Positions 1 through 64,000 of a stretch of DNA of 64,000 nt are shown here, one piece after another. Below the pieces are notes generated by a model. It searched no databases. It saw nothing but the letters and a program-made list of their open reading frames with translations, and had not been told where the DNA came from. Within the stretch, counting starts at the first letter, position 1. The number at the start of each line of letters is the position of its first letter. The translations under genes and the position numbers were made by a program. Origin of the DNA: Clostridia bacterium (GTDB taxonomy: Bacteria > Bacillota > Clostridia > Saccharofermentanales > DTU023); NCBI GenBank assembly GCA_040767365.1, contig JAXGOR010000004.1, positions 134,283-198,282 of the forward strand. The letters run 5' to 3'.

Positions 1-1811
1 TTCATCATTCCGATAATGTGAATATTGGAAGGAATAGAAAACTTCTCATTGACGTAAAGCAGTTGAAGAGGATAATCTCTCTTATCCTTTTCTATCAACA
101 TAAAAACTTCACCAAAAATTTTGCTGAGATTCCCTCGATTGATCTCATCAATGATGAAAAAGTAGGGGGTATTCTTGCTATCAATTTCAGCACGCTTACA
201 AAAATCATAGAAGGTGCCTTTTCGCAGTTCAAAGCCGTTCTCTACCGGACGAAAGCCCATAATAAAGTCTTCGTAGGAATAACTCTGATGGAACTGCACC
301 AACATAACACGATTAGGATTCTTTTCCCCCATAACGGAATAAGCCAGCCTCTCGGCCATATAAGTTTTTCCGACACCCGGGGCCCCTTGGAGAACGATAT
401 TTTTGTGAGTCAAAAGCAAGTTTTTGAGGCGATCGTATTCAAGGTCTTCAAAATACACCTCATTCAGGAAATCCTCTTTGTCGTATAGAGGGTAATCTTG
501 AGGCGGATCTGTATCAATGTCATCTTCGCCAGTTTCATCACTTAGAGTCAAGTTTTCCAATTCGTTGACCTGTTCAATATAACTGGTTATTTCAGTCAGC
601 GTTTTCATCGGCAATGTACCCGGATAAGGCCAATCCCCCTGATGTGTCCAATCCACTTTCCGGATATTCTTATAACGGTGCTCTCGAAAATCATCAAACT
701 CGTAAGCGGAATCTACAACGCCACGTCCAACGATTGAATACTGACCCTGTTTGGCGTATACAATATCACCCGGCTTCATCTCATGAGCAAACTGCCAGGC
801 CGCGTGGGCCGAATGGATGTATGAAGATTCGGCGCCATATGTCTCAACCATTGCCTGCCTGATGGTATCCTTGCTTTCATATTGATCCAGGTCGCCGATC
901 TCACTCCAACCGATTGCCATAATGCCTTCATCCCGGTAGTCTTCCCACATCTCCGCCTTGGTCCCCGGAGCGTAAATCCAGTAACGGGTCGTTGAAGGAG
1001 ATGTTGTGGAAAAAGTTACACCCTGGACAGCTTTATTAAGATCTTTTTCTCTTTGGGAATCCTGCCATACATAATATGACAACTGGGGGAAATCTTTAAA
1101 TGGGAGAGATTTTTCGATAATGATCTGTTTAAGATCACGACAGAAATCAAGATAAACACTCGCTTCAGGAATCGTTGTTTGATCTTGTATCTTTTCTCTT
1201 AGTGATTTTGGCAAAAAATCTGCCTTTGCCAGAAACAATCGATTTAGGGTATCCAGATTGATGAATGCAAAGGGGCGCATCCAAAAAAGGGCCATGGTTA
1301 GCTTCCATCTGTTGCCCTTGAGATCTTTCGCTTGGTTGTAAGCTTCAACAAAAGATTCTCTGGTAGATGCAGATGGGAAGTCAGCATAGTTCAAAGCTTG
1401 TTCGAAAACCTCCCAGAGATAGTCAATATCTTTTTCACCTCTATTTTCTTTAAACTGGAAAAAGGTAGCATTCAAATTCATAACAACAGGAATACCGGGA
1501 AATGAGAGGGGAACCGGTGCTGATACACCGAATGTCTCCTTGAATTCTGTCAACACCCGCTTACGGTTGGTATCGGTGATGCCTTTGTTAAAAAAAGCAA
1601 AAATTGAAAAGGGATCGAGGTCAACGACTGACCCATCACCCTCCACCTTAGGGAAGTTAATCGATATTCGCTTATAGGCGGTCTTTAAATGTTCGATAAG
1701 TTCAGTCCGGTTATGACGGTACAAGAGTAATTTATCCGCAAATTCCTGGTAAAACTCCGTCCAAGCTTGGTAATCAAGATCGTTCCTGTCCTTTTCCCTT
1801 CTATCCCTCAT
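1..1811 (-). CDS. mcrB: McrB-family AAA+ GTPase (5-methylcytosine restriction-type motor subunit), C-terminus beyond left window edge
   Basis: Absent from the ORF track because it runs off the edge. The reverse-strand reading from ATG at 1811 (MRDRREKDRNDLDYQAW...) stays open to nt 1. It contains Walker A LQGAPGVGKTYMAERLA (about nt 340-400), FHQSYSYEDFIMGFRP, FFIIDEINRGNLSKIFGEVFMLIEKDKR and NIHIIGMMN, all typical McrB motifs. The + ORFs 18..488 and 614..862 are antisense shadows. Confidence 0.85.
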   Translation of the reverse strand, partial: MRDRREKDRNDLDYQAWTEFYQEFADKLLLYRHNRTELIEHLKTAYKRISINFPKVEGDGSVVDLDPFSIFAFFNKGITDTNRKRVLTEFKETFGVSAPVPLSFPGIPVVMNLNATFFQFKENRGEKDIDYLWEVFEQALNYADFPSASTRESFVEAYNQAKDLKGNRWKLTMALFWMRPFAFINLDTLNRLFLAKADFLPKSLREKIQDQTTIPEASVYLDFCRDLKQIIIEKSLPFKDFPQLSYYVWQDSQREKDLNKAVQGVTFSTTSPSTTRYWIYAPGTKAEMWEDYRDEGIMAIGWSEIGDLDQYESKDTIRQAMVETYGAESSYIHSAHAAWQFAHEMKPGDIVYAKQGQYSIVGRGVVDSAYEFDDFREHRYKNIRKVDWTHQGDWPYPGTLPMKTLTEITSYIEQVNELENLTLSDETGEDDIDTDPPQDYPLYDKEDFLNEVYFEDLEYDRLKNLLLTHKNIVLQGAPGVGKTYMAERLAYSVMGEKNPNRVMLVQFHQSYSYEDFIMGFRPVENGFELRKGTFYDFCKRAEIDSKNTPYFFIIDEINRGNLSKIFGEVFMLIEKDKRDYPLQLLYVNEKFSIPSNIHIIGMM

Positions 1812-1948
1812 TGTTCAATTCATTATACTTGGAGATTTTTTAGGGCCTTTAATGTGACTCGGATACCTATCTCGGTAGCACAACCCCACCAAACTATGTA
1901 AAACCTGCAAGTGTTCCGCTAAATCCGACCACCTTTTCAGAGTCACGG

Positions 1949-1977
1949 GATAGAGTCCGTATAGTTGGTGTAAATTC
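1949..1977. repeat. IS256-family left terminal inverted repeat
   Basis: The reverse complement matches 3308-3336 (14 bp perfect core GTTGGTGTAAATTC plus a GGACT block). Confidence 0.7.
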
Positions 1978-2055
1978 GAGAACTGAGAGATGAGCCACAT
2001 CTCGCCCTTTCGGTACAATAAGTTTTGAGAAATAAACAGTACTGGAGGACAAAAC

Positions 2056-3286
2056 ATGGCTCACTTGAATATTACACTAGACGAGCAAACCTTGAAAGAG
2101 CTCATGCTGGGAGATCGGGACGAAGCGGTGGCGAAATTGTTGGAAGCAGTATTCAACGCAGTGTTATGTGCTGAGGCGACCGAACAATTGGGAGCTGAAT
2201 CCTATGAACGAAGCGACGATCGGACCACCTACCGAAATGGCTATCGCGAACGCCAGCTAACGACACGTGTTGGTACCTTGACCCTTGCGATTCCCAAGTT
2301 CCGAGAGGAACCTTCTCAACCGAGTTATTTGGCCGTTATGAACGAAACGAGCAGGCCTTGGTGCTGAGCCTCATAGAGATGGTCATCCAGGGTGTCTCGA
2401 CGCGTAAGGTGACAAAGATCACGGAAACCCTTTGCGGGACAAATTTTTCGAAGAGTACCGTGTCGGCCTTATGTGCCAGGTTGGATCCCATCGTAGCGGC
2501 CTTCCAGAACCGTCCCCTTACGACTACTTACCCCTTTGTCATGGTGGATGCTATCTACATGAAGGCCCGGGAAGATGGGGCTGTGCGATCCAAGGGGATG
2601 CTGATCGCCTTGGGTATTAACCTTGAAGGCCATCGGGAGATCTTGGGTTTCCAGGTAGGTGATGGGGAGAGCTATGAGTCCTGGTCTGAATTCTTCTCAA
2701 ACCTCAAGTCCCGTGGTTTGGCGGATGTCGACTTCCTGGTCTCTGACAACCATGGAGGCTTGGTCAAAGCCATCCGTGAACAGTTTTTTGCGGGACCATG
2801 TGGCAACGCTGCCAAACCCATTTCTCACGCAATATCTTGGACAAGATCCCCAAGAAAGACCGACCCATGATCCATACCCGCTTAGGGGACATGTAAGACA
2901 GCCCTGACTTGGAGGCGGCCTGTCAGCGCCGAGATGCGCTTTTAGAGCTTTTGGAGACGATCAGTCCTAGGGCCTATGAACTCCTGGATGAGGCCTTCAG
3001 CGACATCATGACCGTCCTTAGCCTGCCCCCCAGGTACCGCAGGCGATTACGTACAACCAATAACATTGAGCGCTTGAATGAAGAGATCCGACGCAGGGAA
3101 CGGGTGATCCGGATCTTCCCCAATCAAGCAAGTATCACCCGCCTGATTGGCGCTCTCTTACTGGATCACCACGAGCGTTGGATAAGTGGCAGAGCTTACT
3201 TTTCGATGGCTGATTACCTGTTCGAGAAAAATAGTTCTAGTTTGGCCTGCGCGCAGGCCAAACTAGAACATGAGCGGGTTGCTTAA
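2056..3286 (+). pseudogene. IS256-family (mutator-type) transposase, disrupted by two frameshifts and one in-frame stop
   Basis: Three track ORFs in three frames (2056..2367, 2358..2870, 2909..3286) read as one IS256 transposase: ...YRNGYRERQLTTRVGTLTLAIPKFR / GTFSTELFGRYERNEQALVLSLIEMVIQGVSTRKVTKITE... / WQRCQTHFSRNILDKIPKK...RRLRTTNNIERLNEEIRRRERVIRIFPN. The frameshifts lie near 2301-2312 and in the T6 run at 2784-2789. An in-frame TAA lies at 2894-2896. Confidence 0.88.
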
Positions 3287-3307
3287 AGAATGGAGATACC
3301 GGAAGGT

Positions 3308-3336
3308 GAATTTACACCAACATTCTGGACTTGACT
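3308..3336. repeat. IS256-family right terminal inverted repeat
   Basis: Pairs with 1949-1977 as described for the left repeat. Confidence 0.7.
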
Positions 3337-3758
3337 ACTACGTCATGTACAAGATGTACACATCTTATACACGAAACATCAAAGAAAAAGCAGATGCGAT
3401 CAGTCTCAGGGTTGAAAAGAAAGAATTCTTCGGTATGGAACCTAGACTCTATTTCTACCCACAATATTTCGGTCCCCTTCATAACCGGGACAATCCAAAA
3501 TATAAAAGGGAAACCGAGGCAGCCGTGGCAGATATTCAAGACGGCGCACTATGATGACGTAGTGCTTCCGGTCATCCTGGATGTACAGGAGTCAAAAGAA
3601 GCTGAGGTGACCCATAAAGCTAGACAAAAAAGGGCTGTCTTAAACACTTCACAGATTTTGAGATAGCCCCCACAGCTCCCGGCATGGAGAGCAGGCATCC
3701 AGTGCCATTAATCTCTATGGGTCTCCGATGCCAGGTATTGACACTCCTCTAAATGGTC

Positions 3759-6700
3759 TTATCCTTGGCCTTTCTTCCTTTTAAGGATAACAGCCGTCAG
3801 AAGGATCCCCAGGCCGGTAAGTAGCAGAGCAAGAATAATCAGCGCGATCCGCATCCAGACAAGACGCTTGGTACTGTCCTCTTCTCGTCCCGCTACTGTT
3901 GCAAAACCGGTTTCTGTCGTAGCGGGGCTCCGCTCCGTCCCGGGAGCGCTTGCGCCCGGTCTTTCATCGGGCGCAGATGTTGGATTATGACTGCTTGTTG
4001 TTGCCTTCGGGGCTGTTGGACCTGTGGACTCGATGACGATCCCCGCCGGTTTCGTCGCAGATGTTGTTGCGGTCCCGCTTGCTGAGGGCTCTGAGGGCTT
4101 GGGAGCCTCCTCGTTTTTGACCATGAAAGCGGCGTCAATCGATACATCTCCGCCTACCCTGAGTGAAGCGCCGGACTTTAAGGCTGTGCCATTGACCAGG
4201 AGGCTGTCCAACACAGATCCGGCACCGGGCACAGCAGCAATGGTGAGTAGGTCGTAAAAATAGACAGGATCACCGTCCGCAAGTTCCCTGCCGTCCCTCA
4301 AGATGCGGACAGAGCCGTCCCCCGCCAGATGAACCGTCAGCCTGTATTCCTCGATTTCTTTGAAGAATGCCTGGACGTCATATTTGTTCTGAAGATTATC
4401 GATCTTGTATGTCGTCTGAGTGACCAGGCCCTCTACAGGAATTTCCGTGATCCCCGCCCCCTTGGTGATCCTCCATTTCTCGAGCCTGCTCCCTGGATGT
4501 GCCTTGGCCTCAAGGACCAGCGAGGAGCCGGGAAGAAGCTGGGCCCCGCTCTGGATCGAAAGTCCATTAAAAGCTGCTGCGAGGTCCCCGGCCTGCACAG
4601 CAAAGAAGGTCACAGCGTATTTGACCGGAGCGTAGAAGCGGGCGCCCACGATCATGTCGTCCGTGAGGGCCAGGCTGACCGGGGCAGCCGAACTGCCGTA
4701 ACTGACCAGGTCATCGGTCCACATTCTGAAGGCATAATAGGCATCCGGATCCGGCTTCAAGGTGACCAAGGTCCCGACAGGCAGGGTCAGCGTCTGATCC
4801 TTGGTCCGGACACCATTGACCAGGATCCCCCCACCCTCCATCTCTGTCAGGGTCAGTTTACGGTTGACCGAAGGATCACCTTCCCGGACGAAACGCGCCT
4901 CGACCTTGTGGGCAGCGGCGTAGGGCATGAAGAGCCAGACATTTTCCCCGTTCGCCATATAGTCTGAGACCTCTGAGTCCGTCGTCACGATCCATTTTTC
5001 CAGGACATAGCCTTTAGAAGGCGCTGCGGTGAATTCGGCAGGTCCATAAACCGTGGCGCCCGAACTGAAGGGATAGTCGCCGGCAGTCGCGTGGACCCGT
5101 CCGATCTCGGCGGCATCCGGTCCTTCATAGCGTCCGGTGTACTCGATTTCGAATGCGTCGAAGACAGTCACCATTTTCGACGTCACGATGACCCGGGTGT
5201 CCCCCTGCACGATGAAGTTATATTCATGGGCCACATTGGTGATGTCCCGTCTCTTTCCCTTCACTTCCAACTCAACTCTGGTAATGGTCCGGTCCTTTTT
5301 CGGCGTAAGTTTCAGGTCAACGATGCTGTCGATCGGAATCTGGTCCCCGCTTTGGATGGGCAGGTTGCCTGTATGCCTGGCATCGACCGTCACGTCATTT
5401 TCATTGAGATCGAAAATGATCCTGTAGTTGGACCCGGCTGTTCGTACGCTTGCCGTATTTGAGGGAATGCTTTCAGGTGACTCATGACTGAAGGCCTTGA
5501 CCATGTAGGTATAGTCCGAGTTGTTTTCAAGGCCCGTCACCGTATAAGTCAAGCTGTCACTGGAAAGAGGAACCGCGTTGACCCGTTCGAAGGCTTCCTT
5601 GCCTTTTTTTTGGTAGATATTGTAACCGTCGGCCTTGAGCCGGTTCTTTTCATCCGGCTTCTCCCAGGTCAGAATGACGGAGCCTGCAGCATCATCCGGG
5701 TTCAGACGGGCGGCCAGATTCCGGGGTTTGGGCACAGGGGCCCTGAGTCCCGTCAGGGCATAGCCTAAAACAGGCGTCTTTTCATGGCTGGCCCCGCCGG
5801 GCTTGAATGACCACTTGCCGAAAGTCCAGTTGAATTTGTAGCTTTCCGATGTCGCAAGGGGAATATCCTCATCATTAAAGAGCCGATACTTGTTAATATC
5901 GAAGACCGTGCCGGATGTTTCGGTGCCCTTGGCGACGGTCGTGTATTCACCATAACCTTCAGAGCTGGCAAATTGCATGGCAACTCCGGCCCAGGCCTCG
6001 TTCCCTCCCACCGAGCTGCCTCCTTGCACGGACAAGGATAATCGGTAGCCGTTTGAATTTTCAAAGCCTGTCGTCTCCGAGCCCAGATAGGAATAGGCGC
6101 TGGTGGTCTGCCCGCCTGCGTGTCCCAGGGAATAGTTTGTCTTGCTGAGACTGACCGCATCAGTCCCTGTCCAGCTGCTGCGGTAACCCCAGGGGTTGCC
6201 CTCATTCCCCAAATAGTCGTCTTCCAGCCTATTGAGCAGCTGAATCTGCAGTTTATCCGGGTTGGCCCGGTTCAAGTCGGCCGCATAGGCGTTGTAGTAG
6301 TCAACAAAGGTGTTGTAGTCATCAAGCGACCACTGGACATAGCTGGGCTGCTGGGGGAAGGCCAGTCCGACCGCATTCTCCGTCCACTTCCCATCGACCA
6401 TCAGGTCATAGCAGTACATGACGATGGGGGTCCGGTAGAGGACAACCGTGTCAAAGGCTCCCGCCGTGAATGTACTGGAGTAGCTTTCCTCCAGACTCTC
6501 TTGAAAACTCCGGCTCCACTCACCCGTGTAACCTTCTTGAAAGGAGACCTTGAGACCGACGGCAAACTGAAAATCCAAAGCGTAACTCAAGCCGAAGGAT
6601 CGGGTCTCGGACTTGACCCTGGAGAAACCGTAAGTCTGGGAAAAACCGTAGCTGGTCCTCCCTTGGTAATCTCCCCAGGACCCCAGTTCACCAAACCAGG

Positions 6701-8600
6701 GGGCTGCCTGGAGAGCAGCCAGGACGGCCGGGTCACTGTAGGAGTAATCCATCCCCTTGTACCTGCCCATCAGGCCATCCTGATCCCGGTCGACGGCGAC
6801 GACGACGGCATTCAGTGTCTGCTTCAGCTTATCTCCTTTTTTGTCGATGAAATACTGACCCCTGTCGATGTCATTGGCGTAGAAGCTTTTCACCGGCCCG
6901 TAGGAATCCGCTGTATCTTCGTACTCATCCCCCCCGATCATGCCCAGTCTGAAATAGTAATCGCTGGAGGTCGTCGCCGCGCTTTGTCTCAGGCCGATCA
7001 CAAAAACGACCTGTTCCCGGCCCCCCTCATTGTCATCAAAATTGCCCGCGGCCACGGATTGGATGTAGGCGACGCCGATGACAGAGCTCCCGGCTCCACT
7101 GTCCTTTTTGGTGAAATAATCCGGGATAAGCTTTTCTGTGATTGTGCCGTCAACGGGAGAGACCTGGTAGAGGCCTCCCTGAATGAAGATGTAGTCTGCT
7201 GCTGCCTTGCCGTCGATGGCAACCGTCTCAAGAGCAGTCTGCTGCCAGACATCATCGCCGGAGGGGTAAAACCCGCTCTGATGCCATTTGCTTGTTTCTA
7301 TATTCTCCAAAGAGAAATCCGACAGAGTTGACGCGTGCGTGAAGAGGGCCACAGAAAACCTGTCGTTGTCAATCGTGTAGGCCCCGTCCGCATTCCCGGT
7401 ATTTTTCCCAGTCCGAATGGTATTTTTGACACCCCCGACCACCAGATCGTCGAAGCCGTCCCCGTTGACGTCCCCCGCGGCGATGCCGGGAGCGATCATG
7501 GAATGGTAGTTGGTCCTGCCATCCTCAACATTGACAGACTCCCTGATGTAGGCAGAGTCATAGGGCTTCTTGAGAATGGTTCCGCTTCCTTTGGCTCCGT
7601 TTATGGTCGCCAGAAAGGGGGCATAAAGTCGGCTGTCATATTTCTGTTTGTCGCTCTCCGGCCTATTCATATAGGAGAGAACAGCCAGATCGTCGATGCC
7701 GTCCCCGTTGAAATCGCCTGTCGCCAGGGCTGCGCACAGTTTATGTCTCGTCTTGTTGTCATTGGCTAGGGAGGCATCAAGTCGCCAGTAGACGCTGTGC
7801 AGGTAGTCCTGGATTCCCGTGTAGCTACTGTCCTTGTAGTCGAGGCCGAAGGAGGACGTCAGCCGGATCTCGCTCAGGCCGTAGCTGACGCCGTCTCCGG
7901 GGATATACACCACATAAGTCTCCTGCCCGTCCCCGTCATAATCGCCGGCCGTGATGGCGAAGAAGTTATTGGCCTTATACTGGCCCAGTCCATTCTCCCC
8001 TTGGGTCGTGGCGATCCATTCCGCTGTCCCCAGGACCTTGACCGCTGTCTTCCGGTTGTGCTCCCGTGCGTCCTGGACCCAGGTGACCACCTTTTTAGTC
8101 TGGTAATCATAGCCCACATAGGCCACATGGTCCCTGCGCCCTGAACCGGTCGCGTCAAAGGCGACCGCTTGCACGTAACCATAAGCCCGGGTGTCGGCAA
8201 AGGTCCCGTATCCGGCGAACGATCCCTTTTCACTCCAGAAATTGACGGCGACATCCAGCTTGCCGGATGCGACACTGTCGGTCACTTTACCCTTATCGAA
8301 GCCTTCGTAATAGGTTGTCCATGCCCTCCTGTTGTCCTTGTCCAGGTCATAGGTTTGGTAGAGCAGCAATTCATTCTGTTCAACAAGAAGGAAGGGCTGA
8401 TCGATGCCATAACCGTAGGGATTATTGGTGTTTTGGGGATCAAAGCCCGCAGGTTCATCATCCATTTGGATGAAATCATCAAACTGGCTGTTCTTTGAGG
8501 CCTCAACTTCTGTCGTCGGACTGAGAAACACAGGGAATATGCCGATCGCCATAAGCAGGACCAGGGTCAGACTGATGACTCTTGTTTTCTGTCTCTTCAT
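3759..8600 (-). CDS. giant secreted/cell-surface protein (1614 aa): signal peptide, FG-GAP/VCBS repeats, unknown beta-rich module, FN3, five tandem B-repeat-like modules, P/T/S-rich stalk, C-terminal TM anchor
   Basis: Track ORF 3759..9050 trimmed to the internal ATG at 8600, which has a GGAGGG RBS and an ATGA overlap with the upstream gene. The N-terminus MKRQKTRVISLTLVLLMAIGIFPVFLSPTTEVEA looks like a signal peptide. FG-GAP-like motifs include GDFNGDGIDDLAV, AAGDVNGDGFDDLVVGG and AGDYDGDGQETYVVY. An FN3-like segment reads PRNLAARL...VILTWEKPDE...YNIYQKK...YTYMVKAF. Repeated modules of about 85 aa carry YVLEKW / YAFRMW / SRLEKW. The C-terminus is LVWMRIALIILALLLTGLGILLTAVILKRKKGQG. Confidence 0.8.
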   Translation of the reverse strand: MKRQKTRVISLTLVLLMAIGIFPVFLSPTTEVEASKNSQFDDFIQMDDEPAGFDPQNTNNPYGYGIDQPFLLVEQNELLLYQTYDLDKDNRRAWTTYYEGFDKGKVTDSVASGKLDVAVNFWSEKGSFAGYGTFADTRAYGYVQAVAFDATGSGRRDHVAYVGYDYQTKKVVTWVQDAREHNRKTAVKVLGTAEWIATTQGENGLGQYKANNFFAITAGDYDGDGQETYVVYIPGDGVSYGLSEIRLTSSFGLDYKDSSYTGIQDYLHSVYWRLDASLANDNKTRHKLCAALATGDFNGDGIDDLAVLSYMNRPESDKQKYDSRLYAPFLATINGAKGSGTILKKPYDSAYIRESVNVEDGRTNYHSMIAPGIAAGDVNGDGFDDLVVGGVKNTIRTGKNTGNADGAYTIDNDRFSVALFTHASTLSDFSLENIETSKWHQSGFYPSGDDVWQQTALETVAIDGKAAADYIFIQGGLYQVSPVDGTITEKLIPDYFTKKDSGAGSSVIGVAYIQSVAAGNFDDNEGGREQVVFVIGLRQSAATTSSDYYFRLGMIGGDEYEDTADSYGPVKSFYANDIDRGQYFIDKKGDKLKQTLNAVVVAVDRDQDGLMGRYKGMDYSYSDPAVLAALQAAPWFGELGSWGDYQGRTSYGFSQTYGFSRVKSETRSFGLSYALDFQFAVGLKVSFQEGYTGEWSRSFQESLEESYSSTFTAGAFDTVVLYRTPIVMYCYDLMVDGKWTENAVGLAFPQQPSYVQWSLDDYNTFVDYYNAYAADLNRANPDKLQIQLLNRLEDDYLGNEGNPWGYRSSWTGTDAVSLSKTNYSLGHAGGQTTSAYSYLGSETTGFENSNGYRLSLSVQGGSSVGGNEAWAGVAMQFASSEGYGEYTTVAKGTETSGTVFDINKYRLFNDEDIPLATSESYKFNWTFGKWSFKPGGASHEKTPVLGYALTGLRAPVPKPRNLAARLNPDDAAGSVILTWEKPDEKNRLKADGYNIYQKKGKEAFERVNAVPLSSDSLTYTVTGLENNSDYTYMVKAFSHESPESIPSNTASVRTAGSNYRIIFDLNENDVTVDARHTGNLPIQSGDQIPIDSIVDLKLTPKKDRTITRVELEVKGKRRDITNVAHEYNFIVQGDTRVIVTSKMVTVFDAFEIEYTGRYEGPDAAEIGRVHATAGDYPFSSGATVYGPAEFTAAPSKGYVLEKWIVTTDSEVSDYMANGENVWLFMPYAAAHKVEARFVREGDPSVNRKLTLTEMEGGGILVNGVRTKDQTLTLPVGTLVTLKPDPDAYYAFRMWTDDLVSYGSSAAPVSLALTDDMIVGARFYAPVKYAVTFFAVQAGDLAAAFNGLSIQSGAQLLPGSSLVLEAKAHPGSRLEKWRITKGAGITEIPVEGLVTQTTYKIDNLQNKYDVQAFFKEIEEYRLTVHLAGDGSVRILRDGRELADGDPVYFYDLLTIAAVPGAGSVLDSLLVNGTALKSGASLRVGGDVSIDAAFMVKNEEAPKPSEPSASGTATTSATKPAGIVIESTGPTAPKATTSSHNPTSAPDERPGASAPGTERSPATTETGFATVAGREEDSTKRLVWMRIALIILALLLTGLGILLTAVILKRKKGQG

Positions 8601-8950
8601 TTCCGCCCTCCAAGGTCTTTTTCTTTTTCCTGAATATCGCGCTTTTCTGTCGTGTCCCTCTTGTGTCTGCATCGTAAACACAAGATGGTGATCACTACGG
8701 CTGCCGTGAAGGAGACCACCCCCACCAGGACATAAGCGCCCGCATCCTCGAACATGAGGGTCGCTCCTAGCATGTCCTGGACGGATGTGCCCCCGCGGTC
8801 CCCGGTCACTAGGACAAAGGTTTGAAGGAGAACCAATGAAAGGAGCAGGCAAAATCCCGAAAGTGCCCAAAGAGATCTCTTTTCTCTTCTTCGGCGCAAT
8901 TCCCCGGCCCGCTCTTTGACCCCTCTCATTCTTTCTGCCGTGTCTTTCAT
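8597..8950 (-). CDS. 117-aa two-TM membrane protein, paralog of the protein encoded at 10365..10718
   Basis: Track ORF MKDTAERMRGVKERAGELRRRREKRS...; it has two hydrophobic segments. The stop overlaps the giant gene's start (ATGA at 8597-8600). It has the same length and shared motifs as the sigma-adjacent 117-aa protein. Confidence 0.55.
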   Translation of the reverse strand: MKDTAERMRGVKERAGELRRRREKRSLWALSGFCLLLSLVLLQTFVLVTGDRGGTSVQDMLGATLMFEDAGAYVLVGVVSFTAAVVITILCLRCRHKRDTTEKRDIQEKEKDLGGRK

Positions 8951-9080
8951 CCCTCACCACCACCTGTCCCAGGTCCAGCCTGAAATCTTTGAAAAGGCCT
9001 TCTACTTGTATAGGTACAAATAAAGGGGAAACTACGCACCCTGAAGACAAAAACTAAAAAAAAACGAAACAGAAAGAATC

Positions 9081-9759
9081 TTATCGCGGCTGGTCTTCTT
9101 CGCCGCCATCACTTTCTGAAGCCGCAAGCCTGGGCAATGACGGGACCAGTCTTTTGATCACACCAGCCAGAAGGAGACTGACCAGGGGCAGAGCATAGCC
9201 CAGGGTGGCAGTAGCCCCGCCGTGGGCGATCAGGAGGTTGTAGGTCGCATGATAGGTAATGGAGGCTCCCAGGAGGCCGGCCGTACCGGCAATCTTCAGC
9301 CAGTCCCTCTGCCAGACATAGACTAGGCCGTAGCAGATCATGGCCCCGCAGACGATGTGCATGGCCCCCGTGCCAAACCCCCGGATGAGGAGGTGGGTGA
9401 GGTTCTCCGCCCCGCTTTGGGTCAGGTAGACAATATTTTCGAAGGTGGCGAAACTGACCGCGATGGTCAGGACTGAACTTGAGATTTTCTTAGATTCCGG
9501 CTCAAAGATTAAAAGATAAAAGAGAAGAGGCAGGAGTTTCATGACTTCCTCCACCACGGGAGCGATCTGGGTAGAGGCGTTCATTAAGTCCGCATCATAA
9601 AGGCGGGCGAAGTAGGTATTGATATAGGCCGAAAGAAGGCAGGCGCCCATGCCGGCGAAGACAAAGAAGAACCAACGGTAGGTTTTCTTGCCCATAAAGA
9701 CCATGGCAATGAGAAGGGGGGCCGAGACGCAGACAAAGATGTTTTCAACATAGGTCACG
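9081..9759 (-). CDS. PrsW-family intramembrane metalloprotease (candidate site-1 protease for an anti-sigma factor)
   Basis: Track ORF 9081..9878 trimmed to GTG at 9759 (GTGA overlap with the upstream stop). The PrsW signature motifs are present: VVEEVMK (EExxK), SFATFENIVY (FxxxENxxY), RGFGTGAMHIVCG and ITYHATYN (HxxxN). The protein is polytopic. Confidence 0.65.
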
Positions 9760-10405
9760 CGGCCACCGCCTTTTTCAGGGCCGGGACCGAGGCCAGCAAG
9801 GAAAACGACAAGAGGAAGTCTATCCAGAAGTAGGGATTCGCCAAGGTCTCGCTGGTCCAGAAGCAGGAGGAGGTCCACAAAGCAAATTCCAGGACGATGA
9901 TCAGGAGTACCGCTGCATGGAAATACGCCCTGTTTCGGGCTCTTCCCTGGCCCTTCATAGCGTAGATCAAGCCCCTGAGGGCCAAGAAGGCAATGCCCAT
10001 ATTGAGGCCGACGGTCACAAGGTTGCCCAGAACTTCACCCCGGGTCATATAGAGGATGAACTGCGGGATGCAAAAAGCCGGCACCAGGAACAGGGCGGGA
10101 TGCCGGAACTTTTTTTCCTCCTTGGAGGCCAGGACCAATTCCAGGGTTAGAAGGAAGAGAGATCCGGCCACCCAGGCCAGTTCCGATACGTAAAAGACCT
10201 GGGGCACGCTGTCAAACAGGAGGATGTAGAGGGTCCAATGGAAGCTGCCCAACATGAAGGAGCCCAGGTAACAGGCCAGGAGGTAGACCGTCTGCTGCCG
10301 GGTCTTGTAGTAGAAGACTGCGGCGGCCAAAAAGGCCAAGAGGGTTACCACGGATTGAATCAGGTTATCGAGGAGTTCGACCATGGTCTCTGTCCTCTTC
10401 TCCAT
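9755..10405 (-). CDS. polytopic membrane protein of unknown function (216 aa)
   Basis: The track ORF is strongly hydrophobic and multi-pass. It is co-directional with its neighbours and overlaps them. The start is uncertain (alternative MVELLDNL at 10384). I recognise no family. Confidence 0.5.
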   Translation of the reverse strand: MEKRTETMVELLDNLIQSVVTLLAFLAAAVFYYKTRQQTVYLLACYLGSFMLGSFHWTLYILLFDSVPQVFYVSELAWVAGSLFLLTLELVLASKEEKKFRHPALFLVPAFCIPQFILYMTRGEVLGNLVTVGLNMGIAFLALRGLIYAMKGQGRARNRAYFHAAVLLIIVLEFALWTSSCFWTSETLANPYFWIDFLLSFSLLASVPALKKAVAA

Positions 10406-10718
10406 AACTCCTTATTTTGATGCGGTAAAAGAGAATGGTGACGGCAACACCGAGCGCGAAGGCCAATAGGCCGATCAAAATACAGCCCAGGTAGGGGCTG
10501 CCGTCGAAGATGCTGGCGGCCGCCCCCGGCGGGGTATAGTCGGTATCCAAAGAAGCGGCAAGCAGGGAGGGGATGTAGAAGGACAGGCCCAGGATCACCA
10601 GGAAGCTTGCGGCCAGGGCAGACGCAAGGATAATGCGGGAACGCCGAATGCTTCTTCGGTCCTCGATTTCTATAACCCTTCGGTTAACAGCAGCCAGTCT
10701 TTCTTCAGTAGTTCGCAT
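10365..10718 (-). CDS. 117-aa two-TM membrane protein in anti-sigma position (putative anti-sigma factor)
   Basis: Track ORF 10365..10826 trimmed to ATG at 10718 (MRTTEERLAAVNRRVIEIEDRRSIRRSR...). A GAAGGAG RBS lies inside the sigma gene's 3' end, giving a 14-nt overlap. It has a short charged N-terminus and two TM segments, and no zinc anti-sigma HxxxCxxC motif. Confidence 0.5.
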   Translation of the reverse strand: MRTTEERLAAVNRRVIEIEDRRSIRRSRIILASALAASFLVILGLSFYIPSLLAASLDTDYTPPGAAASIFDGSPYLGCILIGLLAFALGVAVTILFYRIKIRSYGEEDRDHGRTPR

Positions 10719-11259
10719 GGCTGACTCCTTCTTCTTCCAGACGTTTGCGCAAGGATTTCCTCCCCCGATAGACCAGGTCTGAAAGCTGTTTTTCACTTTT
10801 TTCCATGACTTCAGCGGCCTCGGCATGACTCAGATTTTCAAAATACACCAGATAAAGGGCCTGACGGTACTCCGGCTTCAGACGTTCCATGCAGAGATTA
10901 ACCAAGGCGTTCTGTTCATTCAATAAGGCCGGACCGTCCGCATAAGAATCTCCTTGGGGCTCAACTGCCATTTCATCAAGGCTCAGGCACTGGCGCAGTT
11001 TATGGCGGGCTAAAAAACGTAAGGCCCCATGCCAGGCGGATTTATAGATGTAGGCCTTGAATCCTCCGGGACGGATACGGGGTTTTTTAACCGCAAGATA
11101 GGCGAAGACATCGATCATCAAGTCTTCTGCGTCGTGGATGTCTTGGATATGGCGGTGAATGTAGAAGGTCAGCCGTGTACCGTAACGCTCGATCAACTCG
11201 CTTAAGCCGTCTTCATTTCCTTCCAGATATGCGCGATAGAGGGTTTCGTCGTCCGGCAC
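10705..11259 (-). CDS. RNA polymerase sigma-70 family factor, ECF subfamily
   Basis: Track ORF of 184 aa. Region 2-like: DAEDLMIDVFAYLAVKKP...AYIYKSAWHGALRFL. Region 4-like: PEYRQALYLVYFENLSHAEAAEVMEKSEKQLSDLVYRGRKSLRKRLE. Confidence 0.85.
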   Translation of the reverse strand: MPDDETLYRAYLEGNEDGLSELIERYGTRLTFYIHRHIQDIHDAEDLMIDVFAYLAVKKPRIRPGGFKAYIYKSAWHGALRFLARHKLRQCLSLDEMAVEPQGDSYADGPALLNEQNALVNLCMERLKPEYRQALYLVYFENLSHAEAAEVMEKSEKQLSDLVYRGRKSLRKRLEEEGVSHANY

Positions 11260-11297
11260 TGGTTTTCTCCTTGTAGGTAATTACGGAATCTACAGTT

Positions 11298-11326
11298 ATT
11301 AAACACTGAAGAGGGGTGGGGTTCAA
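11298..11326 (-). promoter_or_regulatory. candidate sigma-70-type promoter of the ECF sigma operon
   Basis: On the minus strand: TTGAAC (11326-11321), a 17-nt spacer, then TTTAAT (11303-11298), about 40 nt upstream of the GTG start. Confidence 0.3.
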
Positions 11327-11720
11327 GCTAGGGGTGGGGGAATATGAGGTTTTGGCGAGTAAAGTCATTGGTTGGGGGTTGGTGGAGAATAGGTTGGGTG
11401 TCGAACGTAAAAACAGTTTGAGGATAAACTGGACGTCATAAGTGCTTGGCACCGATGTAAGAAAAGAGCATGACGTTAATGACCTTAACCGTGTCCAACA
11501 TTTCGTCCGCACCCCTAAGTACCGATACTTGGGCGTTCTTTATTAATGTGTTACCTGAATTATCTCCATTTTTGCTGTCTGCGTGAGTTTTTAGTATCAA
11601 AATAGTATCAATTCTTGGGAATGAGCATCCGATCGAAGTTAGAAACCGTTCAATTGAATCCGAACTCAAGATCCTTCTTCCGGTATTCACTGTTGGTATA
11701 CGCTAGCCATGTTTGTTCCT

Positions 11721-11745
11721 CAACAAAAACCGCCCGGAGGCGGTT
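11721..11745 (-). terminator. Rho-independent terminator downstream of the Panacea TA pair
   Basis: Stem AACCGCC / GGCGGTT with loop CGGA (11728-11745), followed on the minus strand by TTTTTGTTG. Confidence 0.5.
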
Positions 11746-11778
11746 GGTGATTAGGTTGTGTTGCTTTAATCTTGCTAG

Positions 11779-12245
11779 CTATTCTCGCAAGGAAGGGCAT
11801 ATTCCATGGTCAAAATCGTTCCAGACAAAGTAGAATACACCGCCGCGAACAATACCCCACCATCTACACCTGCTATTGATCCGAAGTGAGTAAAGCTCAT
11901 CTTCAAACACTTGTATCTCTGGTAGCCTTTTCTGAGCATCTCGTGATAATTCATCAATGGGTATTGGATGGTTGCGCGTGCCCTGTCCTTTCCCCGAAAA
12001 TGCACTTAAAATGTCTTTCCACTGCTGTCTTTGTAATCAATCAGCTTATTTAGAAAGTTTGCATCAATCGTTTTTTCTGTAATTGCCCATCGGCTATGCT
12101 CTGAGTCAATAAATTGAAAGCACCATGACGGCCTCATCTCCCAAAACGCATCTGGATTAATTCCTGCTTCCGTCTTAGGGCTACGCTTAGGGTCAACTCT
12201 GGAAGAATGCCTGGGTTTTTTCTTCTTGCGTCTTCGTCTTCCCAT
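11779..12245 (-). pseudogene. candidate toxin partner of the Panacea-domain antitoxin, unknown family, interrupted by a 1-nt frameshift
   Basis: Track ORF 12006..12245 (…WEMRPSWCFQFIDSEHSRWAITEKTIDANFLNKLIDY…) stops at TAA 12006-12008. A different frame, with no Met and so untracked, continues …WKDILSAFSGKGQGTRNHPIPIDELSRDAQKRLPEIQVFEDELYSLRINSRCRWWGIVRGGVFYFVWNDFDHGICPSLRE to TAG at 11779-11781. The total span is 467 nt (3n+2). The frameshift maps to 12018-12035. Confidence 0.55.
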
Positions 12246-12250
12246 AACAG

Positions 12251-12688
12251 TTAAATACTATGGTAGTACTCACGCATTACTTCTTTATCAATAATGTTTC
12301 TGCACAATTCACCTGGCTTGCAATCACCACGAGTTTCCCTCCACGGACGTTCCATGTGCGTAAGTTCGCTCAACCAGTGCGGATTTCTACGACCATAATA
12401 ATCAAGAACTTCATCGATATCGCTCTTCTGCTCATCGGTCAAAGCATCGCCCGTAGTTACGTCATGAAGGAAACCTTCATTGACTACGAACAAACCTCTG
12501 TGGTGACGAAAAAGCACAGAACTAACGGGACCGTTCGCCCACGCTTCAAAATCTTCCTCAAAAAGGGGTTCGTCATTCCAGACCAGCGCCCACGCTTGGC
12601 TATAATAACAAAGCTTTTGAAGCTTCATTGTTGTTACACGACCTTGTTCGTCCACAATGTATCGTGCCACATCTAAAATGCTTGCCAC
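12251..12688 (-). CDS. Panacea-domain (DUF4065, SocA/GepA-like) antitoxin
   Basis: Track ORF of 145 aa: MASILDVARYIV...TTMKLQKLCYYSQAWALVWNDEPLFEEDFEAWANGPV, the hallmark of the family. It has a GTG start with a GGAGGAG RBS. Confidence 0.8.
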   Translation of the reverse strand: MASILDVARYIVDEQGRVTTMKLQKLCYYSQAWALVWNDEPLFEEDFEAWANGPVSSVLFRHHRGLFVVNEGFLHDVTTGDALTDEQKSDIDEVLDYYGRRNPHWLSELTHMERPWRETRGDCKPGELCRNIIDKEVMREYYHSI

Positions 12689-12721
12689 GGCGATCTCCTC
12701 CCCTCAATATTGCTCCGCTCT

Positions 12722-12756
12722 CATATAAATTATATGTGTGTGTCATGGTCCGTCAA
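12722..12756 (-). promoter_or_regulatory. near-consensus promoter with overlapping palindromic operator upstream of the Panacea antitoxin gene
   Basis: On the minus strand: TTGACG (12756-12751), a 16-nt spacer, then TATAAT (12734-12729). The 15-nt palindrome CATATAAATTATATG (12722-12736) overlaps the -10 box. Confidence 0.5.
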
Positions 12757-13043
12757 GGTTAACTGAAGCGTACTTCACCCCCAAACAAAAAGACGGCATC
12801 GCTACCGCCTTCTTCGTCTCTTTCCTATCTAATGATTTGCCTCCCAACGCTGACTGGACCCTACAACACCTCTTTTAAGGAGGATAATCTTCGACGACCC
12901 CCAAATGCGTCTTGAGCGCTTTTGTATTGTTCTAATGTTATACCTATTTGGGGGGATCACTTCGTGCCTGTCTTCAGCCTGAAAAGATTCTGACTAATAT
13001 TTGGGGGTGGCGTCCACTCCTGGTTGATGCTTTGAAATGACAG

Positions 13044-13288
13044 CTATGGCAAAAGGTCAAAATATTCTGGTCTTGCCTTCATTGAATGAATAATCAGTTC
13101 GTCTCCACTGTCGACAATCAAGACAACCAGCTCAAGCAATCTCCCTGACATATCAAAGCCAAGCCGCAGTTCTCGCTGCCGCTTCTCCCCATTCAGTGGC
13201 TCGATCCATAGGGGCCAATTCGCGGCGTACAGGCTATCTTCTGAGTCTATGCCAAGCTTTAATCAGAAGGATGGACCGCCAGACTCAT
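13044..13288 (-). pseudogene. small toxin gene partnered with the RHH antitoxin, interrupted by a 1-nt frameshift
   Basis: ATG at 13288 overlaps the antitoxin stop (ATGA). The frame reads MSLAVHPSD then TAA (13259-13261). The adjacent frame, open from 13262, reads LKLGIDSEDSLYAANWPLWIEPLNGEKRQRELRLGFDMSGRLLELVVLIVDSGDELIIHSMKARPEYFDLLP and stops at 13044-13046. The span is 245 nt (3n+2). The pattern (KHGI..ED...E.R..LG.D..GRLLE.VV...IHAM.ARP) recalls small BrnT/DUF497-like toxins. Confidence 0.5.
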
Positions 13289-13533
13289 GTGAATAATTGC
13301 CGCCGGATAAATTCGGACCGTGTTAGCTTATCTTCTGCTGCCCTTTGATCCAGGATTTCAATTTCTTGCGGAGTAACCCTAATGGTAATCACTCGACCTG
13401 GCTCAGCACCCCTCCCAGGGCGACCCCGTCCGCGCTTTTTTAGAGCCTGTACATCATAACCCCGCTCAGCTTCGTTCACCCATTGGGCGATTTGTTCATC
13501 TGTAATTGTTTTTTCATTTGTTTCCTTATCCAT
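13285..13533 (-). CDS. ribbon-helix-helix (CopG/ParD-like) antitoxin
   Basis: Track ORF 13285..13602 trimmed to MDKETNEKTITDEQIAQWVNEAERGYDVQALKKRGRGRPGRG...VITIRVTPQEIEILDQRAAEDKLTRSEFIRRQL. The C-terminus is an RHH fold. Confidence 0.7.
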   Translation of the reverse strand: MDKETNEKTITDEQIAQWVNEAERGYDVQALKKRGRGRPGRGAEPGRVITIRVTPQEIEILDQRAAEDKLTRSEFIRRQLFT

Positions 13534-13837
13534 GGCATTATTGTAATACGATAATAAACGACTGTAAAAGAGTAATTCATTCCATATCAAGGGGTACCCC
13601 ATAACACTCCGGTTTTTATTCTCAATAATGGGGTTTCAGTCATCATAAACTCACTTGTTTCCGGGTTTCGGATATCAGAAAGGTCACCTGCCTTTGTCTG
13701 GTGAGACTACAGGCGCTCTTTCAAATATCCTTTAAGTCTGGTGACTAATTCAATCCAGACGCAATAATTTGGCCCACTTTCCCGGATCCATCATAAAAAC
13801 CGGCTGATGGTCGGGCTTTTTCTAAGAGAAAGCAAAA

Positions 13838-13863
13838 GCCCTGCAACATCATCGTTGCAGGGC
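13838..13863. terminator. hairpin terminator just 3' of tRNA-Ala
   Basis: GCCCTGCAAC / GTTGCAGGGC stem with loop ATCATC. It is T-rich on both sides (CTTTTGCTTTC on the minus strand, CCTTTT on the plus strand). Confidence 0.5.
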
Positions 13864-13867
13864 CTTT

Positions 13868-13943
<76 letters not shown>

Positions 13944-14027
13944 GGGACCTGCATTAAACTAGCACACGGACGGAAGATGTGTCAAGATGGCATTGTTATC
14001 ATAGGTTACTGTCACGGAGGTGTTTCA

Positions 14028-14543
14028 ATGGATTTTAAGCAACTGGCCGCCCAGCGTTATTCCTGCCGGAGGATCAGCGACCGGGAGGTTGATGAGGCTA
14101 CGATCGAGGAACTTCTGGAGGTCCAGCGACTGGCCCCTACCGGGAAGAACGCCCAGTCACAACGTATCTATGTATTGAAAGGGGATGAAGCGGCGGAATT
14201 GATCGCTGGGACCACCCCCTATAACTTTGGCGCCCGCCTCTTCTTCGTTGTTTGCTATGACGAGGATGTCTGTGCCCGAAATAAATTTGATGGGACCAAG
14301 AGCGGTATCCTGGATGCTGCCATCGCGGCCTGCCATATTGACTTTGCCGTCACCGACGCCGGCCTGGGGACCTGCTGGATCGGTGACTTTGATAGGGAAA
14401 AGATGCGACAGGTTCTGAAACTCCCCGACCATCACATTCCGGTCGTCCTCTTTCCCATCGGCTACCCGGCAGAAAATGCCAGGCCCTCCCGTCTGCATAC
14501 CGACCGCAAGCCACTTTCCCATACTGTCATCCGGATCCCGTGA
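14028..14543 (+). CDS. nitroreductase family protein
   Basis: Track ORF 13902..14543 trimmed to ATG 14028 (GGAGG RBS at 14016-14020), because the longer start overlaps the tRNA. MDFKQLAAQRYSCRRISDREVDEATIEELLEVQRLAPTGKNAQSQRIYV...GTCWIG. Confidence 0.8.
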   Translation: MDFKQLAAQRYSCRRISDREVDEATIEELLEVQRLAPTGKNAQSQRIYVLKGDEAAELIAGTTPYNFGARLFFVVCYDEDVCARNKFDGTKSGILDAAIAACHIDFAVTDAGLGTCWIGDFDREKMRQVLKLPDHHIPVVLFPIGYPAENARPSRLHTDRKPLSHTVIRIP

Positions 14544-15787
14544 GCCAGACGGTTGAAAAAATAGACAGCACCGGATCCATCGGGGTCAGATGCGGCAATG
14601 AGGTTGCCGGCCTGACGGCCGGGGAGCGGAGAGAAAGGGGCCTGCGGGTCGCGGTCATCGGGCTGGGTATGAATGTCCTTCTGGCGGCGGCCAAGCTGGC
14701 AGTGGGAGTCCTTTCCGGCAGCATCGCCATCCTGGCGGACGGCTGGAACAACCTGACCGATTCCTTCAGTTCCGTCGTCTCCATCGCCTCCATCCGGCTC
14801 GCCGGGAAGCCGGCCGACAGGAAGCACCCCTTCGGCTATGCCCGATTCGAATACATCGCCTCCTCCGTCATCGCCCTCGGCATGCTGACAGTCGCCATCC
14901 AGATCGGCTACCGGTCCCTGCAGCGGATCTTCCAGCCCGAACTCCTGGAGACCGGGCCCCTGACCTTCGCCGCCCTCCTGGTTTCCCTTCTTGTCAAACT
15001 CATCCAGTACGCCTACTACCGGGTCAAGGGGCGCCAGCTGGTCTCCACAGTCTTCATGGCCGCTTCGCGGGACAGCCTGGCTGACGTCTTCGCGACCGGG
15101 GGTGTCCTGATCGCCACCTCACTCTACGCCTTCTACGGGATCAATGTCGACGGGCCCGCGGGCCTTATCGTCTCCTTGCTCATCGCCTGGTCGGCCATCG
15201 ACATCATGAGGAAAACGGCCACCCTCCTGATCGGCGGTAAGCCTTCGGCAGAATTGACGGAATTGATCAGCAGCAAGATCCTGGAATCGGACGATCGGAT
15301 CCACGGGGTCCACGATCTCATTGTCCATGACTACGGTCCGGGAAGCATCTTTGCCACGGCCCACGTCGAGCTGGACAGCCGGGAGAGCTTTCTTGAGGCC
15401 CACTTGATCGTGGACTGTGTTGAGCGAAGGCTCCTGCGAGAATACGATATCCAGCTCCTCCTCCACGCCGACCCCCATTACCAGGGCGACGCCGAACACA
15501 ATGACCTCCATGAGCGGATCGAGGCGGTCGCCCAGGAGATCGCCCCGGGGGCCGTCGTCCACAGCCTCCATCTCTTCCTCTCCGACAAGGATGTCCGGGT
15601 CGCCTCCTTCGATGTCAGCGTACCCGGCCCCCTCCCGGTCAAGGAGACCGAGTTCTTTGCGGCCTTCCGGGAAAAGATGGCCCAATACGATAAAGAGCTG
15701 GTCCTCTGGATCACCCTGGACCAGGAATATCTCAGTGTGGTATCGGACGATCAGCCCGATCTCCAGGTCACGGCCGACCGCGATTAG
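14540..15787 (+). CDS. cation diffusion facilitator (CDF) family metal efflux transporter
   Basis: Track ORF of 415 aa: NVLLAAAKLAVGVLSGSIAILADGWNNLTDSFSSVV...ADRKHPFGYARFEYI, followed by a C-terminal cytoplasmic domain. GTGA overlap with the upstream gene. Confidence 0.85.
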   Translation: MSQTVEKIDSTGSIGVRCGNEVAGLTAGERRERGLRVAVIGLGMNVLLAAAKLAVGVLSGSIAILADGWNNLTDSFSSVVSIASIRLAGKPADRKHPFGYARFEYIASSVIALGMLTVAIQIGYRSLQRIFQPELLETGPLTFAALLVSLLVKLIQYAYYRVKGRQLVSTVFMAASRDSLADVFATGGVLIATSLYAFYGINVDGPAGLIVSLLIAWSAIDIMRKTATLLIGGKPSAELTELISSKILESDDRIHGVHDLIVHDYGPGSIFATAHVELDSRESFLEAHLIVDCVERRLLREYDIQLLLHADPHYQGDAEHNDLHERIEAVAQEIAPGAVVHSLHLFLSDKDVRVASFDVSVPGPLPVKETEFFAAFREKMAQYDKELVLWITLDQEYLSVVSDDQPDLQVTADRD

Positions 15788-15912
15788 GGCCCCCCTGCCG
15801 GAACTGACAAAATCACCGACCTTTCATTGCCATTTCTTCCTGGCTGTTGTTACAATGATGACGGCGGCCGTTCCCAGGAGCGGCCGTCGAAGCAAGAACG
15901 AGAGGCTGTCCA

Positions 15913-17661
15913 ATGAAGAGATTTCTATCGGGGAACGAGGCAGTCGCGCGCGGCCTGTATGAAGCGGGCGTGAGCGTCGGAAGCGCCTATCCCGGCACTC
16001 CCAGTACTGAGATATTTGAGAACCTAGGCCAATACGAAGCCATCTACCACGAGTGGGCCCCCAATGAGAAAGTCGCCGTCGAGGTTGCCTACGGGGCCTC
16101 AATCGCTGGTGTGAGGGCGGTCGCCGCCATGAAGCACGTGGGGCTCAATGTGGCCGCGGACCCTGTCTTCACGGCCGCCTACAATGGGGTGGGACGTGGC
16201 TTTGTTATCATTTCCGGCGACGATCCGGGCATGCATTCCTCGCAGAATGAGCAGGACAACCGCCACTACGCCCGGGCGGCCAAGCTTCCCATGTTCGAAC
16301 CTGCGGACAGCCAGGACTCCCTGGACATGATCAGGGAGGCCTTCGAGGTCTCGGAAAAATTCGACCTCCCCGTCCTCTTCCGGATGACCACCCGGGTCTG
16401 CCACGCCCGGAGCCTGGTCGAAGAGGGAGAGGCTGTCGAAGTGGAGCCCCTGCCCTACAAGCGGAATGCCAGAAAGTATATCGCGACCCCGGCCAATGCC
16501 GTGGTCCACCGGCGGGAGCTGGAAGAAAAGATGGCCGCCCTGGCCGACTACGCAGAGACCTGCCCCTTCAACAAAATGGAGATCCGTGGTGGAAAAACGG
16601 GAGTTGTAACGGCTGGCGGCGCCTCCCTGATCGCCCGGGAGGTCTTCCCGGAAGATACCTCCTTTTTGACCCTGGGCTTCACCCATCCCCTCCCCCTGAA
16701 AATGATCCGTGCTTTTGCCGACCAGGTGGAGACCCTCTATGTGGTCGAGGAGCTGGACCCCTTCATGGAGGAACAGATCAAGGCGGCCGGCATCCCCTGC
16801 ATCGGCAAGGCGGTTGTCCCGCCCATGTATGAATTGAATCCCACCATCCTGAAGGAAGCCCTGACGGGCGAGGCCCCTCCTCTCAAGAGCCTGGAAGTCC
16901 AAGCCGTCCCCAGGCCACCGGTCCTCTGCCCCGGCTGTCCTCATCGCGGTTTTTTTACTACCCTCACCCGGAGAAAGAAGACCATCGTCACGGGCGATAT
17001 CGGCTGCTATGCCCTGGGCGGGTCACCGCCCCTGTCCGCCATGGACACCACCATCTGCATGGGGGCCGGCTTCACGGTTGCCATGGGCATGGCCAAGGCC
17101 TTTGAAAAGACAGGTGAGGACTGGACCATCTTCGGCGTCGTCGGGGACTCCACCTTCTTCCACAGCGGCATCACAGGGGCCATTGAAATCCTCTACAACC
17201 AGGGCCGGGTCATCCCGGTGGTCCTGGACAACAGCACCACGGCCATGACCGGCCAGCAGGACAATCCGGGCACGGGCTACAACCTCAAGGGGGAGATTGC
17301 CCGGTCCATCTCCATAGAAGCCATCTTCGAGGCCATCGGCTACCAGAAGATCCTCACCGTCGACCCCCAGGATCTGAAGGCTATGAAGGCGGCGATAGAA
17401 GAAGTAGCCACCTCAGAAGTGCCCTGCGCCCTGGTCGTCAGAAGGCCCTGTGTCCTGATCAAGCGCCTGCCGCTCGCCCCGGCCCTCTGCGAGGTTGACC
17501 GGGAAGCCTGCACCAGTTGCCGTCTCTGCCTCTCGGTCGGCTGCCCCGCCATCTTCTTCGTCGATGGCAAGTCCATGATCGATCCCAACCTTTGCGTCGG
17601 CTGTACCGTGTGTTTGCAGGTCTGCCCCTTTGACGCCATAAAAGAGGTACGCCCCCTATGA
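15913..17661 (+). CDS. iorA: indolepyruvate ferredoxin oxidoreductase subunit alpha
   Basis: Track ORF of 582 aa: MKRFLSGNEAVARGLYEAGVSVGSAYPGTPSTEI..., a TPP-binding region, and a C-terminal 2x[4Fe-4S] motif (CTSCRLCLS.GCP...CVGCTVCLQVCP). Confidence 0.9.
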   Translation: MKRFLSGNEAVARGLYEAGVSVGSAYPGTPSTEIFENLGQYEAIYHEWAPNEKVAVEVAYGASIAGVRAVAAMKHVGLNVAADPVFTAAYNGVGRGFVIISGDDPGMHSSQNEQDNRHYARAAKLPMFEPADSQDSLDMIREAFEVSEKFDLPVLFRMTTRVCHARSLVEEGEAVEVEPLPYKRNARKYIATPANAVVHRRELEEKMAALADYAETCPFNKMEIRGGKTGVVTAGGASLIAREVFPEDTSFLTLGFTHPLPLKMIRAFADQVETLYVVEELDPFMEEQIKAAGIPCIGKAVVPPMYELNPTILKEALTGEAPPLKSLEVQAVPRPPVLCPGCPHRGFFTTLTRRKKTIVTGDIGCYALGGSPPLSAMDTTICMGAGFTVAMGMAKAFEKTGEDWTIFGVVGDSTFFHSGITGAIEILYNQGRVIPVVLDNSTTAMTGQQDNPGTGYNLKGEIARSISIEAIFEAIGYQKILTVDPQDLKAMKAAIEEVATSEVPCALVVRRPCVLIKRLPLAPALCEVDREACTSCRLCLSVGCPAIFFVDGKSMIDPNLCVGCTVCLQVCPFDAIKEVRPL

Positions 17662-18254
17662 AAAACGAACGAGTCATAAGCATACTCCTGGCCGGAGTCG
17701 GTGGACAGGGGACCATCCTGGTCAGCCAGATCCTGACTGGGGCCCTGATCGAGGCCGGCTACGACGTGAAGATGAGCGAGATCCACGGCATGGCCCAAAG
17801 AGGCGGTAGCGTCTCGACCACGGTCCGCTACGGGCCCAGGGTAGATTCCCCCCTGGTCGGTAAGGGGGCCGCCCAGGTCCTGGTCGCCTTTGAACAGATG
17901 GAGGCCGTCCGCTGGAGCGACTGGCTGACGCCTGACGGCCTCATCATCGTCAATGATTATAAGATCAGGCCCCTCCCCGTCGCCTCCGGCGCCGCGGACT
18001 ACCCGGAGGGTTGCCTCGAGGCCCTGGCCAAGGCCTACCGGACCATCCCCCTGGATGCCGGCGCCCAGGCCCTGGAGCTGGGCAATCCCCAGGTCATGAA
18101 CCTCGTCATGCTGGGGGCCCTGGCCGAGGCGGCGGACCTGGGTGGATTCGACTGGGACAAGGCCCTGGAGGCCCGGATCCCCCCCGACTATCTTGAAATC
18201 AACAAAAAGGCCTTTGAGGCAGGCCGGGCCCTGGCCCGGGAAGCCCAAGCTTGA
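17658..18254 (+). CDS. iorB: indolepyruvate oxidoreductase subunit beta
   Basis: Track ORF of 198 aa: ILLAGVGGQGTILVSQIL...KMSEIHGMAQRGGSV. Its start overlaps the iorA stop. Confidence 0.88.
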   Translation: MKNERVISILLAGVGGQGTILVSQILTGALIEAGYDVKMSEIHGMAQRGGSVSTTVRYGPRVDSPLVGKGAAQVLVAFEQMEAVRWSDWLTPDGLIIVNDYKIRPLPVASGAADYPEGCLEALAKAYRTIPLDAGAQALELGNPQVMNLVMLGALAEAADLGGFDWDKALEARIPPDYLEINKKAFEAGRALAREAQA

Positions 18255-19498
18255 AAGGAGCCGGTATGGCAGGGAAAGAAAAGGCGGGCTATTGCTCGGA
18301 GCGCGCGCTCGGCTATGGCAGACAGCGTTCGGCCATCCGGGAACTCTTTGAATACGGCAGGATAAAGGCCGGGGAAATCGGACCGGAAAAGGTCTTTGAC
18401 TTCAGTATCGGCAACCCCAGCGTGCCGCCGCCACCCCCGGTCCATGAAGCCTTCTTCAGGCTCCTGGATGAAGAAGATCCGATCAGCCTGCACGGCTACA
18501 CCAGCGCGCCGGGGGACCCCTTAGTCCGCCGGGCCATCGCGGCCCAGCTCAATGAGGAGTACGGGACAGCCTATGAAGAGACGCACCTCTACCTGACCTG
18601 CGGAGCCGCCGCCGCCCTGTCCGCCACCTTCCGTGCCCTGACCATCAAGGGAGAAAAAAATGAGGTCCTGGTCCCCGCCCCCTATTTCCCCGAATACAAG
18701 TGTTTCGTGGAAGGGCATGGAGCCGACCTTGTCGCCGTCCCCTCCCGCCTGCCCGACCTGGGCCTGCCCCTTGAAGGCCTGGAAAATGCTATAACGTCGT
18801 CTACACGTGCTGTCATCATTAATTCGCCCAATAACCCGACAGGTAGGCTTTATCCGGAGGAAGACCTGAAGGCGCTGGCCGGGATCCTAAGCCGCAAAGC
18901 CAAGGCCTTGGGCCGGCCTCTCTATCTGGTCTCGGACGAGCCCTACCGGGAACTGGTCTATGAGGGCAGGATAACCCCCTTCATCCCCAAGCTCTATCCG
19001 AACACCATCCTCTGCTATTCCTACAGCAAGGCCCTGTCCATGCCGGGCGAGCGGATCGGCTATGTCCTGGTACCGCCCGAGGCGGATCACGCGGACGATA
19101 TCTATGCCGCCATCGCCGGCGCCGCCCGGGCCCTGGGCTACGTCTGCGCCCCCTCCCTGATCCAGAAGGTGGTCGGCGCCTGTGCCCGGGTCAAGCCGGA
19201 CCTTGAGACCTACGACCTGAACCGGCGGACCCTCTATGAGGGCTTGACGGAAGCTGGCTACCGCTGTGTCGAACCGGATGGGGCCTTCTATCTCTTCGTG
19301 GAAGCGCCGGGTGGCAACGCGGAAGCCTTCTCCGACTTTGCCAGGCTCAACTACAATCTCCTGGTTGTGCCCTCTGAAAGCTTTGGCTTCCCCGGTTACC
19401 TCAGGATCTCCTACTGCGTCTCCTACGAGCGGATCCGGAGCGCACTCCCCTTCTTCGCGGACTGCCTGAAAACTTTTAAGGGAAGAAAGAAGTCTTGA
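18251..19498 (+). CDS. PLP-dependent class I/II aminotransferase (aspartate/aromatic type)
   Basis: Track ORF of 415 aa: NPSVPPP..., INSPNNPTGR, and SYSKALSMPGERIGY (PLP lysine motif). The start may be the internal MAGKEK at 18266. Confidence 0.85.
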   Translation: MKGAGMAGKEKAGYCSERALGYGRQRSAIRELFEYGRIKAGEIGPEKVFDFSIGNPSVPPPPPVHEAFFRLLDEEDPISLHGYTSAPGDPLVRRAIAAQLNEEYGTAYEETHLYLTCGAAAALSATFRALTIKGEKNEVLVPAPYFPEYKCFVEGHGADLVAVPSRLPDLGLPLEGLENAITSSTRAVIINSPNNPTGRLYPEEDLKALAGILSRKAKALGRPLYLVSDEPYRELVYEGRITPFIPKLYPNTILCYSYSKALSMPGERIGYVLVPPEADHADDIYAAIAGAARALGYVCAPSLIQKVVGACARVKPDLETYDLNRRTLYEGLTEAGYRCVEPDGAFYLFVEAPGGNAEAFSDFARLNYNLLVVPSESFGFPGYLRISYCVSYERIRSALPFFADCLKTFKGRKKS

Positions 19499-19499
19499 T

Positions 19500-20354
19500 T
19501 CAATCGGGCAGGCAGAGCCTGCCCTCCTCAAACCAGGCAAATTCACGGATCCCCTGCTTTTCCAGATAGGCCAGGGTCTCTTTCATATGGAGGCCGTTCT
19601 GTTCCACATGATGGGCGTCTGAGCAGATGGAGAAGTAGCGGCCGCCCAACTCCCGGTAGCGGTTCAGGATGGCCGGGTCCGGCATGGCCTCCTCCAGGGC
19701 GTAGCCCTTCCGCTTCATGAGGGAATTGACGGTGCCGACATTGATCTCCAGGACCTGGCCGTTCTTCTCCATGACACGGAATAACCGGTCAAAGGCCTCG
19801 GGCGCGTGCTCATAGAGCATTTTCGATTCCCTTTCGGGGGCATAACGGGAGAAGAAGTCATAATGGCCGACAATTTTTGCCTCTGCCAGGTCCTCGGCCG
19901 AGTCGGCGATGGTATGGATTACCTCGGTATAGGTCTTGTGGAGGGCTGAGGTGTAGATCTCATCCGGATGGGTATAGGGGTCGTGGTTCCTGAAAAAATG
20001 CAGGGAGAGGAGGGCGAAATCAAAGGGATGGTCCCTGACCACCCGGTGCAGGCGGGCGCTGACCTCGGGCGCCCAGCCCAACTCGATGCCGATCAGAAAG
20101 CCGGGCGGATCCTGGTCCCCCCTGTTTGAAGGCAGGCGCCTGAGTTCGTAGAAGGCCTCCATATAGGCCCGGGGATCGAAGGCCCAGGGCGATCCGTCGG
20201 CCATTTCACTGTCGGGATCGTAATGGTCGGTGATGGCGATCCCGTGCAGGCCGCGGTCCGCGGCGCTGGCCATGATCTGCTGGTAGGATTGGGTCGCGTC
20301 AGGCGACCAGTCTTTCAGGTGGTTATGGCTGTCAACTAGCTTCATGCTGTCCAT
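19500..20354 (-). CDS. PHP-domain phosphoesterase, HisJ-type histidinol-phosphatase family
   Basis: Track ORF of 284 aa: MKLVDSHNHLKDWSPDA...GIAITDHYD...SDAHH. Confidence 0.68.
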   Translation of the reverse strand: MDSMKLVDSHNHLKDWSPDATQSYQQIMASAADRGLHGIAITDHYDPDSEMADGSPWAFDPRAYMEAFYELRRLPSNRGDQDPPGFLIGIELGWAPEVSARLHRVVRDHPFDFALLSLHFFRNHDPYTHPDEIYTSALHKTYTEVIHTIADSAEDLAEAKIVGHYDFFSRYAPERESKMLYEHAPEAFDRLFRVMEKNGQVLEINVGTVNSLMKRKGYALEEAMPDPAILNRYRELGGRYFSICSDAHHVEQNGLHMKETLAYLEKQGIREFAWFEEGRLCLPD

Positions 20355-20355
20355 C

Positions 20356-21819
20356 CTAGGTCTGTCCGCAGGATTTCCCGCGCAGGTAGCCGTCCTTCAG
20401 GGTCCAGAGCTTCTCCGAAAGGTCGACGTAATACTCCTGGGGGTTCTCGAAGCGTTTCAGGGAATCCCAGAGTGTGTCGAGCTGGTCCCGGCAGAAGGCC
20501 CGGGTCTCCTCAATGTCACGCTTGCGGTAGCAGGATACCCCCTTCTTGAAGAGGGGCTCCAGGAGGGGCAGGGCCCGGTAATCGGTCAGGGTCTTCCGCT
20601 TCCAGGTATGGAAGGGGTCGAAGATGGTAAGGGGCTGACTGTCGTCAAGTACTTCATCGACCAGGGTGATCAGGTCGGCCTCCACCTGGCCTGTCTGGCG
20701 GTCATAGAGCCTGTAGACCATCTTCTCCCCCGGATTGGTCACCTTCTCAGGATTGTCGGACAGTTTCATACGCGGGACGGACACCCCGTCCTTTTCAATG
20801 GCCGACAGCTTGTAGACACCGCTGAAGACCGGCTCATTACGGGAGGTGATCAGGCGTTCCCCTACCCCGAAGGAATCGATCCTGGCCCCCTGGTGGAGGA
20901 GGTCGCGGATGAGGTACTCATCGACCGCGCTGCTGGCCGTGATGGCGCAGTCGGTTAGACCGGCCTCGTCCAGCATCTCCCGGGCCCGGATGGACAGGTA
21001 GGCCAGGTCACCCGAATCGATCCGGATGGCCTTCAGGCGCTTGCCCTGGGGTTCCAGGACCTCCCGGCTCACCTTGATGGTGTTGGGGAGCCCGCAGTGC
21101 AGGGTATTGTAGGTATCGACCAGGAGCTGGCAGTCATCCGGGTATTCTGTGGCGTAGGCGGCGAAGGCCTGGTACTCCGTCTCAAAGGCCTGGACCCAGC
21201 TATGGGCCATGGTCCCCAGGACGGGGATCTTGAAGCGTTCCCCGGCCAGGGTGCAGGAAGTGCCCGCCACCCCGGCGATATAGGCGGCCCGGGCCCCCAG
21301 GATGGAGGCGTCCGTGCCCTGGGCCCGGCGGGCGCCGAACTCCAGGATGGGCCGGCCCTCGGCCGCCCGGACGATCCGGGAGGATTTGGTCGCGATCAGG
21401 CTCTGGTGATTGATGGTCAGGAGGACCATGGTCTCAACCATCTGGGCCTGAATGATGGGCCCCTTGACCTTGACGATGGGTTCACCCGGAAAGATGGGCA
21501 TACCCTCAGGCACTGCCCAGACATCGCACTTGAAGTCAAAGTTTCTCAGGTAGTCGAGAAAGTCGGGATCGAAACGGTCGAGCTGCCGCAGGTAGTCGAG
21601 ATCCTCCTCTGTGAAGTGGAGGTTGGACAGGTATTCGACCATCTGTTCGACGCCGGCCATGATGGCAAAACCCCCCCGCTCTGGAATATTGCGGAAAAAC
21701 ATATCGAAGACCGCCACCGTGTCCTTCATGCCCTGCTTGAAATAGGCGTTGGACATGGTGATCTCATAGAAATCGGTCAGCATTGATAAATTGATATTTT
21801 CATCCCATCCGTTTGCCAT
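20356..21819 (-). CDS. pncB: nicotinate phosphoribosyltransferase
   Basis: Track ORF of 487 aa: LSMLTDFYEITMSNAYFKQGMKDTVAVFDMFFRNIPERGGFAIMAGVEQ...GTMAHSWVQAF. Confidence 0.9.
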   Translation of the reverse strand: MANGWDENINLSMLTDFYEITMSNAYFKQGMKDTVAVFDMFFRNIPERGGFAIMAGVEQMVEYLSNLHFTEEDLDYLRQLDRFDPDFLDYLRNFDFKCDVWAVPEGMPIFPGEPIVKVKGPIIQAQMVETMVLLTINHQSLIATKSSRIVRAAEGRPILEFGARRAQGTDASILGARAAYIAGVAGTSCTLAGERFKIPVLGTMAHSWVQAFETEYQAFAAYATEYPDDCQLLVDTYNTLHCGLPNTIKVSREVLEPQGKRLKAIRIDSGDLAYLSIRAREMLDEAGLTDCAITASSAVDEYLIRDLLHQGARIDSFGVGERLITSRNEPVFSGVYKLSAIEKDGVSVPRMKLSDNPEKVTNPGEKMVYRLYDRQTGQVEADLITLVDEVLDDSQPLTIFDPFHTWKRKTLTDYRALPLLEPLFKKGVSCYRKRDIEETRAFCRDQLDTLWDSLKRFENPQEYYVDLSEKLWTLKDGYLRGKSCGQT

Positions 21820-21868
21820 ATGAAAACTCCTTCAGTGAATTACCCTCCATTATAGTACGGCCAAGCTG

Positions 21869-22717
21869 TCAGGGCCCCTCCGTCAGATGGACGAGCTTCT
21901 CCGCCCGCCGGGAATCCTCGTAGGGCCAGCGATCCTGGCCGAAGAGCTCGCCGGCAAAATAGAGCCGCTCCAGGAGCAGGCCCTCCGGCGGCAGGGTAGG
22001 GCCGGCCAATCGCCGGTCCCCCGAGGCGAAAATGCCGGGGATGGCCCCGGGTTCGATCTTGCCCTGGGCCGCGAAGACCAGGGTCCCCGCCAGTATCCTG
22101 ACCATGTGATAGAGAAAGCCGTCACCCGTGAAGCGGAGGACCAGCCGGTCCTCCCCTTCTTCCACCTGAAGCTGATGGAGGGTCCGGACGGGCCGCCTGG
22201 TCGGCGATCCCTGGTCCATGAAGGCAGTGAAGTCCTGCCTGCCCGTCAGATGGGCGGCCGCCTCCTTGAGGGCGGAGAGGTCCAACCGGCCGGGCACATG
22301 GCTGGCCCGACCGCGGTCGATCACGGGCCGGACGGGGCCAGTGGCCAGGGTATAGCGGTAGGTCTTGCCCAGGGCGTCGTAGCGGGGATTGAAGGCGGGA
22401 TTCACGCTTCTGACGGCCTGGACAGCCAGCTCGGGGGGCAGGGCCGTATTCCAGGCCAGACCGATCCGGTCCAGGGGGATAGGGGTCTCCGAGAGGAAGG
22501 AGGAGACATGGCGGGCGGCCGACACGCCGGCATCCGTCCGGCTGCCACCCGTCAGCCTGATCCGCTCACCCGTCAGGTCCCGCCAGGCCTCTTCCAGGGT
22601 CTGCTGGACCGAGGGCAGGTCCTTCTGCCGCTGCCAGCCGAAAAAGGCCGTACCGTCATACTCGGTCATAAGCGCGTATCTTGTCTTGCTCTTGTCTTTT
22701 TCCTTAGTTGAAAACAC
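21869..22717 (-). CDS. truA: tRNA pseudouridine(38-40) synthase TruA
   Basis: Track ORF of 282 aa: YALMTEYDGTAFFGWQRQ...GGSRTDAGVSA...GDGFLYHMVRILAG. It occupies the conserved position after ecfT. Confidence 0.9.
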   Translation of the reverse strand: MFSTKEKDKSKTRYALMTEYDGTAFFGWQRQKDLPSVQQTLEEAWRDLTGERIRLTGGSRTDAGVSAARHVSSFLSETPIPLDRIGLAWNTALPPELAVQAVRSVNPAFNPRYDALGKTYRYTLATGPVRPVIDRGRASHVPGRLDLSALKEAAAHLTGRQDFTAFMDQGSPTRRPVRTLHQLQVEEGEDRLVLRFTGDGFLYHMVRILAGTLVFAAQGKIEPGAIPGIFASGDRRLAGPTLPPEGLLLERLYFAGELFGQDRWPYEDSRRAEKLVHLTEGP

Positions 22718-22738
22718 CTGGACTGCCCCGCAAGAGCC

Positions 22739-23578
22739 CTAATAGGCGCTTGCCAGACCCATGATACCACTCAGCCCGGGCAGGAAACGGGGGCCGGCTA
22801 TCGCCAGGGCCAGGAGGACCAGGACCAGGCCGAAAAATGCCAGGTCCCTGATGGACAGACGAGCCGTGTAGAGCCGGGTCCGCCCCGCCTCCCCCTGGTA
22901 GCAGCGGGCATCCATGGCGACCGCCAGGTCATCGGCCCGGCGGAAGCTGGAGATGAAAAGCGGCACCAGGATGCTGACCAGGCCGCGCATACGCCTGAAG
23001 GGCCCGCCCGTGTCGTAATCGGCGCCCCGTGATGACTGGGCCTTCATAATCTTGACCGCCTCATCCAGGAGGGTGGGGACGAAGCGGAGGGCGATGGACA
23101 TCATCATGGCAAACTCCTGGACCGGGAAACGGAGCAGGCGGAGGGGGGACAAGAGGCTTTCCAGGGCGTCGGCGATGGCCAGGGGTGGGGTGGTCAGGGT
23201 CAGGAGGAGGGAGGTATTGATAACCATGAGGGTCAAACGGAGCGCGGTCATGAGGCCGGCGTAGAGCCCCTCCTCCGTCAGGGTAAGGGAGCCGATCTGG
23301 ACGATCGCCTTCCCCGGGATGGTCAGGAGATTGAGAAGGACGGCAAACAGGATGATGACGACCAGGGGCCTGACACTGCGCAGGATGAGGGCAAACCGGA
23401 GCCCGGACCCTACCATGAGGATGACGGTCCAAAGCAGGAAGACGGCCAGGATCCTCGGGTCACGGACGGTCAGGGTCGCCACCATCATGAGGATGGCCGC
23501 CAGGAACTTGATCCGGGCATCCAGCCGGTGGAGGAGGGAGTCGCCCGGGATGGACCGGCCCAAGAGGCTCTTACGCAT
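22739..23578 (-). CDS. ecfT: energy-coupling factor transporter transmembrane component EcfT
   Basis: Track ORF of 279 aa: hydrophobic, with ...ALRFVPTLLDEAVKIMKAQSSRGAD... and the conserved rplQ-ecfA-ecfA-ecfT-truA context. Confidence 0.88.
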   Translation of the reverse strand: MRKSLLGRSIPGDSLLHRLDARIKFLAAILMMVATLTVRDPRILAVFLLWTVILMVGSGLRFALILRSVRPLVVIILFAVLLNLLTIPGKAIVQIGSLTLTEEGLYAGLMTALRLTLMVINTSLLLTLTTPPLAIADALESLLSPLRLLRFPVQEFAMMMSIALRFVPTLLDEAVKIMKAQSSRGADYDTGGPFRRMRGLVSILVPLFISSFRRADDLAVAMDARCYQGEAGRTRLYTARLSIRDLAFFGLVLVLLALAIAGPRFLPGLSGIMGLASAY

Positions 23579-25364
23579 GGGCCTTCACCCCCGCCGCCGC
23601 CAGCAGGGTTCCCGCGGCGTCGGCAACACTGAAGCGGGCCGTGTCAAGTCCGGGGAAGAGGTCGGACAGGGCCTTGAGGAAACGCCGGGGCGCCGGCATA
23701 TCCAGGTGGACCCCGGTCAGGAAGGCGTCCTCTTCCGTTATTTCTGCCGGGCTCCCCAGGCCCGCGATCCGGCCCTCCTTCAGGATGACCAGGCGGTCGG
23801 CGATCCGGGACAGGGTCTCCATATCGTGGGAGACCAGGATGAGGGTGGCTCCTTCGGCGGACAGGGTCAGAAGATCGGCGAAGAGCTCCTCACAGGCGGC
23901 AGGGTCCAGTCCCGCTGCCGGCTCGTCCAGGATGACGATGTCAGGCTCGGCGGCCAGGACGCCGGCAATAGCCGCCCGCCGGCGCTGGCCGCCGGACAGT
24001 TCAAAGGGTGACCGGTCCAGGAGGTCGGTGATACCCAGGCGGTCGGCGGCGCGGAGGACCGCCCGTTCAACCTCCTGGGGGGACTTCTTCTGCTGTTTGG
24101 GAGCGAAGGCAATATCGAGCGCGACCGTCTCCTCAAAGAGCTGGTCCTCCGGATATTGGAACAAGAGGCCGACCTGGCGGCGGACAGCGCGGATGACCTT
24201 CCTCCGGGACAGGTCCCGGCCCAGTACAATCACGGTGCCCGGTTCGGAGGGGATAAGGCCGTTGAGGTGCTGGATCAGGGTGGACTTGCCCGAGCCCGTA
24301 TGGCCCGCGATCCCCAGGACCTCCCCGTCCGCCACGGCCAGGGAGATAGCCTCAAGGGCAGGAAGGGGGCTCCCCCCCTCGGAGTCATAGGCGTAGCTGA
24401 GTCCTTTGACCTCAATGACCGGGGGTTGCCCCTCCCTGGCCCCGGCCCTCCTGTCAGCCGGTGCCGGCGCCGGTCTTGACGGTCCCTGGCTTCCAGCGAG
24501 GGCCCCCCTCACATAATCAAGGGCTCCATCGAAGCTGATGATCCGGTCGGGATCATAGGGGACCCCCGTCGCCCGGCTGATGATCTGGGCGATTTCGAGA
24601 TGGGAAGGCACGGCCATCCCCTCGCCCTTGAGCCGGTCCACCTGGTCGAAGACCCGGGCGGGCGTCCCATCAAAGGCGATGCCTCCCTCACTTATGACGT
24701 AGACATAATCGGCAAGGAGGGCCTCCTCCATATGGTGGGTGATCTGGATGACGGTCAGGCCATAGTCCCGCCTAAGTTCCTGGATCAGTTCCCTGATCTC
24801 GGCCCGGGCAGCCGGGTCCAGCATGGAGGTGGCCTCGTCCAGGATGACGCAGTCGGGTCGCATGGCCAGAACGGAGGCCAGGGCCAGCTTCTGCTTCTGT
24901 CCCCCTGACAGTTCGTGCGGCGCCCGGTCTCTCAAATCGGCCAGGCCCGTCATGGCCAGGGCCTGGTCCAGGCGGCGGAAGATCTCCTCCCGGGGCAGGC
25001 CGAGATTGGAGGGCCCGAAGGCGACATCGTCCTTGACCGTGGTGCCGATGATCTGGTTGTCCGGGTTTTGGAAGACCATGCCGCACTGCCTCCTGATCTC
25101 ATAGAGGACGTCTTCATCGGCTGTCAGCTTGCCATCGACCCAGACCTCCCCCTCATCGGGCAGGAGGAGGCCATTCATAAGGCGGGCCATGGTTGATTTC
25201 CCGGAACCGTTGCGGCCGATCAGGGCGATATGAGCGCCTTTTTCGACAGAAAAAGAAAGCCGGGAGACAGCCCTCACCGGCCCTTGTCCCTGCATCGCCC
25301 CATAGCTGAAGGAGACATCCCGAAACTCGATCATCTTACCCGACATCCTGCCCCATTTTACCAA
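23571..25364 (-). CDS. ecfA: fused ECF transporter ATPase EcfA1-EcfA2 (two ABC domains in one ORF)
   Basis: Track ORF of 597 aa with two full ABC cassettes: GRNGSGKST ... LSGGQKQKLALASVL ... ILDEATS, then GHTGSGKSTL ... LSGGQRRRAAIAGVL ... ILDEPAAGLD. They are joined by a P/A-rich linker, GSQGPSRPAPAPADRRAGAREGQPP. Confidence 0.85.
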   Translation of the reverse strand: MVKWGRMSGKMIEFRDVSFSYGAMQGQGPVRAVSRLSFSVEKGAHIALIGRNGSGKSTMARLMNGLLLPDEGEVWVDGKLTADEDVLYEIRRQCGMVFQNPDNQIIGTTVKDDVAFGPSNLGLPREEIFRRLDQALAMTGLADLRDRAPHELSGGQKQKLALASVLAMRPDCVILDEATSMLDPAARAEIRELIQELRRDYGLTVIQITHHMEEALLADYVYVISEGGIAFDGTPARVFDQVDRLKGEGMAVPSHLEIAQIISRATGVPYDPDRIISFDGALDYVRGALAGSQGPSRPAPAPADRRAGAREGQPPVIEVKGLSYAYDSEGGSPLPALEAISLAVADGEVLGIAGHTGSGKSTLIQHLNGLIPSEPGTVIVLGRDLSRRKVIRAVRRQVGLLFQYPEDQLFEETVALDIAFAPKQQKKSPQEVERAVLRAADRLGITDLLDRSPFELSGGQRRRAAIAGVLAAEPDIVILDEPAAGLDPAACEELFADLLTLSAEGATLILVSHDMETLSRIADRLVILKEGRIAGLGSPAEITEEDAFLTGVHLDMPAPRRFLKALSDLFPGLDTARFSVADAAGTLLAAAGVKAHA

Positions 25365-25438
25365 ACAAAAAGGACTCCCCCCGGCCTGGCACGCGGGAAG
25401 CCCCTCTTTTGATCTCTATGACCGAAGAACCAGCCGCC

Positions 25439-25966
25439 TCAGTCAACCAGCTCCAGGATGGCCATGGGGGCAGCGTCACCCCGGCGGGGTCCGATCTTGG
25501 TCAAACGTGTATAGCCACCGTTGCGTGTGATGAAACGGGGGGCCACCGTATTGAAAAGATGATTGACCGTATTGACCCGACGGCCGTCCTGGTCGCGGGT
25601 CTCGACCATGAGGGCCATGAGCTTGCGGCGGGCCGCCAGCCGCGAAGGCATATCGACCTGGACCGTCTTCGTCTTCCGCTCCCGCTCAACCACATCGTAG
25701 ACCCGGTCATTCCTGGAAGTAGCCGTCCTGAGAACCTTCCGTCCCTTGTCGTCCAGCTTGGCCCCTGATACCAGGACCTTGCGGGTGGTGAAGTTATTGT
25801 GTTCTTTGACAGCCAGGGCGATCATCTTCTCGGCCAGGCGGGCGGCTTCCTTGGCCCGCGTTTCTGTCGTCGTCACCTTGCCTTCCACGATCAGGGTCGT
25901 GACCAGATTCCTCAACATGGCCTTTCTGGCAGCGGAATCGCGTCCTAGTTTTCTATATCCGGGCAT
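25439..25966 (-). CDS. rplQ: 50S ribosomal protein L17 (with internal insertion of about 50 aa)
   Basis: Track ORF of 175 aa: [21 protein letters not shown]...[25 protein letters not shown]. Confidence 0.92.
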
Positions 25967-25996
25967 GGTAATGCACTCCTTTTACAGTAATTCTCT

Positions 25997-26962
25997 TTAT
26001 GACTGATCGGGATCGGCCAGCTCCAGGCCATGGACCCCCAGCTTTTCAACCAATTCATCGAGCGAGGTGGCTCCCAGGTTCCGGACTTTCATGAGGTCCT
26101 CGCGCGACTTGGCCACCAGGTCGGCGACCGTATGGATGTCCGCCCGCTTCAGGGAGTTGAAGATCCTGGTTGAGAACTTCAAATCCTCGATCGGCGCGTC
26201 GTAGATGCTCTTTTCCTCTTCCTCGATGATCAGCGGCTCCTCACCGGCCACGTTTTTGTCATGGGTCATGGACAGGAAAAGATTGAGATGGTCGATCAGG
26301 ATTCCGGCCGCCTTCATCAGGGCCTCCTCCGCCGTAATCGTACCGTCGGTCCAAATCTCCAAGGTCAGCTTGTCATAGTCGGTGATCTGGCCGACCCGGG
26401 TGTCCTCCACCTGGAAATTGACCTTGCGCACAGGCGTAAAGATGGAATCCATGGGGATGACGCCGATGGGGGCGTTCATCTCCTTGTTCTGGTCGGCGCT
26501 CTTGTAGCCGACCCCCGCGTTGAAGGTCAGTCCCATGAAGAGCGGCCCATCGCCGTTCATGTGGGCAATGACCAGGTCAGGATTGACGATCTCCAGTTCA
26601 TCGCTCTGGTTGAACTCCCCGGCCCGGACCGGCCCCTTGAAGCCGGCTTCCTTGTTGATGAAGACCGTCTTGGGCCCCTCCACATGCAGGCGGGCCCGGA
26701 TATCCTTGATGTTCAGGAGAATCTCGGTGACATCCTCGATGACGCCCGGCACGGTGGAGTATTCCTGGAAGATCCCCTCGATCCTGACAGAGGTGGCGGC
26801 ACAGCCGGGCAGCGACGACAGCAGGACGCGCCGGAGCGCGTTGCCAAGCGTCGTCCCGTAACCGCGTTCAAGCGGCTCCGCGACGAAAAGGCCGTAGGTC
26901 TCGTCCTCTGAGTAGGATTTATATTCAATGCTCGTATTGGTCGCGTTTTTCAGTTCGATCAT
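25997..26962 (-). CDS. rpoA: DNA-directed RNA polymerase subunit alpha
   Basis: Track ORF 25997..27049 trimmed to ATG 26962, because the longer start overlaps rpsD. MIELKN...FVAEPLERGYGTTLGNALRRVLLSSLPG... plus a C-terminal domain. Confidence 0.92.
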   Translation of the reverse strand: MIELKNATNTSIEYKSYSEDETYGLFVAEPLERGYGTTLGNALRRVLLSSLPGCAATSVRIEGIFQEYSTVPGVIEDVTEILLNIKDIRARLHVEGPKTVFINKEAGFKGPVRAGEFNQSDELEIVNPDLVIAHMNGDGPLFMGLTFNAGVGYKSADQNKEMNAPIGVIPMDSIFTPVRKVNFQVEDTRVGQITDYDKLTLEIWTDGTITAEEALMKAAGILIDHLNLFLSMTHDKNVAGEEPLIIEEEEKSIYDAPIEDLKFSTRIFNSLKRADIHTVADLVAKSREDLMKVRNLGATSLDELVEKLGVHGLELADPDQS

Positions 26963-26999
26963 GGCAATCTCCTTGTCGCTCACAGGGCTTCTGGATCCA

Positions 27000-27581
27000 T
27001 TATTTCGAGTAGAGCTCGACGATGAGTGTTTCCTCGACATCGAGATCAATCTCGTCCCGTTCCGGCACCCTCAGGACCGTCCCCTTGAGATGGTCGGCGT
27101 CAAAGGACAGCCAGTTGGGAACGATCGTATTCGGCAGCTCGTCAAAGAGCTTGACATGGCGGGAATTCTCGCGCACGGCAACTTCGTCGCCAGGGGAGAC
27201 ATTCATGGAAGGGATGCTGGCCCGGCGGCCATTGAGATTGAAGTGGCCATGGTTGACCAACTGACGGGCCTGGGCCCTGGTCGCCGCGAAACCCATCCGG
27301 TAGACCACGTTGTCAAGCCGGAGCTCCAGGAGTTTCAGCAGGTTCTCACCGCTCTTGCCGGGCATCTTGCTGGCCCGCTCATAGGTGTTGCGGAACTGTT
27401 TCTCCAGGACACCATAGACGAACTTGACCGATTGCTTGGCCCTGAGCTGGCGCCCGTACTCCCCTTCTTTACGTCGGGATTGTCTCGGGTTGCGTTTTGA
27501 TTTTTTATTTATACCCAGCATCTGAGGCGGCACTTCCAATGACCGGCTGCGTTTCAGGATGGGCGATCTGTCTTTAGCCAT
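27000..27581 (-). CDS. rpsD: 30S ribosomal protein S4
   Basis: Track ORF of 193 aa: ...YGRQLRAKQSVKFVYGVLEKQFRNTY...LLELRLDNVVYRMGFAATRAQARQLVNHGH. Confidence 0.93.
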   Translation of the reverse strand: MAKDRSPILKRSRSLEVPPQMLGINKKSKRNPRQSRRKEGEYGRQLRAKQSVKFVYGVLEKQFRNTYERASKMPGKSGENLLKLLELRLDNVVYRMGFAATRAQARQLVNHGHFNLNGRRASIPSMNVSPGDEVAVRENSRHVKLFDELPNTIVPNWLSFDADHLKGTVLRVPERDEIDLDVEETLIVELYSK

Positions 27582-27597
27582 ATAACTTGCTCTCCTC

Positions 27598-27999
27598 TTA
27601 GACTCTTCTGCGCTTGGGCGGCCGGCAGCCGTTATGCGGAATCGGCGTCACGTCCTTGATCATGACGATCTCAAGACCGCCTGTCGCCAGCGCCCGGATG
27701 GCCGATTCCCGACCCGAGCCCGGACCGCGCACAAAGACCTCGACGGTCTTCATGCCGTGTTCCACGGCCTTGCGGGCGGCCTGTTCCGCGGCCAGCTGGG
27801 CGGCGAAGGGGGTCCCCTTGCGTGAGCCCTTCATGCCCTGGGCTCCAGCGCTCGACCAGGAGATGACGTTCCCCGCGGGATCCGTGATCGTCACAATGGT
27901 GTTGTTGAAGGACGAATGGATATGAGCCGCCCCACGTTCAATATTCTTTCGGTCCCGCCTTCTGGTGCGGGCGGCCGGACGACCTTTTTTCGTTGCCAT
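27598..27999 (-). CDS. rpsK: 30S ribosomal protein S11
   Basis: Track ORF of 133 aa: [30 protein letters not shown]...[16 protein letters not shown]. Confidence 0.95.
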
Positions 28000-28011
28000 A
28001 CCTCGTCCCCC

Positions 28012-28380
28012 TTATCTCTTTTTCCTGGCCATGGTGCGTTTGGGGCCCTTGCGCGTGCGCGCGTTGGTCCGCGTCCGCTGTCCACGGACGGGTAGCCCGA
28101 TCCGGTGGCGCCGGCCACGGTAGCAGCCAATTTCCGCCAAGCGCTTGATATTCATGGCTGTTTCGCGGCGCAGATCACCCTCCACCGTGAAATGGTCCTC
28201 AATTGTCTCACGGATACGGGTGATCTCTTCGTCCGTCAAATCACGGACGCGCGTGTCGGGATCGACTTCCGCCGCCGTCAGAATTTTATTCGAGCTCGTG
28301 CGGCCGATGCCATAAATGGCCGTCAGTCCGATCTCAACGCGTTTGTTGTTGGGCAAATCAACCCCGGCAATACGTGCCAT
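28012..28380 (-). CDS. rpsM: 30S ribosomal protein S13
   Basis: Track ORF of 122 aa: [26 protein letters not shown]...[23 protein letters not shown]. Confidence 0.95.
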
Positions 28381-28498
28381 GCGCTACCTCCAAATTATGC
28401 TCGCATACTTATTGGTTACAACAGGACTGTCGCTTCCGCTCCCGGATCCTGCCTGTTCTTGTCTATCTCTATTCTTATCAATCAAGAGCTTCACGCTC

Positions 28499-28612
28499 TC
28501 AGCCTTGCCTCTGCTTGTGCTTCGGATCGCTGCAGATCACCATGACACGCCCGCGGCGCTTGATCACACGGCACTTTTCGCAGATTGGCTTGACCGAAGG
28601 TCTAACTTTCAT
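28499..28612 (-). CDS. rpmJ: 50S ribosomal protein L36
   Basis: Below the ORF-track size cutoff. The reverse strand reads [37 protein letters not shown] then a stop. It lies between infA and rpsM, as expected. Confidence 0.93.
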
Positions 28613-28687
28613 GGTTCTTCTCCTTTTGCGCCCTATTGCGACGCACAGCTAATAATTTTAACCCGCCTGCCTCTGAAAATCAAGATC

Positions 28688-28906
28688 CTACTTGGATCTC
28701 CAGATTATGCGGCCCCGCGTCAAATCATAGGGTGACAGCTCGACCGTGACGTGGTCACCGTTGAGAATCTTGATGTAGTTTTGACGCAACTTGCCGGAAA
28801 TGTGCGCGATCACCTCAAAGCCATTCTCCAGGCGGACCCGGAAGACGGCATTTGGCATGGTATCGACGACCACTCCCTTAACTTCGATTGCTTCTTCTTT
28901 AGGCAT
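28688..28906 (-). CDS. infA: translation initiation factor IF-1
   Basis: Track ORF of 72 aa: [70 protein letters not shown]. Confidence 0.95.
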
Positions 28907-28930
28907 CTTCTCCTCCGATCGCCTGAATCG

Positions 28931-29257
28931 TCACTTGGTATCCATTCCCTTGTCCTCAGCCCACTGGGTGATCAGCTTCCTGATCAGGGTCTTGTACTCA
29001 CTCTCGCACAGATCCCCCCCCAGCATCTCTTCCAGGGCCCCGGCCTCAAGCGCCCGGCCCAGTTTTTGGACATGCCTGGTATTCTTCAGCTTGGCGTCGA
29101 CGTAGCCTCTGGTACGTCCGTCGGCCAAAAGCAATCGCCTGTCGCCCTTCGAGGCCAGAACCAGATAAAGCCTTCCCCTGTCATGACCTTTTACGGAAAG
29201 GACCACCATTCCCGGACTGAATAAGTCAGGCAAGGCTGGCTCACTTTTGACATCCAC
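28931..29257 (-). CDS. KOW-domain RNA-binding protein (small protein conserved between map and infA in Clostridia)
   Basis: The track ORF of 108 aa contains GMVVLSVKGHDRGRLYLVLASKGDRRLLLADGRTR...KLKNTRHVQKLG. The start may be the internal MVVLSV. Confidence 0.65.
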   Translation of the reverse strand: MDVKSEPALPDLFSPGMVVLSVKGHDRGRLYLVLASKGDRRLLLADGRTRGYVDAKLKNTRHVQKLGRALEAGALEEMLGGDLCESEYKTLIRKLITQWAEDKGMDTK

Positions 29258-29258
29258 T

Positions 29259-30068
29259 TCATCTACCTCCCGGAAGCCCGGACTGACGGGCCTCCCTGCC
29301 GTCCGCGCCCAGAGTCAGGACCAGGGGGCCCTCCTCCGTTATGGCAAAGGTATTCTCATAATGCGCCGCGGGTTGACCATCCCGGGTCACAAAGGTCCAG
29401 TCATTCTCAGCCAGGGCGATTTCACGGGAGCCGAGCGTCACCATGGGCTCCAGGGCCAGTGTCATGCCGGCCGCCAGGCGGATGCCCCGCCCCTTCTTGC
29501 CGTAGTTGGGCAGGTTGGGGGCCTCATGGAGTTCCGTCCCGATCCCGTGTCCCGTCAGCTCGCGGACGACACCAAAGCCGTGCGACTCACAGTGTTCCTG
29601 GACGGCGGCCGAGATATCCCCCAGCCGATTACCTGGAAGGGCTTGCTCCAATCCCTTCCAGAAGGCTTCCTCCGTCACCTGGACCAGGAGGCGGACCCGG
29701 TCGGGGACCTGGCCGATGATATAGGTCCGGGCGGCGTCCCCATGGTAACCGTCCAGATAGGCGCCGACATCAACCGAAACCAGCATGCCCTCCCGAAGCA
29801 GCTTGTCCCTGCCGGGGAAACCGTGCACCACCTCGTCGTCCAGCGAGATGCAGGTGGATGCCGGAAAGGGGGTCGGTCCCTGGCCGTCATAGCCCAGGAA
29901 GGAGGGCAGGGCGCCCGCTCCGACAATGACCTTGTGGGCGACCCGGTCAATCTCCTCCGTGCTCATGCCTTCGACCATGAGGGGCTCAATCGCCTCAAAG
30001 ACAGCCGCAACCACAGCGCCGGGCCGGCGCATAATCTCGATCGCTTCTTTTGACTTGAGCCTGATCAT
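29259..30068 (-). CDS. map: type I methionyl aminopeptidase
   Basis: Track ORF of 269 aa: MIRLKSKEAIEIMR...SLDDEVVHGFP...VDVGAYLDGYHGDAARTY...TGHGIG..LHE...LEPM. Confidence 0.92.
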   Translation of the reverse strand: MIRLKSKEAIEIMRRPGAVVAAVFEAIEPLMVEGMSTEEIDRVAHKVIVGAGALPSFLGYDGQGPTPFPASTCISLDDEVVHGFPGRDKLLREGMLVSVDVGAYLDGYHGDAARTYIIGQVPDRVRLLVQVTEEAFWKGLEQALPGNRLGDISAAVQEHCESHGFGVVRELTGHGIGTELHEAPNLPNYGKKGRGIRLAAGMTLALEPMVTLGSREIALAENDWTFVTRDGQPAAHYENTFAITEEGPLVLTLGADGREARQSGLPGGR

Positions 30069-30116
30069 GTCCTCTGCTTTTTTGTTTTCAAATTCCAGTC
30101 AACAGGAGGGATCCCG

Positions 30117-30788
30117 TTACACTACGCTGCCTGGGGGCAAGCCCAAGAGGCGGGCCATCTCCTTCTTGCTCTCCGCTTCCGGAGGCTGTGTCCTGGAGTA
30201 GGCGACCAGCTTGCCCTGATCCTTGTAATAGTCGATCAGGGGCTCCGTCAGTTCGTGATAGGTCTTGAAGCGTTGCTTCAAGGTTTCCGCCGTATCGTCA
30301 CTCCTGCGGACGACCTTGCCGCCGCAGCGGTCACAGACACCCTCCGTCTTGGGCCTCAAGACCTCGGCGTGGTAGGGCTGGCCGCATTCGACACAGACCA
30401 TCCTGGCCAGGGCCCGCTCGATCAGGATCTCCTCCGGGATATCCAGCTCGATGACGGTGTCAATCCCGGTTCCCTCTTTTTCGAGTATGGCCTCCAGGGC
30501 CTCGGCCTGGACCAGGGTCCTGGGAAAGCCGTCCAGGATGAAACCCTCCCGGCCCGGCCCCTCCGTAATGGCCTGTTCGATAAGGCGGATGGTTACATCG
30601 TCCGGTACCAGGGTTCCCCCCTCAACGTAGGAGCGGATCTCCCGCCCCAGCGGGCTGTCCTCCGCCAGCTCCTCCCGGAAGAGGTCTCCGGAGGAGATAT
30701 GGGGGAGCGAGAGGGAATCCGACAGGATCTTGGCCCAGGTCCCCTTGCCGCTCCCGGGTGGCCCCAACATAATAATCCGCTTAATCAT
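30117..30788 (-). CDS. adk: adenylate kinase (zinc-lid type)
   Basis: Track ORF 30117..30839 trimmed to ATG 30788. MIKRIIMLGPPGSGKGTWAKIL...ILDGFPRT...CVECGQPYH...CDRCGGKVVRRSDD. Confidence 0.92.
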   Translation of the reverse strand: MIKRIIMLGPPGSGKGTWAKILSDSLSLPHISSGDLFREELAEDSPLGREIRSYVEGGTLVPDDVTIRLIEQAITEGPGREGFILDGFPRTLVQAEALEAILEKEGTGIDTVIELDIPEEILIERALARMVCVECGQPYHAEVLRPKTEGVCDRCGGKVVRRSDDTAETLKQRFKTYHELTEPLIDYYKDQGKLVAYSRTQPPEAESKKEMARLLGLPPGSVV

Positions 30789-30792
30789 AAAA

Positions 30793-32084
30793 TCAATCCA
30801 GGAAGCCCTTGTAGTGACGCATGAGCATTTGTGCCTCAAGCTGCGTCACGATATCCATGGCCACACCGACCAGGATAAGTACCGCTGTTCCACCGAACCA
30901 GATCCCGTGGGCACCGGTCAGGAGGCCAAGGAAGGCCGGCAGAAGAACCAGGACCACCAGGAAGACTGACTCAAACCAATTGAGGCGGCGGGCCGTCTTG
31001 CCGATAAAATCGGCAGTGGGCCGTCCCGGTCTGATCCCCAGGATGTAGCCGCCGTTCTTTTGCAGATTACCCGCGATCTCCACCGGATTGTAACTGATCA
31101 TGGAGTAGAAGAAGGTAAAGGCGATGATCAGAATGGCGTAGATCAGGTAATAGAGCGGGTTGCTGTTGAAATTCATAAGCCAGACCGCCAGCTTGCCCGT
31201 GCGCCTGTGAAGGAGGCGATGGTCGAGGGCACCATAAGCATGGACATGGCGAAGATGACCGGCAGAACACCGGACTGGTTCACCTTGATCGGCAGATAGG
31301 TGCTCTGGCCCCCGTACATCTTGCGGCCTACTACCCGCTTGGTGTACTGGACCGGGATCCGCCGTTCCGCGCTCTGGATGAAGACAACCAGGGCGATGAT
31401 GCCGACAAAGACCGCCACCGTCACCACAACCAGGCCCAGGGCCAGGAGGATATTCCCGGTCACGGTCAGGGTGGTGAAATAGACGAAGAGTCGCCTGGCG
31501 TAATCGGGCGACCGGCTGGCGATGCCGATGAAGATGATCAGGGAGATCCCGTTTCCGACCCCCTTGGCGTCAATCTGCTCACCCAGCCACATGATGAAGG
31601 CGGCGCCGGCGGCAAAGCTCAGGATAACCACTACCAGGCTCAGCCACTCGGGGATGCCCGGGGTAGTCGCGCCCCGTGTCAACAGGGCGTAGGAGGTGGC
31701 CATGACCAGGGAGAGGCCCAAGGTCATGAGCCGGGTGATCTTCTGGAGCTTCTTCTGGCCTTCCTCGCCTTCCTTCTGCAGGCGCTCCAGCGCCGGGATG
31801 GCAAAGGTCAGCAGCTGCATGATGATCGAGGCGTTGATATAGGGCGATATACCCAGCGCCATGACCGACACCGACTTGAAGGCGCCCCCCGAGATGATGT
31901 CGAGGAACTGGCCCAGCTGGCCAAAACGATCGATGAGCGACGCGAAGGCGACGCTGTCAATCATGGGGGTCGGGATGGCTGTCCCCAGCCTGAAGGCCAG
32001 GATGGCGAAAAGCGTGAAGAGGATCTTCTTCTTTAAGTCCGGAATTCTCCAGGCATTGGCCAGGGTCTGAAACATACTGCCCAT
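30793..32084 (-). pseudogene. secY: preprotein translocase SecY, read as two ORFs because of a 1-nt frameshift (303-aa N-part + 127-aa C-part)
   Basis: Track ORFs 31173..32084 (…LPIKVNQSGVLPVIFAMSMLMVPSTIASFTGA then RASWRSGL stop) and 30793..31176 (MNFNSNPLYYLIYAILIIAFTFFY…GGYILGIRPGRPT…HYKGFLD). The C-part frame upstream reads TGKLAVWLMNFNS, so a single missing base near 31198-31203 restores one 430-aa SecY. The span is 1292 nt (3n+2). The stop and start overlap as ATGA (31173-31176). Confidence 0.85.
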
Positions 32085-32085
32085 G

Positions 32086-32535
32086 TCAGATTACCTCACA
32101 GCTTCCCCCGGCCGCTTCGATTTTTTCCTTGGCCGTAACCGTAAAAGCGCTGGCTTTCACGTCGAGTTTTTTCGTCAGCTCGCCGTCTCCCAGGATTTTC
32201 AGCCCGTCATTGACCTTGGGCAGGGAGATGACGCCTTGCTCTGCCAGTTTCTCAGCCGTCACCGTATCGCCGTCTTCCATGCGCATCAAATCGCCGACAT
32301 TGACCGTGATGTAGTGCTTGGCAAAACGTTTATTGTTGAAGCCCCGCTTGGGCAGCCTGCGGTAGAGAGGCATCTGGCCGCCTTCAAACTGGGGACGGAC
32401 ACCGCCACCCGAACGCGCCTTCTGGCCCTTGGTACCCCGGCCCGATGTCTTGCCGCCGCCTGAGCTGCGGCCGCGCCCGACGCGCGATGACTTGCGGGTG
32501 GAGCCGGCGACAGGTTTCAGATCATTCAACTTCAT
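32086..32535 (-). CDS. rplO: 50S ribosomal protein L15
   Basis: Track ORF trimmed to ATG 32535 (AAGGAGGAG RBS). [43 protein letters not shown]. Confidence 0.93.
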
Positions 32536-32728
32536 GGTCTCCTCCTTCTTCATAAGGTTCCGCGACCACCAGGTGGCGGACCTTGCGGACCATGCCGCGG
32601 ATGGCGTCATTGTCCTTCTGAATCACGGATTGACCGATCTTTCTCAATCCGAGCGCGCGCACCGTCGCCCTTTGGTCTTTACGGGCGTTGTTGACACTGC
32701 GCAGCAAGGTTATTCTCAGTTGATCCAT
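32522..32728 (-). CDS. rpmD: 50S ribosomal protein L30
   Basis: Track ORF trimmed to ATG 32728 (AAGGAGGG RBS). [54 protein letters not shown]. Confidence 0.9.
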
Positions 32729-32738
32729 GTCACCCTCC

Positions 32739-33260
32739 TTACAGGATTTCCCGCGCGTTCTTGCCGCGGATTTCGGCGACTTGCTCAAGTGTCCGAAGCG
32801 ACTTCAATCCCTCGATCGCCGCGTTGACGACGTTGTTGGGGTTGGCGCTTCCAAGCGATTTGGTGCGGATGTCCTTGATCCCCGCCAGTTCACAGACGGC
32901 GCGGACCGCCCCGCCCGCGATGACGCCCGTACCGGCCGCTGCCGGTTTCAGGAGCACACGTGCGGCGCCGAACTTGCCGGTCACCTCATAGGGAATTGTA
33001 TCTTTATAGGTCGCGACAGTGATCAGGTTCTTTTTCGCGTCTTCAATGCCCTTCCGGATCGCCTCGGGGATCTCGCTTGACTTGCCAAGCCCCTTCCCCA
33101 CGCGTCCTTCGCCGTCACCTACGACGACAAGGGCTGTAAAGCGGAAATTACGCCCGCCCTTGACTGTCTTGGCCACCCGGCCAATGTGGATGACGCGCTC
33201 CTGGAATTCATTATCGCGATCCCTGTCGTCTCTTCTGTCGCGGTCTCGTTCTCTTCTCAT
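32739..33260 (-). CDS. rpsE: 30S ribosomal protein S5
   Basis: Track ORF trimmed to ATG 33260 (GAGGAG RBS). ...[51 protein letters not shown]. Confidence 0.93.
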
Positions 33261-33271
33261 ATTGCCACTCC

Positions 33272-33640
33272 TCAAAATTCAAGTCCGACTTCGCGCGCGG
33301 CCTCGGCCAACGCGGCGACACGCCCGTGATAAAGATAGCCGCCGCGGTCAAAGACTACGACCTTGTAACCCTTATCGACGGCCCGCTCGGCGATCAGTTT
33401 ACCGACGGCCTGGGCCGCCTCGACATTGCCGCCATTCGGGTGCGCTTCCTTGACGGCGGCGTCAAGGGTTGAGGCCGCCAGCAACGTGTGATGCGATTCG
33501 TCATCAATAAGCTGCGCGTAGATATGCGAAGCGCTCCTGAAAATGTTGAGCCTCGGGCGTTCGGCCGTACCGCGCAGTTGTTTTCTCACACGCGCGTGAC
33601 GGCGGAGGCGGACCTTATTGCGTGGTTCTTTTTTTATCAT
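33272..33640 (-). CDS. rplR: 50S ribosomal protein L18
   Basis: Track ORF of 122 aa: ...[37 protein letters not shown]...[28 protein letters not shown]. Confidence 0.94.
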
Positions 33641-33653
33641 TTCGCAACGCTCC

Positions 33654-34193
33654 TTACTTCACACCGGATTTGCCGGCCTTGAGGCGTACCACCTCACCGG
33701 CATAGCGGATGCCCTTGCCCTTGTAGGGGTCCGGCAGACGCGAGCCCCTGATCTTGGCGGCCATCTCGCCTACCAGCTGCTTGTCGGCTCCCTTGACGGC
33801 GATCCGGGTCGGGGAAGCCAGCTCAAAACTGATGCCTTCCGGTTCCTCAAAGATCACCTGGTGTGAGTAGCCCAGGTCCATGACCAGCTTGTTGCCGTCT
33901 TTTTGGGCCCTGTATCCGACACCCTGGATTTCCAGATTCTTGGTAAAGCCCTCACTCAGGCCAATCACCATATTATTGATCAGTGAACGGGTCAGGCCGT
34001 GGAAGGCACGGGTTTCACGCTGGTCATTCTCGCGTTCGACCAGGATCTCGCCGGCCTCAACCTTGACGGTAATACCCGGAAGGATCTTCTGGGTCAGCGA
34101 TTCCTTGCCCCGCTTCACTTCGATTTTGTCACCCAGGACCTCGACCTCGATGTCCTTGGGGACCACTATCGGCTTCTTGCCAATTCTTGACAT
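33654..34193 (-). CDS. rplF: 50S ribosomal protein L6
   Basis: Track ORF of 179 aa: [19 protein letters not shown]...[23 protein letters not shown]. Confidence 0.94.
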
Positions 34194-34253
34194 AATAGTC
34201 CTCCTGCTCTTGAGATTGTGGGTTCATCAACCCTTTTCAGAGTCCAGCTCCTC

Positions 34254-34649
34254 TTACCAGACATAGGCCAGCACTTCACCGCCCACCTTGGTCCGGCGCG
34301 CGAATTTATCGGTCATGACGCCCTTGGAGGTCGAAATGATGGCGATACCGAGACCGTTCTGGACCCGCGGCAGATGTTCAACATCGGCATAGACGCGAAG
34401 TCCCGGTTTCGAGATGCGCTTGATGCCCGTGATGACGGGCTTGGAGCCATAATACTTCAAGGTGACAGTCAGTAGGCCCTGCTTGCCGTCCTCGCGATAG
34501 GAGACCTTGTCGATGTAACCTTCATCGACGAGAATATCCGCGATGGCGCGCTTCATATTCGAAGCGGGGATCTCACATGACATTTTGCCGGCCCTTCCGG
34601 CGTTGCGGATGCGTGTCAGCATGTCCGCGATTGGATCCGTAACCTGCAT
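34254..34649 (-). CDS. rpsH: 30S ribosomal protein S8
   Basis: Track ORF of 131 aa: [17 protein letters not shown]...[31 protein letters not shown]. Confidence 0.95.
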
Positions 34650-34661
34650 GATATCTCCTCC

Positions 34662-34847
34662 TTACCAACTGGCTTTGCGTACGCCAGGGATCTGTCCCTT
34701 ATAAGCGAGCTCACGAAAGCAAAGACGGCAGACACCGAACTTGCGGATATAGGCGTGGGGACGCCCGCAGAGTTGGCAACGGTTTTTCTGGCGCGTCGAA
34801 AACTTCGGCTCGCGTTGTGCTTTGATGATCATTGATTTTTTGGCCAT
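34662..34847 (-). CDS. rpsN: 30S ribosomal protein S14, zinc-binding type Z
   Basis: Track ORF of 61 aa: [61 protein letters not shown]. Confidence 0.95.
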
Positions 34848-34859
34848 GATGTACTCCTC

Positions 34860-35399
34860 TTACCTGCGGAAGGGCATGCCGAGCCCGGCGAGCAGAGCCT
34901 TGGCCTCTTCATCGGATGTCGCCGTGGTGACGATGGCGATGTCAAGGCCATTGATCTTGTCGATGCTGTCGTAGTCAACTTCCGGGAAGATCAGCTGTTC
35001 ACGCGCGCCCAGTGAAAAGTTGCCGTGACCGTCAAAAGAATTGGGGTTGACCCCACGAAAGTCGCGGACACGGGGCAGGGCGATGCTGATCAGCCTGTCA
35101 AGGAACTGGTACATGCGATCCCCGCGGATCGTAACCTTGACACCGTTGGGCATACCCTCCCTCAGCTTGAAGTTGGCGACCGACTTCCTGGCGTTGATGA
35201 CGACCGGCTTCTGGCCGGAGATGGTCGTCAGGTCGCGTACGGCCGACTCAACCGCCTTGGGGTTTTCACGCACATTGCCGATTCCCACGTTCAGGACAAT
35301 CTTCTCCAGCCGGGGAACCTGCATGACCGTGGAATAGCCAAATTCCTTCATGAGGGCATCACGCACTTGATCAAAATATTTATCTTTTAAGCGGTTCAT
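34860..35399 (-). CDS. rplE: 50S ribosomal protein L5
   Basis: Track ORF of 179 aa: [41 protein letters not shown]. Confidence 0.95.
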
Positions 35400-35402
35400 G
35401 CC

Positions 35403-35771
35403 TTACTCCTTCTTTCCCTTGCTGACCACGGAGATGGTGGCGCCGCAAGACTTGCAGTAGCGGACCTTATCCCCGTTGTCCAAATATTTCCTCCCGGCCT
35501 TGGACGGGCGTTTGCACTTCTGGCAGACCAGCATGACGTTGGACACGTCGATGGGCATCTCCTGGCGGATGATGCCGCCCTGCTGATGCTGGGAGCGGGG
35601 TTTGACGTGGCGTGTCGCGATATTGACACCCTCGACGATCACCCGGCCCTTGGCGGGGTAGGCGGCGATGATCTTGCCGGTCTTGCCCGCGTCTTTCCCG
35701 GTCAGGACGTAGACCTGGTCGTCTACTTTGACATGTAATTTATTTCGGGACATGCTCTTCTCCTTTGCCAT
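35403..35771 (-). CDS. rplX: 50S ribosomal protein L24 (with C-terminal CxxC...CxxC)
   Basis: Track ORF of 122 aa: KLHVKVDDQVYVLTGKDAGKTGKIIAAYPAKGRVIVEGVNIATRHVKP...CQKCKRP...YCKSCG. Confidence 0.92.
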   Translation of the reverse strand: MAKEKSMSRNKLHVKVDDQVYVLTGKDAGKTGKIIAAYPAKGRVIVEGVNIATRHVKPRSQHQQGGIIRQEMPIDVSNVMLVCQKCKRPSKAGRKYLDNGDKVRYCKSCGATISVVSKGKKE

Positions 35772-36139
35772 TACAGGACCTCGGGGGCGAGTGAGAGGAT
35801 CTTCATATAGTTCTTCTCACGCAGCTCACGGGCGATCGGGCCAAAGATACGCGTTCCCTGGGGGTTGCCGTCATCCTTCAGGATGACCGCCGCATTCTCG
35901 TCAAAGCGGATCACCGATCCGTCCTTGCGCTGGATACCCGATTTGGTGCGGACGACCACGGCCCTGACCACTTCGCCCTTTTTGACCGTTCCGCCCGGCG
36001 CGGCCTCCTTGACGGAGCAAACGATGACGTCGCCAACATTGGCGTAGCGGCGTCCCGTCCCCCCCAGCACCTTGATGCACATCAAGCGTTTGGCGCCGGT
36101 ATTGTCGGCGGATTTGAGCCTCGATTGTACTTGAATCAT
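35771..36139 (-). CDS. rplN: 50S ribosomal protein L14
   Basis: Track ORF of 122 aa: [27 protein letters not shown]...[30 protein letters not shown]. Confidence 0.96.
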
Positions 36140-36165
36140 TGACTGTTCCTCCTAAACCCCAAGGG

Positions 36166-36426
36166 CTACCTGGCCTTCTCGATAATCTCGATCAGGCGCC
36201 AGTGTTTTTCGCGGCTCAAGGGTCTTGTTTCCATTACGCGGACGCGGTCACCGATGCCACACTCATTGTTTTCATCGTGCGCTTTCATCTTGACGGTACG
36301 CTTGATATATTTCTTGTAGAGCGGATGCCGCACGTGCTCCGAGACCGCGATGACAATCGTCTTGTCCATCTTGTCGCTGACCACCGTGCCCACAAGCTCT
36401 TTTCTTTTATTGCGTTCTGCGCTCAT
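36166..36426 (-). CDS. rpsQ: 30S ribosomal protein S17
   Basis: Track ORF trimmed to ATG 36426 (AAGGGGGG RBS). [52 protein letters not shown]. Confidence 0.92.
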
Positions 36427-36436
36427 AGTTCCCCCC

Positions 36437-36643
36437 TTACCTCGAGACGAGATGGCCAAGTTCATGCTGGCGTATAACCGTTTTGACGCGGGCGATGTCG
36501 CGCTTGACCCGCTTCAGCTCCATGGGATTGGCCAGCTGGTTGGTCGCGTGCGCGAAGCGGAGTTTGAACAGTTCCTGCTTCAACTCCTTCAATTCGGTTT
36601 CAAGCTCGGTCTGGTTTTTGCCACGTAATTCTTTCGCCTTCAT
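36437..36643 (-). CDS. rpmC: 50S ribosomal protein L29
   Basis: Track ORF of 68 aa: [56 protein letters not shown]. Confidence 0.93.
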
Positions 36644-36645
36644 AG

Positions 36646-37233
36646 TCAGACCTCCTCTTTCTCAGCTTCATCAGCCGCTTCTTCCGCGGCTTCGCCCTCG
36701 GTTTCATCCTCAGCCACAGCCTCTTCACCGGCCAGTTCAGCCAACTCGGCCTCACTCAAGAGCTCTTCCGGTATATCGAGTACCTGGACCTCGGCGTACT
36801 TGGCAATCTCTTCTTCCGTGAACTCGCGCTCACTCTCGACAAAGCGGACCTTGCAAGGCAATTTGTGTGACGCGAGCCTGAGGGCCTCGCGGGCCTGTTT
36901 TTCCGTGACGCCGGCCACTTCAAAGAGGACCCTGCCGGGCTTGACGACGGCCACCCAATATTCAGGGGCCCCCTTACCCTTACCCATCCGGGTCTCGGCC
37001 GGCTTCTTGGAGACCGGTTTATCGGGGAAGATCTTGATCCAAACCGTCCCGCCCCGGCGGAAATAACGGTTGATCGCGATACGGGATGCCTCAATCTGGT
37101 TGGCGGTGATCCAACAGGGTTCCAGTGCCTGGAGGCCAAACTGGCCGTAGGTCACCTTGTTGCCCCGAAGCGCTTTCCCCTTCATGCGTCCACGGTGCTG
37201 TTTTCTGCGTTTAACACGTCTAGGCATTAACAT
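36646..37233 (-). CDS. rplP: 50S ribosomal protein L16 with acidic C-terminal extension of about 60 aa
   Basis: Track ORF of 195 aa: [38 protein letters not shown]...; the canonical body ends near ...KLPCKVRFV. An E/A-rich tail then runs to the stop. Confidence 0.92.
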
Positions 37234-37903
37234 CGGGGATCGCCTCCTTTTCTTCCCGGGCGGTATTCCTGATGCTCAGGACCTCGCCCTTGTATATCCA
37301 TACTTTGACGCCGAGCTGGCCGTAGGAGGTCTTCGCCTCGGCAAAGCCGTAGTCGATATCGGCATGGAGCGTGTGAAGGGGGATGGACCCCTCCCGGTAC
37401 TGCTCGAAGCGGGCGATCTCAGCGCCGCCGAGACGGCCGGACACCATGGTCTTGATCCCCTTGGCCCCGTTCTTCATAGCCCGGTTGATGGCCTGCTTCA
37501 TGGCCCGGCGGAAGGAGACCCGCTCCTCCAGCTGCTTGGCGATGCTCTCAGCGACAAGCTGGGCCTCGATATCGACATTCCGCACTTCCTTGACATTGAT
37601 GTAGAAGGCGCGGCCAAATTTCTTTGTCAGTCTCTTTTTAAGATTCTCGATCTCCGAGCCGCCGCGGCCGATGATGATGCCCGGCTTGCCCGTGGTGATC
37701 GTAATGGTCGTATTATCCTCGCCCAGGCGTTCGATCTCAATCCTCGATACGCCGGCGCGCTCTGTTTCCGCCTTGACGAAGTCGCGGATCTTCTTATCTT
37801 CGACAAGAAAGCGGGCGAAGTCCTTTTTATCGGCATACCAGCGCGAATCCCAGTCTTTTATAACACCAACACGCAAACCGTGCGGATTGACTTTCTGACC
37901 CAT
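37220..37903 (-). CDS. rpsC: 30S ribosomal protein S3
   Basis: Track ORF of 227 aa: [27 protein letters not shown]...[10 protein letters not shown]. Confidence 0.95.
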
Positions 37904-37904
37904 A

Positions 37905-38390
37905 TCAGTCCTCCTGCTCCCTTTCTCTCAGTACAACATCAACATGGCAGCTGCGCTTGAGGATCCAGGTCGCCTGGCCCCGGGCGCGGGCGCGGATCCG
38001 TTTCATGGTCGGCCCCTGCATGGCGTTCAGTTCCGCCACGTAGAGGTTTTCCGCGTTCAGTCCGTTGTTGTTGACCGCGTTGGCCTCAGCGGATTGCAGT
38101 AGCTTGGTCAGCGGCCTGGCTGCCCCATGCGGTGTATACTGCAAGATCGCGTAGGCCTCCTCAAGGGGTTTGCCGATGATCAGACGGATCAGGGCATTGA
38201 CCTTGAAGGCGTTCATGCGAAGATAGGAAAGTCTCGCCCGGCCTTCATCGCGGCCGATTCCCAGGACCTTTCGCTCTCTTTTTGTAAGTAGACGCGATTT
38301 CGCGTATCGCGGAGTCTGCTTCCCCCGCGCGGCGATGAGCTCTTCGCGGCGGTCAAGCAGCTCCTGTCTGCTCATTGTTTTCTTAGCCAC
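37905..38390 (-). CDS. rplV: 50S ribosomal protein L22 with N-terminal extension of about 45 aa
   Basis: Track ORF 37905..38540 trimmed to GTG 38390 (GGGAGGA RBS 6 nt upstream; alternative ATG at 38374). The core reads [54 protein letters not shown]...[10 protein letters not shown]. Confidence 0.85.
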
Positions 38391-38412
38391 AATATTTCCT
38401 CCCTGCCGTTTC

Positions 38413-38694
38413 CTAGCGCATCCTGGCGCGTTTTTCAGATCCGGCATGGCCTCTGAAGGTTCTTGTCGGGGCGAATTCCCCCAGCTTATGACCGACCATC
38501 TCCTCCGTGATATAGACAGGAACGTGCTTGCGCCCGTCATGGACGGCGATGGTATGGCCCACCATCTCGGGGAATATGGTGGAGGCGCGTGCCCAGGTTC
38601 TCAGGACACGGTGCTCATTCTTCTCATTCTGCTCGTTGATGCGCTTCAATAGCCTTTCATCCACGTAGTAACCTTTTTTTGCGGAACGACTCAT
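38413..38694 (-). CDS. rpsS: 30S ribosomal protein S19
   Basis: Track ORF of 93 aa: [19 protein letters not shown]...[38 protein letters not shown]. Confidence 0.95.
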
Positions 38695-38710
38695 GCTCTC
38701 TCCTCCATCC

Positions 38711-39544
38711 CTAGCTCTTGGTACGGCGCCTGATGATCAGCCGGTCGGTCGACTTGCCGCGCTTGCGTGTGCGGTAGCCCAGGGTCGGTTTGCCCCAGGG
38801 GGTCACCGGGCTGGGTTTTCCGATCGGAGCCTTGCCCTCGCCCCCGCCGTGCGGGTGATCCACAGCGTTCATGGCCGAGCCGCGTACGTGGGGACGGCGC
38901 CCCATATGGCGCTTGCGGCCGGCTTTGCCGATGTTGACAATCTCATTTTCAATGTTGCTCACAACCCCGATGACGGCCCGGCAGTTTTGCAGGACCATGC
39001 GGACTTCACCGGATGGCATACGGAGGGTCGCGTAACGGCCTTCCTTGGCCAGGAGCTGGGCCGAGGTCCCGGCGGCGCGGACCAGCTGTCCGCCATGCCC
39101 CGGGTAGAGCTCCACATTGTGAACCTGGGTCCCGACGGGAATCGACGACAGGGGCAGGCAGTTGCCGGCCACGATGTCGACATCGGTCCCCGCGATGACC
39201 GTATCGCCCGCCTTAAGTCCATGCGGGGCGATGATGTAGCCCTTCTCCCCATCCGCGTACATGATCAGCGCGATGAAGGCTGTCCGGTTGGGGTCATATT
39301 CAATCGCCAGTACCTTGGCGGGAATGTCTGTCTTATTCCGCTTCCAGTCGATCAAGCGGTATTTGCGGCGGTTGCCGCCGCCTCTGTGACGCACCGTGAT
39401 ACGGCCGTAGTTGTTGCGGCCGCTATGTTTCTTCTTTGTGGCAAGCAGGCTTTTCTCCGGCGCCTTGTCCGTCAGGACGGACTTGTCGGCTCCGGTCATC
39501 TGCCTCCTGCCGGGAGAAGTCGGGCGATAGCTTTTGATAGCCAT
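38711..39544 (-). CDS. rplB: 50S ribosomal protein L2
   Basis: Track ORF of 277 aa: [17 protein letters not shown]...[16 protein letters not shown]...[14 protein letters not shown]. Confidence 0.96.
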
Positions 39545-39572
39545 AGTGATCTCCTTCTTTCACGCGGCCGGT

Positions 39573-39926
39573 TTACTGGCCAAATCCGAATTCTGCGATC
39601 TCGGTCTTGTACTTCTTGGAGCTGGTCCCCTTCTTGCCGCCGGGAAGTGGGTATTCCACCGGCGCGGGATCGAGATCAATGGTGACAACGGCCTTCTTCC
39701 AGGACGCTGTCCGGCCGCTTGTCTTGCCCATCCGGCGCTTCTTCCCCTCAAGTCGCATGGTGTTGACCTTGACGACCTTGACGTCGAAGAGGAGTTCGCA
39801 GGCCTTGCCGATTTCCGTTCTGCTGGCGTCCCTGGCCACGGCAAAGGTATATTTCCCGAGCATGGTCTGCTCCATACTCTGCTCTGTAATGATCGGTCTC
39901 AGGATGATATCGTGCGGGTCCTTCAT
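39573..39926 (-). CDS. rplW: 50S ribosomal protein L23
   Basis: Track ORF of 117 aa: MKDPHDIILRPIITEQSMEQ...KYTFAVARDASRTEIGKACELLFDVKVVKVNT. ATGA overlap with rplD. Confidence 0.92.
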   Translation of the reverse strand: MKDPHDIILRPIITEQSMEQTMLGKYTFAVARDASRTEIGKACELLFDVKVVKVNTMRLEGKKRRMGKTSGRTASWKKAVVTIDLDPAPVEYPLPGGKKGTSSKKYKTEIAEFGFGQ

Positions 39927-40546
39927 GACGCGTATACCTCCTCCAGTGTTTCGAGCGCCTCGCGCGTCGCGATCAGCCGGTCATACTTGAGAAGATCAAG
40001 CACGGAAATCGCGTTGACCGGGGCTGTCTTGACCCCGGGCAGATTCCGCGCCGACCGGACAACATCCTCCCGCCTGCCGGCGGTGACGATAAGCGAAGTC
40101 GTGTCGGCCCCAATCTTCTTCAAGACTTCCGCCATGACACGTGTCTTTCCGTTTTCAATGGCCAGCTCGTCCAGGATGACGAGCTTCTCGCCACCCGCCT
40201 TGGTGGACAGCATGGACAGGAGGGCGAGACGGCGCAGCTTCTTGGGCAGCCGCACCCGGTAGCTCCGCGGCGTCGGCCCGAAGGTGACACCGCCGCCAAC
40301 CTTGAGCGGGGAACGGATCGAACCCTGACGGGCCCGGCCGGTACCTTTCTGACGGAAGGGCTTCCTGCCGCCCCCCCGGACTTCACTCCTGCCTTTGGTC
40401 TTGTGCGTGCCCTGCCTTCTGTTGGCCTGCTGGGCGATCATGACCCGGTAGACGGCGTCCTCATTCGGTTCAATCGCGAAGATGTCATCCGACAGATCCA
40501 TGCTGCCGACGACATCACCGTTCATGTTATATACATCGAGTTGCAT
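39923..40546 (-). CDS. rplD: 50S ribosomal protein L4
   Basis: Track ORF of 207 aa: ...QQANRRQGTHKTKGRSEVRGGGRKPFRQKGTGRARQGSIRSP. Confidence 0.95.
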   Translation of the reverse strand: MQLDVYNMNGDVVGSMDLSDDIFAIEPNEDAVYRVMIAQQANRRQGTHKTKGRSEVRGGGRKPFRQKGTGRARQGSIRSPLKVGGGVTFGPTPRSYRVRLPKKLRRLALLSMLSTKAGGEKLVILDELAIENGKTRVMAEVLKKIGADTTSLIVTAGRREDVVRSARNLPGVKTAPVNAISVLDLLKYDRLIATREALETLEEVYAS

Positions 40547-40556
40547 AAGCCCCCTC

Positions 40557-41183
40557 CTACTTCTTGGACTTGACGGTCGCCTTGATCTCGAGCAGACCGC
40601 CCTTGGGCCCGGGAACCGCGCCCTTGACGACCAGGAAGTGCCGTTCGCCGTCCACCTGGACGACGGCCAGGTTCTGTACCGTCACGCGCTTGTAGCCCAA
40701 CTGTCCGGGAAGCTTGCTTCCCTTGAAAACCTTGCCCGGCGTGGCCGCGCCACCCATGGCGCCCGCCTTGCGGTGGTACTTGGATCCGTGGGCCGCCGGC
40801 CCGCGGCGCATACCGTGCCGCCTGATGGCGCCCTGGTAGCCCTTGCCCTTGGAGGTTCCGGTGACATCGACGTGATCGCCGGCCTCGAACATTTCATCGA
40901 CCGCGATCACCTGTCCCGGCTCATAGGCCTCCCCTGTGTGGAATTCACGCAGGACCCGCAAGGGTTTCACACCTATCTTTTCAAACTGTCCCTTGTGGGG
41001 ACGGTTCCCTTTTTCGTTTTCTTCATAGCCGACACGGACCGCCTGATAGCCTTCCTTCTCCACCGTCTTGTTCTGGATGACGGTAAGGGGCCCACAGGCG
41101 ATGACGGTTACGGGAATCGCAAGCCCGTTCTCGTCAAAGATTTGTGTCATTCCGGCCTTGCGGCCCAGCATGAATTTTGACAT
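40557..41183 (-). CDS. rplC: 50S ribosomal protein L3
   Basis: Track ORF of 208 aa: MLGRKAGMTQIFDENGLAIPVTVI...TGTSKGKGYQGAIRRHG. Confidence 0.95.
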   Translation of the reverse strand: MSKFMLGRKAGMTQIFDENGLAIPVTVIACGPLTVIQNKTVEKEGYQAVRVGYEENEKGNRPHKGQFEKIGVKPLRVLREFHTGEAYEPGQVIAVDEMFEAGDHVDVTGTSKGKGYQGAIRRHGMRRGPAAHGSKYHRKAGAMGGAATPGKVFKGSKLPGQLGYKRVTVQNLAVVQVDGERHFLVVKGAVPGPKGGLLEIKATVKSKK

Positions 41184-41239
41184 GCCCTATCCTCCTGAGT
41201 TATTGGTTTGCCCTGGCAAACATTGACCCTTTTTGAGGG

Positions 41240-41551
41240 TTACAGTTTGATTTCAATATTGACGCCGGCCGGCATTTCCAGCCGCATGAGCGCCTCCACC
41301 GTCTTGGACGTCGGTGCCAGAATATCGATGAGGCGTTTGTGGGTCCTGATCTCAAATTGCTCACGCGCGTCCTTATGCATGTGCGGCGAGCGGAGAATGG
41401 TGATGATCTCCTTTTCGGTAGGGAGCGGGATCGGACCTGAGATGCTGGCGCCTGTGCGTTCCGCTGTGTTGACGATCCGCCTTGCGCTGTCGTCAAGTAT
41501 GCGGCTATCAAACGCTTTGAGTCGAATTCTGATTTTCTGGTTAACAGCCAT
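41240..41551 (-). CDS. rpsJ: 30S ribosomal protein S10
   Basis: Track ORF of 103 aa: [48 protein letters not shown]...HKRLIDI. Confidence 0.96.
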
Positions 41552-41807
41552 TCCTATACTTCCTCCTGCTATCTGCTTTCGAAATCACTATTGATTCGGG
41601 CGTATCCTTCTTTGCCAATTTAAAGCCCAGACGGCGCCAAGGCGGCACAAACGCTGGGAGCCCTACTGCCAATGGATTCCGCGCCCGGTATCGGGACCGG
41701 ACTTCTCAGGTGAAGTTCCCTGCCGGCTTGCAGTAAAACCGGGAGCAATCTCCACCGTCTTCGCTGTTTTCTATGCGCCACAAGGCGCAGAAAAAGGCGC
41801 AAGGTGG

Positions 41808-41836
41808 AGTATACAACATGATTGGGGGGATTGCAA
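41808..41836 (-). promoter_or_regulatory. candidate sigma-70 promoter of the S10 ribosomal protein operon
   Basis: On the minus strand: TTGCAA (41836-41831), a 17-nt spacer, then TATACT (41813-41808). This implies a leader of about 250 nt before the rpsJ ATG at 41551. Confidence 0.55.
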
Positions 41837-41848
41837 ACGGAAATTTTC

Positions 41849-41861
41849 CTCGGATCCATTG
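41849..41861. repeat. left copy of the 13-bp target-site duplication CTCGGATCCATTG flanking the IS30-family element
   Basis: Identical 13-mer at 43590-43602. Each copy abuts a terminal inverted repeat. Confidence 0.8.
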
Positions 41862-41889
41862 AGATAAATGACAATGTAACCTGGACAGT
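41862..41889. repeat. IS30-family element left terminal inverted repeat
   Basis: Matches the reverse complement of 43562-43589 at 25/28. Confidence 0.8.
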
Positions 41890-42033
41890 GAGTCAAAAAA
41901 AACGTCCAGCTTAATCTGGCAAATAGAATGTCCTACTTAATCTGGCAAGAGTGACCTCTTTCGTCAACCAAAACTTTATACTGTCCCAAGAGAAGAACCA
42001 AGCTCAAGGCGGGCCTTCCCTAAGGAGGTTGCC

Positions 42034-43329
42034 ATGAGCCACTACCAACACCTGACCCTGGAGGACAGGGTCTTAATCAAAATGAAACTGGAAGCTGCCG
42101 ACTCTTTTCGTAAGATCGCAAAAGACTTGGGTAAATCCCCCACCACCATCTCCCAGGAGATAAAAAAGCATCGGAGCCGTATCGAGAAGAATGCCTTCAA
42201 TACCCGCTACAACCCTTGTAAGCACCGATTCCACTGTCCTGCCCAACTTTTATGTGGCAGGCTCTACTGCAAGAAGAAAACCTGTGCCTCCTGCAAGGAA
42301 GGCTGCTCTCCTCTTTGCCCTGACTTCGAAGAAGAATACTGCCCACGCCTGCAAAAGGCACCCTATGTCTGCCATGGCTGTAAACAAAAGCACCGTTGTG
42401 GCCTGACCCGCTACGAGTACATGCCCACCGTTGCTCACCATCAATACCTGGAGCTCCTGTCCGAATCCCGTCAAGGGAGGTCTTATTCGCCTGAAGAGGT
42501 CGACTCCATCCGCAAGATCGTGAAGGCAGATCTCAAGCGGGGGCTATCGCCTTACATCATCTGGGCCAACCACAAGAACGAACTGCCTTGCTCTCACCGG
42601 ACCATCTACCGGCTCATCCAGGACCGAGCCCTGGCTGAAGTCTCAGGCTTTGACCTGCCCTACAAGATCCGTTACCGGCCCAGAAGAAAGAGGCGGGAGC
42701 ACAAGATTGACACGCGCTGCCGTCAGGGGAGGACCTGCCAGGACTACCTGGCCTTCATGGGGGAGGACCCCTGGCCCGTCGTCGAGATGGACACGGTCAT
42801 CGGGACGGTCGGGGGCAAGGTCATCTTGTCCCTCTATTTCCAAGAGTCCTCCTTGCTCCTCTTATACTTGAGAGAACGTAATACGGCCCAGTCCGTCATC
42901 GATTGCTTTAATCGCCTCTACGATGTCCTGGGCCGGGACAGCTTTTGTCGACTCTTCCCGGTCCTCCTCACCGACAACGGATCGGAGTTCTCCAATCCTG
43001 TTGCCATTGAGTTTGACCAAGAAGGCCAAAGGCGGACCCGGATCTACTATTGTGACCCGGGGATGCCAAACCAGAAGCCTGGAGTGGAAGGGGCCCACAA
43101 GCACTTAAGGCGCATTTTACCCAAGGGGACGTCTTTCAATGATCTGACCCAGGAAGACCTGAACCAGGTCATGGGCCATGTCAACGGTTTCCCCAGAAAA
43201 AAGCTGAATGACCGGTCACCAACCCAGTCATTCAGCGCTACTTTCGGGAGGGACATCCTGGAACGCTTAGGCGTTCCTTGTATCGATCCTTCCCAAGTAG
43301 TTTTACGGCCCAGCGCCCTACAAAAGTAG
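42034..43329 (+). CDS. IS30-family DDE transposase with a Cys-rich insertion
   Basis: Track ORF of 431 aa. N-terminal HTH: HLTLEDRVLIKMKLEAADSFRKIAKDLGKSPTTISQEIKKH. DDE core: ...VVEMDTVIG...LLTDNGSEFS...YYCDPGMPNQKPGVEGAHKHLRR. AAGGAGG RBS. Confidence 0.9.
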   Translation: MSHYQHLTLEDRVLIKMKLEAADSFRKIAKDLGKSPTTISQEIKKHRSRIEKNAFNTRYNPCKHRFHCPAQLLCGRLYCKKKTCASCKEGCSPLCPDFEEEYCPRLQKAPYVCHGCKQKHRCGLTRYEYMPTVAHHQYLELLSESRQGRSYSPEEVDSIRKIVKADLKRGLSPYIIWANHKNELPCSHRTIYRLIQDRALAEVSGFDLPYKIRYRPRRKRREHKIDTRCRQGRTCQDYLAFMGEDPWPVVEMDTVIGTVGGKVILSLYFQESSLLLLYLRERNTAQSVIDCFNRLYDVLGRDSFCRLFPVLLTDNGSEFSNPVAIEFDQEGQRRTRIYYCDPGMPNQKPGVEGAHKHLRRILPKGTSFNDLTQEDLNQVMGHVNGFPRKKLNDRSPTQSFSATFGRDILERLGVPCIDPSQVVLRPSALQK

Positions 43330-43561
43330 ACCGCTGATTTTTCGGGAAAAAGCCCGCCTCGAACGCCGTTCTTCTCTAACGTTCCAGGCCATCCAGCTTA
43401 AAGTGTCGTAAACGACAAATAGCTCGATGGTTCTGTTAAGCGCGCTCTTCTTTCCTGCCGTGCTCCCCATTCTACCATTTATCTTCGCTTTACGGGGTTT
43501 TTCTTGTGACTGCCAAACCCCTCGCTACAGTTTGTTTCAAGTTTTCTTGGATCCCTACTCT

Positions 43562-43589
43562 ACTGTCCAGGTTAGCTTGTCATTTATCG
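43562..43589. repeat. IS30-family element right terminal inverted repeat
   Basis: See the left repeat (25/28 match). Confidence 0.8.
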
Positions 43590-43602
43590 CTCGGATCCAT
43601 TG
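43590..43602. repeat. right copy of the 13-bp target-site duplication CTCGGATCCATTG
   Basis: Identical to 41849-41861. Confidence 0.8.
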
Positions 43603-43680
43603 TAACAAAGGACTTGCGGCTGATGTTATCTTTGTAGGAAGGAAGTTTGAAGCGAGCAGGAAGGAATCCGAAAAAAGCAT

Positions 43681-44673
43681 ATGTTAGAGAAGATAAGGGA
43701 GGGCCTTTACCGGCTTGAGATCCCACTCCCCCGCAACCCCCTGCGGACTTTGAATAGTTACATCATGAACTCCCCTGACCGGAATCTTATCGTCGATACC
43801 GGTTTCAACCTGCCTGAATGCCTGGCGGCCCTGGAGGCGGGAATCAGGGAGCTGGGCCTGGACATGGAAAAGACGGATGTGCTGGCGACCCATTTTCACG
43901 CGGATCACACCGGGCTCATGCCCCGGATCCTGACCGACAGGTCCCGGGCCTTCATGGGACGGATCGACAGGGCCATGCTGAGGGAACAGATCGGGCGCGG
44001 CGACGACTATTGGCGTGACGGCGAAAACAGGTACCGGCGGGAGGGTTATCCGGAGGCGGATCTCCGGGAGACAGCCCGGTTGAATCCGGGGCGCCATTTT
44101 ATCGCGGATGCCCTGTTCGAGATCACCCCGCTCGACCGGGGGGACAGGATCAGCTGCGGGTCCATGCACTGGGAGGTCATCCCCACCCCGGGACACACCC
44201 CGGGCCATATCTGCCTCTACGAGCCGGACCTGGAACTCCTGATCTCCGGGGACCACCTGCTCTTTGACATCACCCCCAACATTACCTATTGGAAGGTCAT
44301 GACCGATTCACTTGAAAGCTATCTGACCAGCCTCAAGGCCATAGCCGGCTTGAAGGTCCAGGTCGTTTTGCCCGGCCACCGGGGCCGGGAGGGTTCCTTG
44401 GGGGGACGGGTCCTCGAGCTGTTGGACCACCATGAGAAGCGGCTGGCGGACGTACTCCGCATCGTTGGGGAGAATCCCTTCATCACCGCCTACGAGGTCG
44501 CCTCCCGGATGGAATGGTCCATCCGGGCCGACAGCTGGTCTGATTTCCCGCCGGGACAGCGCTGGTTTGCCGTGGGTGAAGCCATCGCCCATATCCTGCA
44601 TCTGGTCAACAAGGGGAAACTGGAGCGGCACAGCCGGGGGGATGTCCACACCTATTGCCTGGCCAAGGCCTAG
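43681..44673 (+). CDS. MBL-fold metallo-hydrolase
   Basis: Track ORF of 330 aa: ...NLIVDTGF...ATHFHADHTGL...TPGHTPGHICL...LPGH. Confidence 0.8.
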   Translation: MLEKIREGLYRLEIPLPRNPLRTLNSYIMNSPDRNLIVDTGFNLPECLAALEAGIRELGLDMEKTDVLATHFHADHTGLMPRILTDRSRAFMGRIDRAMLREQIGRGDDYWRDGENRYRREGYPEADLRETARLNPGRHFIADALFEITPLDRGDRISCGSMHWEVIPTPGHTPGHICLYEPDLELLISGDHLLFDITPNITYWKVMTDSLESYLTSLKAIAGLKVQVVLPGHRGREGSLGGRVLELLDHHEKRLADVLRIVGENPFITAYEVASRMEWSIRADSWSDFPPGQRWFAVGEAIAHILHLVNKGKLERHSRGDVHTYCLAKA

Positions 44674-44692
44674 GGGGGGCCCTCCCGGGTCC

Positions 44693-46150
44693 TCATTTTT
44701 TCCGTCTGACTTCCGGCTGTAGCAGCTCCAGGGCCTTCTGCAGCTGGTCATCCTCCTCCAGGGTGCGCCGGTTGGGCGCCTTGGTCTCGACCTCATCGGG
44801 CAGTTTGATCTCGTAGTCCGGCTTCAGCCCCACCTGATCGATGGATTCCCCCTTGGGCAGGAAGTACTCAAAACCGGTGATCTGGACGGCCGAATTGTCA
44901 GGCAGCTTCCAGGTCATGGTGCCGACCCCCTTGCCAAAGGAGTTCTCCCCCACGATGACGGCCTTGCCGTGATCGCGCAGGGCCCCGGCGAACAATTCGC
45001 TGGCGCTGGCGGAATAGCGGTTGAGCAGGATCACGTAGCGGGTATCGTCAGGTGTGAGCGAAGCCGTCTTCGTCTTCCATTCATCCTCGTAGACCTGGCC
45101 CTCCTCACGGCCCTTGACCGTGGCGACCGTCACCGGCGGCAGGACCACATCGAGCATGTTGATGCATTCCTGGGCGTAGCCGCCCCCGTTATTGCGGAGA
45201 TCAATCACGAAATGTTCGGCGCCCTTGAGCATGAGCGCGACCAGGGCGTTTTCAAAATGCTCAGCCGCATGGTCTGAAAATTCAGTCAAATGGATATAGC
45301 CGATGCCGGTATCCAGGAAGTAGAAACGGACCGCTGCGTTGGCGACCTTGGCCCGCTTGATGGTCAGGCTCAGCTCCCTGTTTTCCAGGGGGCGGTAGAT
45401 GACCAGCTTGACCAGGGTCCCCTCATCCCCGCGGACGGCCGCCGCCAGTTCGCCGACATCCTCGAACTCCAGGGCATCCTTCCCGTCCACCTTGACAAAG
45501 ATATCGCCGACGAAAAGATCGACCGATTCCGCAGGACTGTCCGGGATGATGTCACTGATGACAAAGTTGCCGTCATGATCCTTCATGACAACGGCCCCGA
45601 TGCCGTAATACTCGCCCTTCATCGAGTCCTCGACAGCCTGATTGTATTCGGGGGTCAGATAAAAGGTATAGGGGCTCCCCATCTCATTGATGAGCCCTTC
45701 CGTCATCTTGCCGATCATCTCGGCATCGTTGAACTCCTGGTAATAGTTTGCCTGGAGGAGGTTATAGACGGTCGAGAATTTTTCCAGGGCCTCCTCCAGG
45801 CCCTCCCCGTCGGTAAAGGTCAGGGTCCGGTCGCCGGGCGCCGCCCCTCCCGGGGAGGATCCCGGTCCGTTCACCAGGCCCCTGATCGCGTCGGCAAAGA
45901 AGACATAGCCGACCGCGGCCGTGAGGACGAAGGTCAGGGAGGCCGTGATCAGGACGGCCAGGAAGACCGGCCAGAAGAGCTTCCTCTTCGCTTTCGGGGG
46001 TTTTTTAGGCGGCGGGGCGCCCTGCCCAGGCAGGAGCTGGCGATGGAGGTAGTGGCCCTGGTCCCCGCCTGGGGAATGCTCCTTATAGCCTTGTTGAATA
46101 TTGTTTTCAAAACCGGGCTTTTCCGGCTGTTCATCCTGGTATCTGTTCAT
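44693..46150 (-). CDS. ctpA: S41-family C-terminal processing peptidase (PDZ-containing)
   Basis: Track ORF of 485 aa: N-terminal TM, PDZ-like GDIFVKVDG, and catalytic region LLNRYSASASELFAGALRDHGKAVIVGENSFGKG. Confidence 0.85.
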   Translation of the reverse strand: MNRYQDEQPEKPGFENNIQQGYKEHSPGGDQGHYLHRQLLPGQGAPPPKKPPKAKRKLFWPVFLAVLITASLTFVLTAAVGYVFFADAIRGLVNGPGSSPGGAAPGDRTLTFTDGEGLEEALEKFSTVYNLLQANYYQEFNDAEMIGKMTEGLINEMGSPYTFYLTPEYNQAVEDSMKGEYYGIGAVVMKDHDGNFVISDIIPDSPAESVDLFVGDIFVKVDGKDALEFEDVGELAAAVRGDEGTLVKLVIYRPLENRELSLTIKRAKVANAAVRFYFLDTGIGYIHLTEFSDHAAEHFENALVALMLKGAEHFVIDLRNNGGGYAQECINMLDVVLPPVTVATVKGREEGQVYEDEWKTKTASLTPDDTRYVILLNRYSASASELFAGALRDHGKAVIVGENSFGKGVGTMTWKLPDNSAVQITGFEYFLPKGESIDQVGLKPDYEIKLPDEVETKAPNRRTLEEDDQLQKALELLQPEVRRKK

Positions 46151-46176
46151 GGGGTCTCCCTCCGGAAGGCCGGCCT

Positions 46177-47355
46177 CTAGCGGTTGCGGCGGAAATAGGA
46201 CAGGGGATCCTTGGGCACCCCGTTCACCCGGGTCTCAAAATGGAGGTGGGGCCCGGATGAGCGTCCCGTGTTGCCCGTATAGCCTACGACCTGGCCCGCC
46301 TTGACCCGCTGGCCTATATGGCAGTTGAAGCCGTTCAGGTGGCCGTAGCGCGTCTGATAGCCGTTGCCATGGTCAATGACGATCATCTTGCCATAGGCCC
46401 AGTGGTAGGCCGAACCGGGCCAACCGGCATAGCTGACGGTCCCGTCCGCCATGGCGACAATCTGGGTACCCACCGGGGCCGCCACATCCGTGCCGTAATG
46501 GTAACGGCCGTACTTGGCCCGCCAGCCAAAGACCGAGGTGACATAGTAGGAGGAGGGGAGGGGCCAGACGAAAGGTCCGGTTCCGGTGTAGAGGGCCGAG
46601 CCGGAGGCCGGCCTCGCGGCCACGGGGCTGGTCGTCTTTTTCGCGGAGGCGGCCTGGCTGCTCCGCGCTAGCTGGGCTTCTTTCTGACGCGTTATCTCCA
46701 GGGAGGAGGACACCTTTTTCAGCTCTTCCGCCGTCTGCTGCTCCTGGGCCTTGATCTCCCGCATGGCCGCGTCCGCCTCCTCGACCAGCTGGATCATTTC
46801 CTCATACTGGTCCTCGGCCTCCTCTTTCAGCTGCCTGGCCAGGACGGAGGCCTCCTCAAGGTCGGCCAGGGCCTGTTCGTCCGAATCGGCCACCAGCTTC
46901 ATGAAGCGGAGGGTGGTGAAGAAGCCCTGGAGGTCCTCACTGGAAAGGAAGAGTTCCGTCAGGGAAAGGCGGTCCCAGGCATACATCCTGGACACCCGCT
47001 CCCCATACTGGACCAGCTTGTCCTCGTAGTCCTGCTGGGCGATATGGCTGGCCTCCTGGTTCATTTCCAGGACCATGAGGGCCGCCTCCTTCTGGGCAAG
47101 CGCGTCCTCATGGACGGCCCGCTGGGCCTGGGAGCGTTTCTCCAGATAGGCCAGATCGCCTGTCAGTTTGGTCTTTTTGCTGGACAACTGATTGAGGTCC
47201 GAGCGAACTGACTTGAGTTGCTTCTGGATGTCCTGCAGGGAGCTGGATTGGGCGACCGCGCCCCGGCCCGGTAAAAGGGCCAGGAGGAGGACTGCCGTGA
47301 GCAAGAGGATCCCCAGGCGTTTTTTGTCAAACAGGTGGGTTAGGGTGTCTGCCAT
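46177..47355 (-). CDS. M23-family metallopeptidase with N-terminal coiled coil (EnvC-like)
   Basis: Track ORF 46177..47475 trimmed to ATG 47355 (signal-like MADTLTHLFDKKRLGILLLTAVLLLALLPGRGAVA). It has a long coiled coil. M23 motifs: YHYGTDVAAPVGTQIVAMADG...GNTGRSSGPHLHFE. Confidence 0.82.
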   Translation of the reverse strand: MADTLTHLFDKKRLGILLLTAVLLLALLPGRGAVAQSSSLQDIQKQLKSVRSDLNQLSSKKTKLTGDLAYLEKRSQAQRAVHEDALAQKEAALMVLEMNQEASHIAQQDYEDKLVQYGERVSRMYAWDRLSLTELFLSSEDLQGFFTTLRFMKLVADSDEQALADLEEASVLARQLKEEAEDQYEEMIQLVEEADAAMREIKAQEQQTAEELKKVSSSLEITRQKEAQLARSSQAASAKKTTSPVAARPASGSALYTGTGPFVWPLPSSYYVTSVFGWRAKYGRYHYGTDVAAPVGTQIVAMADGTVSYAGWPGSAYHWAYGKMIVIDHGNGYQTRYGHLNGFNCHIGQRVKAGQVVGYTGNTGRSSGPHLHFETRVNGVPKDPLSYFRRNR

Positions 47356-47426
47356 AGCTTTTCCTTTGTTCGTTCCTTGGGCCGGATCGTCGCCCTTCAT
47401 TCTAACATTCACGAAAGGGGGACCCC

Positions 47427-48326
47427 TCAGACCCTGGCGTACTTTCGCACGGAGATGGCGCTCACGATAACGCAAAGCAGGATCCCGATGGCCAGGTTAA
47501 GCCCGAAGAGGATGGCGGTCACCGAGGAGGCCGGCAGGAGGGCGAACTTGTTGGCCGACTGGGCCAGGGGATCGGGGTTTAGACGGACGACCAGGCGGCT
47601 GTAGATCAGGGCGGCTATGACACTGGAAATAAGCGCCCCCGTTATCCCGATCACGGTTCCCTCCACGATGAAGGGCGTCCGGATGAAGGCGTTGGTCGAC
47701 CCGACATATTTCATGATGTTGATCTCCCTGCTCCGGGACAGGACCGCGATGCGGACTGTATTGGAGATCACCACGGCCGAGGTCACGGCCAGTACGATAA
47801 AAACGATGATGCCGATGCGGCGGGTCCAGCCCTTGACACTGTCGAGCAGGGACATGAGCTGCGACTCCATCAGGACCTCCTGGACACCCCCATAGGCGGT
47901 TACCTCCTCCTCGAAGCTCTCACCGTAGGCGGGGTCGGTCAGGCGGACGCTCATGGTATAGGGGATGGATTGGCTGTAGTCGAAGTCCTTCCAGAGCTCG
48001 TCCTTGCCCATATCCTCCTTGAACTGTTCGAAATTCTCCTGGGGAGTGAAAATCCGCAGGTCCTGCACCATCTCGTGCTCTTCCAAGAAGCCCGCCAGGT
48101 CCGTGATCTCATCGGCGGAACTGCCTATCTTCATAACGATCTCGATGGGGGGCTGCTGGGAGGCAATTTTGGACAGATGATTGGCGTTCATGGAGACGGC
48201 CACGAAGGCGCTCATCAAAAAGAGCATGAGGGCCAGGGTGGTGACGGCCGCCACCGTGAGAAGGGGATGGCGGATCAGGCCCTGCAGGCCTGCCTTCAAG
48301 GAGTAGCGCCACTCATTCCGCTTCAT
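47427..48326 (-). CDS. ftsX: cell division permease-like protein FtsX
   Basis: Track ORF trimmed to MKRNEWRYSLKAGLQGLIRHPLLTVAAV... (ATG 48326). It has a large extracellular loop and three C-terminal TM segments, and it directly follows ftsE. Confidence 0.86.
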   Translation of the reverse strand: MKRNEWRYSLKAGLQGLIRHPLLTVAAVTTLALMLFLMSAFVAVSMNANHLSKIASQQPPIEIVMKIGSSADEITDLAGFLEEHEMVQDLRIFTPQENFEQFKEDMGKDELWKDFDYSQSIPYTMSVRLTDPAYGESFEEEVTAYGGVQEVLMESQLMSLLDSVKGWTRRIGIIVFIVLAVTSAVVISNTVRIAVLSRSREINIMKYVGSTNAFIRTPFIVEGTVIGITGALISSVIAALIYSRLVVRLNPDPLAQSANKFALLPASSVTAILFGLNLAIGILLCVIVSAISVRKYARV

Positions 48327-49401
48327 CGGGCGACTCCTTCCCCCCACCAGGGGTCTCCAGGTCCTTCAGCCGGATGACGGGGATCCGCCCCGTCCGGGAG
48401 AGGCCGGCTCCTTCCTCCGCCTTCGGCCTGCCTGTTGGAAGGGGACGCCTTTGGGCCGGGGGCCTGTTTCTCCGCCTGGAGGCGCTCTTGCTCATGGTGT
48501 CGTAGAAGTCGTCACGCCGGACGGCCTCCCGCATACGCCGTACCCGCTCCCCTGCCCTGGCATCAATGGACTCCGGCTCCTGGTTGTTGTTTTCGCGTAG
48601 CTGGCGGAGGGCGTCACCCCCCTCTTCCACGGCCAGCCTGATGGTCTCCGCTTCCTCCCTTTGCCGTCTTTCACATTCCAGCGTGGCCGCCAAGCCACGT
48701 TTTCGCTCGCTTTCCAGGATATAGAGGCCCCGGGCGTCGTCACGGACCAGGAGGCCTTCACAGATCTCAATCACCCGCTTGTTCATACGGTCGACGATAT
48801 CCCGGTCGTGGGTACAGGTGATGACCGTGGTCCCATTCTCCCTGCTGATCCGTTCCAGCAGGGCCATGATGGCTTCGCCGTTGACGGGGTCCAGGTCGCC
48901 TGTCGGCTCATCCGCTATGATCAGGCGCGGCCTGTTGACCAGGGCCCGGGCGATGCAGACACGCTGCTGTTCGCCCCCTGACAGTTCAGTCGGATAGTCA
49001 TTGATCTTGCGGCGGAGACCGACGACGGAAAGGACCAGGGGGACCCGCTGGCGGACCTTGCGGGGGGCTTCCCCGACAATCTCCATGGCCAGGGCCACAT
49101 TCTCGCCCACCGTCAGGGTGTCGATCAGCCGGAAATCCTGGAAGATCATACCGATCTTCCGCCGGAGGTAGGGGATCCTTTGCTCATCCAGCTTCCCGAT
49201 GTCGAAACCGTCCACCACGATCCGACCCGAGGTCGGGTTCTCCTCCCGGGTAAGGAGCCTGAATACGGTTGATTTTCCCGCCCCGCTTTCCCCGATCAAA
49301 AAGGCGAATTCCCCTTCCTCAATCGAGAAAGAGACATCGTGCAGTGCCAGCGTACCGTTGGGATAGGTCTTGCTGACTCTATCAAATTCAATATAGGCCA
49401 T
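48313..49401 (-). CDS. ftsE: cell division ATP-binding protein FtsE with a charged C-terminal extension of about 135 aa
   Basis: Track ORF of 362 aa: MAYIEFDRVSKTYPNGTLALHDVSFSIEEGEFAFLIGESGAGKST...LSGGEQQRVCIARAL...IADEPTGDLD. The ABC domain ends near LLVRDDARGLY. An R/E-rich tail then runs to the stop. Confidence 0.88.
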   Translation of the reverse strand: MAYIEFDRVSKTYPNGTLALHDVSFSIEEGEFAFLIGESGAGKSTVFRLLTREENPTSGRIVVDGFDIGKLDEQRIPYLRRKIGMIFQDFRLIDTLTVGENVALAMEIVGEAPRKVRQRVPLVLSVVGLRRKINDYPTELSGGEQQRVCIARALVNRPRLIIADEPTGDLDPVNGEAIMALLERISRENGTTVITCTHDRDIVDRMNKRVIEICEGLLVRDDARGLYILESERKRGLAATLECERRQREEAETIRLAVEEGGDALRQLRENNNQEPESIDARAGERVRRMREAVRRDDFYDTMSKSASRRRNRPPAQRRPLPTGRPKAEEGAGLSRTGRIPVIRLKDLETPGGGKESPDEAE

Positions 49402-49437
49402 ATGCTCTCCACCGGTTGTTGCCGACCGGTAATGGGT

Positions 49438-50541
49438 TTACCTGCCCGCCCTTTGTTCCTCAACATAGGCCAGGTAGTTGCGTACCATATCTGCCAGCTT
49501 GAACAGGACGGCATCCTCAAAGCTCCTGAGATCCAGGCCCGTGATCTTCTCGACCTTGTCGAGGCGGTAGACCAGGGTATTGCGGTGGACAAAGAGCTGC
49601 CTTGAGGTCTCACTTCCGTTGAGGTTGTTCTCGAAGAACTTGTTGATGGTAGTCATGGTCACAGGGTCAAGCGCCTCGTAGGTGCCCGGCTCGAAGACCT
49701 CCCTGAGGAACAATTCGCACAGGGTGATGGGGAGCTGGTAGATCAGCCGGCCCAGCCCCAGCTTCTCATAGCGCATGATGGCTGAGTCGCTGTCCTGAAA
49801 GATCTCCCCCACGATGAGGGCGCTGGAGGCCTGCTGATAGGCCTTGGCGGTCTCCGTCAAGGTGGCGGCCGCCATACTGACGCCGATCTTGACATCGGCC
49901 ATGGCCTTTTCCTTCAGGTCCGTCGTCAACTTCTGCAAGAAGACATCCAGTGTCTCCAGGTTCTCCTCGGTCGCCTCAATCAGGAGGACAATGCTCCGCT
50001 CGTCCAGGGGCAGGACAAAATCGTTTTCACGGTTGGCGAATTCATCATCCAGGATCTCAAGGACCGCCTTGTGTTCCTCACTTTCAAAGTTGATGAGGAG
50101 GACGATCCGACGCTCCGCATGCCGGATCCTGAACTCACGGGCCTTGAGGGGGATGTCCCCGGGAAGCTCGTTTTCCAGGAGCACGTTCTTCAGGAAGAGG
50201 AACTTGAGCTCCGACTCCCGCAGGGCGAGATCATCACGCTTGCACTCCTCAGCGTCGATCCAGCGCGAGAGGAGTTCCACATAGCCCCTGGCCATCTCAT
50301 CCACGCCGTCGGAAAAACAGATCAGGTAGCTGTCATCCGGCCGGAGGATGACCCGGTAGGTCTTGTCCCCGGCTGTGGCCGCGGTATCCCCGGAGGCCAG
50401 CAGGGCCCGGACGGCCGGATCCTGGCCCCCGATCAACTTCTCATCCGAGGCGGCGAAAATGGTCCCCTGACCATCCGCCAAACCGATGACCCGGCTTAGG
50501 CTCGGGGCCATCTCCTTTAAGGATTGTTGAATCTCTTTCAT
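49438..50541 (-). CDS. PucR/CdaR-family transcriptional regulator
   Basis: Track ORF of 367 aa. The C-terminal PucR-type HTH reads NGSETSRQLFVHRNTLVYRLDKVEKITGLDLRSFEDAVLFKLA. Confidence 0.75.
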   Translation of the reverse strand: MKEIQQSLKEMAPSLSRVIGLADGQGTIFAASDEKLIGGQDPAVRALLASGDTAATAGDKTYRVILRPDDSYLICFSDGVDEMARGYVELLSRWIDAEECKRDDLALRESELKFLFLKNVLLENELPGDIPLKAREFRIRHAERRIVLLINFESEEHKAVLEILDDEFANRENDFVLPLDERSIVLLIEATEENLETLDVFLQKLTTDLKEKAMADVKIGVSMAAATLTETAKAYQQASSALIVGEIFQDSDSAIMRYEKLGLGRLIYQLPITLCELFLREVFEPGTYEALDPVTMTTINKFFENNLNGSETSRQLFVHRNTLVYRLDKVEKITGLDLRSFEDAVLFKLADMVRNYLAYVEEQRAGR

Positions 50542-50601
50542 ATAAAAAGCCTCACTTTCCAGCGAATAAATTCCCTTGCCGGACGGGTCTTTCAGGAGGG
50601 A

Positions 50602-52280
50602 CTAAAAGAGTCCCGAGATCCGTCCGTTTTCGTCAACATCGATCTTTTCCGCGGACGGCAATTTGGGCAGGCCGGGCATGGTCATGACCTCGCCGGTCAG
50701 GGCCACTATAAAGCCCGCCCCTGCGGACGCCTTCAGGTTCCTGACCGTGATCCTGAAATGCTTGGGGACACCGATCATCTTGGGGTCGTCGGCAAAGGAA
50801 TACTGGGTCTTGGCGATACAGACAGGCAGGTGGCCGAAGCCGTTCGCCTCAAGCTGTTTCAGCTGCCTCACGGCCGGACCTACAAAATCCACCCCGTCCG
50901 CCCGGTAGACCCGGGTCGCGATGGCCTCGATCTTTTCCTTGAGGCTGGTCTCCTCCCCGTAGACAAAGCCAAGGGGCCCCTTGTCCGGCAGATCGCACAG
51001 GCGCACGACCTCCCGGGCAAGCTCCAGGCCGCCCTCGCCCCCTTTTGCCCAGACTTCCGACAGGGCCACGCGGACACCCTGGCGTTCACACTCTTCCCTG
51101 ACCAGGTCAAGTTCCGCTTCGGTGTCATCGGGGAAGCGGTTGATGGCCACCACGACCGGCCGCCGGTAGACGTCCAGGATATTCCTGACATGCTGGATCA
51201 GGTTCTCCATACCGGCCTTCAGGGCCGACAGGTTTTCCCGCTTGAGTTCATCCTTGCCTACGCCGCCATCATCTTCAGGGCCCGCACAGTGGCAACCAGG
51301 ACGACAGCGTCGGGATCCAGGCCCGCGGTCCGGCACTTGATGTCGATAAATTTCTCAGCGCCCAGATCGGCCCCAAAACCGGCCTCCGTCACCAGATAGT
51401 CGGCCTGGGTCAGTCCCATGGTTGTCGCCAGGACACTGTTGCAGCCGTGGGCGATATTGGCGAAGGGCCCGCCGTGTACATAGGCCGGCGTCCCTTCCAG
51501 GGTCTGGACCAGGTTGGGCTTGAGGCTGTCCTTGAGGAGGGCGGCCATGGCCCCCTGGGCCTTCAGGTCCCTGCATAGGACAGGTTCCCCGCTGAAGGCG
51601 TAGCCGATCACGATCCGGCCCAAGCGCGCCTTCAGGTCCGTCAGCGAGCTGGCCAGGCAGAAGATCGCCATCACCTCGGACGCGACCGTTATCTCAAAGC
51701 CATCCTCCCTGGGCGTGCCATTCACCCGGCCTCCCAGGCCATCCACGATGAAGCGGAGCTGGCGGTCATTCATGTCGACCGCCCGCTTCCAGGTGATCTG
51801 CCTCGGATCGATCCCCAGCCTATTGCCCTGCTGGATATGGTTGTCAATCATGGCGGCCAGCAGATTGTTGGCGGCCCCGACCGCATGCATGTCGCCGGTA
51901 AAGTGGAGGTTCAGGTCCTCCATGGGCACCACCTGGGCGTAACCGCCTCCGGCGGCCCCGCCCTTTATCCCGAAGACGGGCCCCATGGAGGGTTCGCGGA
52001 GGGCCAGGGTGCAAGACTTGCCGATCCGGTTCATGGCGTCGGCCAGGCCGATTGTGGTCGTCGTCTTCCCCTCGCCGGCCGGTGTCGGCGTGATCGCCGT
52101 CACCAGGATCAGCTTGCCTCTTTTGTCCGTCCCCGCTTCGAGCGCCTCAAGGGATACCTTGGCCTTGTATCGGCCATAGTGATCCAGATATTCATTGGGT
52201 ATGCCGGCCTTTTCAGCGATTTCATCAATTGGCCGTAAAGTGGCTTCCTGCGCGATTTCTATGTCTGTCTTGAATCCCAT
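50602..52280 (-). pseudogene. fhs: formate-tetrahydrofolate ligase, read as two ORFs because of a 1-nt frameshift
   Basis: Track ORFs 51258..52280 ([18 protein letters not shown]...[16 protein letters not shown]...[14 protein letters not shown] stop) and 50602..51336 (frame reads ...[23 protein letters not shown]...VAINRFPDDTEAE...). Inserting one base between the two ATG codons (about 51269-51270) restores ...[15 protein letters not shown].... The span is 1679 nt (3n+2). Confidence 0.87.
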
Positions 52281-52406
52281 GATCCCCCCTGGCAGTATGC
52301 AAATTTTGACCTATAGTCTATTTCTTATATATCCACGCGGGCCCGCAGGCCCGCTCCTTTATCCTTTATGCCCGCTCCCGGCCCTTGAGTCCAACCGGCT
52401 GCCCGG

Positions 52407-53141
52407 TCAATCCACCTCGCAGTCCTCATAGAGGCCGCAGGCCAGCCCATGAAGATCCAGCAACCATATGTTCCGCCCGCTGACCCGGATCAGGCCGTCC
52501 TTTTCCATACTGATCAGCTCACGCGAGAAGGAGGGTCTTGGCATGGCCAGGAGTCTAGCCACAACCTCCTTGGAAACGGGCAGGATGACCGAGGAGGTTG
52601 TCGGCACCTCGATCGCCTCCCGGAGGGTCTTGTCCTCATAGACCAGCTGTTCTTCGAGCAGGGACAGGAGATAGCTCGAGATCTTGAGCCTGAGGGTCTT
52701 CTGGGACAGGAGATGGATCCGTTGGTCCTGGTCCCGGCCCCGGTCGGACAGGAAGGACATGTAGTTCAGCAGGAGCTGGGAGCTCCTGGCGATCAGGGTG
52801 AGCAGGTCTTCCCTCGAGATCAAAATGGTCTTGACCAGGGTCAGCGCCTCCAGCGAATAGGGGTAATGCTTGTTGGTGGAAAAGATGAGATCGGCTCCGA
52901 AGATGGTTCCCGGGCCCAGCAGGTTGAGTGTGGTGTATTCCCCGGTCGGCGTATACTTCTGCCGCGCCACCTGTCCTTCGATGATGACCCCGATTCCCTG
53001 GCAGTTGGTGCCCTCCATGATGATGAGTTGACCCTTGCCGTGCAGGTGGACGTGAGTGTCCCGACAGTATTCCAGGTACAGGTCATAGTCCAGCCCGGCA
53101 AAAAGCGGTGTTGACGCCATAACTTCGCATGTCTTTTTCAT
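52407..53141 (-). CDS. Crp/Fnr-family transcriptional regulator
   Basis: Track ORF 52407..53417 trimmed to ATG 53141 (MKKTCEVMASTPLFAGL...). It has a cNMP-binding-like barrel (GQLIIMEGTNCQGIGVIIEGQV) and a C-terminal HTH (SKEVVARLLAMPRPSFSRELISMEKDGLI). Confidence 0.75.
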   Translation of the reverse strand: MKKTCEVMASTPLFAGLDYDLYLEYCRDTHVHLHGKGQLIIMEGTNCQGIGVIIEGQVARQKYTPTGEYTTLNLLGPGTIFGADLIFSTNKHYPYSLEALTLVKTILISREDLLTLIARSSQLLLNYMSFLSDRGRDQDQRIHLLSQKTLRLKISSYLLSLLEEQLVYEDKTLREAIEVPTTSSVILPVSKEVVARLLAMPRPSFSRELISMEKDGLIRVSGRNIWLLDLHGLACGLYEDCEVD

Positions 53142-53343
53142 TCCGTTCCCCCAACCCCCTTTTCGCACACGGTTACTCCAGATAAGAATAACAAAAATAG
53201 AGGTGCTTGTCCTGCGAATACCTGGCAAATAGCTGTAAAGACCGGCAGCTTCCTCGTTCGCACAAGTATCATAGCACGTGACGGGGAGCGGCCCGTCCAT
53301 GCTAAGATAAATCAAAGATAAGCTTTTCAGGGGAGGCTCTGCC

Positions 53344-53997
53344 ATGGATCGGACTTTACGCGTCAAGGGGATCGGGAAACTGTCTGTCAAGCCGGACCTG
53401 ATCCAGCTCCTGCTCACTTTGAAGGGCCTTCTTTATACCTACGGCCAGGCCCTGGAGGAAGCCTCAGCGGCAAGGGATCGCCTGAAGGAGGCCTTCATCG
53501 AAAGGGACTTCACCGACCAGGACCTCAAGACCAGCTATTTCTCCATTGACACAAAGTATGAAGGACAGTCTGACGGAGCGGGCAACTACCAGCAGAAATT
53601 TGTCGGTTTCGAGTACGAGCACCGGCTAAAACTCGAATTTGAAGCTGACAACAAGAGACTGGGTCAAATCCTGACCTCCCTGCTCAACAGCGGTGTCCCC
53701 GCCCTTTTCAATATCGTCTACACGGTCAAGGACCCCGAACCCATCAAGGCCCAACTGCTGGAAAGGGCGGTCCTGGACGCCCGGACCAAGGCCGAGCTGC
53801 TGGCCCGAGCGGCAGGGGTCAGGACCGGCAAGCTGCTCCGGATCATCCATTCAAAACAAGACCCGGCCCTCCGGGCAGAACTTATGCGGGGCGGCCCCGC
53901 CCTGAGCCAGACTGTCTACGCGGGCCTGAACGCCGGACTAGAGCCTGAAGATATCCAACTTGAGGAATCGGTCAGCCTGGTCTGGGAGATTGAATGA
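53344..53997 (+). CDS. SIMPL (DUF541) domain protein
   Basis: Track ORF of 217 aa: RTLRVKGIGKLSVKPDLIQLLLTL... The layout is typical of SIMPL family proteins. Confidence 0.7.
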   Translation: MDRTLRVKGIGKLSVKPDLIQLLLTLKGLLYTYGQALEEASAARDRLKEAFIERDFTDQDLKTSYFSIDTKYEGQSDGAGNYQQKFVGFEYEHRLKLEFEADNKRLGQILTSLLNSGVPALFNIVYTVKDPEPIKAQLLERAVLDARTKAELLARAAGVRTGKLLRIIHSKQDPALRAELMRGGPALSQTVYAGLNAGLEPEDIQLEESVSLVWEIE

Positions 53998-54060
53998 GCC
54001 CCAAGGGGCTATACCGCGACAGAAGTAACCGCTTACCCCATCCGTGAAAGGGAGGCCCTC

Positions 54061-55797
54061 ATGAACCAGCAAGAACTCAAACACCTGATTGACGTGGCGG
54101 CAGGAAGAGAACCGGCGGACCTGGTCCTCAAGAACTGCAAGATCGTCGATGTCGGCCTGGGCGAAATCCGGGAGGGTGACATCGCCTTCGTCGATGGCCT
54201 GATCGCCGGCACAGGGGAATACGAAGGCAGGGAAGTCCTGGACGCCCAAGGCCTGTATGCCCTCCCCGGCCTGATCGATGCCCACATCCACATCGAGTCG
54301 GCCTTTGTGACCCCCGAGGAGATCAGCCGCCTCCTGGTCCCCTTCGGAACCACAAGCATCATCGCCGACCCCCATGAAATCGCCAATGTCGCCGGCATTA
54401 CCGGACTCAACTACATGCTGGACGCGGCCGAAAAGGCCGCCCTCCACATTGAATACGTGGTTCCCTCCTGTGTGCCCGCCACCCCTTTCGAAAACGCCGG
54501 CGCCGTCCTGGAGGCCGGGGACCTGGAGGGTCCTCTCGCCGATGACCGGATCCTGGGCCTGGGTGAGTTCATGAACTTCCCCGGCGTCATCAACGCGGAT
54601 CCGGCCGTCCTCGACAAATTGATTGCCGCCAAGAAGCAAAACAAGCTGATCGACGGCCACAGCCCGGGAATCTCCGGCAAGGAACTCAACGCCTATGCCT
54701 CAGCCGGCATCCTGGCCGACCACGAGTGTTCCACGGCCCTGGAGATGGAGGACAGGCTGGCCAGGGGCCTGTACATCCTCATGCGGCAGGGCTCGGCCTG
54801 CCATAACCTGGAGGACCTCCTCCCCGTCGTCACCTGCAGGAACGCCAGACGCTGCCTGCTTTGTTCCGACGACCGCCAGCCCAAGACCATCCTGGAGGAA
54901 GGCCACCTGGACGATCATCTGAGAAAATGTGTCAAGTTCGGCCTCCACCCCGTCATGGCCGTCCAGATGGCCACCCTCAACGCCGCCGAAGCCTTCGGCC
55001 TGAAGGACAGGGGCGGCATCTTCCCCGGCCTCCGGGCCGACGTGGTCCTGGTCAACAACCTGGAGGACTTCCAGGCCCAACATGTCTACATTGACGGCGT
55101 GGAGGTGGCCAGAAAGGGCAAATACCTCCCCCAGGTCGAACGGGCCGATATCACGCCGGTGAGAAGCAGCGTCCACGTCAAGGATTTTTCGATCGACAGA
55201 TTGAAACTCAAGCTGAAGAAAAACCGGGTCCACGTGATCGATATCCTGCCCGGCGGCGTTGTAACAGGCAAGGGCACCGCCACCGTTACCCTGGATGATA
55301 CCGGTGATTTCGTCTACCAGCCCGACCAGGACATCGTCAAGATCGCCGTCATCGAACGCCATAAAAATACGGGCAATGTAGCCGTCGCCCTCCTGCGGGG
55401 CTATGGCATCAAGGAAGGCGCCGTCGCCCTTTCCATCGCCCACGATTCACACAATATTATCACCGCCGGCACCAATGACCCCGATATGGCCTTTGCCGTC
55501 GAAGAGCTGATCAAGCAAGAAGGCGGCGTCATCCTGGTAAAAGACAAAACCATCCTGGCCAGCCTCCCCCTGCCCGTAGCTGGCATCATGAGCGACCAAT
55601 CGGGCGAATGGGTCAACGACAAGCTGACTGAACTCCACAACACCGCCCTGACAGAGCTGGGCGTCAGCGAGGATCTGGAACCCATCATGACCCTCTGCTT
55701 CATGTCACTGCCGGTCATCCCGGCCCTGAAGCTGACTGACCTGGGACTTTTCGATGTGACCATCTTTGACTTCATCCCACTGGAGGCGGACGACTAG
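54061..55797 (+). CDS. ade: adenine deaminase
   Basis: Track ORF of 578 aa: DLVLKNCKIVDVGLGEIREGDIAFVDGLIAG...GLYALPGLIDAHIHIESAFVTPEE...IADPHEIANV. Confidence 0.88.
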   Translation: MNQQELKHLIDVAAGREPADLVLKNCKIVDVGLGEIREGDIAFVDGLIAGTGEYEGREVLDAQGLYALPGLIDAHIHIESAFVTPEEISRLLVPFGTTSIIADPHEIANVAGITGLNYMLDAAEKAALHIEYVVPSCVPATPFENAGAVLEAGDLEGPLADDRILGLGEFMNFPGVINADPAVLDKLIAAKKQNKLIDGHSPGISGKELNAYASAGILADHECSTALEMEDRLARGLYILMRQGSACHNLEDLLPVVTCRNARRCLLCSDDRQPKTILEEGHLDDHLRKCVKFGLHPVMAVQMATLNAAEAFGLKDRGGIFPGLRADVVLVNNLEDFQAQHVYIDGVEVARKGKYLPQVERADITPVRSSVHVKDFSIDRLKLKLKKNRVHVIDILPGGVVTGKGTATVTLDDTGDFVYQPDQDIVKIAVIERHKNTGNVAVALLRGYGIKEGAVALSIAHDSHNIITAGTNDPDMAFAVEELIKQEGGVILVKDKTILASLPLPVAGIMSDQSGEWVNDKLTELHNTALTELGVSEDLEPIMTLCFMSLPVIPALKLTDLGLFDVTIFDFIPLEADD

Positions 55798-55820
55798 TAT
55801 CATAAGATTGAAAACAAAAG

Positions 55821-55862
55821 GACAACCGTCTCAAGCCTGGTTAAGGGGCGGTTGTCGTTTTC
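55821..55862 (+). terminator. hairpin terminator downstream of ade
   Basis: Stem GACAACCG (55821-55828) pairs with CGGTTGTC (55849-55856), followed by GTTTTCTG. The loop is long (20 nt). Confidence 0.45.
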
Positions 55863-55957
55863 TGTCTCGGCCATATCTATTCAGACGAATTTGGATTGCA
55901 ACATTAGGGGTTAGCGTCCTCAATTATTGGCTTGAGCTGGCGATTTCAATGAATATT

Positions 55958-55987
55958 ATGACATCTGCTAGTAACTAATGTTATAAT
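55958..55987 (+). promoter_or_regulatory. candidate promoter of the cas operon
   Basis: ATGACA (55958-55963), an 18-nt spacer, then TATAAT (55982-55987), about 140 nt upstream of the cas3 ATG. Confidence 0.3.
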
Positions 55988-56126
55988 GGTGGTTAGTTCA
56001 GTCGGCTTCGTCGCAGTTTCAACAACCTTATTTACCTTCGAAAGCGAAATGAACAGAGCCCATCTCCTTCAATGATGGTTGTCGTTGGTACTGTTTCCCA
56101 TTTTCGCATACAAAGAGGCATCGTTG

Positions 56127-58943
56127 ATGGATAATCTGTCAGTCACTGCAAAGCATCTGTGGGCAAAAAAATCAGTCGATCCATTAAATGGTCATCTGTC
56201 TTGGTTGCCTTTAAGTGTGCATATGACAGATACCGCTGGGGTTGCCGAAAAATTATGGGACCGCTGGCTTCCGGATCAGACAAAAGAAGCAATTCGAAGT
56301 GGCCTTAGTCCCCGTCACCAAGCTAGAGAATTATTTATTTTTCTAGCGGCTGCTCATGACATCGGCAAGGCAACGCCTGTCTTTCAGACCAAAACAACTT
56401 GGGCAGGCCGTGGTGGCCGGGCATCACCCGATTTGGATGAACGAATCTATGAGCTATTGGTAGCTACGGGATTGCCGGTGAAACCCGAAAATTTCTTCGG
56501 AAGTCCTGAAAAATCTCCACATGCCTTGGCATCACAACTACTTCTGGAGCGCTTTGGCTGTGATCGAAGCATTGCTGTCATTCTCGGTGCACATCATGGA
56601 AAACCACCCAGCTATTCCCAGCTTCAAAAGAGCGGTATCAATACCTTCCCCAGAAATTTCCATCTAGGTAAAGAGGGCAAAAATATTTGGGTGTCAGTTC
56701 AAGATGAACTCATCTCCAAATCCTCTGGATTGGGGGTTTTACAAGTATAAATGAACTTCCACAAACGAATATGGTCGCTCAAGTTTTATTGAGCGGCTTA
56801 GTGATTATGGCAGACTGGATAGCCAGCAATGAATCCCTCTTTCCCTATCAAAGCCTTGATTGGGATTCTATCCAATACATCGACGATCAACGCTCTGAAC
56901 TAGCTTGGGACAAACTGAACCTCCCCACACCTTGGAAACCAAGTTCAGCAAACAAAGATAATGATCCCTATGCGCTTCGTTTTGGCTATAAGCCAAACCG
57001 TGTACAGGCTGCTGTCTTGACGACGGCACACACAATTCAAAATCCTGGAATAATGATTTTGGAAGCACCATGAGGAGGCGGAAAAACAGAAGCAGCTCTG
57101 GCCGCTGCCGAGGTATTTGCCGGAAAATCAAAATGTTCCGGTTTATTTTTCGCCCTCCCCACCCAGGCAACCACGGATGGCATGTTCCCTCGCATAATCA
57201 ATTGGATTGACCGACTCAACGATGAACGCCTTTCAGTCAGACTTGCTCACTCGAAAGCTCAGTTCAATGAGCGGTATCAGGGTCTCCGATTGTTTGAAGG
57301 CGGCACGAATATTGGCGATGAAGAAGGGGGTGGCGTGGTCCACAGCTGGTTTGAAGGACCAAAAAAATCTCTGTTAGCCGATTTCGTAGTCGGAACAATT
57401 GACCAGTTGCTTCTTGCAGCTTTACGACAAAAGCATGTCATGTTAAGGCATCTGGGCCTGGCGGGGAAAATCATAATCATCGATGAGTGTCATGCCTATG
57501 ACGCTTTTATGAATCAGTATTTGGAAAGGATCCTGGCGTTGGCTGGGAGCTTACGAAGTACCTGTCATCATGCTTTCAGCCACCTTACCGTCGGATTCAC
57601 GTCGAATCCTTATTGAGGCCTATACGGGAATCAAAGTGATAGAAGAAGCCGAACCAGATAATTTTGGCGAAATCAAAGAAATCGCTTTTAACCCACCTGA
57701 TTGGTTGAACAATAGGGCTTATCCTCTCATCACCTACTCCGATAATGAAGTAATCAAATGCATAGAACCCGAAGCGAGCGCGCCGTCCAACAAGGTATCG
57801 ATCAGGTATCTTGCGGAGAGTTCGCTCACAAACGAGATGCGATCCCTCTTGGCCGAAGGTGGCTGCGCAGGAGTGATAGTCAATACTGTCAGGCGATCAC
57901 AGGAAATTGCTGAACAATTGAGGACAGAATTCGGCAAAGAGACTGTCAAACTCATTCATTCCCGATTTCTCGCCCCTGCCCGTATCCAAAAAGAGGGTGA
58001 ACTGCTTCGTGAATTAGGGCCGCCAAGTGAAAAGACAAAACGGCCAACACAGCGCATCTATGTTGGCACGCAGGTATTTGAGCAATCACTTGATATTGAC
58101 TTTGACGTTTTATTTACAGATATCTGTCCTATGGACCTGCTCCTTCAACGTATTGGTCGAATGCACCGGCATGAGCGGTCAAGGCCGACAAAACTTCAAG
58201 ACGCACGATGCTATGTCCTTGAAACTGAAGATGACACCTTCGAAGAAGGCTCCGCTTTTATATATGGGACCTACCTGCTTATGCGCACTAAAGCCTTGTT
58301 ACCGGATACTATCAATCTTCCCCAAGATATCAGCGTCCTCGTAGAAAACACCTATGACGACGAATTCGCCATTGCGCCTATGCCTGAAGATTACGAGATA
58401 GCGAAAAAAGAATGGAAATCCAGTCTGGAGAATAAAAGACGACGTGCACAAGCCTTCCGGATTAGTTCACCCCATGCAGATTTTGCAGAAAATATCACCA
58501 GTTGGCTCGACACAGATCTGAAATCTACGGACCCCTACGCCGAGGCCGCCGTTCGAGACACCAATGAATCTTTTGACGTGCTTCTCATCCAGCGAATTGG
58601 ACCGGGAAAATTCAAGATGATTGTAGATCCCCGCCTTGATCGACAAGAAAGCCCTCTTATCGAGGCAGATATGCCAGCTGACAGAATTGCAATGCGACTG
58701 GCCAGACAGTATATACGCCTACCTGACATATTGTGCAAACCCTGGTCAATTGACGGAACCATTGATGAACTGGAAGAAATGAATATGAAATTGATTCCCG
58801 ATTGGCAAGAATCGAATTGGTTGCGAGGAGAGTTGTTTTTGATCCTCGATGAAAATTTTCAGGTACAACTTAACGGATACCGAATAGCTTACAGCTTTGA
58901 TAATGGATTGAATCACAAAAAAGAGGAGGCAAATGATGGATAA
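56127..58943 (+). pseudogene. cas3: type I-E Cas3 (HD nuclease + SF2 helicase), disrupted by two frameshifts and one in-frame TGA
   Basis: Four track ORFs. 56079..56750 is the HD domain (LAAAHDIGKATPVFQ). 56771..57073 reads ...VLLSGLVIMADWIASNE...IMILEAP then TGA. 57182..57616 reads ...GGGKTEAALAAAE upstream in the same frame, and IIIDECHAYD. 57570..58943 reads VPVIMLSATLP.... The first frameshift lies in the G5 run at 56732-56736, where G6 would restore SGLGGFTSINELP. The TGA is at 57071-57073. The second frameshift is an extra T at 57539-57540, whose removal would restore ERILAWLGAYEVPVIMLSATLP. Confidence 0.87.
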
Positions 58944-60579
58944 AGCTGAATTCAATCTGCTCGACGAACCTTGGATCCTTGCCATGAAATCGGATGGTTC
59001 GCGTCAAGAACTCTCACTTCTTGATGTTTTCCGACGTGCTCATGAATTCGAGAGACTAGCAGGTGAATTGCCAACGCAGGATGTTGCGATCCTCCGGCTT
59101 CTTCTCGCTGTCCTTCACACGGCCTTTTCCCGATACCATCCGGATGGTTCAGAAGAAAAGACCCATAACGAGCAGGATGCGCTGAGACATTGGAAGATTC
59201 TATGGGATGAGGGCACCTTTCCGGGAGATCTCATCAATAATTATCTTAGACAACACCAAGATCGATTCTGGCTTTTTCATCCCGACAAGCCATTCTATCA
59301 AGTGGTTGACATTGGTAGATCCACCGAGTATCCCACGGCAAAACTGATAGGTGAATTGTCTGAAAGTAGCAATAAAATTCGATTGTTTTCACACCGTACG
59401 GGCTCAAGCAAGTCGGGATTATCATATCCTGAAGCAGCACGTTGGCTAATTCACATAAATGCGTTTGATGACACCTCTTCAAAAAGCAGTATCAAGGGAC
59501 TGCCCAGTCCTGGAGCTGGCTGGTTGGGAAAGATCGGGTTGATAACGGCCGTCGGAGATAATCTTTTTCAGACCCTTCTGCTCAATCTCGTCTTCATCAA
59601 TCACAGGGACAAAAGTATCTGGCCTCCTGAGAAACCTTCATGGGAAAAAGAGCTAAAAACAGATGAAAGAACCGAGATCAATGTGCCTGATAACCTGTCC
59701 GAACTATATACGATACAGTCCCGGCGTTTGCGTTTGAAACGTGAAAATGGTTCAGTTACTGGTTATCGCTTGCTCGGGGGAGACTTCTTTGTCACTGGCA
59801 ACGCCTATATTGAGCAAATGACCGTATGGCAAATAGCGGCCAAAAAAAGTGGAAGCGCAAACGAATTTTTCCCAAAACGCCACGACCCTTCCCGACAGCT
59901 TTGGAGGGACTTTTCTTCCCTGGTCGCCCAAAGTGGAAATGCACATATTCCCGGGATCGTTGCCTGGCTGGATTATCTCAGTGAACGCCAATTAATCTCT
60001 CGCCTCCATTTCCGATTTCAGACGACCTCTGTGAAATACGGAGATAAAGATATGGTTTTTGATCATATATTCAGTGATTCCATAACCTTCAATTCAAAAC
60101 TATTAGGTAAGGCCAGCGAAAGCTGGACCAATAGGATTGTCGAAGAAATCGCGACCACTGATCGCCTTGCCTATCAAGCTGGATTATTGGCCGTTAACTT
60201 GGCTAAAGCGTCGGGGAAATCGGGCGGTACCGGCAACAAGATATGGGAAACGGAATTAGATAAGGCCAAGGAGATGGTCTATTTCAGCCTGGACAACCCC
60301 TTCCGGCAATGGCTGGAGTCGATCGATCCCGAGGAAGACGACCTTGACAGTCGAATGGATGAATGGTGGGACCAAGCCAAAAAGATAACCCGAGGGATTG
60401 GCCGTGAAATGGTCAGCCTGGCTGGGCCACAAGCCCTGGTAGGAAGGAGAATCAAGGAAAAGGGCAAGGGCAAAGGTGAGGAGATTGAGCGCTCCTATAC
60501 TGCCCCCAAGGCATACAATTACTTTCTTTACAGAACATCCAACCGAAATGCATTGAAAGGAGGAAGGAAAGATGAATGA
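58933..60579 (+). CDS. casA: type I-E Cascade large subunit Cse1/CasA
   Basis: Track ORF of 548 aa: MMDKAEFNLLDEPWILAMKSDGSRQELSLLDVFRRAHEFERLAGELPTQDVAILRLLLAVLH. Confidence 0.86.
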   Translation: MMDKAEFNLLDEPWILAMKSDGSRQELSLLDVFRRAHEFERLAGELPTQDVAILRLLLAVLHTAFSRYHPDGSEEKTHNEQDALRHWKILWDEGTFPGDLINNYLRQHQDRFWLFHPDKPFYQVVDIGRSTEYPTAKLIGELSESSNKIRLFSHRTGSSKSGLSYPEAARWLIHINAFDDTSSKSSIKGLPSPGAGWLGKIGLITAVGDNLFQTLLLNLVFINHRDKSIWPPEKPSWEKELKTDERTEINVPDNLSELYTIQSRRLRLKRENGSVTGYRLLGGDFFVTGNAYIEQMTVWQIAAKKSGSANEFFPKRHDPSRQLWRDFSSLVAQSGNAHIPGIVAWLDYLSERQLISRLHFRFQTTSVKYGDKDMVFDHIFSDSITFNSKLLGKASESWTNRIVEEIATTDRLAYQAGLLAVNLAKASGKSGGTGNKIWETELDKAKEMVYFSLDNPFRQWLESIDPEEDDLDSRMDEWWDQAKKITRGIGREMVSLAGPQALVGRRIKEKGKGKGEEIERSYTAPKAYNYFLYRTSNRNALKGGRKDE

Positions 60580-61159
60580 CGCGGAAAAACTGGTAGGCGA
60601 ATACGTATCCGGTAAAATTCTAAAACTCCGTGATACAGGCCAAGAATCCTCGACAAAGGCTTTGCTCGCGCACTTGCGACGAGGAATCGGTAAACCGCCG
60701 GGCAGTATGCCCCAACTCTGGGAGATCACCTTCGATGGTTTACCGGACACAATAGCCGGACAAGGGGAGAAACCGTCATATGGGGAGTGGGCGATACACA
60801 TTGCCCTAACTCTCTTTGCACTTCATCAGCAGGGAAAAGACACAAAACAGCAATCAATGTTCTCGCTTGGACAAACCTTGGGGAAAGCGACTCGTGGCTT
60901 GGTCCAAGATGAAGACGATGAACCCCGTATAAAACGTCGTTTTGATGCCATCGCGACCTCTCAGAGTATGGAGGAAATCGCACACCATCTTAGGGGCCTT
61001 GTTCAGTTATTGAGGGCGAATGACATTCCCCTTGATTATAGTTCACTGGCTGTAGATCTATTCAGATTCCAAATGGCTGGTGCCAGAGATTCAGTTCGTT
61101 TGAAATGGGGACAAGATTTTTATCGAGTAAGACAAGAAAAAACATCCGATAAGGAATGA
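60572..61159 (+). CDS. casB: type I-E Cascade small subunit Cse2/CasB
   Basis: Track ORF of 195 aa: ...ALLAHLRRGIGKPPGSMPQLWEITF...RFDAIATSQSMEEIAHHLRGLVQLL. It lies between cse1 and cas7. Confidence 0.8.
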   Translation: MNDAEKLVGEYVSGKILKLRDTGQESSTKALLAHLRRGIGKPPGSMPQLWEITFDGLPDTIAGQGEKPSYGEWAIHIALTLFALHQQGKDTKQQSMFSLGQTLGKATRGLVQDEDDEPRIKRRFDAIATSQSMEEIAHHLRGLVQLLRANDIPLDYSSLAVDLFRFQMAGARDSVRLKWGQDFYRVRQEKTSDKE

Positions 61160-61173
61160 ATTGAAAGGGGACT

Positions 61174-62310
61174 ATGGAAATGAAGGGAAAAAATCTTTTG
61201 TATGTTGATGTACACGTACTTCAAACAGTGCCGCCGAGCTGCGTTAATCGTGATGATACAGGTAGCCCCAAAACTGCCATCTACGGTGGAGCTGTCCGGG
61301 CCCGGGTTTCGTCCCAATGCTGGAAGCGAGCCATGCGGACCATGTTCAAGGAAATCTATCCTCGGGAGAAGTTAGGCGAGAGAACACTTATGGCGGTAAA
61401 GCTAATAGCGGATGAAATTCGCAAGCTGGGAGACCTTGATGATCCCGAAAAAGCGGCGGCGGATATTCTGAATAGCGCAGGAATAAAAACTAAGGCCAAG
61501 GACCGGAAAACAGGAGCTCTTTTCTTTATAAGTTACGCGCAGGCAAAGGCCTTGGCTCAACTTGCAATTGATGAAAGTAAAGAAGAATCAAAGGAGGTGG
61601 AGTTAAAAACCAAAGAAGCGAAGGCAAAAATCAAAGCGGTGGAGGCAAAAGCCAAAGCGGCATTGAAAGAATATCCCGGCATCGATGTTGCCCTATTTGG
61701 CCGGATGGTTGCGGATGACCCATCACTAAATACAGATGCTAGTGCTCAGGTGGCTCACAGCATATCTACCCATCGCGTGGCCAATGAATTCGATTATTTT
61801 ACAGCCGTAGACGATCTTTCTCCGGAGGATACGGCAGGAGCGGGACACATTGGAACTGTCGAATTCAATTCATCCACTTTATACCGCTACGGTACAGTGG
61901 CAGTGCACGACCTGCATAAACAACTTGGAATGGATGCCAGTAGTGCCGTGCGTGAATTCGTTCGTTCGTTTGTGACTTCAATGCCAACAGGCAAACAAAA
62001 TACATTCGCAAACCGAACGCTTCCGGATGCTGTCCTGGTCACTCTGCGTACAGATCAACCCATAAATTTCGTGGGAGCTTATGAATCTCCGATTCCCGCA
62101 AATGACGAGGGTTATATCAGAACCTCCGCCAGTAGACTCGTAGAGCACGCAAATCGCATGTACCACGATTTTGCAAGCGAACCTGCAATGACCCTCGTTA
62201 CAGGTGACTTGCTTTCCGGTTTAGGCTCACCTCAATCATTCACTGACCTGCTTGATGCGTTGGAGGGAGAAATCGGTAAACATTTTTCGGAGCTTGGAGT
62301 CCAGCCATGA
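61174..62310 (+). CDS. casC: type I-E Cascade backbone subunit Cas7e/CasC
   Basis: Track ORF of 378 aa: LLYVDVHVLQTVPPSCVNRDDTGSPKTAIYGGAVRARVSSQCWKRAMR...LFGRMVADDPSLNTDASAQVAHSIST. Confidence 0.88.
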   Translation: MEMKGKNLLYVDVHVLQTVPPSCVNRDDTGSPKTAIYGGAVRARVSSQCWKRAMRTMFKEIYPREKLGERTLMAVKLIADEIRKLGDLDDPEKAAADILNSAGIKTKAKDRKTGALFFISYAQAKALAQLAIDESKEESKEVELKTKEAKAKIKAVEAKAKAALKEYPGIDVALFGRMVADDPSLNTDASAQVAHSISTHRVANEFDYFTAVDDLSPEDTAGAGHIGTVEFNSSTLYRYGTVAVHDLHKQLGMDASSAVREFVRSFVTSMPTGKQNTFANRTLPDAVLVTLRTDQPINFVGAYESPIPANDEGYIRTSASRLVEHANRMYHDFASEPAMTLVTGDLLSGLGSPQSFTDLLDALEGEIGKHFSELGVQP

Positions 62311-63038
62311 GTACCTTGCTTCTACGCCTAGCTTCCCCTCTCCAGTCTTGGGGAGCCGATTCGAAATTCAATCGAAGGGAAACAGAACGTGCCCCAACAA
62401 AGAGTGGAATTATTGGTTTGATAGCCGCCGCTCTTGGTCGTCAACGCCACGAGGCCATTGACGATCTTCGTTCCCTTCGTTTTGGAGTTCGCATTGATCA
62501 AGAGGGAACCTTGCTTCGGGATTTCCATATGGTACACGAAGAACTTTTTTGGAAGCGATTCACCAGCAAGTATGCCCACTTGACAAACCGCTATTACCTT
62601 TCCGATGCCTTATTCCTCGTGGGATTGGAGGGCGAAGATGAGTTTCTCAGAAGAATCGATTCAGCCCTTCAAAATCCTTACTATCCCCTATTTCTTGGTC
62701 GACGGTCTTGTCCCCCCGAGGGAAGAGTCTCGCTCGGGATACGATCAGGTATTGACCTCCTCGACGCACTCAAGGAGGAGCCGTGGCTCGTAAGTGAGTA
62801 TGTTGGGCGTTGGAAGCCAGCAAAAGTCCAATTGAGAATCATCACAGACGCTGAAGAAAACGATGAAGGGTCTTTCTTTCAACAGGACGATCCTCTGACT
62901 TTCGATCAAACCCATCGGAAATTCGAGCATCGTATCTTAAGACAACATCCTTCGCATGTCATTACAAACTTTTACAGTAGACACAATTCGAATGTTGTGA
63001 CCAATCACGATCCGATTGCGGAACTAGAAGAGGTTTAA
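62307..63038 (+). CDS. casD: type I-E Cas5e/CasD
   Basis: Track ORF of 243 aa: MSTLLLRLASPLQSWGADSKFNRRETERAPTKSGIIGLIAAALG...YPLFLGRRSCPP. Confidence 0.86.
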   Translation: MSTLLLRLASPLQSWGADSKFNRRETERAPTKSGIIGLIAAALGRQRHEAIDDLRSLRFGVRIDQEGTLLRDFHMVHEELFWKRFTSKYAHLTNRYYLSDALFLVGLEGEDEFLRRIDSALQNPYYPLFLGRRSCPPEGRVSLGIRSGIDLLDALKEEPWLVSEYVGRWKPAKVQLRIITDAEENDEGSFFQQDDPLTFDQTHRKFEHRILRQHPSHVITNFYSRHNSNVVTNHDPIAELEEV

Positions 63039-63041
63039 GAT

Positions 63042-64000
<959 letters not shown>

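What the first reader, a model, noticed from the sequence alone, without database searches (positions are those of the whole stretch)
11779..12688. Panacea-domain antitoxin paired with a frameshifted toxin candidate of unrecognised family
An intact DUF4065/Panacea (SocA-like) antitoxin gene is followed 5 nt downstream by a gene whose two halves lie in different frames. The N-half has a poly-basic N-terminus and reads ...WCFQFIDSEHSRWAI...FLNKLIDY. The C-half reads WKDILSAFSGKGQGTRNHPIPIDELSRDAQKRLP...LYSLRINSRCRWWGIVRGGVFYFVWNDFDHGICPS and has no Met, so it is invisible in the ORF track. Panacea antitoxins are known to neutralise many unrelated toxin domains, so the partner is a good candidate for an uncharacterised toxin. 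Here it appears inactivated while the antitoxin is kept.
Basis: partly seen in the sequence, partly recalled or inferred. Interest (0 to 1): 0.55.

Follow-up and report, generated by a model that had tools for sequence, protein, structure and literature searches.

The report
Broken toxin beside intact Panacea antitoxin
This is an ordinary two-gene toxin-antitoxin module of an already described kind (Panacea antitoxin plus "T1" toxin) in which a real one-base deletion, shared by several wild relatives, has knocked out the toxin while the antitoxin stays intact.

Summary
On the minus strand an intact Panacea/DUF4065 antitoxin gene (12688..12251) is followed 5 nt later by a toxin gene split by a frameshift (12245..12006, then 12036..11779). 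A near-identical metagenome contig encodes the unbroken 155-aa protein; the window lacks one G between 12032 and 12033.

The deletion is not an assembly error. Four other assemblies carry it, six related contigs are intact, and PanA is intact in all 13.

The partner has no Pfam model, but it is not an unknown family. HMMER finds 1,223 cluster representatives, nearly all single ~150-aa proteins. In 60 of 66 species-representative genomes a PanA gene lies directly upstream. The family profile matches the Salmonella phage Emek toxin, which Kurata et al. 2022 placed in PanT cluster T1 (217 rows in the stored part of Dataset S1, predicted mRNase, one member toxic, two not).

Members also weakly but consistently match the C-terminal effector domain of Menshen NsnC (BECR/YafQ-like, H-R-H triad). 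They keep an H93-R128-H147 triad. Both window ORFs lack a complete triad.

Verdict: a decayed member of a known TA kind, low interest. Two modest extras are the natural null/intact polymorphism and the T1-NsnC domain link.

The parts
12729..12756 (-). Promoter-like site of the panAT operon: -35 TTGACG (12756..12751), 16-nt spacer, -10 TATAAT (12734..12729). A 7-1-7 palindrome CATATAA-A-TTATATG (12722..12736) overlaps the -10 box.
   Evidence: Consensus scan, 11 of 12 matches. Palindrome located by string search. Function not tested.
12251..12688 (-). panA: intact standalone Panacea (DUF4065/SocA-like) antitoxin, 145 aa, GTG start preceded by GGGGAGGAG.
   Evidence: PF13274 E=1.7e-16, above the gathering score. 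phrog_1281 E=2e-33. Identical or 4-aa-variant intact copies in all 13 related sequences.
12006..12245 (-). Toxin 5' fragment: codons 1-70 of the PanT-T1 gene (disordered polybasic N-terminus, W41/D47/W53 motif) plus 8 out-of-frame codons and a TAA stop. It starts 5 nt after the panA stop.
   Evidence: ORF list and translation. Alignment to the intact P0001.
12032..12033 (-). Site of the 1-nt deletion (a G on the coding strand). It shifts codon 71 onward into the -1 frame.
   Evidence: DNA alignments A1 and A6. The same deletion is in L077, L080, L082 and L086; it is absent in L001, L078, L079, L081, L083 and L084.
11779..12036 (-). Toxin 3' part, now out of frame and without a usable start. 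It encodes residues 72-155, including W76 and the H93, R128, H147 triad (NHPI...RCRWWG...DFDHGICPS).
   Evidence: Translation. Family alignments A2 and A3 and residue counts. Only one internal GTG at 11910, with no SD.
11718..11745 (-). Intrinsic-terminator-like hairpin AACCGCCTCCGGGCGGTT followed by TTTGTT, 34 nt after the toxin stop codon.
   Evidence: Terminator scan.

Best explanation
This is a bicistronic type II PanAT toxin-antitoxin module of the 'T1' kind. It sits in a small low-GC islet next to a tRNA-Ala gene in an uncultured Clostridia-like Bacillota chromosome. In the ancestral state one promoter drives panA and, 5 nt downstream and probably translationally coupled, a 155-aa toxin. 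That toxin has a disordered polybasic N-terminus and one globular domain related to the BECR/RelE-YafQ-like RNase effector of Menshen NsnC, with a conserved His-Arg-His triad. PanA would bind and neutralise it directly, and loss of PanA would free the RNase to arrest translation. In this genome a single-base deletion at codon 71 truncates the toxin to a 79-aa fragment lacking all three triad residues, so the toxin is dead and panA survives as an orphan antitoxin. Shown here: the gene anatomy, the deletion, its presence in independent assemblies, family membership, the conserved PanA-toxin pairing and the conserved triad. Inferred: RNase activity, direct neutralisation, translational coupling, and any role of the orphan PanA.
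Against: No Foldseek hit is significant (best E=0.32), and the trimmed-domain model gave a mixed list. hhalign against single YafQ and YoeB sequences is not significant. No Pfam RelE, HigB or ParE model is matched; only 2 of 134 members hit HigB-like at E=0.069. Matches to NsnC and MAG6450_fam are below curated cutoffs for this protein itself (E=0.011 and 0.06). Of the three T1 members tested by Kurata et al., two were non-toxic and the toxic one was not rescued by its PanA in E. coli. No T1 pair has therefore been validated as a complete TA, and RNase activity has never been shown. No expression data exist for this locus.
Confidence: 0.8

Rival explanations
1. The frameshift is a sequencing or assembly artefact and the locus is simply an intact TA pair.
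For: A single-base indel is the commonest assembly error, and no reads for the window genome are available.
Against: The same deletion occurs in four other assemblies: SRR24100346, SRR29287884, SRR29287885 and ERZ25038380. Sister contigs, including one numbered in the same ENA accession series (ERZ25038406), are intact. The deletion is perfectly linked to a synonymous A/G SNP 43 nt upstream. The missing G is not in a homopolymer run.
Confidence: 0.03
2. The gene is still expressed full-length through programmed -1 ribosomal frameshifting or transcriptional slippage, so the toxin is made at a low, regulated level.
For: The required shift is -1. A GGA_AAG (A_AAG-type) slippery motif lies between the deletion and the TAA stop (sequence).
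Against: Any product shifted at that site would read ...IDYKDSSGKDILSAF. It would lose the near-invariant E72 and the invariant W76. Intact in-frame alleles exist in sister strains, and the family-wide alignments and matches show uninterrupted single proteins of about 150 aa. There is no A/T run for transcriptional slippage. No stimulatory structure was looked for.
Confidence: 0.03
3. The two halves are, or have become, separate functional genes (a split toxin, or an N-terminal peptide with its own role such as a PanA-binding decoy).
For: The 79-aa N-fragment keeps its start, its coupling to panA and the conserved W41/D47/W53 segment. The deletion allele is frequent (5 of 11 informative sequences) and sits on several haplotypes.
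Against: Homologs are single proteins of about 150 aa. The C-half has no start with an SD. Neither piece has a complete triad. The allele frequency comes from a handful of metagenome contigs and is equally compatible with neutral drift.
Confidence: 0.05
4. The ancestral T1 protein is not an RNase toxin. It acts on another target (for example gyrase, as ParE does) or is a non-toxic PanA partner or accessory protein.
For: Two of three T1 members tested were not toxic in E. coli, and the toxic one was not neutralised. All structural and profile links to RelE-like RNases are sub-significant. RelE/ParE-fold proteins can have non-RNase activities (PMC10440598).
Against: The non-toxic Emek variant lacks the R128 and H147 equivalents, which fits these residues being needed for toxicity. 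H, R and H are nearly invariant elsewhere. There is a consistent HMM link to a defence effector domain assigned to BECR RNases. The PanA-toxin pairing is strictly conserved.
Confidence: 0.2

Closest known systems
PanAT systems, PanT cluster T1 (Kurata et al. 2022, PNAS, PMC8832971)
   Same: Standalone Panacea antitoxin first, then a toxin of about 150 aa within a few nt. The family profile matches the T1 member from Salmonella phage Emek. Taxonomic spread is similar, including Scytonema and a Mycoplasma link via MAG6450_fam. Annotated 'hypothetical protein'.
   Different: This copy is frameshifted at codon 71. T1 membership was checked through one T1 protein only (Emek), because the other accessions could not be fetched.
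Menshen NsnC C-terminal effector domain PB-BECR1 (PMC12065111)
   Same: 48 of 81 family members match the C-terminal about 100 positions of the PADLOC NsnC model. Both carry a His-Arg-His triad, and both are predicted RNase effectors.
   Different: NsnC fuses the domain to an inactive-PIN domain and works with the NsnA (ParB-DUF262) and NsnB (ABC ATPase) proteins. Here the domain stands alone behind a polybasic tail and is paired with PanA. The triad correspondence is inferred, because no NsnC sequence was aligned residue by residue.
RelE/YafQ/HigB/YoeB type II mRNA interferases
   Same: Small alpha/beta toxin with a C-terminal three-strand meander of the type [FY]S-L-R-[LI]...R-[IL]-[YW]-G...H, encoded downstream of its antitoxin. 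These dominate the Foldseek list.
   Different: No significant sequence or structure match. There is an extra N-terminal segment of about 60 aa. The antitoxin is Panacea, not RelB, DinJ, HigA or YefM.
SocAB (Caulobacter), the founding Panacea/SocA system
   Same: The antitoxin has the SocA_Panacea domain.
   Different: SocA is a ClpXP adaptor for the SocB toxin, which blocks the beta sliding clamp (type VI). The toxin here is unrelated to SocB. The NCBIfam SocA equivalog score is 49 bits against a cutoff of 190.
NCBIfam NF046006 MAG6450 family protein
   Same: 78 of 81 family members give weak hits to it, best E=1.2e-7, over the C-terminal half.
   Different: The window protein scores 13.9 bits against a cutoff of 40. 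That family is itself uncharacterised.

Membership tests
Panacea antitoxin (PanA; Pfam PF13274 SocA_Panacea) | Match to the Panacea/DUF4065 HMM above the gathering score | tested here: met
   61.6 bits against a cutoff of 25.7, E=1.7e-16, residues 23-116.
PanAT two-gene TA locus (criteria of Kurata et al. 2022) | [quoted passage not shown] | tested here: met
   5-nt gap in the window. PanA lies directly upstream in 60 of 66 species-representative loci and in 6 of 6 looked-up contexts.
PanT cluster T1 | Homology to proteins that Kurata et al. assigned to T1 | tested here: met
   Family HMM A2 against Emek orf161 (YP_006560566.1, T1): 41.9 bits, HMM 1-149, E=4e-15 for one target. Only this one T1 member could be checked.
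PanAT / type II TA | Toxin inhibits growth, and the cognate antitoxin neutralises it by direct binding | not testable with these tools
   Literature only: one T1 member was toxic but not rescued, and two were non-toxic.
PanAT / type II TA (this copy) | Intact toxin reading frame | tested here: not met
   A 1-nt deletion between 12032 and 12033 leaves a 79-aa truncated product. The same lesion is seen in four other assemblies.
BECR / RelE-ParE superfamily RNase toxin | [quoted passage not shown] | tested here: inconclusive
   The AF2 model (pLDDT 87.9) has H102-110 plus strands 93-96, 117-122, 128-134 and 137-144. The Foldseek top list is mostly YoeB, RelE, HigB and YafQ, but the best E is 0.32 and TM (target) is 0.42-0.52. 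The trimmed model was not informative.
BECR / RelE-ParE superfamily RNase toxin | Sequence-profile match to a recognised member family | tested here: inconclusive
   PADLOC NsnC C-terminal domain is hit by 48 of 81 relatives, best E=4.4e-8, but only E=0.011 for this protein. Pfam HigB-like is hit by just 2 of 134 at E=0.069. hhalign against YafQ and YoeB is not significant.
BECR / RelE-ParE superfamily RNase toxin | Conserved catalytic residues (H-R-H as in NsnC-C; H-D-H in YafQ) | tested here: met
   H93, R128 and H147 are all present in 129 of 134 and 79 of 81 relatives and in the ancestral allele P0001. Equivalence to the NsnC triad is inferred from the paper, not aligned. Neither ORF of the window copy retains the full triad.
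NCBIfam MAG6450_fam (NF046006) | Score above the curated cutoff | tested here: not met
   13.2-13.9 bits against a cutoff of 40. This is a remote relationship only.
SocA (type VI antitoxin, NF047745 equivalog) | Score above the equivalog cutoff | tested here: not met
   49.3 bits against a cutoff of 190. It shares the domain but is not a SocA orthologue.

The most novel reading that the evidence does not exclude
The toxin-null allele is not just decay. It may be kept at intermediate frequency in this species (5 of 11 informative contigs, on several recombinant haplotypes, with panA always intact) because orphan PanA, perhaps together with the retained 79-aa N-terminal toxin fragment, gives an advantage. 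Possible advantages include immunity against T1 toxins brought in by phages or other mobile elements (anti-addiction), or relief from self-intoxication. A separate point: the largest Panacea-associated toxin cluster and the main Menshen effector would share one RNase domain, a link I did not find stated in the papers searched.
Probability: 0.1. Interest if true: 0.5.

Novelty: new member of a known kind. Interest (0 to 1): 0.22.

Why it matters
Little changes for the field. Panacea antitoxins with many toxin partners are well described, and decayed toxins beside surviving antitoxins are common.

Three minor points are useful:
- **Annotation:** the approximately 150-aa T1 partner is still labelled 'hypothetical protein' by PGAP and has no Pfam model, despite more than 1,200 50%-identity clusters. 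It is a clear candidate for a new family model.
- **A testable hypothesis:** the conserved H-R-H triad, and its absence in the phage Emek/E. coli variant reported as non-toxic, gives a direct mutational test for the toxicity of T1 proteins. No T1 pair has yet been validated as a complete TA.
- **A natural experiment:** intact and null alleles of the same locus co-occur in wild populations. This offers a way to ask whether chromosomal TA toxins are under selection.

Tried and rejected
- **Pfam, NCBIfam, PDB sequence and PDB profile searches** with the repaired toxin or the family alignment gave no usable hit.
The exhaustive HMMER search was needed to see the family.
- **Foldseek** of the full model against PDB, of a trimmed C-half model against PDB and of the full model against BFVD gave nothing significant. 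The trimmed model was worse than the full one.
- **GTDB genome scans:** the scan with P0001 found no close relative. The scan with the broad alignment failed for lack of conserved stretches. A clade-restricted alignment worked.
- **Kurata's HHpred evidence for T1:** I could not find it in the stored part of Dataset S1. The RelE, YafQ and RNase terms first appear at other clusters.
- **Other look-ups:** MAG6450 has no functional literature. The window's own CDF-transporter protein is not on record in the contig index. Rfam found only the tRNA.
- **Explanations rejected:** programmed frameshifting, split genes and assembly error, as set out under the rival explanations.

Full report
**1. Observation**

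- An ORF at 12688..12251 (145 aa, GTG start after GGGGAGGAG) matches Pfam SocA_Panacea at 61.6 bits, E=1.7e-16, above the gathering score.
- Five nucleotides after its stop, an ATG opens a 79-aa ORF (12245..12006) that begins MGRRRRKKKKPRHSS and ends ...FLNKLIDYKDSSGKTF*.
- The -1 frame is open from 12036 to the stop at 11779. It reads LQRQQWKDILSAFSGKGQGTRNHPIPIDELSRDAQKRLPEIQVFEDELYSLRINSRCRWWGIVRGGVFYFVWNDFDHGICPSLRE*.
- A repaired 155-aa sequence finds an intact 155-aa protein, P0001, at E=3.5e-99 with 96% identity and full coverage.
- P0001 lies on a 1.9-kb syntenic metagenome contig, L001, directly after an identical PanA.
- The DNA alignment shows one missing G: window GATTAC-AAAGAC against L001 GATTACGAAAGAC.

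**2. The frameshift is real**

I looked up contigs encoding the window's exact PanA and its 90%-identity cluster relative. This gave 12 further contigs from the same chromosomal neighbourhood, with the same ECF sigma factor and PrsW genes downstream.

| Allele | Sequences |
|---|---|
| Same 1-nt deletion | window, L077 (SRR24100346), L080 (SRR29287884), L082 (ERZ25038380), L086 (SRR29287885) |
| Intact 155-aa gene | L001, L078, L079, L081, L084, and L083 as far as it extends |

- The deletion is perfectly linked to a synonymous A/G difference 43 nt upstream.
- It occurs on both PanA protein haplotypes, which differ at T119A, E127D, N131K and I132V, and on several downstream SNP backgrounds.
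- This pattern indicates one mutational origin followed by recombination. It is a segregating natural polymorphism, not an assembly error.
- The deleted G is not in a homopolymer.
- PanA is intact in all 13 sequences.
- No extra stops or indels have accumulated in the out-of-frame 3' part, so the lesion is young on the mutational clock.

**3. What the toxin is**

The protein has no hit in Pfam and only a sub-threshold NCBIfam hit, and none to PDB sequences. The family alignment gives the same result. It is nevertheless a large family.

- **Size and form.** An exhaustive phmmer search of 1.84 billion cluster representatives gave 1,223 hits at E<=1e-3 and 281 at E<=1e-10. Almost all are 145-165 aa and aligned end to end. 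The single-gene form is therefore the rule, and the 'two separate genes' refutation fails.
- **Conserved residues.** Alignments show W41, D47, W53, E72, W76, H93, A104, S120, R128, G131, W142, D144 and H147 as invariant or nearly so.
- **Predicted structure.** AlphaFold2 with an 81-sequence alignment gives pLDDT 87.9. Residues 1-30 are disordered and polybasic. They are followed by one globular alpha/beta domain ending in a three-strand antiparallel meander.

**4. Genomic association**

- In every context looked up, a SocA_Panacea gene lies immediately upstream on the same strand. The neighbourhoods are otherwise unrelated: beside HigBA and a type ISP restriction enzyme, beside DruA/SIR2 genes, or after a phage holin-amidase cassette.
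- A scan of GTDB species-representative genomes with a clade-restricted alignment returned 66 loci. They come from Proteobacteria, Binatia, Thermodesulfobacteriota, Nitrospirota, Acidobacteriota, Planctomycetota, Cyanobacteria, Spirochaetes and others.
- A jackhmmer search seeded with the window's PanA found a PanA ORF ending at the toxin start in 60 of those 66 loci.

**5. Link to the literature**

Kurata et al. 2022 (PMC8832971) defined Panacea/PanA and clustered its partners into 88 'T' clusters.

- Cluster T1 has 217 rows in the stored part of Dataset S1. It spans Firmicutes, Mollicutes, Actinobacteria, Bacteroidetes, Cyanobacteria (including Scytonema), Proteobacteria and P22-like phages.
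- Their Table S1 labels three T1 members 'mRNase':

| T1 member | Result in E. coli |
|---|---|
| C. cadaveris WP_074844970.1 | Toxic, but not neutralised by its PanA |
| E. coli MOD1 WP_077635758.1 | Not toxic |
| Salmonella phage Emek YP_006560566.1 | Not toxic |

- I fetched the Emek locus and scored its orf161 with the HMM of my family alignment. It gave 41.9 bits over HMM positions 1-149.
- The window's toxin therefore belongs to T1. It is a described, if poorly characterised, family.
- The Emek protein has A and F where the family has R128 and H147, which fits its reported lack of toxicity.
- A DNA segment 100% identical to the Emek pair occurs in E. coli strain STEC346, where it is annotated 'Panacea domain-containing protein | hypothetical protein'; matching segments, at least 99% identical in 44 of them, are in 48 of 5,426 complete E. 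coli genomes.

**6. Likely mechanism**

- Scanning the 81 relatives individually, 78 hit NCBIfam MAG6450_fam (best E=1.2e-7). 48 hit the PADLOC model of Menshen NsnC over its C-terminal positions 184-280 of 284 (best E=4.4e-8).
- The T1 family's H93-R128-H147 is complete in 129 of 134 and 79 of 81 members.
- Foldseek of the full model against PDB gives no significant hit (best E=0.32). Even so, YoeB/ParE, RelE, HigB, YafQ and HP0894 fill most of the top 40, with TM (target) 0.42-0.52.
- A trimmed-domain model, BFVD, and hhalign against single YafQ and YoeB sequences added nothing.
- My reading, at moderate confidence: the ancestral protein is a diverged BECR/RelE-like RNase, neutralised directly by a standalone Panacea domain. 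Direct neutralisation of this kind was shown for another PanT by Ernits et al. 2023 (PMC10440598).
- In the window allele, the 79-aa product stops before all three triad residues. The 3' part has no start with a Shine-Dalgarno sequence. A hypothetical -1 slip at the GGA_AAG motif before the stop would still replace E72 and the invariant W76. The toxin is therefore dead.

**7. Operon and setting**

- A promoter-like site lies 40 nt upstream of panA: TTGACG, 16 nt, TATAAT, at 12756..12729, 11 of 12 matches.
- A GC-rich hairpin with a T-tract (11745..11728) follows the toxin stop.
- The module lies in a stretch of about 2.5 kb of 43-47% GC, between an ECF sigma factor gene (51-57% GC side) and tRNA-Ala at 13868..13943 (flank 53-65% GC).
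- The same islet holds an RHH/NikA-like gene followed by a remnant of a small ORF, which sister strains have lost through a 214-bp deletion. This looks like a second, further-decayed TA-like pair.
- The neighbouring IorA protein is 85-86% identical to proteins from 'Bacillota bacterium' and 'Saccharofermentanales bacterium' MAGs. The host is therefore an uncultured Clostridia-like organism. The window comes from a 288-kb NCBI contig.

**8. Verdict**

It is wrong that the family is unrecognised.
- This is a decayed member of the known PanAT-T1 kind.
- Two things go slightly beyond the literature I could search. One is the HMM link between T1 and the Menshen NsnC effector domain, with a shared H-R-H triad. 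The other is evidence that intact and null alleles co-exist in natural populations.
- Interest is low, at about 0.2.

Noticed in passing
window 13044-13602 (minus strand): An RHH/NikA-like gene (13285..13602, Pfam RHH_1 and NikA-like) is followed by a start-less remnant ORF ending ...LGFDMSGRLLELVVLIVDSGDELIIHSMKARPEYFDLLP* (no Pfam hit). The 214 bp carrying it (13051-13265) are deleted in the sister contigs L001, L079 and L081. This looks like a second, more decayed TA-like pair in the same islet.
   Followed up: partly
window 11300-13943: A stretch of about 2.5 kb with 43-47% GC, against 51-65% in the flanks, holds both TA-like modules and abuts tRNA-Ala(GGC) at 13868..13943 (minus strand). 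No integrase was seen. It may be the relic of an integrated element.
   Followed up: partly
window 12722-12736: A perfect 7-1-7 palindrome CATATAA-A-TTATATG overlaps the -10 box of the panA promoter and is a possible operator. This PanA has no HTH domain. The window and L082 carry a 2-bp deletion beside it relative to the other strains.
   Followed up: no
window 12251-12688 versus L078-L087: There are two PanA protein haplotypes differing by four clustered C-terminal substitutions (T119A, E127D, N131K, I132V). Each is found with both intact and frameshifted toxin alleles, which implies recombination within the operon.
   Followed up: partly
L075 (Salmonella phage Emek 15152-15637) and L088 (E. 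coli STEC346): The T1 variant carried by P22-like phages and prophages, whose DNA matches 48 of 5,426 complete E. coli genomes (44 of them at 99% identity or more), has A and F in place of the family's R128 and H147. Kurata et al. reported the phage Emek protein as non-toxic. This would be a naturally disarmed toxin that is still paired with PanA.
   Followed up: partly
L038, L025, L034 (GTDB loci): Other copies of the module look decayed. PanA in L038 is split into two overlapping ORFs. The toxin matches in L025 and L034 cover only residues 1-104 and 1-121.
   Followed up: no
L052: Two PanA homologs lie within 1.3 kb upstream of one T1 toxin gene in a Rhodothermales MAG.
   Followed up: no
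window 9081-11259 (minus strand): The chromosomal side of the islet carries, in order, an ECF sigma-70 factor, a probable membrane anti-sigma protein, a multi-pass membrane protein and a PrsW-family intramembrane protease. The same order is conserved in the sister contigs.
   Followed up: no

Follow-up and report, generated by a model that had tools for sequence, protein, structure and literature searches.

A secY gene split by a frameshift in a clostridial contig: probable consensus error and its alternatives

The secY gene is essential in bacteria, and we know of no earlier natural case of this universal protein-conducting channel being built from two polypeptide chains. Some gram positive bacteria carry an accessory SecY2, a specialised paralogue that is not known to replace the housekeeping SecY. 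Complementary fragments of Sec61p were reportedly described by Wilkinson et al. in 1997, believed to be the source of the assembly work on split mutants. Neighbouring bacterial genes may share an ATGA overlap, a geometry that allows termination-reinitiation; where such coupling is genuine, the overlap is conserved and connects two distinct genes. A literature search for natural split secY genes returned engineered or split-reporter work only. The yeast sec61 delta-L7 mutant, in which loop 7 is deleted, is viable (PMC3897919). Long-read assemblies typically err in their consensus by frameshifting indels, chiefly at low coverage; where indels fragment genes, IDEEL-type length tests detect them and frameshift-aware correction takes them out (PMC9262707, PMC8103633, PMC12007338). 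Here, a secY gene that is read in two pieces is described and compared with these systems. It lies in a stretch of 64 kb of a Clostridia bacterium, referred to as the window throughout.

The split gene and its one-base repair

On the minus strand of the window, secY is found as two ORFs of 303 and 127 amino acids in the ORF list and in the three-frame translation. Part 1 (31173-32084) comprises the native residues 1-294, i.e., TM1-TM7, followed by nine out-of-frame residues and a TGA, as seen in the ORF list, Pfam, and tblastn. Part 2 (30793-31176) begins at the native Met304 and holds TM8-TM10 and the C-terminus, as seen in the ORF list and Pfam. The native reading of part 1 ends with ...MVPSTIASFTG, after which ARASWRSGL and the TGA follow; this out-of-frame tail carries the peptide ...FTGARASWRSGL, and the N-terminus of part 2 reads MNFNSNPLYYLIY... 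(MNFNSNPLYY...). The Pfam SecY profile (PF00344) is matched by part 1 over its positions 1-199 and by part 2 over positions 204-306 of 306. Likewise, tblastn of the repaired SecY against the window places residues 1-295 in frame -3 and the remainder, 296-430, in frame -2, with the junction at 31200. The division of the gene into two frameshifted pieces, as reported by a first-pass annotation of the same DNA, is thus borne out by the ORFs, the Pfam halves, and the tblastn frames.

The switch from frame -3 to frame -2 equals the loss of one base in the three-frame translation. The residues FTG are read in the upstream frame and TGKLAVWLMNF in the downstream frame of the window, and hence the lesion is confined to one codon. 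Two contigs were compared at this place. L001 (ENA ERZ25038380, NODE_5526), assembled independently from the short reads of another metagenome sample, belongs to the same species and has 98.8% nucleotide identity to the window, and CAZAKT010000018.1 (GCA_964486135.1; loci L085 and L087) belongs to a related species with 84-91% nucleotide identity. Pairwise alignment puts the single missing base at 31202/31203 (minus strand), where the window has GGC-GCACG and L001 has GGC AGC ACG (Gly-Ser-Thr); the same gap is seen against L085. The base absent from the coding strand is the A of the AGC codon of Ser295. The site reads TTTACAGGCAGCACGGGCAAGC in L001 and TTCACAGGC-GCACGGGCAAGC in the window, and the longer sequences across it are GGCAGCACG in L001 and, without the extra base, GGCGCACG in the window. 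A missing G in the CGGG run (CGG GGC) had been assumed at first and was dropped, as the same-species contig puts the loss two codons upstream; since the missing base is the A of AGC and not a G of CGGG, the idea of a homopolymer origin for the secY lesion was abandoned. The earlier statement that the break site is not a homopolymer holds on this evidence, the missing A lying in GGC[A]GCACG.

When the A is restored at 31202/31203, an ORF of 1293 nt encoding 430 amino acids is obtained. A housekeeping SecY is expected as one uninterrupted ORF of about 430 amino acids, which the window gives only after this insertion, the gene as read being divided into 303 and 127 amino acids. The hydropathy profile of the repaired protein fits a ten-TM layout, and its residues 4-429 align end to end with solved SecY structures, including 3DIN and 5EUL. 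In this profile TM7 spans approximately residues 268-293 and TM8 residues 306-335, so that the break (residues 295-304) lies in the TM7-TM8 loop, where the first-pass annotation had placed it; from known SecY topology, we take this loop to be extracytoplasmic. The native loop codons TGKLAVWL (31177-31201, minus strand) lie in the frame of part 2, are native in neither ORF, and form the aberrant tail in the frame of part 1 (three-frame translation). As a result, neither piece encodes STGKLAVWL, nine residues of the native loop, and ARASWRSGL closes part 1 instead. The gene order L30-L15-secY-adk-map-IF1-L36-S13... of the window is the same in the same-species and related contigs. The gene is the ordinary housekeeping copy, in its usual slot of the ribosomal-protein cluster between rplO (L15) and adk.

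Part 1 stops and part 2 starts within one ATGA (31173-31176, minus strand; TCAT on the plus strand), an overlap that the first-pass annotation had recorded correctly. It is formed by the codons ATG AAT of Met304-Asn305, which are kept as MNF in the closest relatives. A TGA arises in the shifted frame of every Met-Asn pair (ATG AAY), and the one within Met304-Asn305 is the first stop past the deletion, nine codons downstream. The ATG of Met304 is the first ATG, GTG, or TTG in its frame (stop-to-stop frame 30793-31569, listed ORF from 31176), and any ORF finder will therefore restart at Met304. Since a conserved ATG AAT yields TGA whenever the frame slips, the overlap is not an independent coincidence. 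Judged from the codons that compose it, the ATGA is a by-product of the Met-Asn pair, with no sign of selection for coupling.

Relatives and same-species contigs

The length of 430 amino acids is that of SecY in 105 of the 145 relatives collected. The best database matches are 88-90% identical and the cluster member P0145 is 97.4% identical to the repaired protein; all of these are single proteins, as are the relatives down to 62% identity. SecY is unsplit in all 120 homologues among the matches listed and the members of the four closest clusters. A few short entries exist (102-266 amino acids), which come from contigs of 0.7-2.2 kb, cover the C-terminal part only, and start at residues 165, 235, and 329. 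None of the 145 relatives is split at the site of the window, and no short entry begins at the Met of part 2. At the junction the relatives read ...TIASFTGSTGK(V/F/L)A.WLMNF..., and the Ala together with the aromatic position (Trp/Phe/Tyr) of the lost loop is present in nearly all of the junction variants tabulated among them.

An exact-sequence look-up of L15 identified four short same-species metagenome contigs, with nucleotide identities of 98.2-99.1%. The sole one across the secY site is L001, whose coverage is approximately 1.7x according to its contig name. Over 4.7 kb, its length differences from the window are confined to the A in secY and a 10-N scaffold gap, and it is solely through this gap that the secY of L001 is called as 342 and 96 amino acids. 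The comparison with sister genomes proposed by the first-pass annotation accordingly finds the site intact in the same-species contig as well as in the nearest species. The short-read contigs found for the species all break in the 3' half of secY (L002 ends at 31703, L004 starts at 30886, and the 10-N gap of L001 lies near 31097), which may be due to low coverage. Exact look-ups of each secY fragment found no record, and those of L15 and Adk found matches on short contigs only. A scan of metagenome contigs for the junction pattern with 0-2 extra bases gave no match. In a scan of genome contigs with the repaired SecY, the matches listed are relatives of at most 56% identity, all aligned over the full length. 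The second secY copy that the first-pass annotation considered is absent from the 64-kb window, as judged by tblastn of the repaired SecY.

Between the repaired secY and L085, 100 codon differences are synonymous and 11 are non-synonymous; the counts are 70 and 7 in part 1, and 30 and 4 in part 2. Both halves are under purifying selection and show no decay. Hence, the lesion is either not real or very recent.

Other broken genes and the quality of the window

The gene order of CAZAKT010000018.1 is that of the window across 20.8-55.8 kb. Over approximately 33 kb and more than 40 genes, nearly all indels between the two are intergenic or multiples of three. Only two of them break a frame, one in secY (31203) and the other in fhs (51269/51270), and both are one-base gaps in the window. 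A few more whose length is no multiple of three are found at the ends of genes or close to annotated starts (Map, FtsE, adenine deaminase, the final codons of fhs, and M23 peptidase). The FtsE of the window (48313-49401, minus strand; 362 amino acids) has a charged-rich C-terminal tail of approximately 130 amino acids, and the version in the relative has 377 amino acids, with a 60-nt indel in this tail. The fhs gene for formate-tetrahydrofolate ligase (50602-52310, minus strand) has lost one base at 51269/51270, where the alignment with L087 gives ATG-ATGG in the window against ATGCACGG in the relative. Its pieces occupy the stop-to-stop frames 50602-51354 and 51258-52310, and the Pfam FTHFS profile is matched in two frames, over positions 1-337 and 337-556. 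After repair, the product has 559 amino acids, a length as in its relatives.

Further lesions are found on the plus strand in the type I-E cas genes. The cas3 gene (56079-58943) lies in three or four pieces. Its first lesion (56727-56745) is a frame change in or beside a GGGGGTTTT run (G5T4). The second (57071-57073) is an in-frame TGA, with CCATGAGGA where CCAATGGGA is expected; the Met at this place (EAPMG.GKT) is present in six of six aligned homologues, and either three substitutions or a deletion paired with an insertion would account for the change from ATG to TGA. The third (57533-57547) is one extra T, GCGTTGG against the expected GCGTGG, which shifts the reading between ...ERILA and WLGAYEVPV.... 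In cas6e (63042-63702), the frame changes at 63538-63550 beside an AAAAA run, as seen in the three-frame translation and in Pfam PF08798, whose positions 1-176 and 178-222 are matched in different frames. In total, six gene-breaking lesions affect four genes in 64 kb (secY, fhs, cas3 three times, and cas6e), and five of the six are indels or most simply read so. Two lie in or beside runs of 4-5 identical bases (G5T4 in cas3 and A5 in cas6e), and one more lesion of cas3 is the doubling of a lone T.

The other broken genes were also sought in the same species. Exact look-ups of SIMPL and Cas5 gave no match; that of Cse2 led to the same-species contig L086, which stops short of the cas3 and cas6e lesions. 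Protein searches with the repaired FTHFS and Cas3 gave no match from the same species; the best match of FTHFS was 93% identical, and the nearest intact Cas3 was 55% identical. The type I-E CRISPR-Cas block (cas3, cse1, cse2, cas7, cas5, cas6e, and the start of cas1; 56000-64000) has a GC content of approximately 0.47 against approximately 0.60 in the neighbouring core genes, a contrast that suggests its horizontal acquisition. The block is also present on L086, with 99.0% identity.

With L085 as the outgroup, a codon-by-codon comparison counts 67 synonymous and 13 non-synonymous substitutions specific to the window, and 24 and 1 specific to the same-species contigs. Random errors would be mostly non-synonymous and the substitutions of the window are mostly synonymous, and hence the latter represent real strain divergence. 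A generally noisy consensus was ruled out by this excess of 67:13, which leaves the indels alone as suspect. In approximately 11 kb of same-species sequence, the gap in secY is the only indel, and one indel per 11 kb agrees with six lesions per 64 kb. Good substitutions together with residual indels, some of them at homopolymers, make up the profile described for long-read consensus sequences. A separate cluster of differences is found in rpsD (S4; approximately 27090-27190, minus strand), where six non-synonymous differences between the window and L004 fall within approximately 90 nt, several of them as multi-base codon changes. At all six, L004 has the outgroup state, and the cluster may be a recombination tract.

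The deletions in secY and fhs each remove the centre of a short palindrome, GC[A]GC (GCWGC) and ATG[C]AT; for secY, the deleted base is read from the same-species contig and the flanks from the window. Such palindromes could be methylation motifs that disturb base calling. As no other indel occurs in approximately 11 kb of the same-species comparison, any effect of this kind is not systematic.

A rate of approximately one gene-breaking lesion per 10 kb on this contig is a quality flag. The apparent pseudogenes secY, fhs, cas3, and cas6e should not be taken as biology, nor be counted against completeness or metabolic potential, until reads are checked. Another frameshift, in an anti-sigma gene, could be present at 9755-10829 (minus strand). 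There, downstream of the gene for an ECF-type sigma factor (10705-11280), two ORFs with no Pfam match are read in different frames and overlap by approximately 45 nt. Two energy-coupling ABC ATPase domains are joined in a single ORF of approximately 590 amino acids (23571-25415, minus strand), upstream of a CbiQ/EcfT-type gene; the same fusion is found in the related species (586 amino acids), and it is therefore natural and not a lesion. An uninterrupted frame of 1765 codons (3759-9053, minus strand) contains FG-GAP, fibronectin type III, and InlB B-repeat-like domains, and its product is probably a large surface protein. An IS-like element of approximately 1.7 kb (41863-43588) is bounded by terminal inverted repeats of 27 nt (41863-41889 and 43562-43588; 93% complementary) and has an ORF with an HTH_38 domain (41941-43329). 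Its neighbours are a metallo-beta-lactamase-fold gene and rpsJ, and the syntenic contig of the related species lacks it.

Readings of the split and their likeness to known systems

The split of secY is most likely an indel error in the assembly consensus, and the living cell most probably makes one SecY of 430 amino acids. A technical cause of the missing base is the most likely one on comparison of the assembled sequences, as distinct from reads. One A would have been dropped from the consensus inside the Ser295 codon, at 31202/31203; the frame would then slip, nine codons would be read out of frame, and translation would stop at the TGA within the ATG AAT of Met304-Asn305, from whose Met304 an ORF finder would call the second ORF. 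As is typical of such artefacts, a one-base repair restores the family length in both secY (430 amino acids) and fhs (559 amino acids), the lesion is absent from the independent same-species assembly L001, and further lesions are found in fhs, cas3, and cas6e. Among the explanations listed by the first-pass annotation, an assembly error is accordingly favoured by the repair to 430 amino acids, by the A in L001, and by the three other broken genes. The two-piece SecY that it also put forward gains no support, the split being absent from 145 relatives and the overlap being automatic.

Several observations weigh against a consensus error. The secY and fhs deletions lie outside homopolymers, the most typical site of long-read errors. 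Besides the gap in secY, no indel is found in approximately 11 kb of same-species sequence, and the substitutions look biological (67:13). The site is spanned by one same-species contig only, at approximately 1.7x coverage. Moreover, the lesions of cas3 and cas6e could be genuine decay of an acquired island, which would leave two lesions in approximately 42 kb of core genes.

Some of these points lend weight to a real and recent deletion in a strain or sub-population, by which the allele is broken and the cell relies on another secY, or the contig is a defective minority variant. The deletion is present in the sequence as given, the site is not a homopolymer, and the window is otherwise accurate where it is comparable, as there is no other indel in approximately 11 kb and synonymous changes dominate the substitutions. 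We nevertheless regard a broken allele as unlikely. The gene is essential and no second secY is found in the window, the same-species contig and all relatives are intact, and neither half has accumulated non-synonymous changes. In addition, the five further lesions in three other genes are explained more simply by one technical cause.

A real deletion might also be combined with a working two-piece SecY, the ribosome restarting at the AUG that overlaps the UGA and TM1-7 and TM8-10 assembling in the membrane. The ATGA geometry is known for termination-reinitiation, the break falls in a loop and not in a helix, and both halves are free of decay. Moreover, yeast Sec61p tolerates the loss of the equivalent loop 7 (PMC3897919), and split Sec61p mutants still assemble (PMC8675477). 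Against this, the split occurs in no relative, the same species included, and the overlap follows automatically from the Met-Asn codons. The piece STGKLAVWL is lost, with its near-universal Ala and aromatic position, and ARASWRSGL is added to part 1. No good ribosome-binding site precedes part 2: its pairing with the 3' end of 16S rRNA reaches -6.0 kcal/mol at best, and that of rplO -12.6 kcal/mol, a difference that is not decisive, as adk (-3.5 kcal/mol) and map (-6.3 kcal/mol) are also weak. The other broken genes of the window again point to a common technical cause. On balance, a deletion rescued in this manner is very improbable, and it is a shade less credible still that this strain naturally forms a working channel from two pieces through a UGA/AUG restart. 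If true, such a two-piece SecY would bear on the folding and assembly of SecY.

Programmed recoding, i.e., a -1 ribosomal frameshift or transcriptional slippage that restores the full-length SecY, has a negligible chance: a -1 shift would restore the frame and nothing more speaks for it, ACAGGCGCACGGGCA holds no slippery heptamer of the form X XXY YYZ and no A/T run (...ACA GGC GCA CGG GCA...), the tRNA reading GCA would be unable to re-pair one base back on CGC, and the arrangement is missing from the relatives and from the same species.

A cell with a damaged copy could survive by means of an accessory SecY2; the gene of the window is instead the canonical copy between rplO and adk, and the window holds no second one. 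The likeness to split or loop-deleted Sec61 consists of a break in the loop between TM7 and TM8, which yeast can lose, and of a channel that can in principle form from fragments. Those proteins are engineered yeast constructs, whereas the secY of the window is known from sequence alone, its loop residues are lost and out-of-frame ones stand in their place, and no natural lineage carries the split. With ATGA/TGATG-coupled bacterial genes, secY shares the same four-base geometry. Unlike in coupled pairs, its ATGA lies inside one gene, derives from conserved Met-Asn codons, and contains a stop only after a frame slip. A naturally split gene is expected to conserve its split and to divide cleanly, without lost or out-of-frame residues, and the secY of the window does neither.

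The closest likeness in form is to the gene-fragmenting consensus indels of long-read or low-coverage MAGs. The secY and fhs deletions differ from these in lying outside homopolymers, as does the window in the high quality of its substitutions. In common with such assemblies, the window has several lesions, some of them beside homopolymers, and its secY, which is free of the lesion in independent assemblies, consists of two adjacent ORFs in different frames that a one-base repair joins to the exact length of the family.

Follow-up and report, generated by a model that had tools for sequence, protein, structure and literature searches.

Between rpsJ, the first gene of the S10–spc–alpha ribosomal-protein cluster, and a divergent hydrolase gene, the window (by which we mean the whole 64-kb stretch of DNA analyzed) carries an insertion sequence (IS) bounded on either side by the same 13-mer, which arrangement raises the questions of what kind of element this is, why its flanks repeat over so long a stretch, and whether its arrival changed the expression of the essential genes nearby. 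The reading that we prefer, and to which as a whole we give a probability of about 0.88, is that of a complete, probably active IS30-family copy, whose clade staggers its insertions by 13 bp and which came to rest at a nearly neutral site upstream of rpsJ.

Anatomy and family of the element

The complete element spans positions 41862 to 43589 on the plus strand (1728 bp), with a GC content of 52.4% versus 56.2% in the remainder of the window. Its left terminal inverted repeat (IRL, AGATAAATGACAATGTAACCTGGACAGT, plus strand, 41862–41889) agrees at 25 of 28 positions with the right one (IRR, 43562–43589, CGATAAATGACAAGCTAACCTGGACAGT when read on the minus strand), the repeat finder returning 27 nt at 93%. 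These ends were set by comparison with 7–10 related copies, whose flanks are all different and whose outermost base is always an A on the left and a C on the right, the latter read as the reverse complement. Two sub-terminal direct repeats on the plus strand, each CTTAATCTGGCAA, occupy 41910–41922—inside a 26-nt tandem unit—and 41936–41948; the initial annotation had noticed them one base farther to the left, and they are real and conserved in seven related copies, in which TTAATCTGGC is kept. Sub-terminal sequences modulate the transposition of IS30 itself (Szabo et al. 2008, as cited in PMC9927407). The repeat finder also gave a long-range inverted repeat, with a 29-nt 5' arm (41989–42017) that is 79% complementary to the 3' arm (43349–43377; both on the plus strand); the arms bracket the transposase gene, the 5' one immediately upstream of its ribosome-binding site, and their core, AGAGAAGAACC / GGTTCTTCTCT, is also kept in the related copy L002.

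A single ORF of 1296 nt lies between the terminal inverted repeats, at 42034–43329 on the plus strand, and encodes an intact transposase of 431 amino acids identical to P0134. An HTH_38 domain covers residues 3–46 (Pfam, 1.2e-13; 51 bits against a cut-off of 27), and an IS30-type DDE core with D253, D314, E352, and R359 covers residues 127–389, which stretch matches the NCBIfam model NF033563 (transpos_IS30) at 107.8 bits against a cut-off of 80; IS481 and IS21, the models ranking next, fell far under their own cut-offs, and the Pfam rve model gave no match to the transposase. The three catalytic residues, D253, D314, and E352, are invariant in three transposase alignments (A2, A3, and A4). 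The spacing within the triad is of 60 residues from D253 to D314 and of 37 from D314 to E352; compared with the D-(54–61)-D-(33)-E published for the family (PMC2516522), the former lies within the range and the latter is 37 versus the quoted 33. In the predicted structure (pLDDT 85) the core superposes on IstA and on the catalytic cores of retroviral integrases, in an integrase-like RNase H fold, while three helices form the predicted N-terminal HTH (residues 9–45, pLDDT >90); a sequence-profile search of the PDB returned no solved relative of the transposase. The claim that this is an intact IS30-family element has thus held up, with an uninterrupted ORF, a matched family model, and 25/28 repeats.

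Elements of the IS30 family usually measure 1.0–1.7 kb, and the present IS stands at or slightly above that range; the canonical members are of about 1.0–1.2 kb, with transposases of 340–380 amino acids. Like IS30, ISApl1, and IS1655, the window IS encodes just one transposase, in which an N-terminal HTH precedes a DDE core, and it has terminal inverted repeats in the order of 20–30 bp and sub-terminal sequences near its ends. It differs from those three elements in being larger, at 1728 bp and 431 amino acids, in the D–E spacing of 37 instead of 33, and in an insert of about 60 amino acids with 11 invariant cysteines. We assign it to the IS30 family, within a deep Cys-rich branch present in Clostridia and other anaerobes. 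Unnamed elements of Clostridia and Coriobacteriia that encode an annotated IS30 family transposase share only 29–47% transposase identity with the window IS and have different terminal repeats (CCTCAATTG... vs. AGATAAATGAC...), and the IS together with its relatives at 77–98% makes up an IS species of its own.

The 13-bp target duplication

The 13-mer CTCGGATCCATTG abuts the element at 41849–41861 on the left and, as an exact repeat, at 43590–43602 on the right, and occurs exactly twice in the window, once against each IS end, where 0.16 matches would be expected by chance even with one mismatch allowed. An empty site of the form ...TTTTCCTCGGATCCATTGTAACAAAGG... had been predicted, and we found it in L027, a contig of a strain about 99% identical, in which the 13-mer is present only once (187–199). 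Upon removal of positions 41862–43602 the window becomes colinear with that contig, with no gaps and 33 mismatches over 2831 bp, the first 743 bp being identical; another contig from the same sample, L001, overlaps L027 and encodes rpsJ–rplC–rplD. With its single 13-mer, the empty site is proof that 13 bp of target were duplicated and that the insertion, polymorphic among strains, is recent; the initial annotation had likewise spoken of a recent, unrearranged event. Fully delimited and with a proven empty site, this copy can serve annotation as the reference for its IS species.

A duplication of 13 bp instead of the 2–3 bp of IS30, ISApl1, and IS1655 departs from what is typical of the family. 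IS1630, an accepted member, likewise makes long duplications—of 16, 23, 25, and 26 bp in Mycoplasma fermentans strain M64 (PMC3317919)—so that the 2–3 bp length is typical rather than strictly defining and a long stagger is compatible with IS30 membership. The two elements nevertheless differ, for the duplications of IS1630 vary in length and involve inverted repeats in the target, whereas those of the window IS clade are fixed at 13 bp with no requirement of symmetry; an IS1630-like subgroup would be marked by duplications of varying length at inverted repeats in the target, which is not what we found in this clade.

That fixed length recurs in relatives at 77%, 46%, 41%, and about 30% transposase identity, in all in 12 independent insertions spanning about 30–100%. 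The relative at 77% (L009) duplicated AAAGAATTTGCAA; an 1815-bp gut element encoding P0090 (46%) gave six exact 13-bp duplications and two offset by 1 or 3 nt; a copy on a C. beijerinckii plasmid (41%; WP_173710111.1, NZ_CP107023) likewise shows 13 bp; and in a Collinsella copy (29–34%) the length is 13–14 bp. The gut and the C. beijerinckii elements share the architecture and the Cys-rich insert of the window IS as well. Closer to the window IS are a copy 96.8% identical (L006) and near-identical transposases on several further contigs, some of them frameshifted; L003, L006, and L007 are IS copies with distinct flanks. The duplication is absent at four metagenomic copies (L002, L004, L006, and L008), of which L002 was the one relative found in the scan of genome contigs; we tentatively put these absences down to chimeras in the assembly or to copies having recombined with one another, since the contigs L009–L012 and L021–L023 visibly mix flanks. 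Neither megablast against the plasmid collection nor the search of viral contigs returned a match to the window IS, and the transposase has more than 6000 homologues at E ≤ 1e-10.

The 13 bp singled out as unusual in the initial annotation are indeed far above the 2 bp of ISApl1 (PMC9927407), but are no peculiarity of this copy: the length is the constant footprint of the clade to which the element belongs. For the short duplications our reference is the set of published values, the ends of the canonical IS30-type copies on plasmids (L028 and L029) not being fixable from single copies. The rule of 2–3 bp for IS30 elements therefore fails for a whole populous branch, which keeps to exactly 13 bp even where its transposases are no more than about 30% identical, this length being accompanied by a conserved Cys-rich module.

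The module is encoded at 42217–42399 on the plus strand (residues 62–122), and its 11 cysteines—C62, C68, C74, C84, C87, C91, C95, C103, C113, C116, and C122—are invariant in 49 homologues. All the transposases of the 13-bp relatives carry the insert, which in the alignment is missing from two IS30-type transposases of canonical length. The arrangement C-x2-C-x3-C-x3-CP recalls ferredoxin-type clusters, by which analogy the module might possibly bind Fe–S rather than Zn. A search of the literature, with ISfinder outside its scope, yielded nothing relevant on a 13- or 14-bp duplication or on a Cys-rich domain in IS30 elements.

One might go further and see in the window IS the representative of a sizeable and deep subgroup of IS30-like elements not yet described, defined by the Cys module along with an invariant 13-bp strand-transfer stagger, which proposal we regard as tentative and less probable than its contrary. 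Were that subgroup real, the geometry of its synaptic complex would be quite unlike that of the canonical IS30 with its 2–3 bp; and if the Cys module set the spacing of the two active sites on the target, the module would offer a handle on stagger length in DDE transposases. As delimited here, the proposed subgroup would take in the more than 6000 homologues, mostly from anaerobic Bacillota but extending to the Actinomycetota, and its extra module, with 11–12 invariant cysteines, would be located between the two DNA-binding regions.

The insertion site upstream of rpsJ

The insertion lies in the 388-bp intergenic region between rpsJ (41240–41551, minus strand; Pfam Ribosomal_S10, 7.4e-37), from which the S10–spc–alpha cluster continues on the minus strand down to rplQ (25439–25966), and a divergent gene for a metallo-beta-lactamase-fold hydrolase (43681–44673, plus strand; Pfam Lactamase_B, 1.5e-22), whose start is 78 bp past the right copy of the duplication. 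The protein P0135 in the empty-site contig is a 99%-identical orthologue of that hydrolase; a 60%-identical orthologue, which we considered in seeking conservation of the rpsJ promoter by synteny, does not share the gene order.

The only sigma-70-like site on either strand between 41400 and 43800 is a predicted rpsJ promoter on the minus strand, TTGCAA-17-TATACT (41808–41836; –35 at 41831–41836, –10 at 41808–41813), which is identical in the empty-site contig, where 0.1 would be expected by chance. The tight spacing of the genes makes it plausible that this predicted promoter drives the entire cluster. With Rfam, the 30–50 kb region yielded no match, and folding the 250-nt leader of rpsJ produced a z of –0.81, so that we have no evidence for a structured leader.

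The distance of 25 bp between the IS and the –35 hexamer, pointed out at the outset, was confirmed (41837–41861), but the accompanying claim, that sequences activating the promoter from upstream had been replaced by IS DNA, is unsupported. Counted from a start site inferred at about 41801, the tip of the IS falls at about –61, behind the left duplication copy, which takes up –48 to –60. Native DNA is thus retained in the core promoter and from –40 to –60, indeed over the whole stretch from –38 to –60, and an activator site is neither known nor visible. That stretch is where UP elements sit.

We accordingly judge it unlikely that the insertion materially alters the expression of the S10–spc–alpha cluster, whether through the replacement of activating DNA or through signals borne by the IS. 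The tip of the element is close to the –35 hexamer, the DNA beyond about –61 is now an A+T-rich IS end, and an outward-facing TTGTCA hexamer stands 7 nt from the tip at both ends, all of which might have been expected to matter; but neither hexamer is followed after 16–18 nt by a –10-like hexamer with which to form a hybrid promoter, and the scan of 41400–43800 and inspection of the sequence disclosed no hybrid or outward promoter at the IS ends. In addition, the transposase gene is transcribed away from rpsJ, no upstream activator is known for the predicted promoter, and a strain bearing the insertion upstream of these essential genes exists. Most likely the insertion was tolerated for being nearly neutral to the expression of the ribosomal-protein cluster, which neutrality would follow from the sparing of the –35 and –10 hexamers and of the –40 to –60 zone as well as from the direction of the transposase gene.

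Well documented as it is, this insertion is an ordinary mobile-element event. For the host, it illustrates how an IS may lodge about 61 bp ahead of the inferred rpsJ start and leave the promoter of essential genes untouched, and the two strains, one with the IS and one lacking it, provide a natural experiment on the upstream context of the promoter.

Target choice and the formation of the duplication

The left and right 13-mers contain GGATCC, and short palindromes are found in several other duplications (AAATTT, ACATGT, AATT, and TTGCAA); moreover, imperfect palindromes are reported to be preferred by IS30-family elements (PMC9927407), and IS1630 duplicates inverted repeats, according to the title of Calcutt et al. 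1999 as cited in PMC3317919. The element could therefore be thought to select palindromic targets as IS30 and IS1630 do, its long duplication being that of the inverted repeat recognized, which explanation we nonetheless consider improbable. Among 11 reconstructed targets—a small sample, scored for symmetry about the center of the duplication—we counted 53 symmetric pairs against 49.4 ± 5.5 after shuffling, 27% of the shuffles reaching at least the value observed, so that no palindromic preference of the kind reported for IS30-family elements was detected in these targets. The small palindromes also differ in their offsets among the duplications, and the length is a constant 13 bp, unlike the variable 16–26 bp of IS1630 (PMC3317919). 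The GGATCC highlighted in the initial annotation is thus present in the duplicated target, but with no symmetry across the 11 sites it looks incidental.

One could also take the 13-mers for something other than a target duplication, be it a piece of the element itself, a repeat arisen by chance, or the core of a site-specific attachment site. Before the empty site was known, this notion drew some color from a faint likeness of the flanks of L002 to the 13-mer, but it has next to no probability left: the empty site has one 13-mer with colinear sequence continuing on either side, the 13-mer differs at all the other insertions, the chance expectation for the window is only 0.16 matches, and the variable flanks beside a constant terminal A and C place the 13-mer outside the element.

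We thus retain the reading of a target duplication with a stagger characteristic of the clade. The transposase would join both IS ends to target phosphates with a stagger of 13 bp, the repair of the resulting gaps then generating the 13-bp duplication; the stagger would be inherent to the clade and would not be set by the target sequence. Elements of the IS30 family move in a copy-out/paste-in mode through a circle or an (IS)2 junction with abutted ends, and by analogy the window IS presumably moves by copy-out/paste-in via a circle with abutted ends, in which junction the outward TTGTCA of each end could act as the –35 hexamer of a promoter. Members of the IS30 family favor their own inverted repeats as targets besides imperfect palindromic hot spots; one IR-like sequence is located near the insertion of L002.

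Structure of the element and its empty site in a related strain

The insertion sequence occupies positions 41862-43589 (1728 bp), begins with AGATAAATGACAATGTAACCTGGACAGT, and ends with a sequence whose reverse complement is CGATAAATGACAAGCTAACCTGGACAGT, the left (IRL, 41862-41889) and right (IRR, 43562-43589) terminal inverted repeats being identical at 25 of 28 positions, as the initial annotation had recognized; a pattern search revealed no further occurrence of these repeats within the window. Both flanks consist of the same 13-mer, CTCGGATCCATTG (41849-41861 and 43590-43602), which, with up to one mismatch allowed, gives two matches in 64 kb against a chance expectation of 0.16. The transposase ORF (42034-43329, plus strand, 431 aa) is the sole long one in the element. 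Near the left end, the sub-terminal repeat CTTAATCTGGCAA is found at 41910-41922 and 41936-41948—one base to the right of the approximate coordinates first proposed—both copies being parts of a 26-nt tandem unit; following TGTCC or TGTTC, the motif TTAATCTGGC is kept in seven related copies, with the adjoining bases variable. The transposase ORF lies between the two arms of a 29-nt inverted repeat (41989-42017 and 43349-43377, 79% complementary), the 5' one ending 16 nt ahead of the start codon and the 3' one starting 20 nt past the stop codon. The 10-13-nt core of this repeat, AGAGAAGAACC / GGTTCTTCTCT, is kept in relatives, and the arms could pair within the full-length transcript and affect translation or mRNA stability.

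The empty site that had been predicted to exist in a related strain was found in sample SRR24100345, where the short contig L001 encodes exactly the S10 protein of the window and, over 39756-41678, differs from the window at 11 of 1923 bp, and contig L027 encodes P0135, a 99%-identical orthologue of the metallo-beta-lactamase-fold (MBL) hydrolase whose gene (43681-44673, plus strand) diverges from rpsJ. At the site L027 reads ...ggggggattgcaaacggaaattttc CTCGGATCCATTG taacaaaggacttgcgg..., with the 13-mer in single copy, and corresponds to the window minus 41862-43602 without gaps, at 33 mismatches in 2831 bp, the first 743 bp being identical. Since both contigs match the window and overlap by 16 nt, the rpsJ-MBL spacer is uninterrupted in that strain, at 388 bp. 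This empty site fixes the ends of the element and proves the 13-bp target duplication; it shows, moreover, that the insertion is polymorphic between strains about 99% identical and is therefore recent, so that the initial claims of a true duplication and of recency are both borne out.

An IS30-family transposase with a cysteine-rich module

Residues 127-389 of the transposase match the NCBIfam IS30 transposase model at 107.8 bits (cut-off 80), which match supports the family originally assigned, and the N-terminus matches Pfam HTH_38 at 51 bits (cut-off 27); the NCBIfam IS481 and IS21 models scored far under their cut-offs, and the Pfam rve model gave no match. In alignments including relatives down to 26% identity, D253, D314, and E352 are invariant, with R359 seven residues farther on, and the catalytic cores of retroviral integrases, as well as IstA, can be superposed on the core of the AlphaFold model (mean pLDDT 85). 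For IS30 elements, spacings of 54-61 (D-D) and 33 (D-E) are quoted (PMC2516522); the corresponding values here are 60, inside that range, and 37. The element is a member of the known IS30 family.

A Cys-rich insert of about 60 aa (residues 62-122; 42217-42399) separates the HTH from the IS30-model region, and in it 11 cysteines (C62, C68, C74, C84, C87, C91, C95, C103, C113, C116, and C122) are invariant in an alignment of 49 homologues and C79 is conserved at about 90%. The segment is absent from two canonical-length IS30-type transposases (Lactobacillus helveticus and Staphylococcus saprophyticus plasmids), and at least its distal cysteines are kept in all the transposases whose elements gave 13-bp duplications. 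In the predicted model this region has a pLDDT of 71-89 and almost no regular secondary structure. The series C84-x2-C-x3-C-x3-C95-P is similar to ferredoxin-type CxxCxxCxxxCP motifs, and the insert may bind either Zn or an Fe-S cluster.

A 13-bp duplication throughout the clade

Further element ends were obtained by scanning metagenome contigs with the terminal-repeat pattern and by look-ups of relatives at 77-81% identity. One database protein, P0134, is identical to the window transposase, and near-identical ones, a few residues different and some frameshifted, are encoded on several other large NCBI contigs, which distribution indicates that the element is multi-copy in its source genome or genomes. 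In every copy, GATAAATG is bordered on its outer side by A at the left end and by C at the right, and the flanks farther out are unrelated, thus ruling out the 13-mer as part of the element. The related copy on L009 (77% identity) carries a perfect 13-bp duplication, AAAGAATTTGCAA. Among eight distinct insertions of a 1815-bp gut relative (transposase P0090, 46% identity), six have exact 13-bp duplications, and in two the 13-bp duplication is displaced by 1 or 3 nt relative to the end; on a complete C. beijerinckii plasmid, a copy (41%) has GAAAATTAGAAAT twice (13 bp), and one in a Collinsella replicon (29-34%) has CCCAGAGAGTCCC(C), of 13-14 bp according to the assignment of the terminal C's. 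With that of the window, these make 12 independent insertions, each duplicating 13 bp, and the 13-bp duplication is a property of the clade.

The canonical member ISApl1 duplicates 2 bp (PMC9927407), in contrast to the 13 bp here, which were rightly described as longer than is usual in the family. The accepted IS30-type element IS1630 of Mycoplasma fermentans generates duplications of 16-26 bp (PMC3317919), so that a long duplication has precedent, but the length here is fixed; no precedent for a fixed 13-bp duplication in IS30 elements was found in the papers searched. This clade-wide footprint and the Cys-rich module are the only aspects of wider interest, and ISfinder may already record the clade.

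No duplication was present at the element ends in L002, L004, L006, and L008. Contigs L010-L012 each match L009 at a single flank only, and in L023 the left flank is that of L022 and the right flank that of L021, which mixtures indicate that short-read contigs across the element are often chimeric, or that copies have recombined; these are the probable causes of the four absences.

Mechanistically, the two 3'-OH ends would be joined to target phosphates spaced by 13 bp (about 1.25 helical turns), a distance that would be dictated by the architecture of the transposase complex and not by the target. The Cys-rich module, restricted to this clade among the transposases compared, is a candidate determinant of the stagger geometry or of extra DNA contacts, and the conserved sub-terminal repeats may be secondary binding sites of the transposase, IS30 itself being modulated by sub-terminal sequences (Szabo et al. 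2008, cited in PMC9927407). Transposition would proceed by copy-out/paste-in, as elsewhere in the family.

Target choice and the rpsJ promoter

The initial annotation, correct about the element, its duplication, and its recency, was also right that the duplicated target contains GGATCC, but overstated the significance of that palindrome: the 11 reconstructed targets show no consensus and no symmetry about the duplication centre (53 complementary pairs versus 49.4 ± 5.5 in shuffles), so that GGATCC is probably incidental. Most of the surviving insertions are intergenic or in promoter regions—upstream of rpsJ in the window, in the gap separating rpsT from a peptidase gene in L008, ahead of a gene for a BlaI-like repressor in L009, and adjoining HTH_26 genes for the 1815-bp element—which bias selection against gene disruption would be expected to produce.

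Several minor observations concern these sites. At eight of the 10 loci of the 1815-bp relative (L014-L023), a small HTH_26 (Cro/C1-type) gene is about 10-650 bp away, and restriction-modification or recombinase genes are often adjacent, suggesting that the element either prefers such promoter regions or hitch-hikes on mobile islands. At the L008 locus (3457-6968), the 81%-identical relative is likewise just upstream of a ribosomal-protein gene, rpsT (S20), with an S41/PDZ peptidase gene on its other side; a gene of this type is also present in the window (44693-46150), at two genes' distance from the IS. Two unrelated insertions have the 11-mer CAGCCGCAAGT (read on the minus strand) 22-24 nt beyond the IS end, at 43613-43623 beside IRR in the window and in the flank beside IRL in L006, which may be a coincidence or point to a target feature. 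In L002 (2540-2565) a terminal-repeat-like sequence (AGATTTATGACAG versus AGATAAATGACAA) is found about 36 nt beyond the left end of the copy; IS30 is known for targeting its own inverted repeats. Finally, P0199, a 225-aa fragment 99% identical to the window MBL protein, is encoded on a 23,248-bp NCBI contig of another assembly that also encodes P0127, a slightly different copy of the transposase; in a sister strain the IS may have a copy at the MBL gene or within it.

The rpsJ gene (41240-41551, minus strand) is the first of the S10-spc-alpha cluster, which is tightly spaced and on the minus strand throughout, down to rplQ at 25439. Its predicted sigma-70-like promoter (TTGCAA, 41831-41836; 17 nt; TATACT, 41808-41813; minus strand) is the only such site on either strand within 41400-43800, with no recognizable promoter for the MBL gene in the scanned region, and the only one in the empty-site spacer (chance expectation 0.1). 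As had been noted, the distance between the -35 hexamer and the IS tip is exactly 25 bases. If transcription starts near 41801, about 7 nt past the -10 hexamer, the IS tip is at about -61 and the duplication copy left in place spans -48 to -60; in bacterial promoters, UP elements, contacted by the alpha C-terminal domains, are located at about -40 to -60, which zone is therefore untouched. The proposal that upstream activating sequences had been replaced is unsupported, none being known or visible, and the effect on the promoter was overstated. The transposase gene is directed away from rpsJ, and the outward TTGTCA at each IS end has no -10-like hexamer at the proper distance. The insertion is most likely near-neutral for the operon; the predicted promoter may serve the whole cluster, as the initial annotation supposed.

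Given that promoter, the rpsJ 5' leader (41552-41801, minus strand) would be about 250 nt long and GC-rich, with no Rfam match at E<=1 and an ordinary folding energy (z = -0.81). Farther down the cluster, secY is apparently split into adjacent minus-strand ORFs at 31173-32084 (303 aa, covering Pfam SecY positions 1-199 of 306) and 30793-31176 (127 aa), which split could stem from a frameshift, from an error in sequencing, or from the ORF picking itself.
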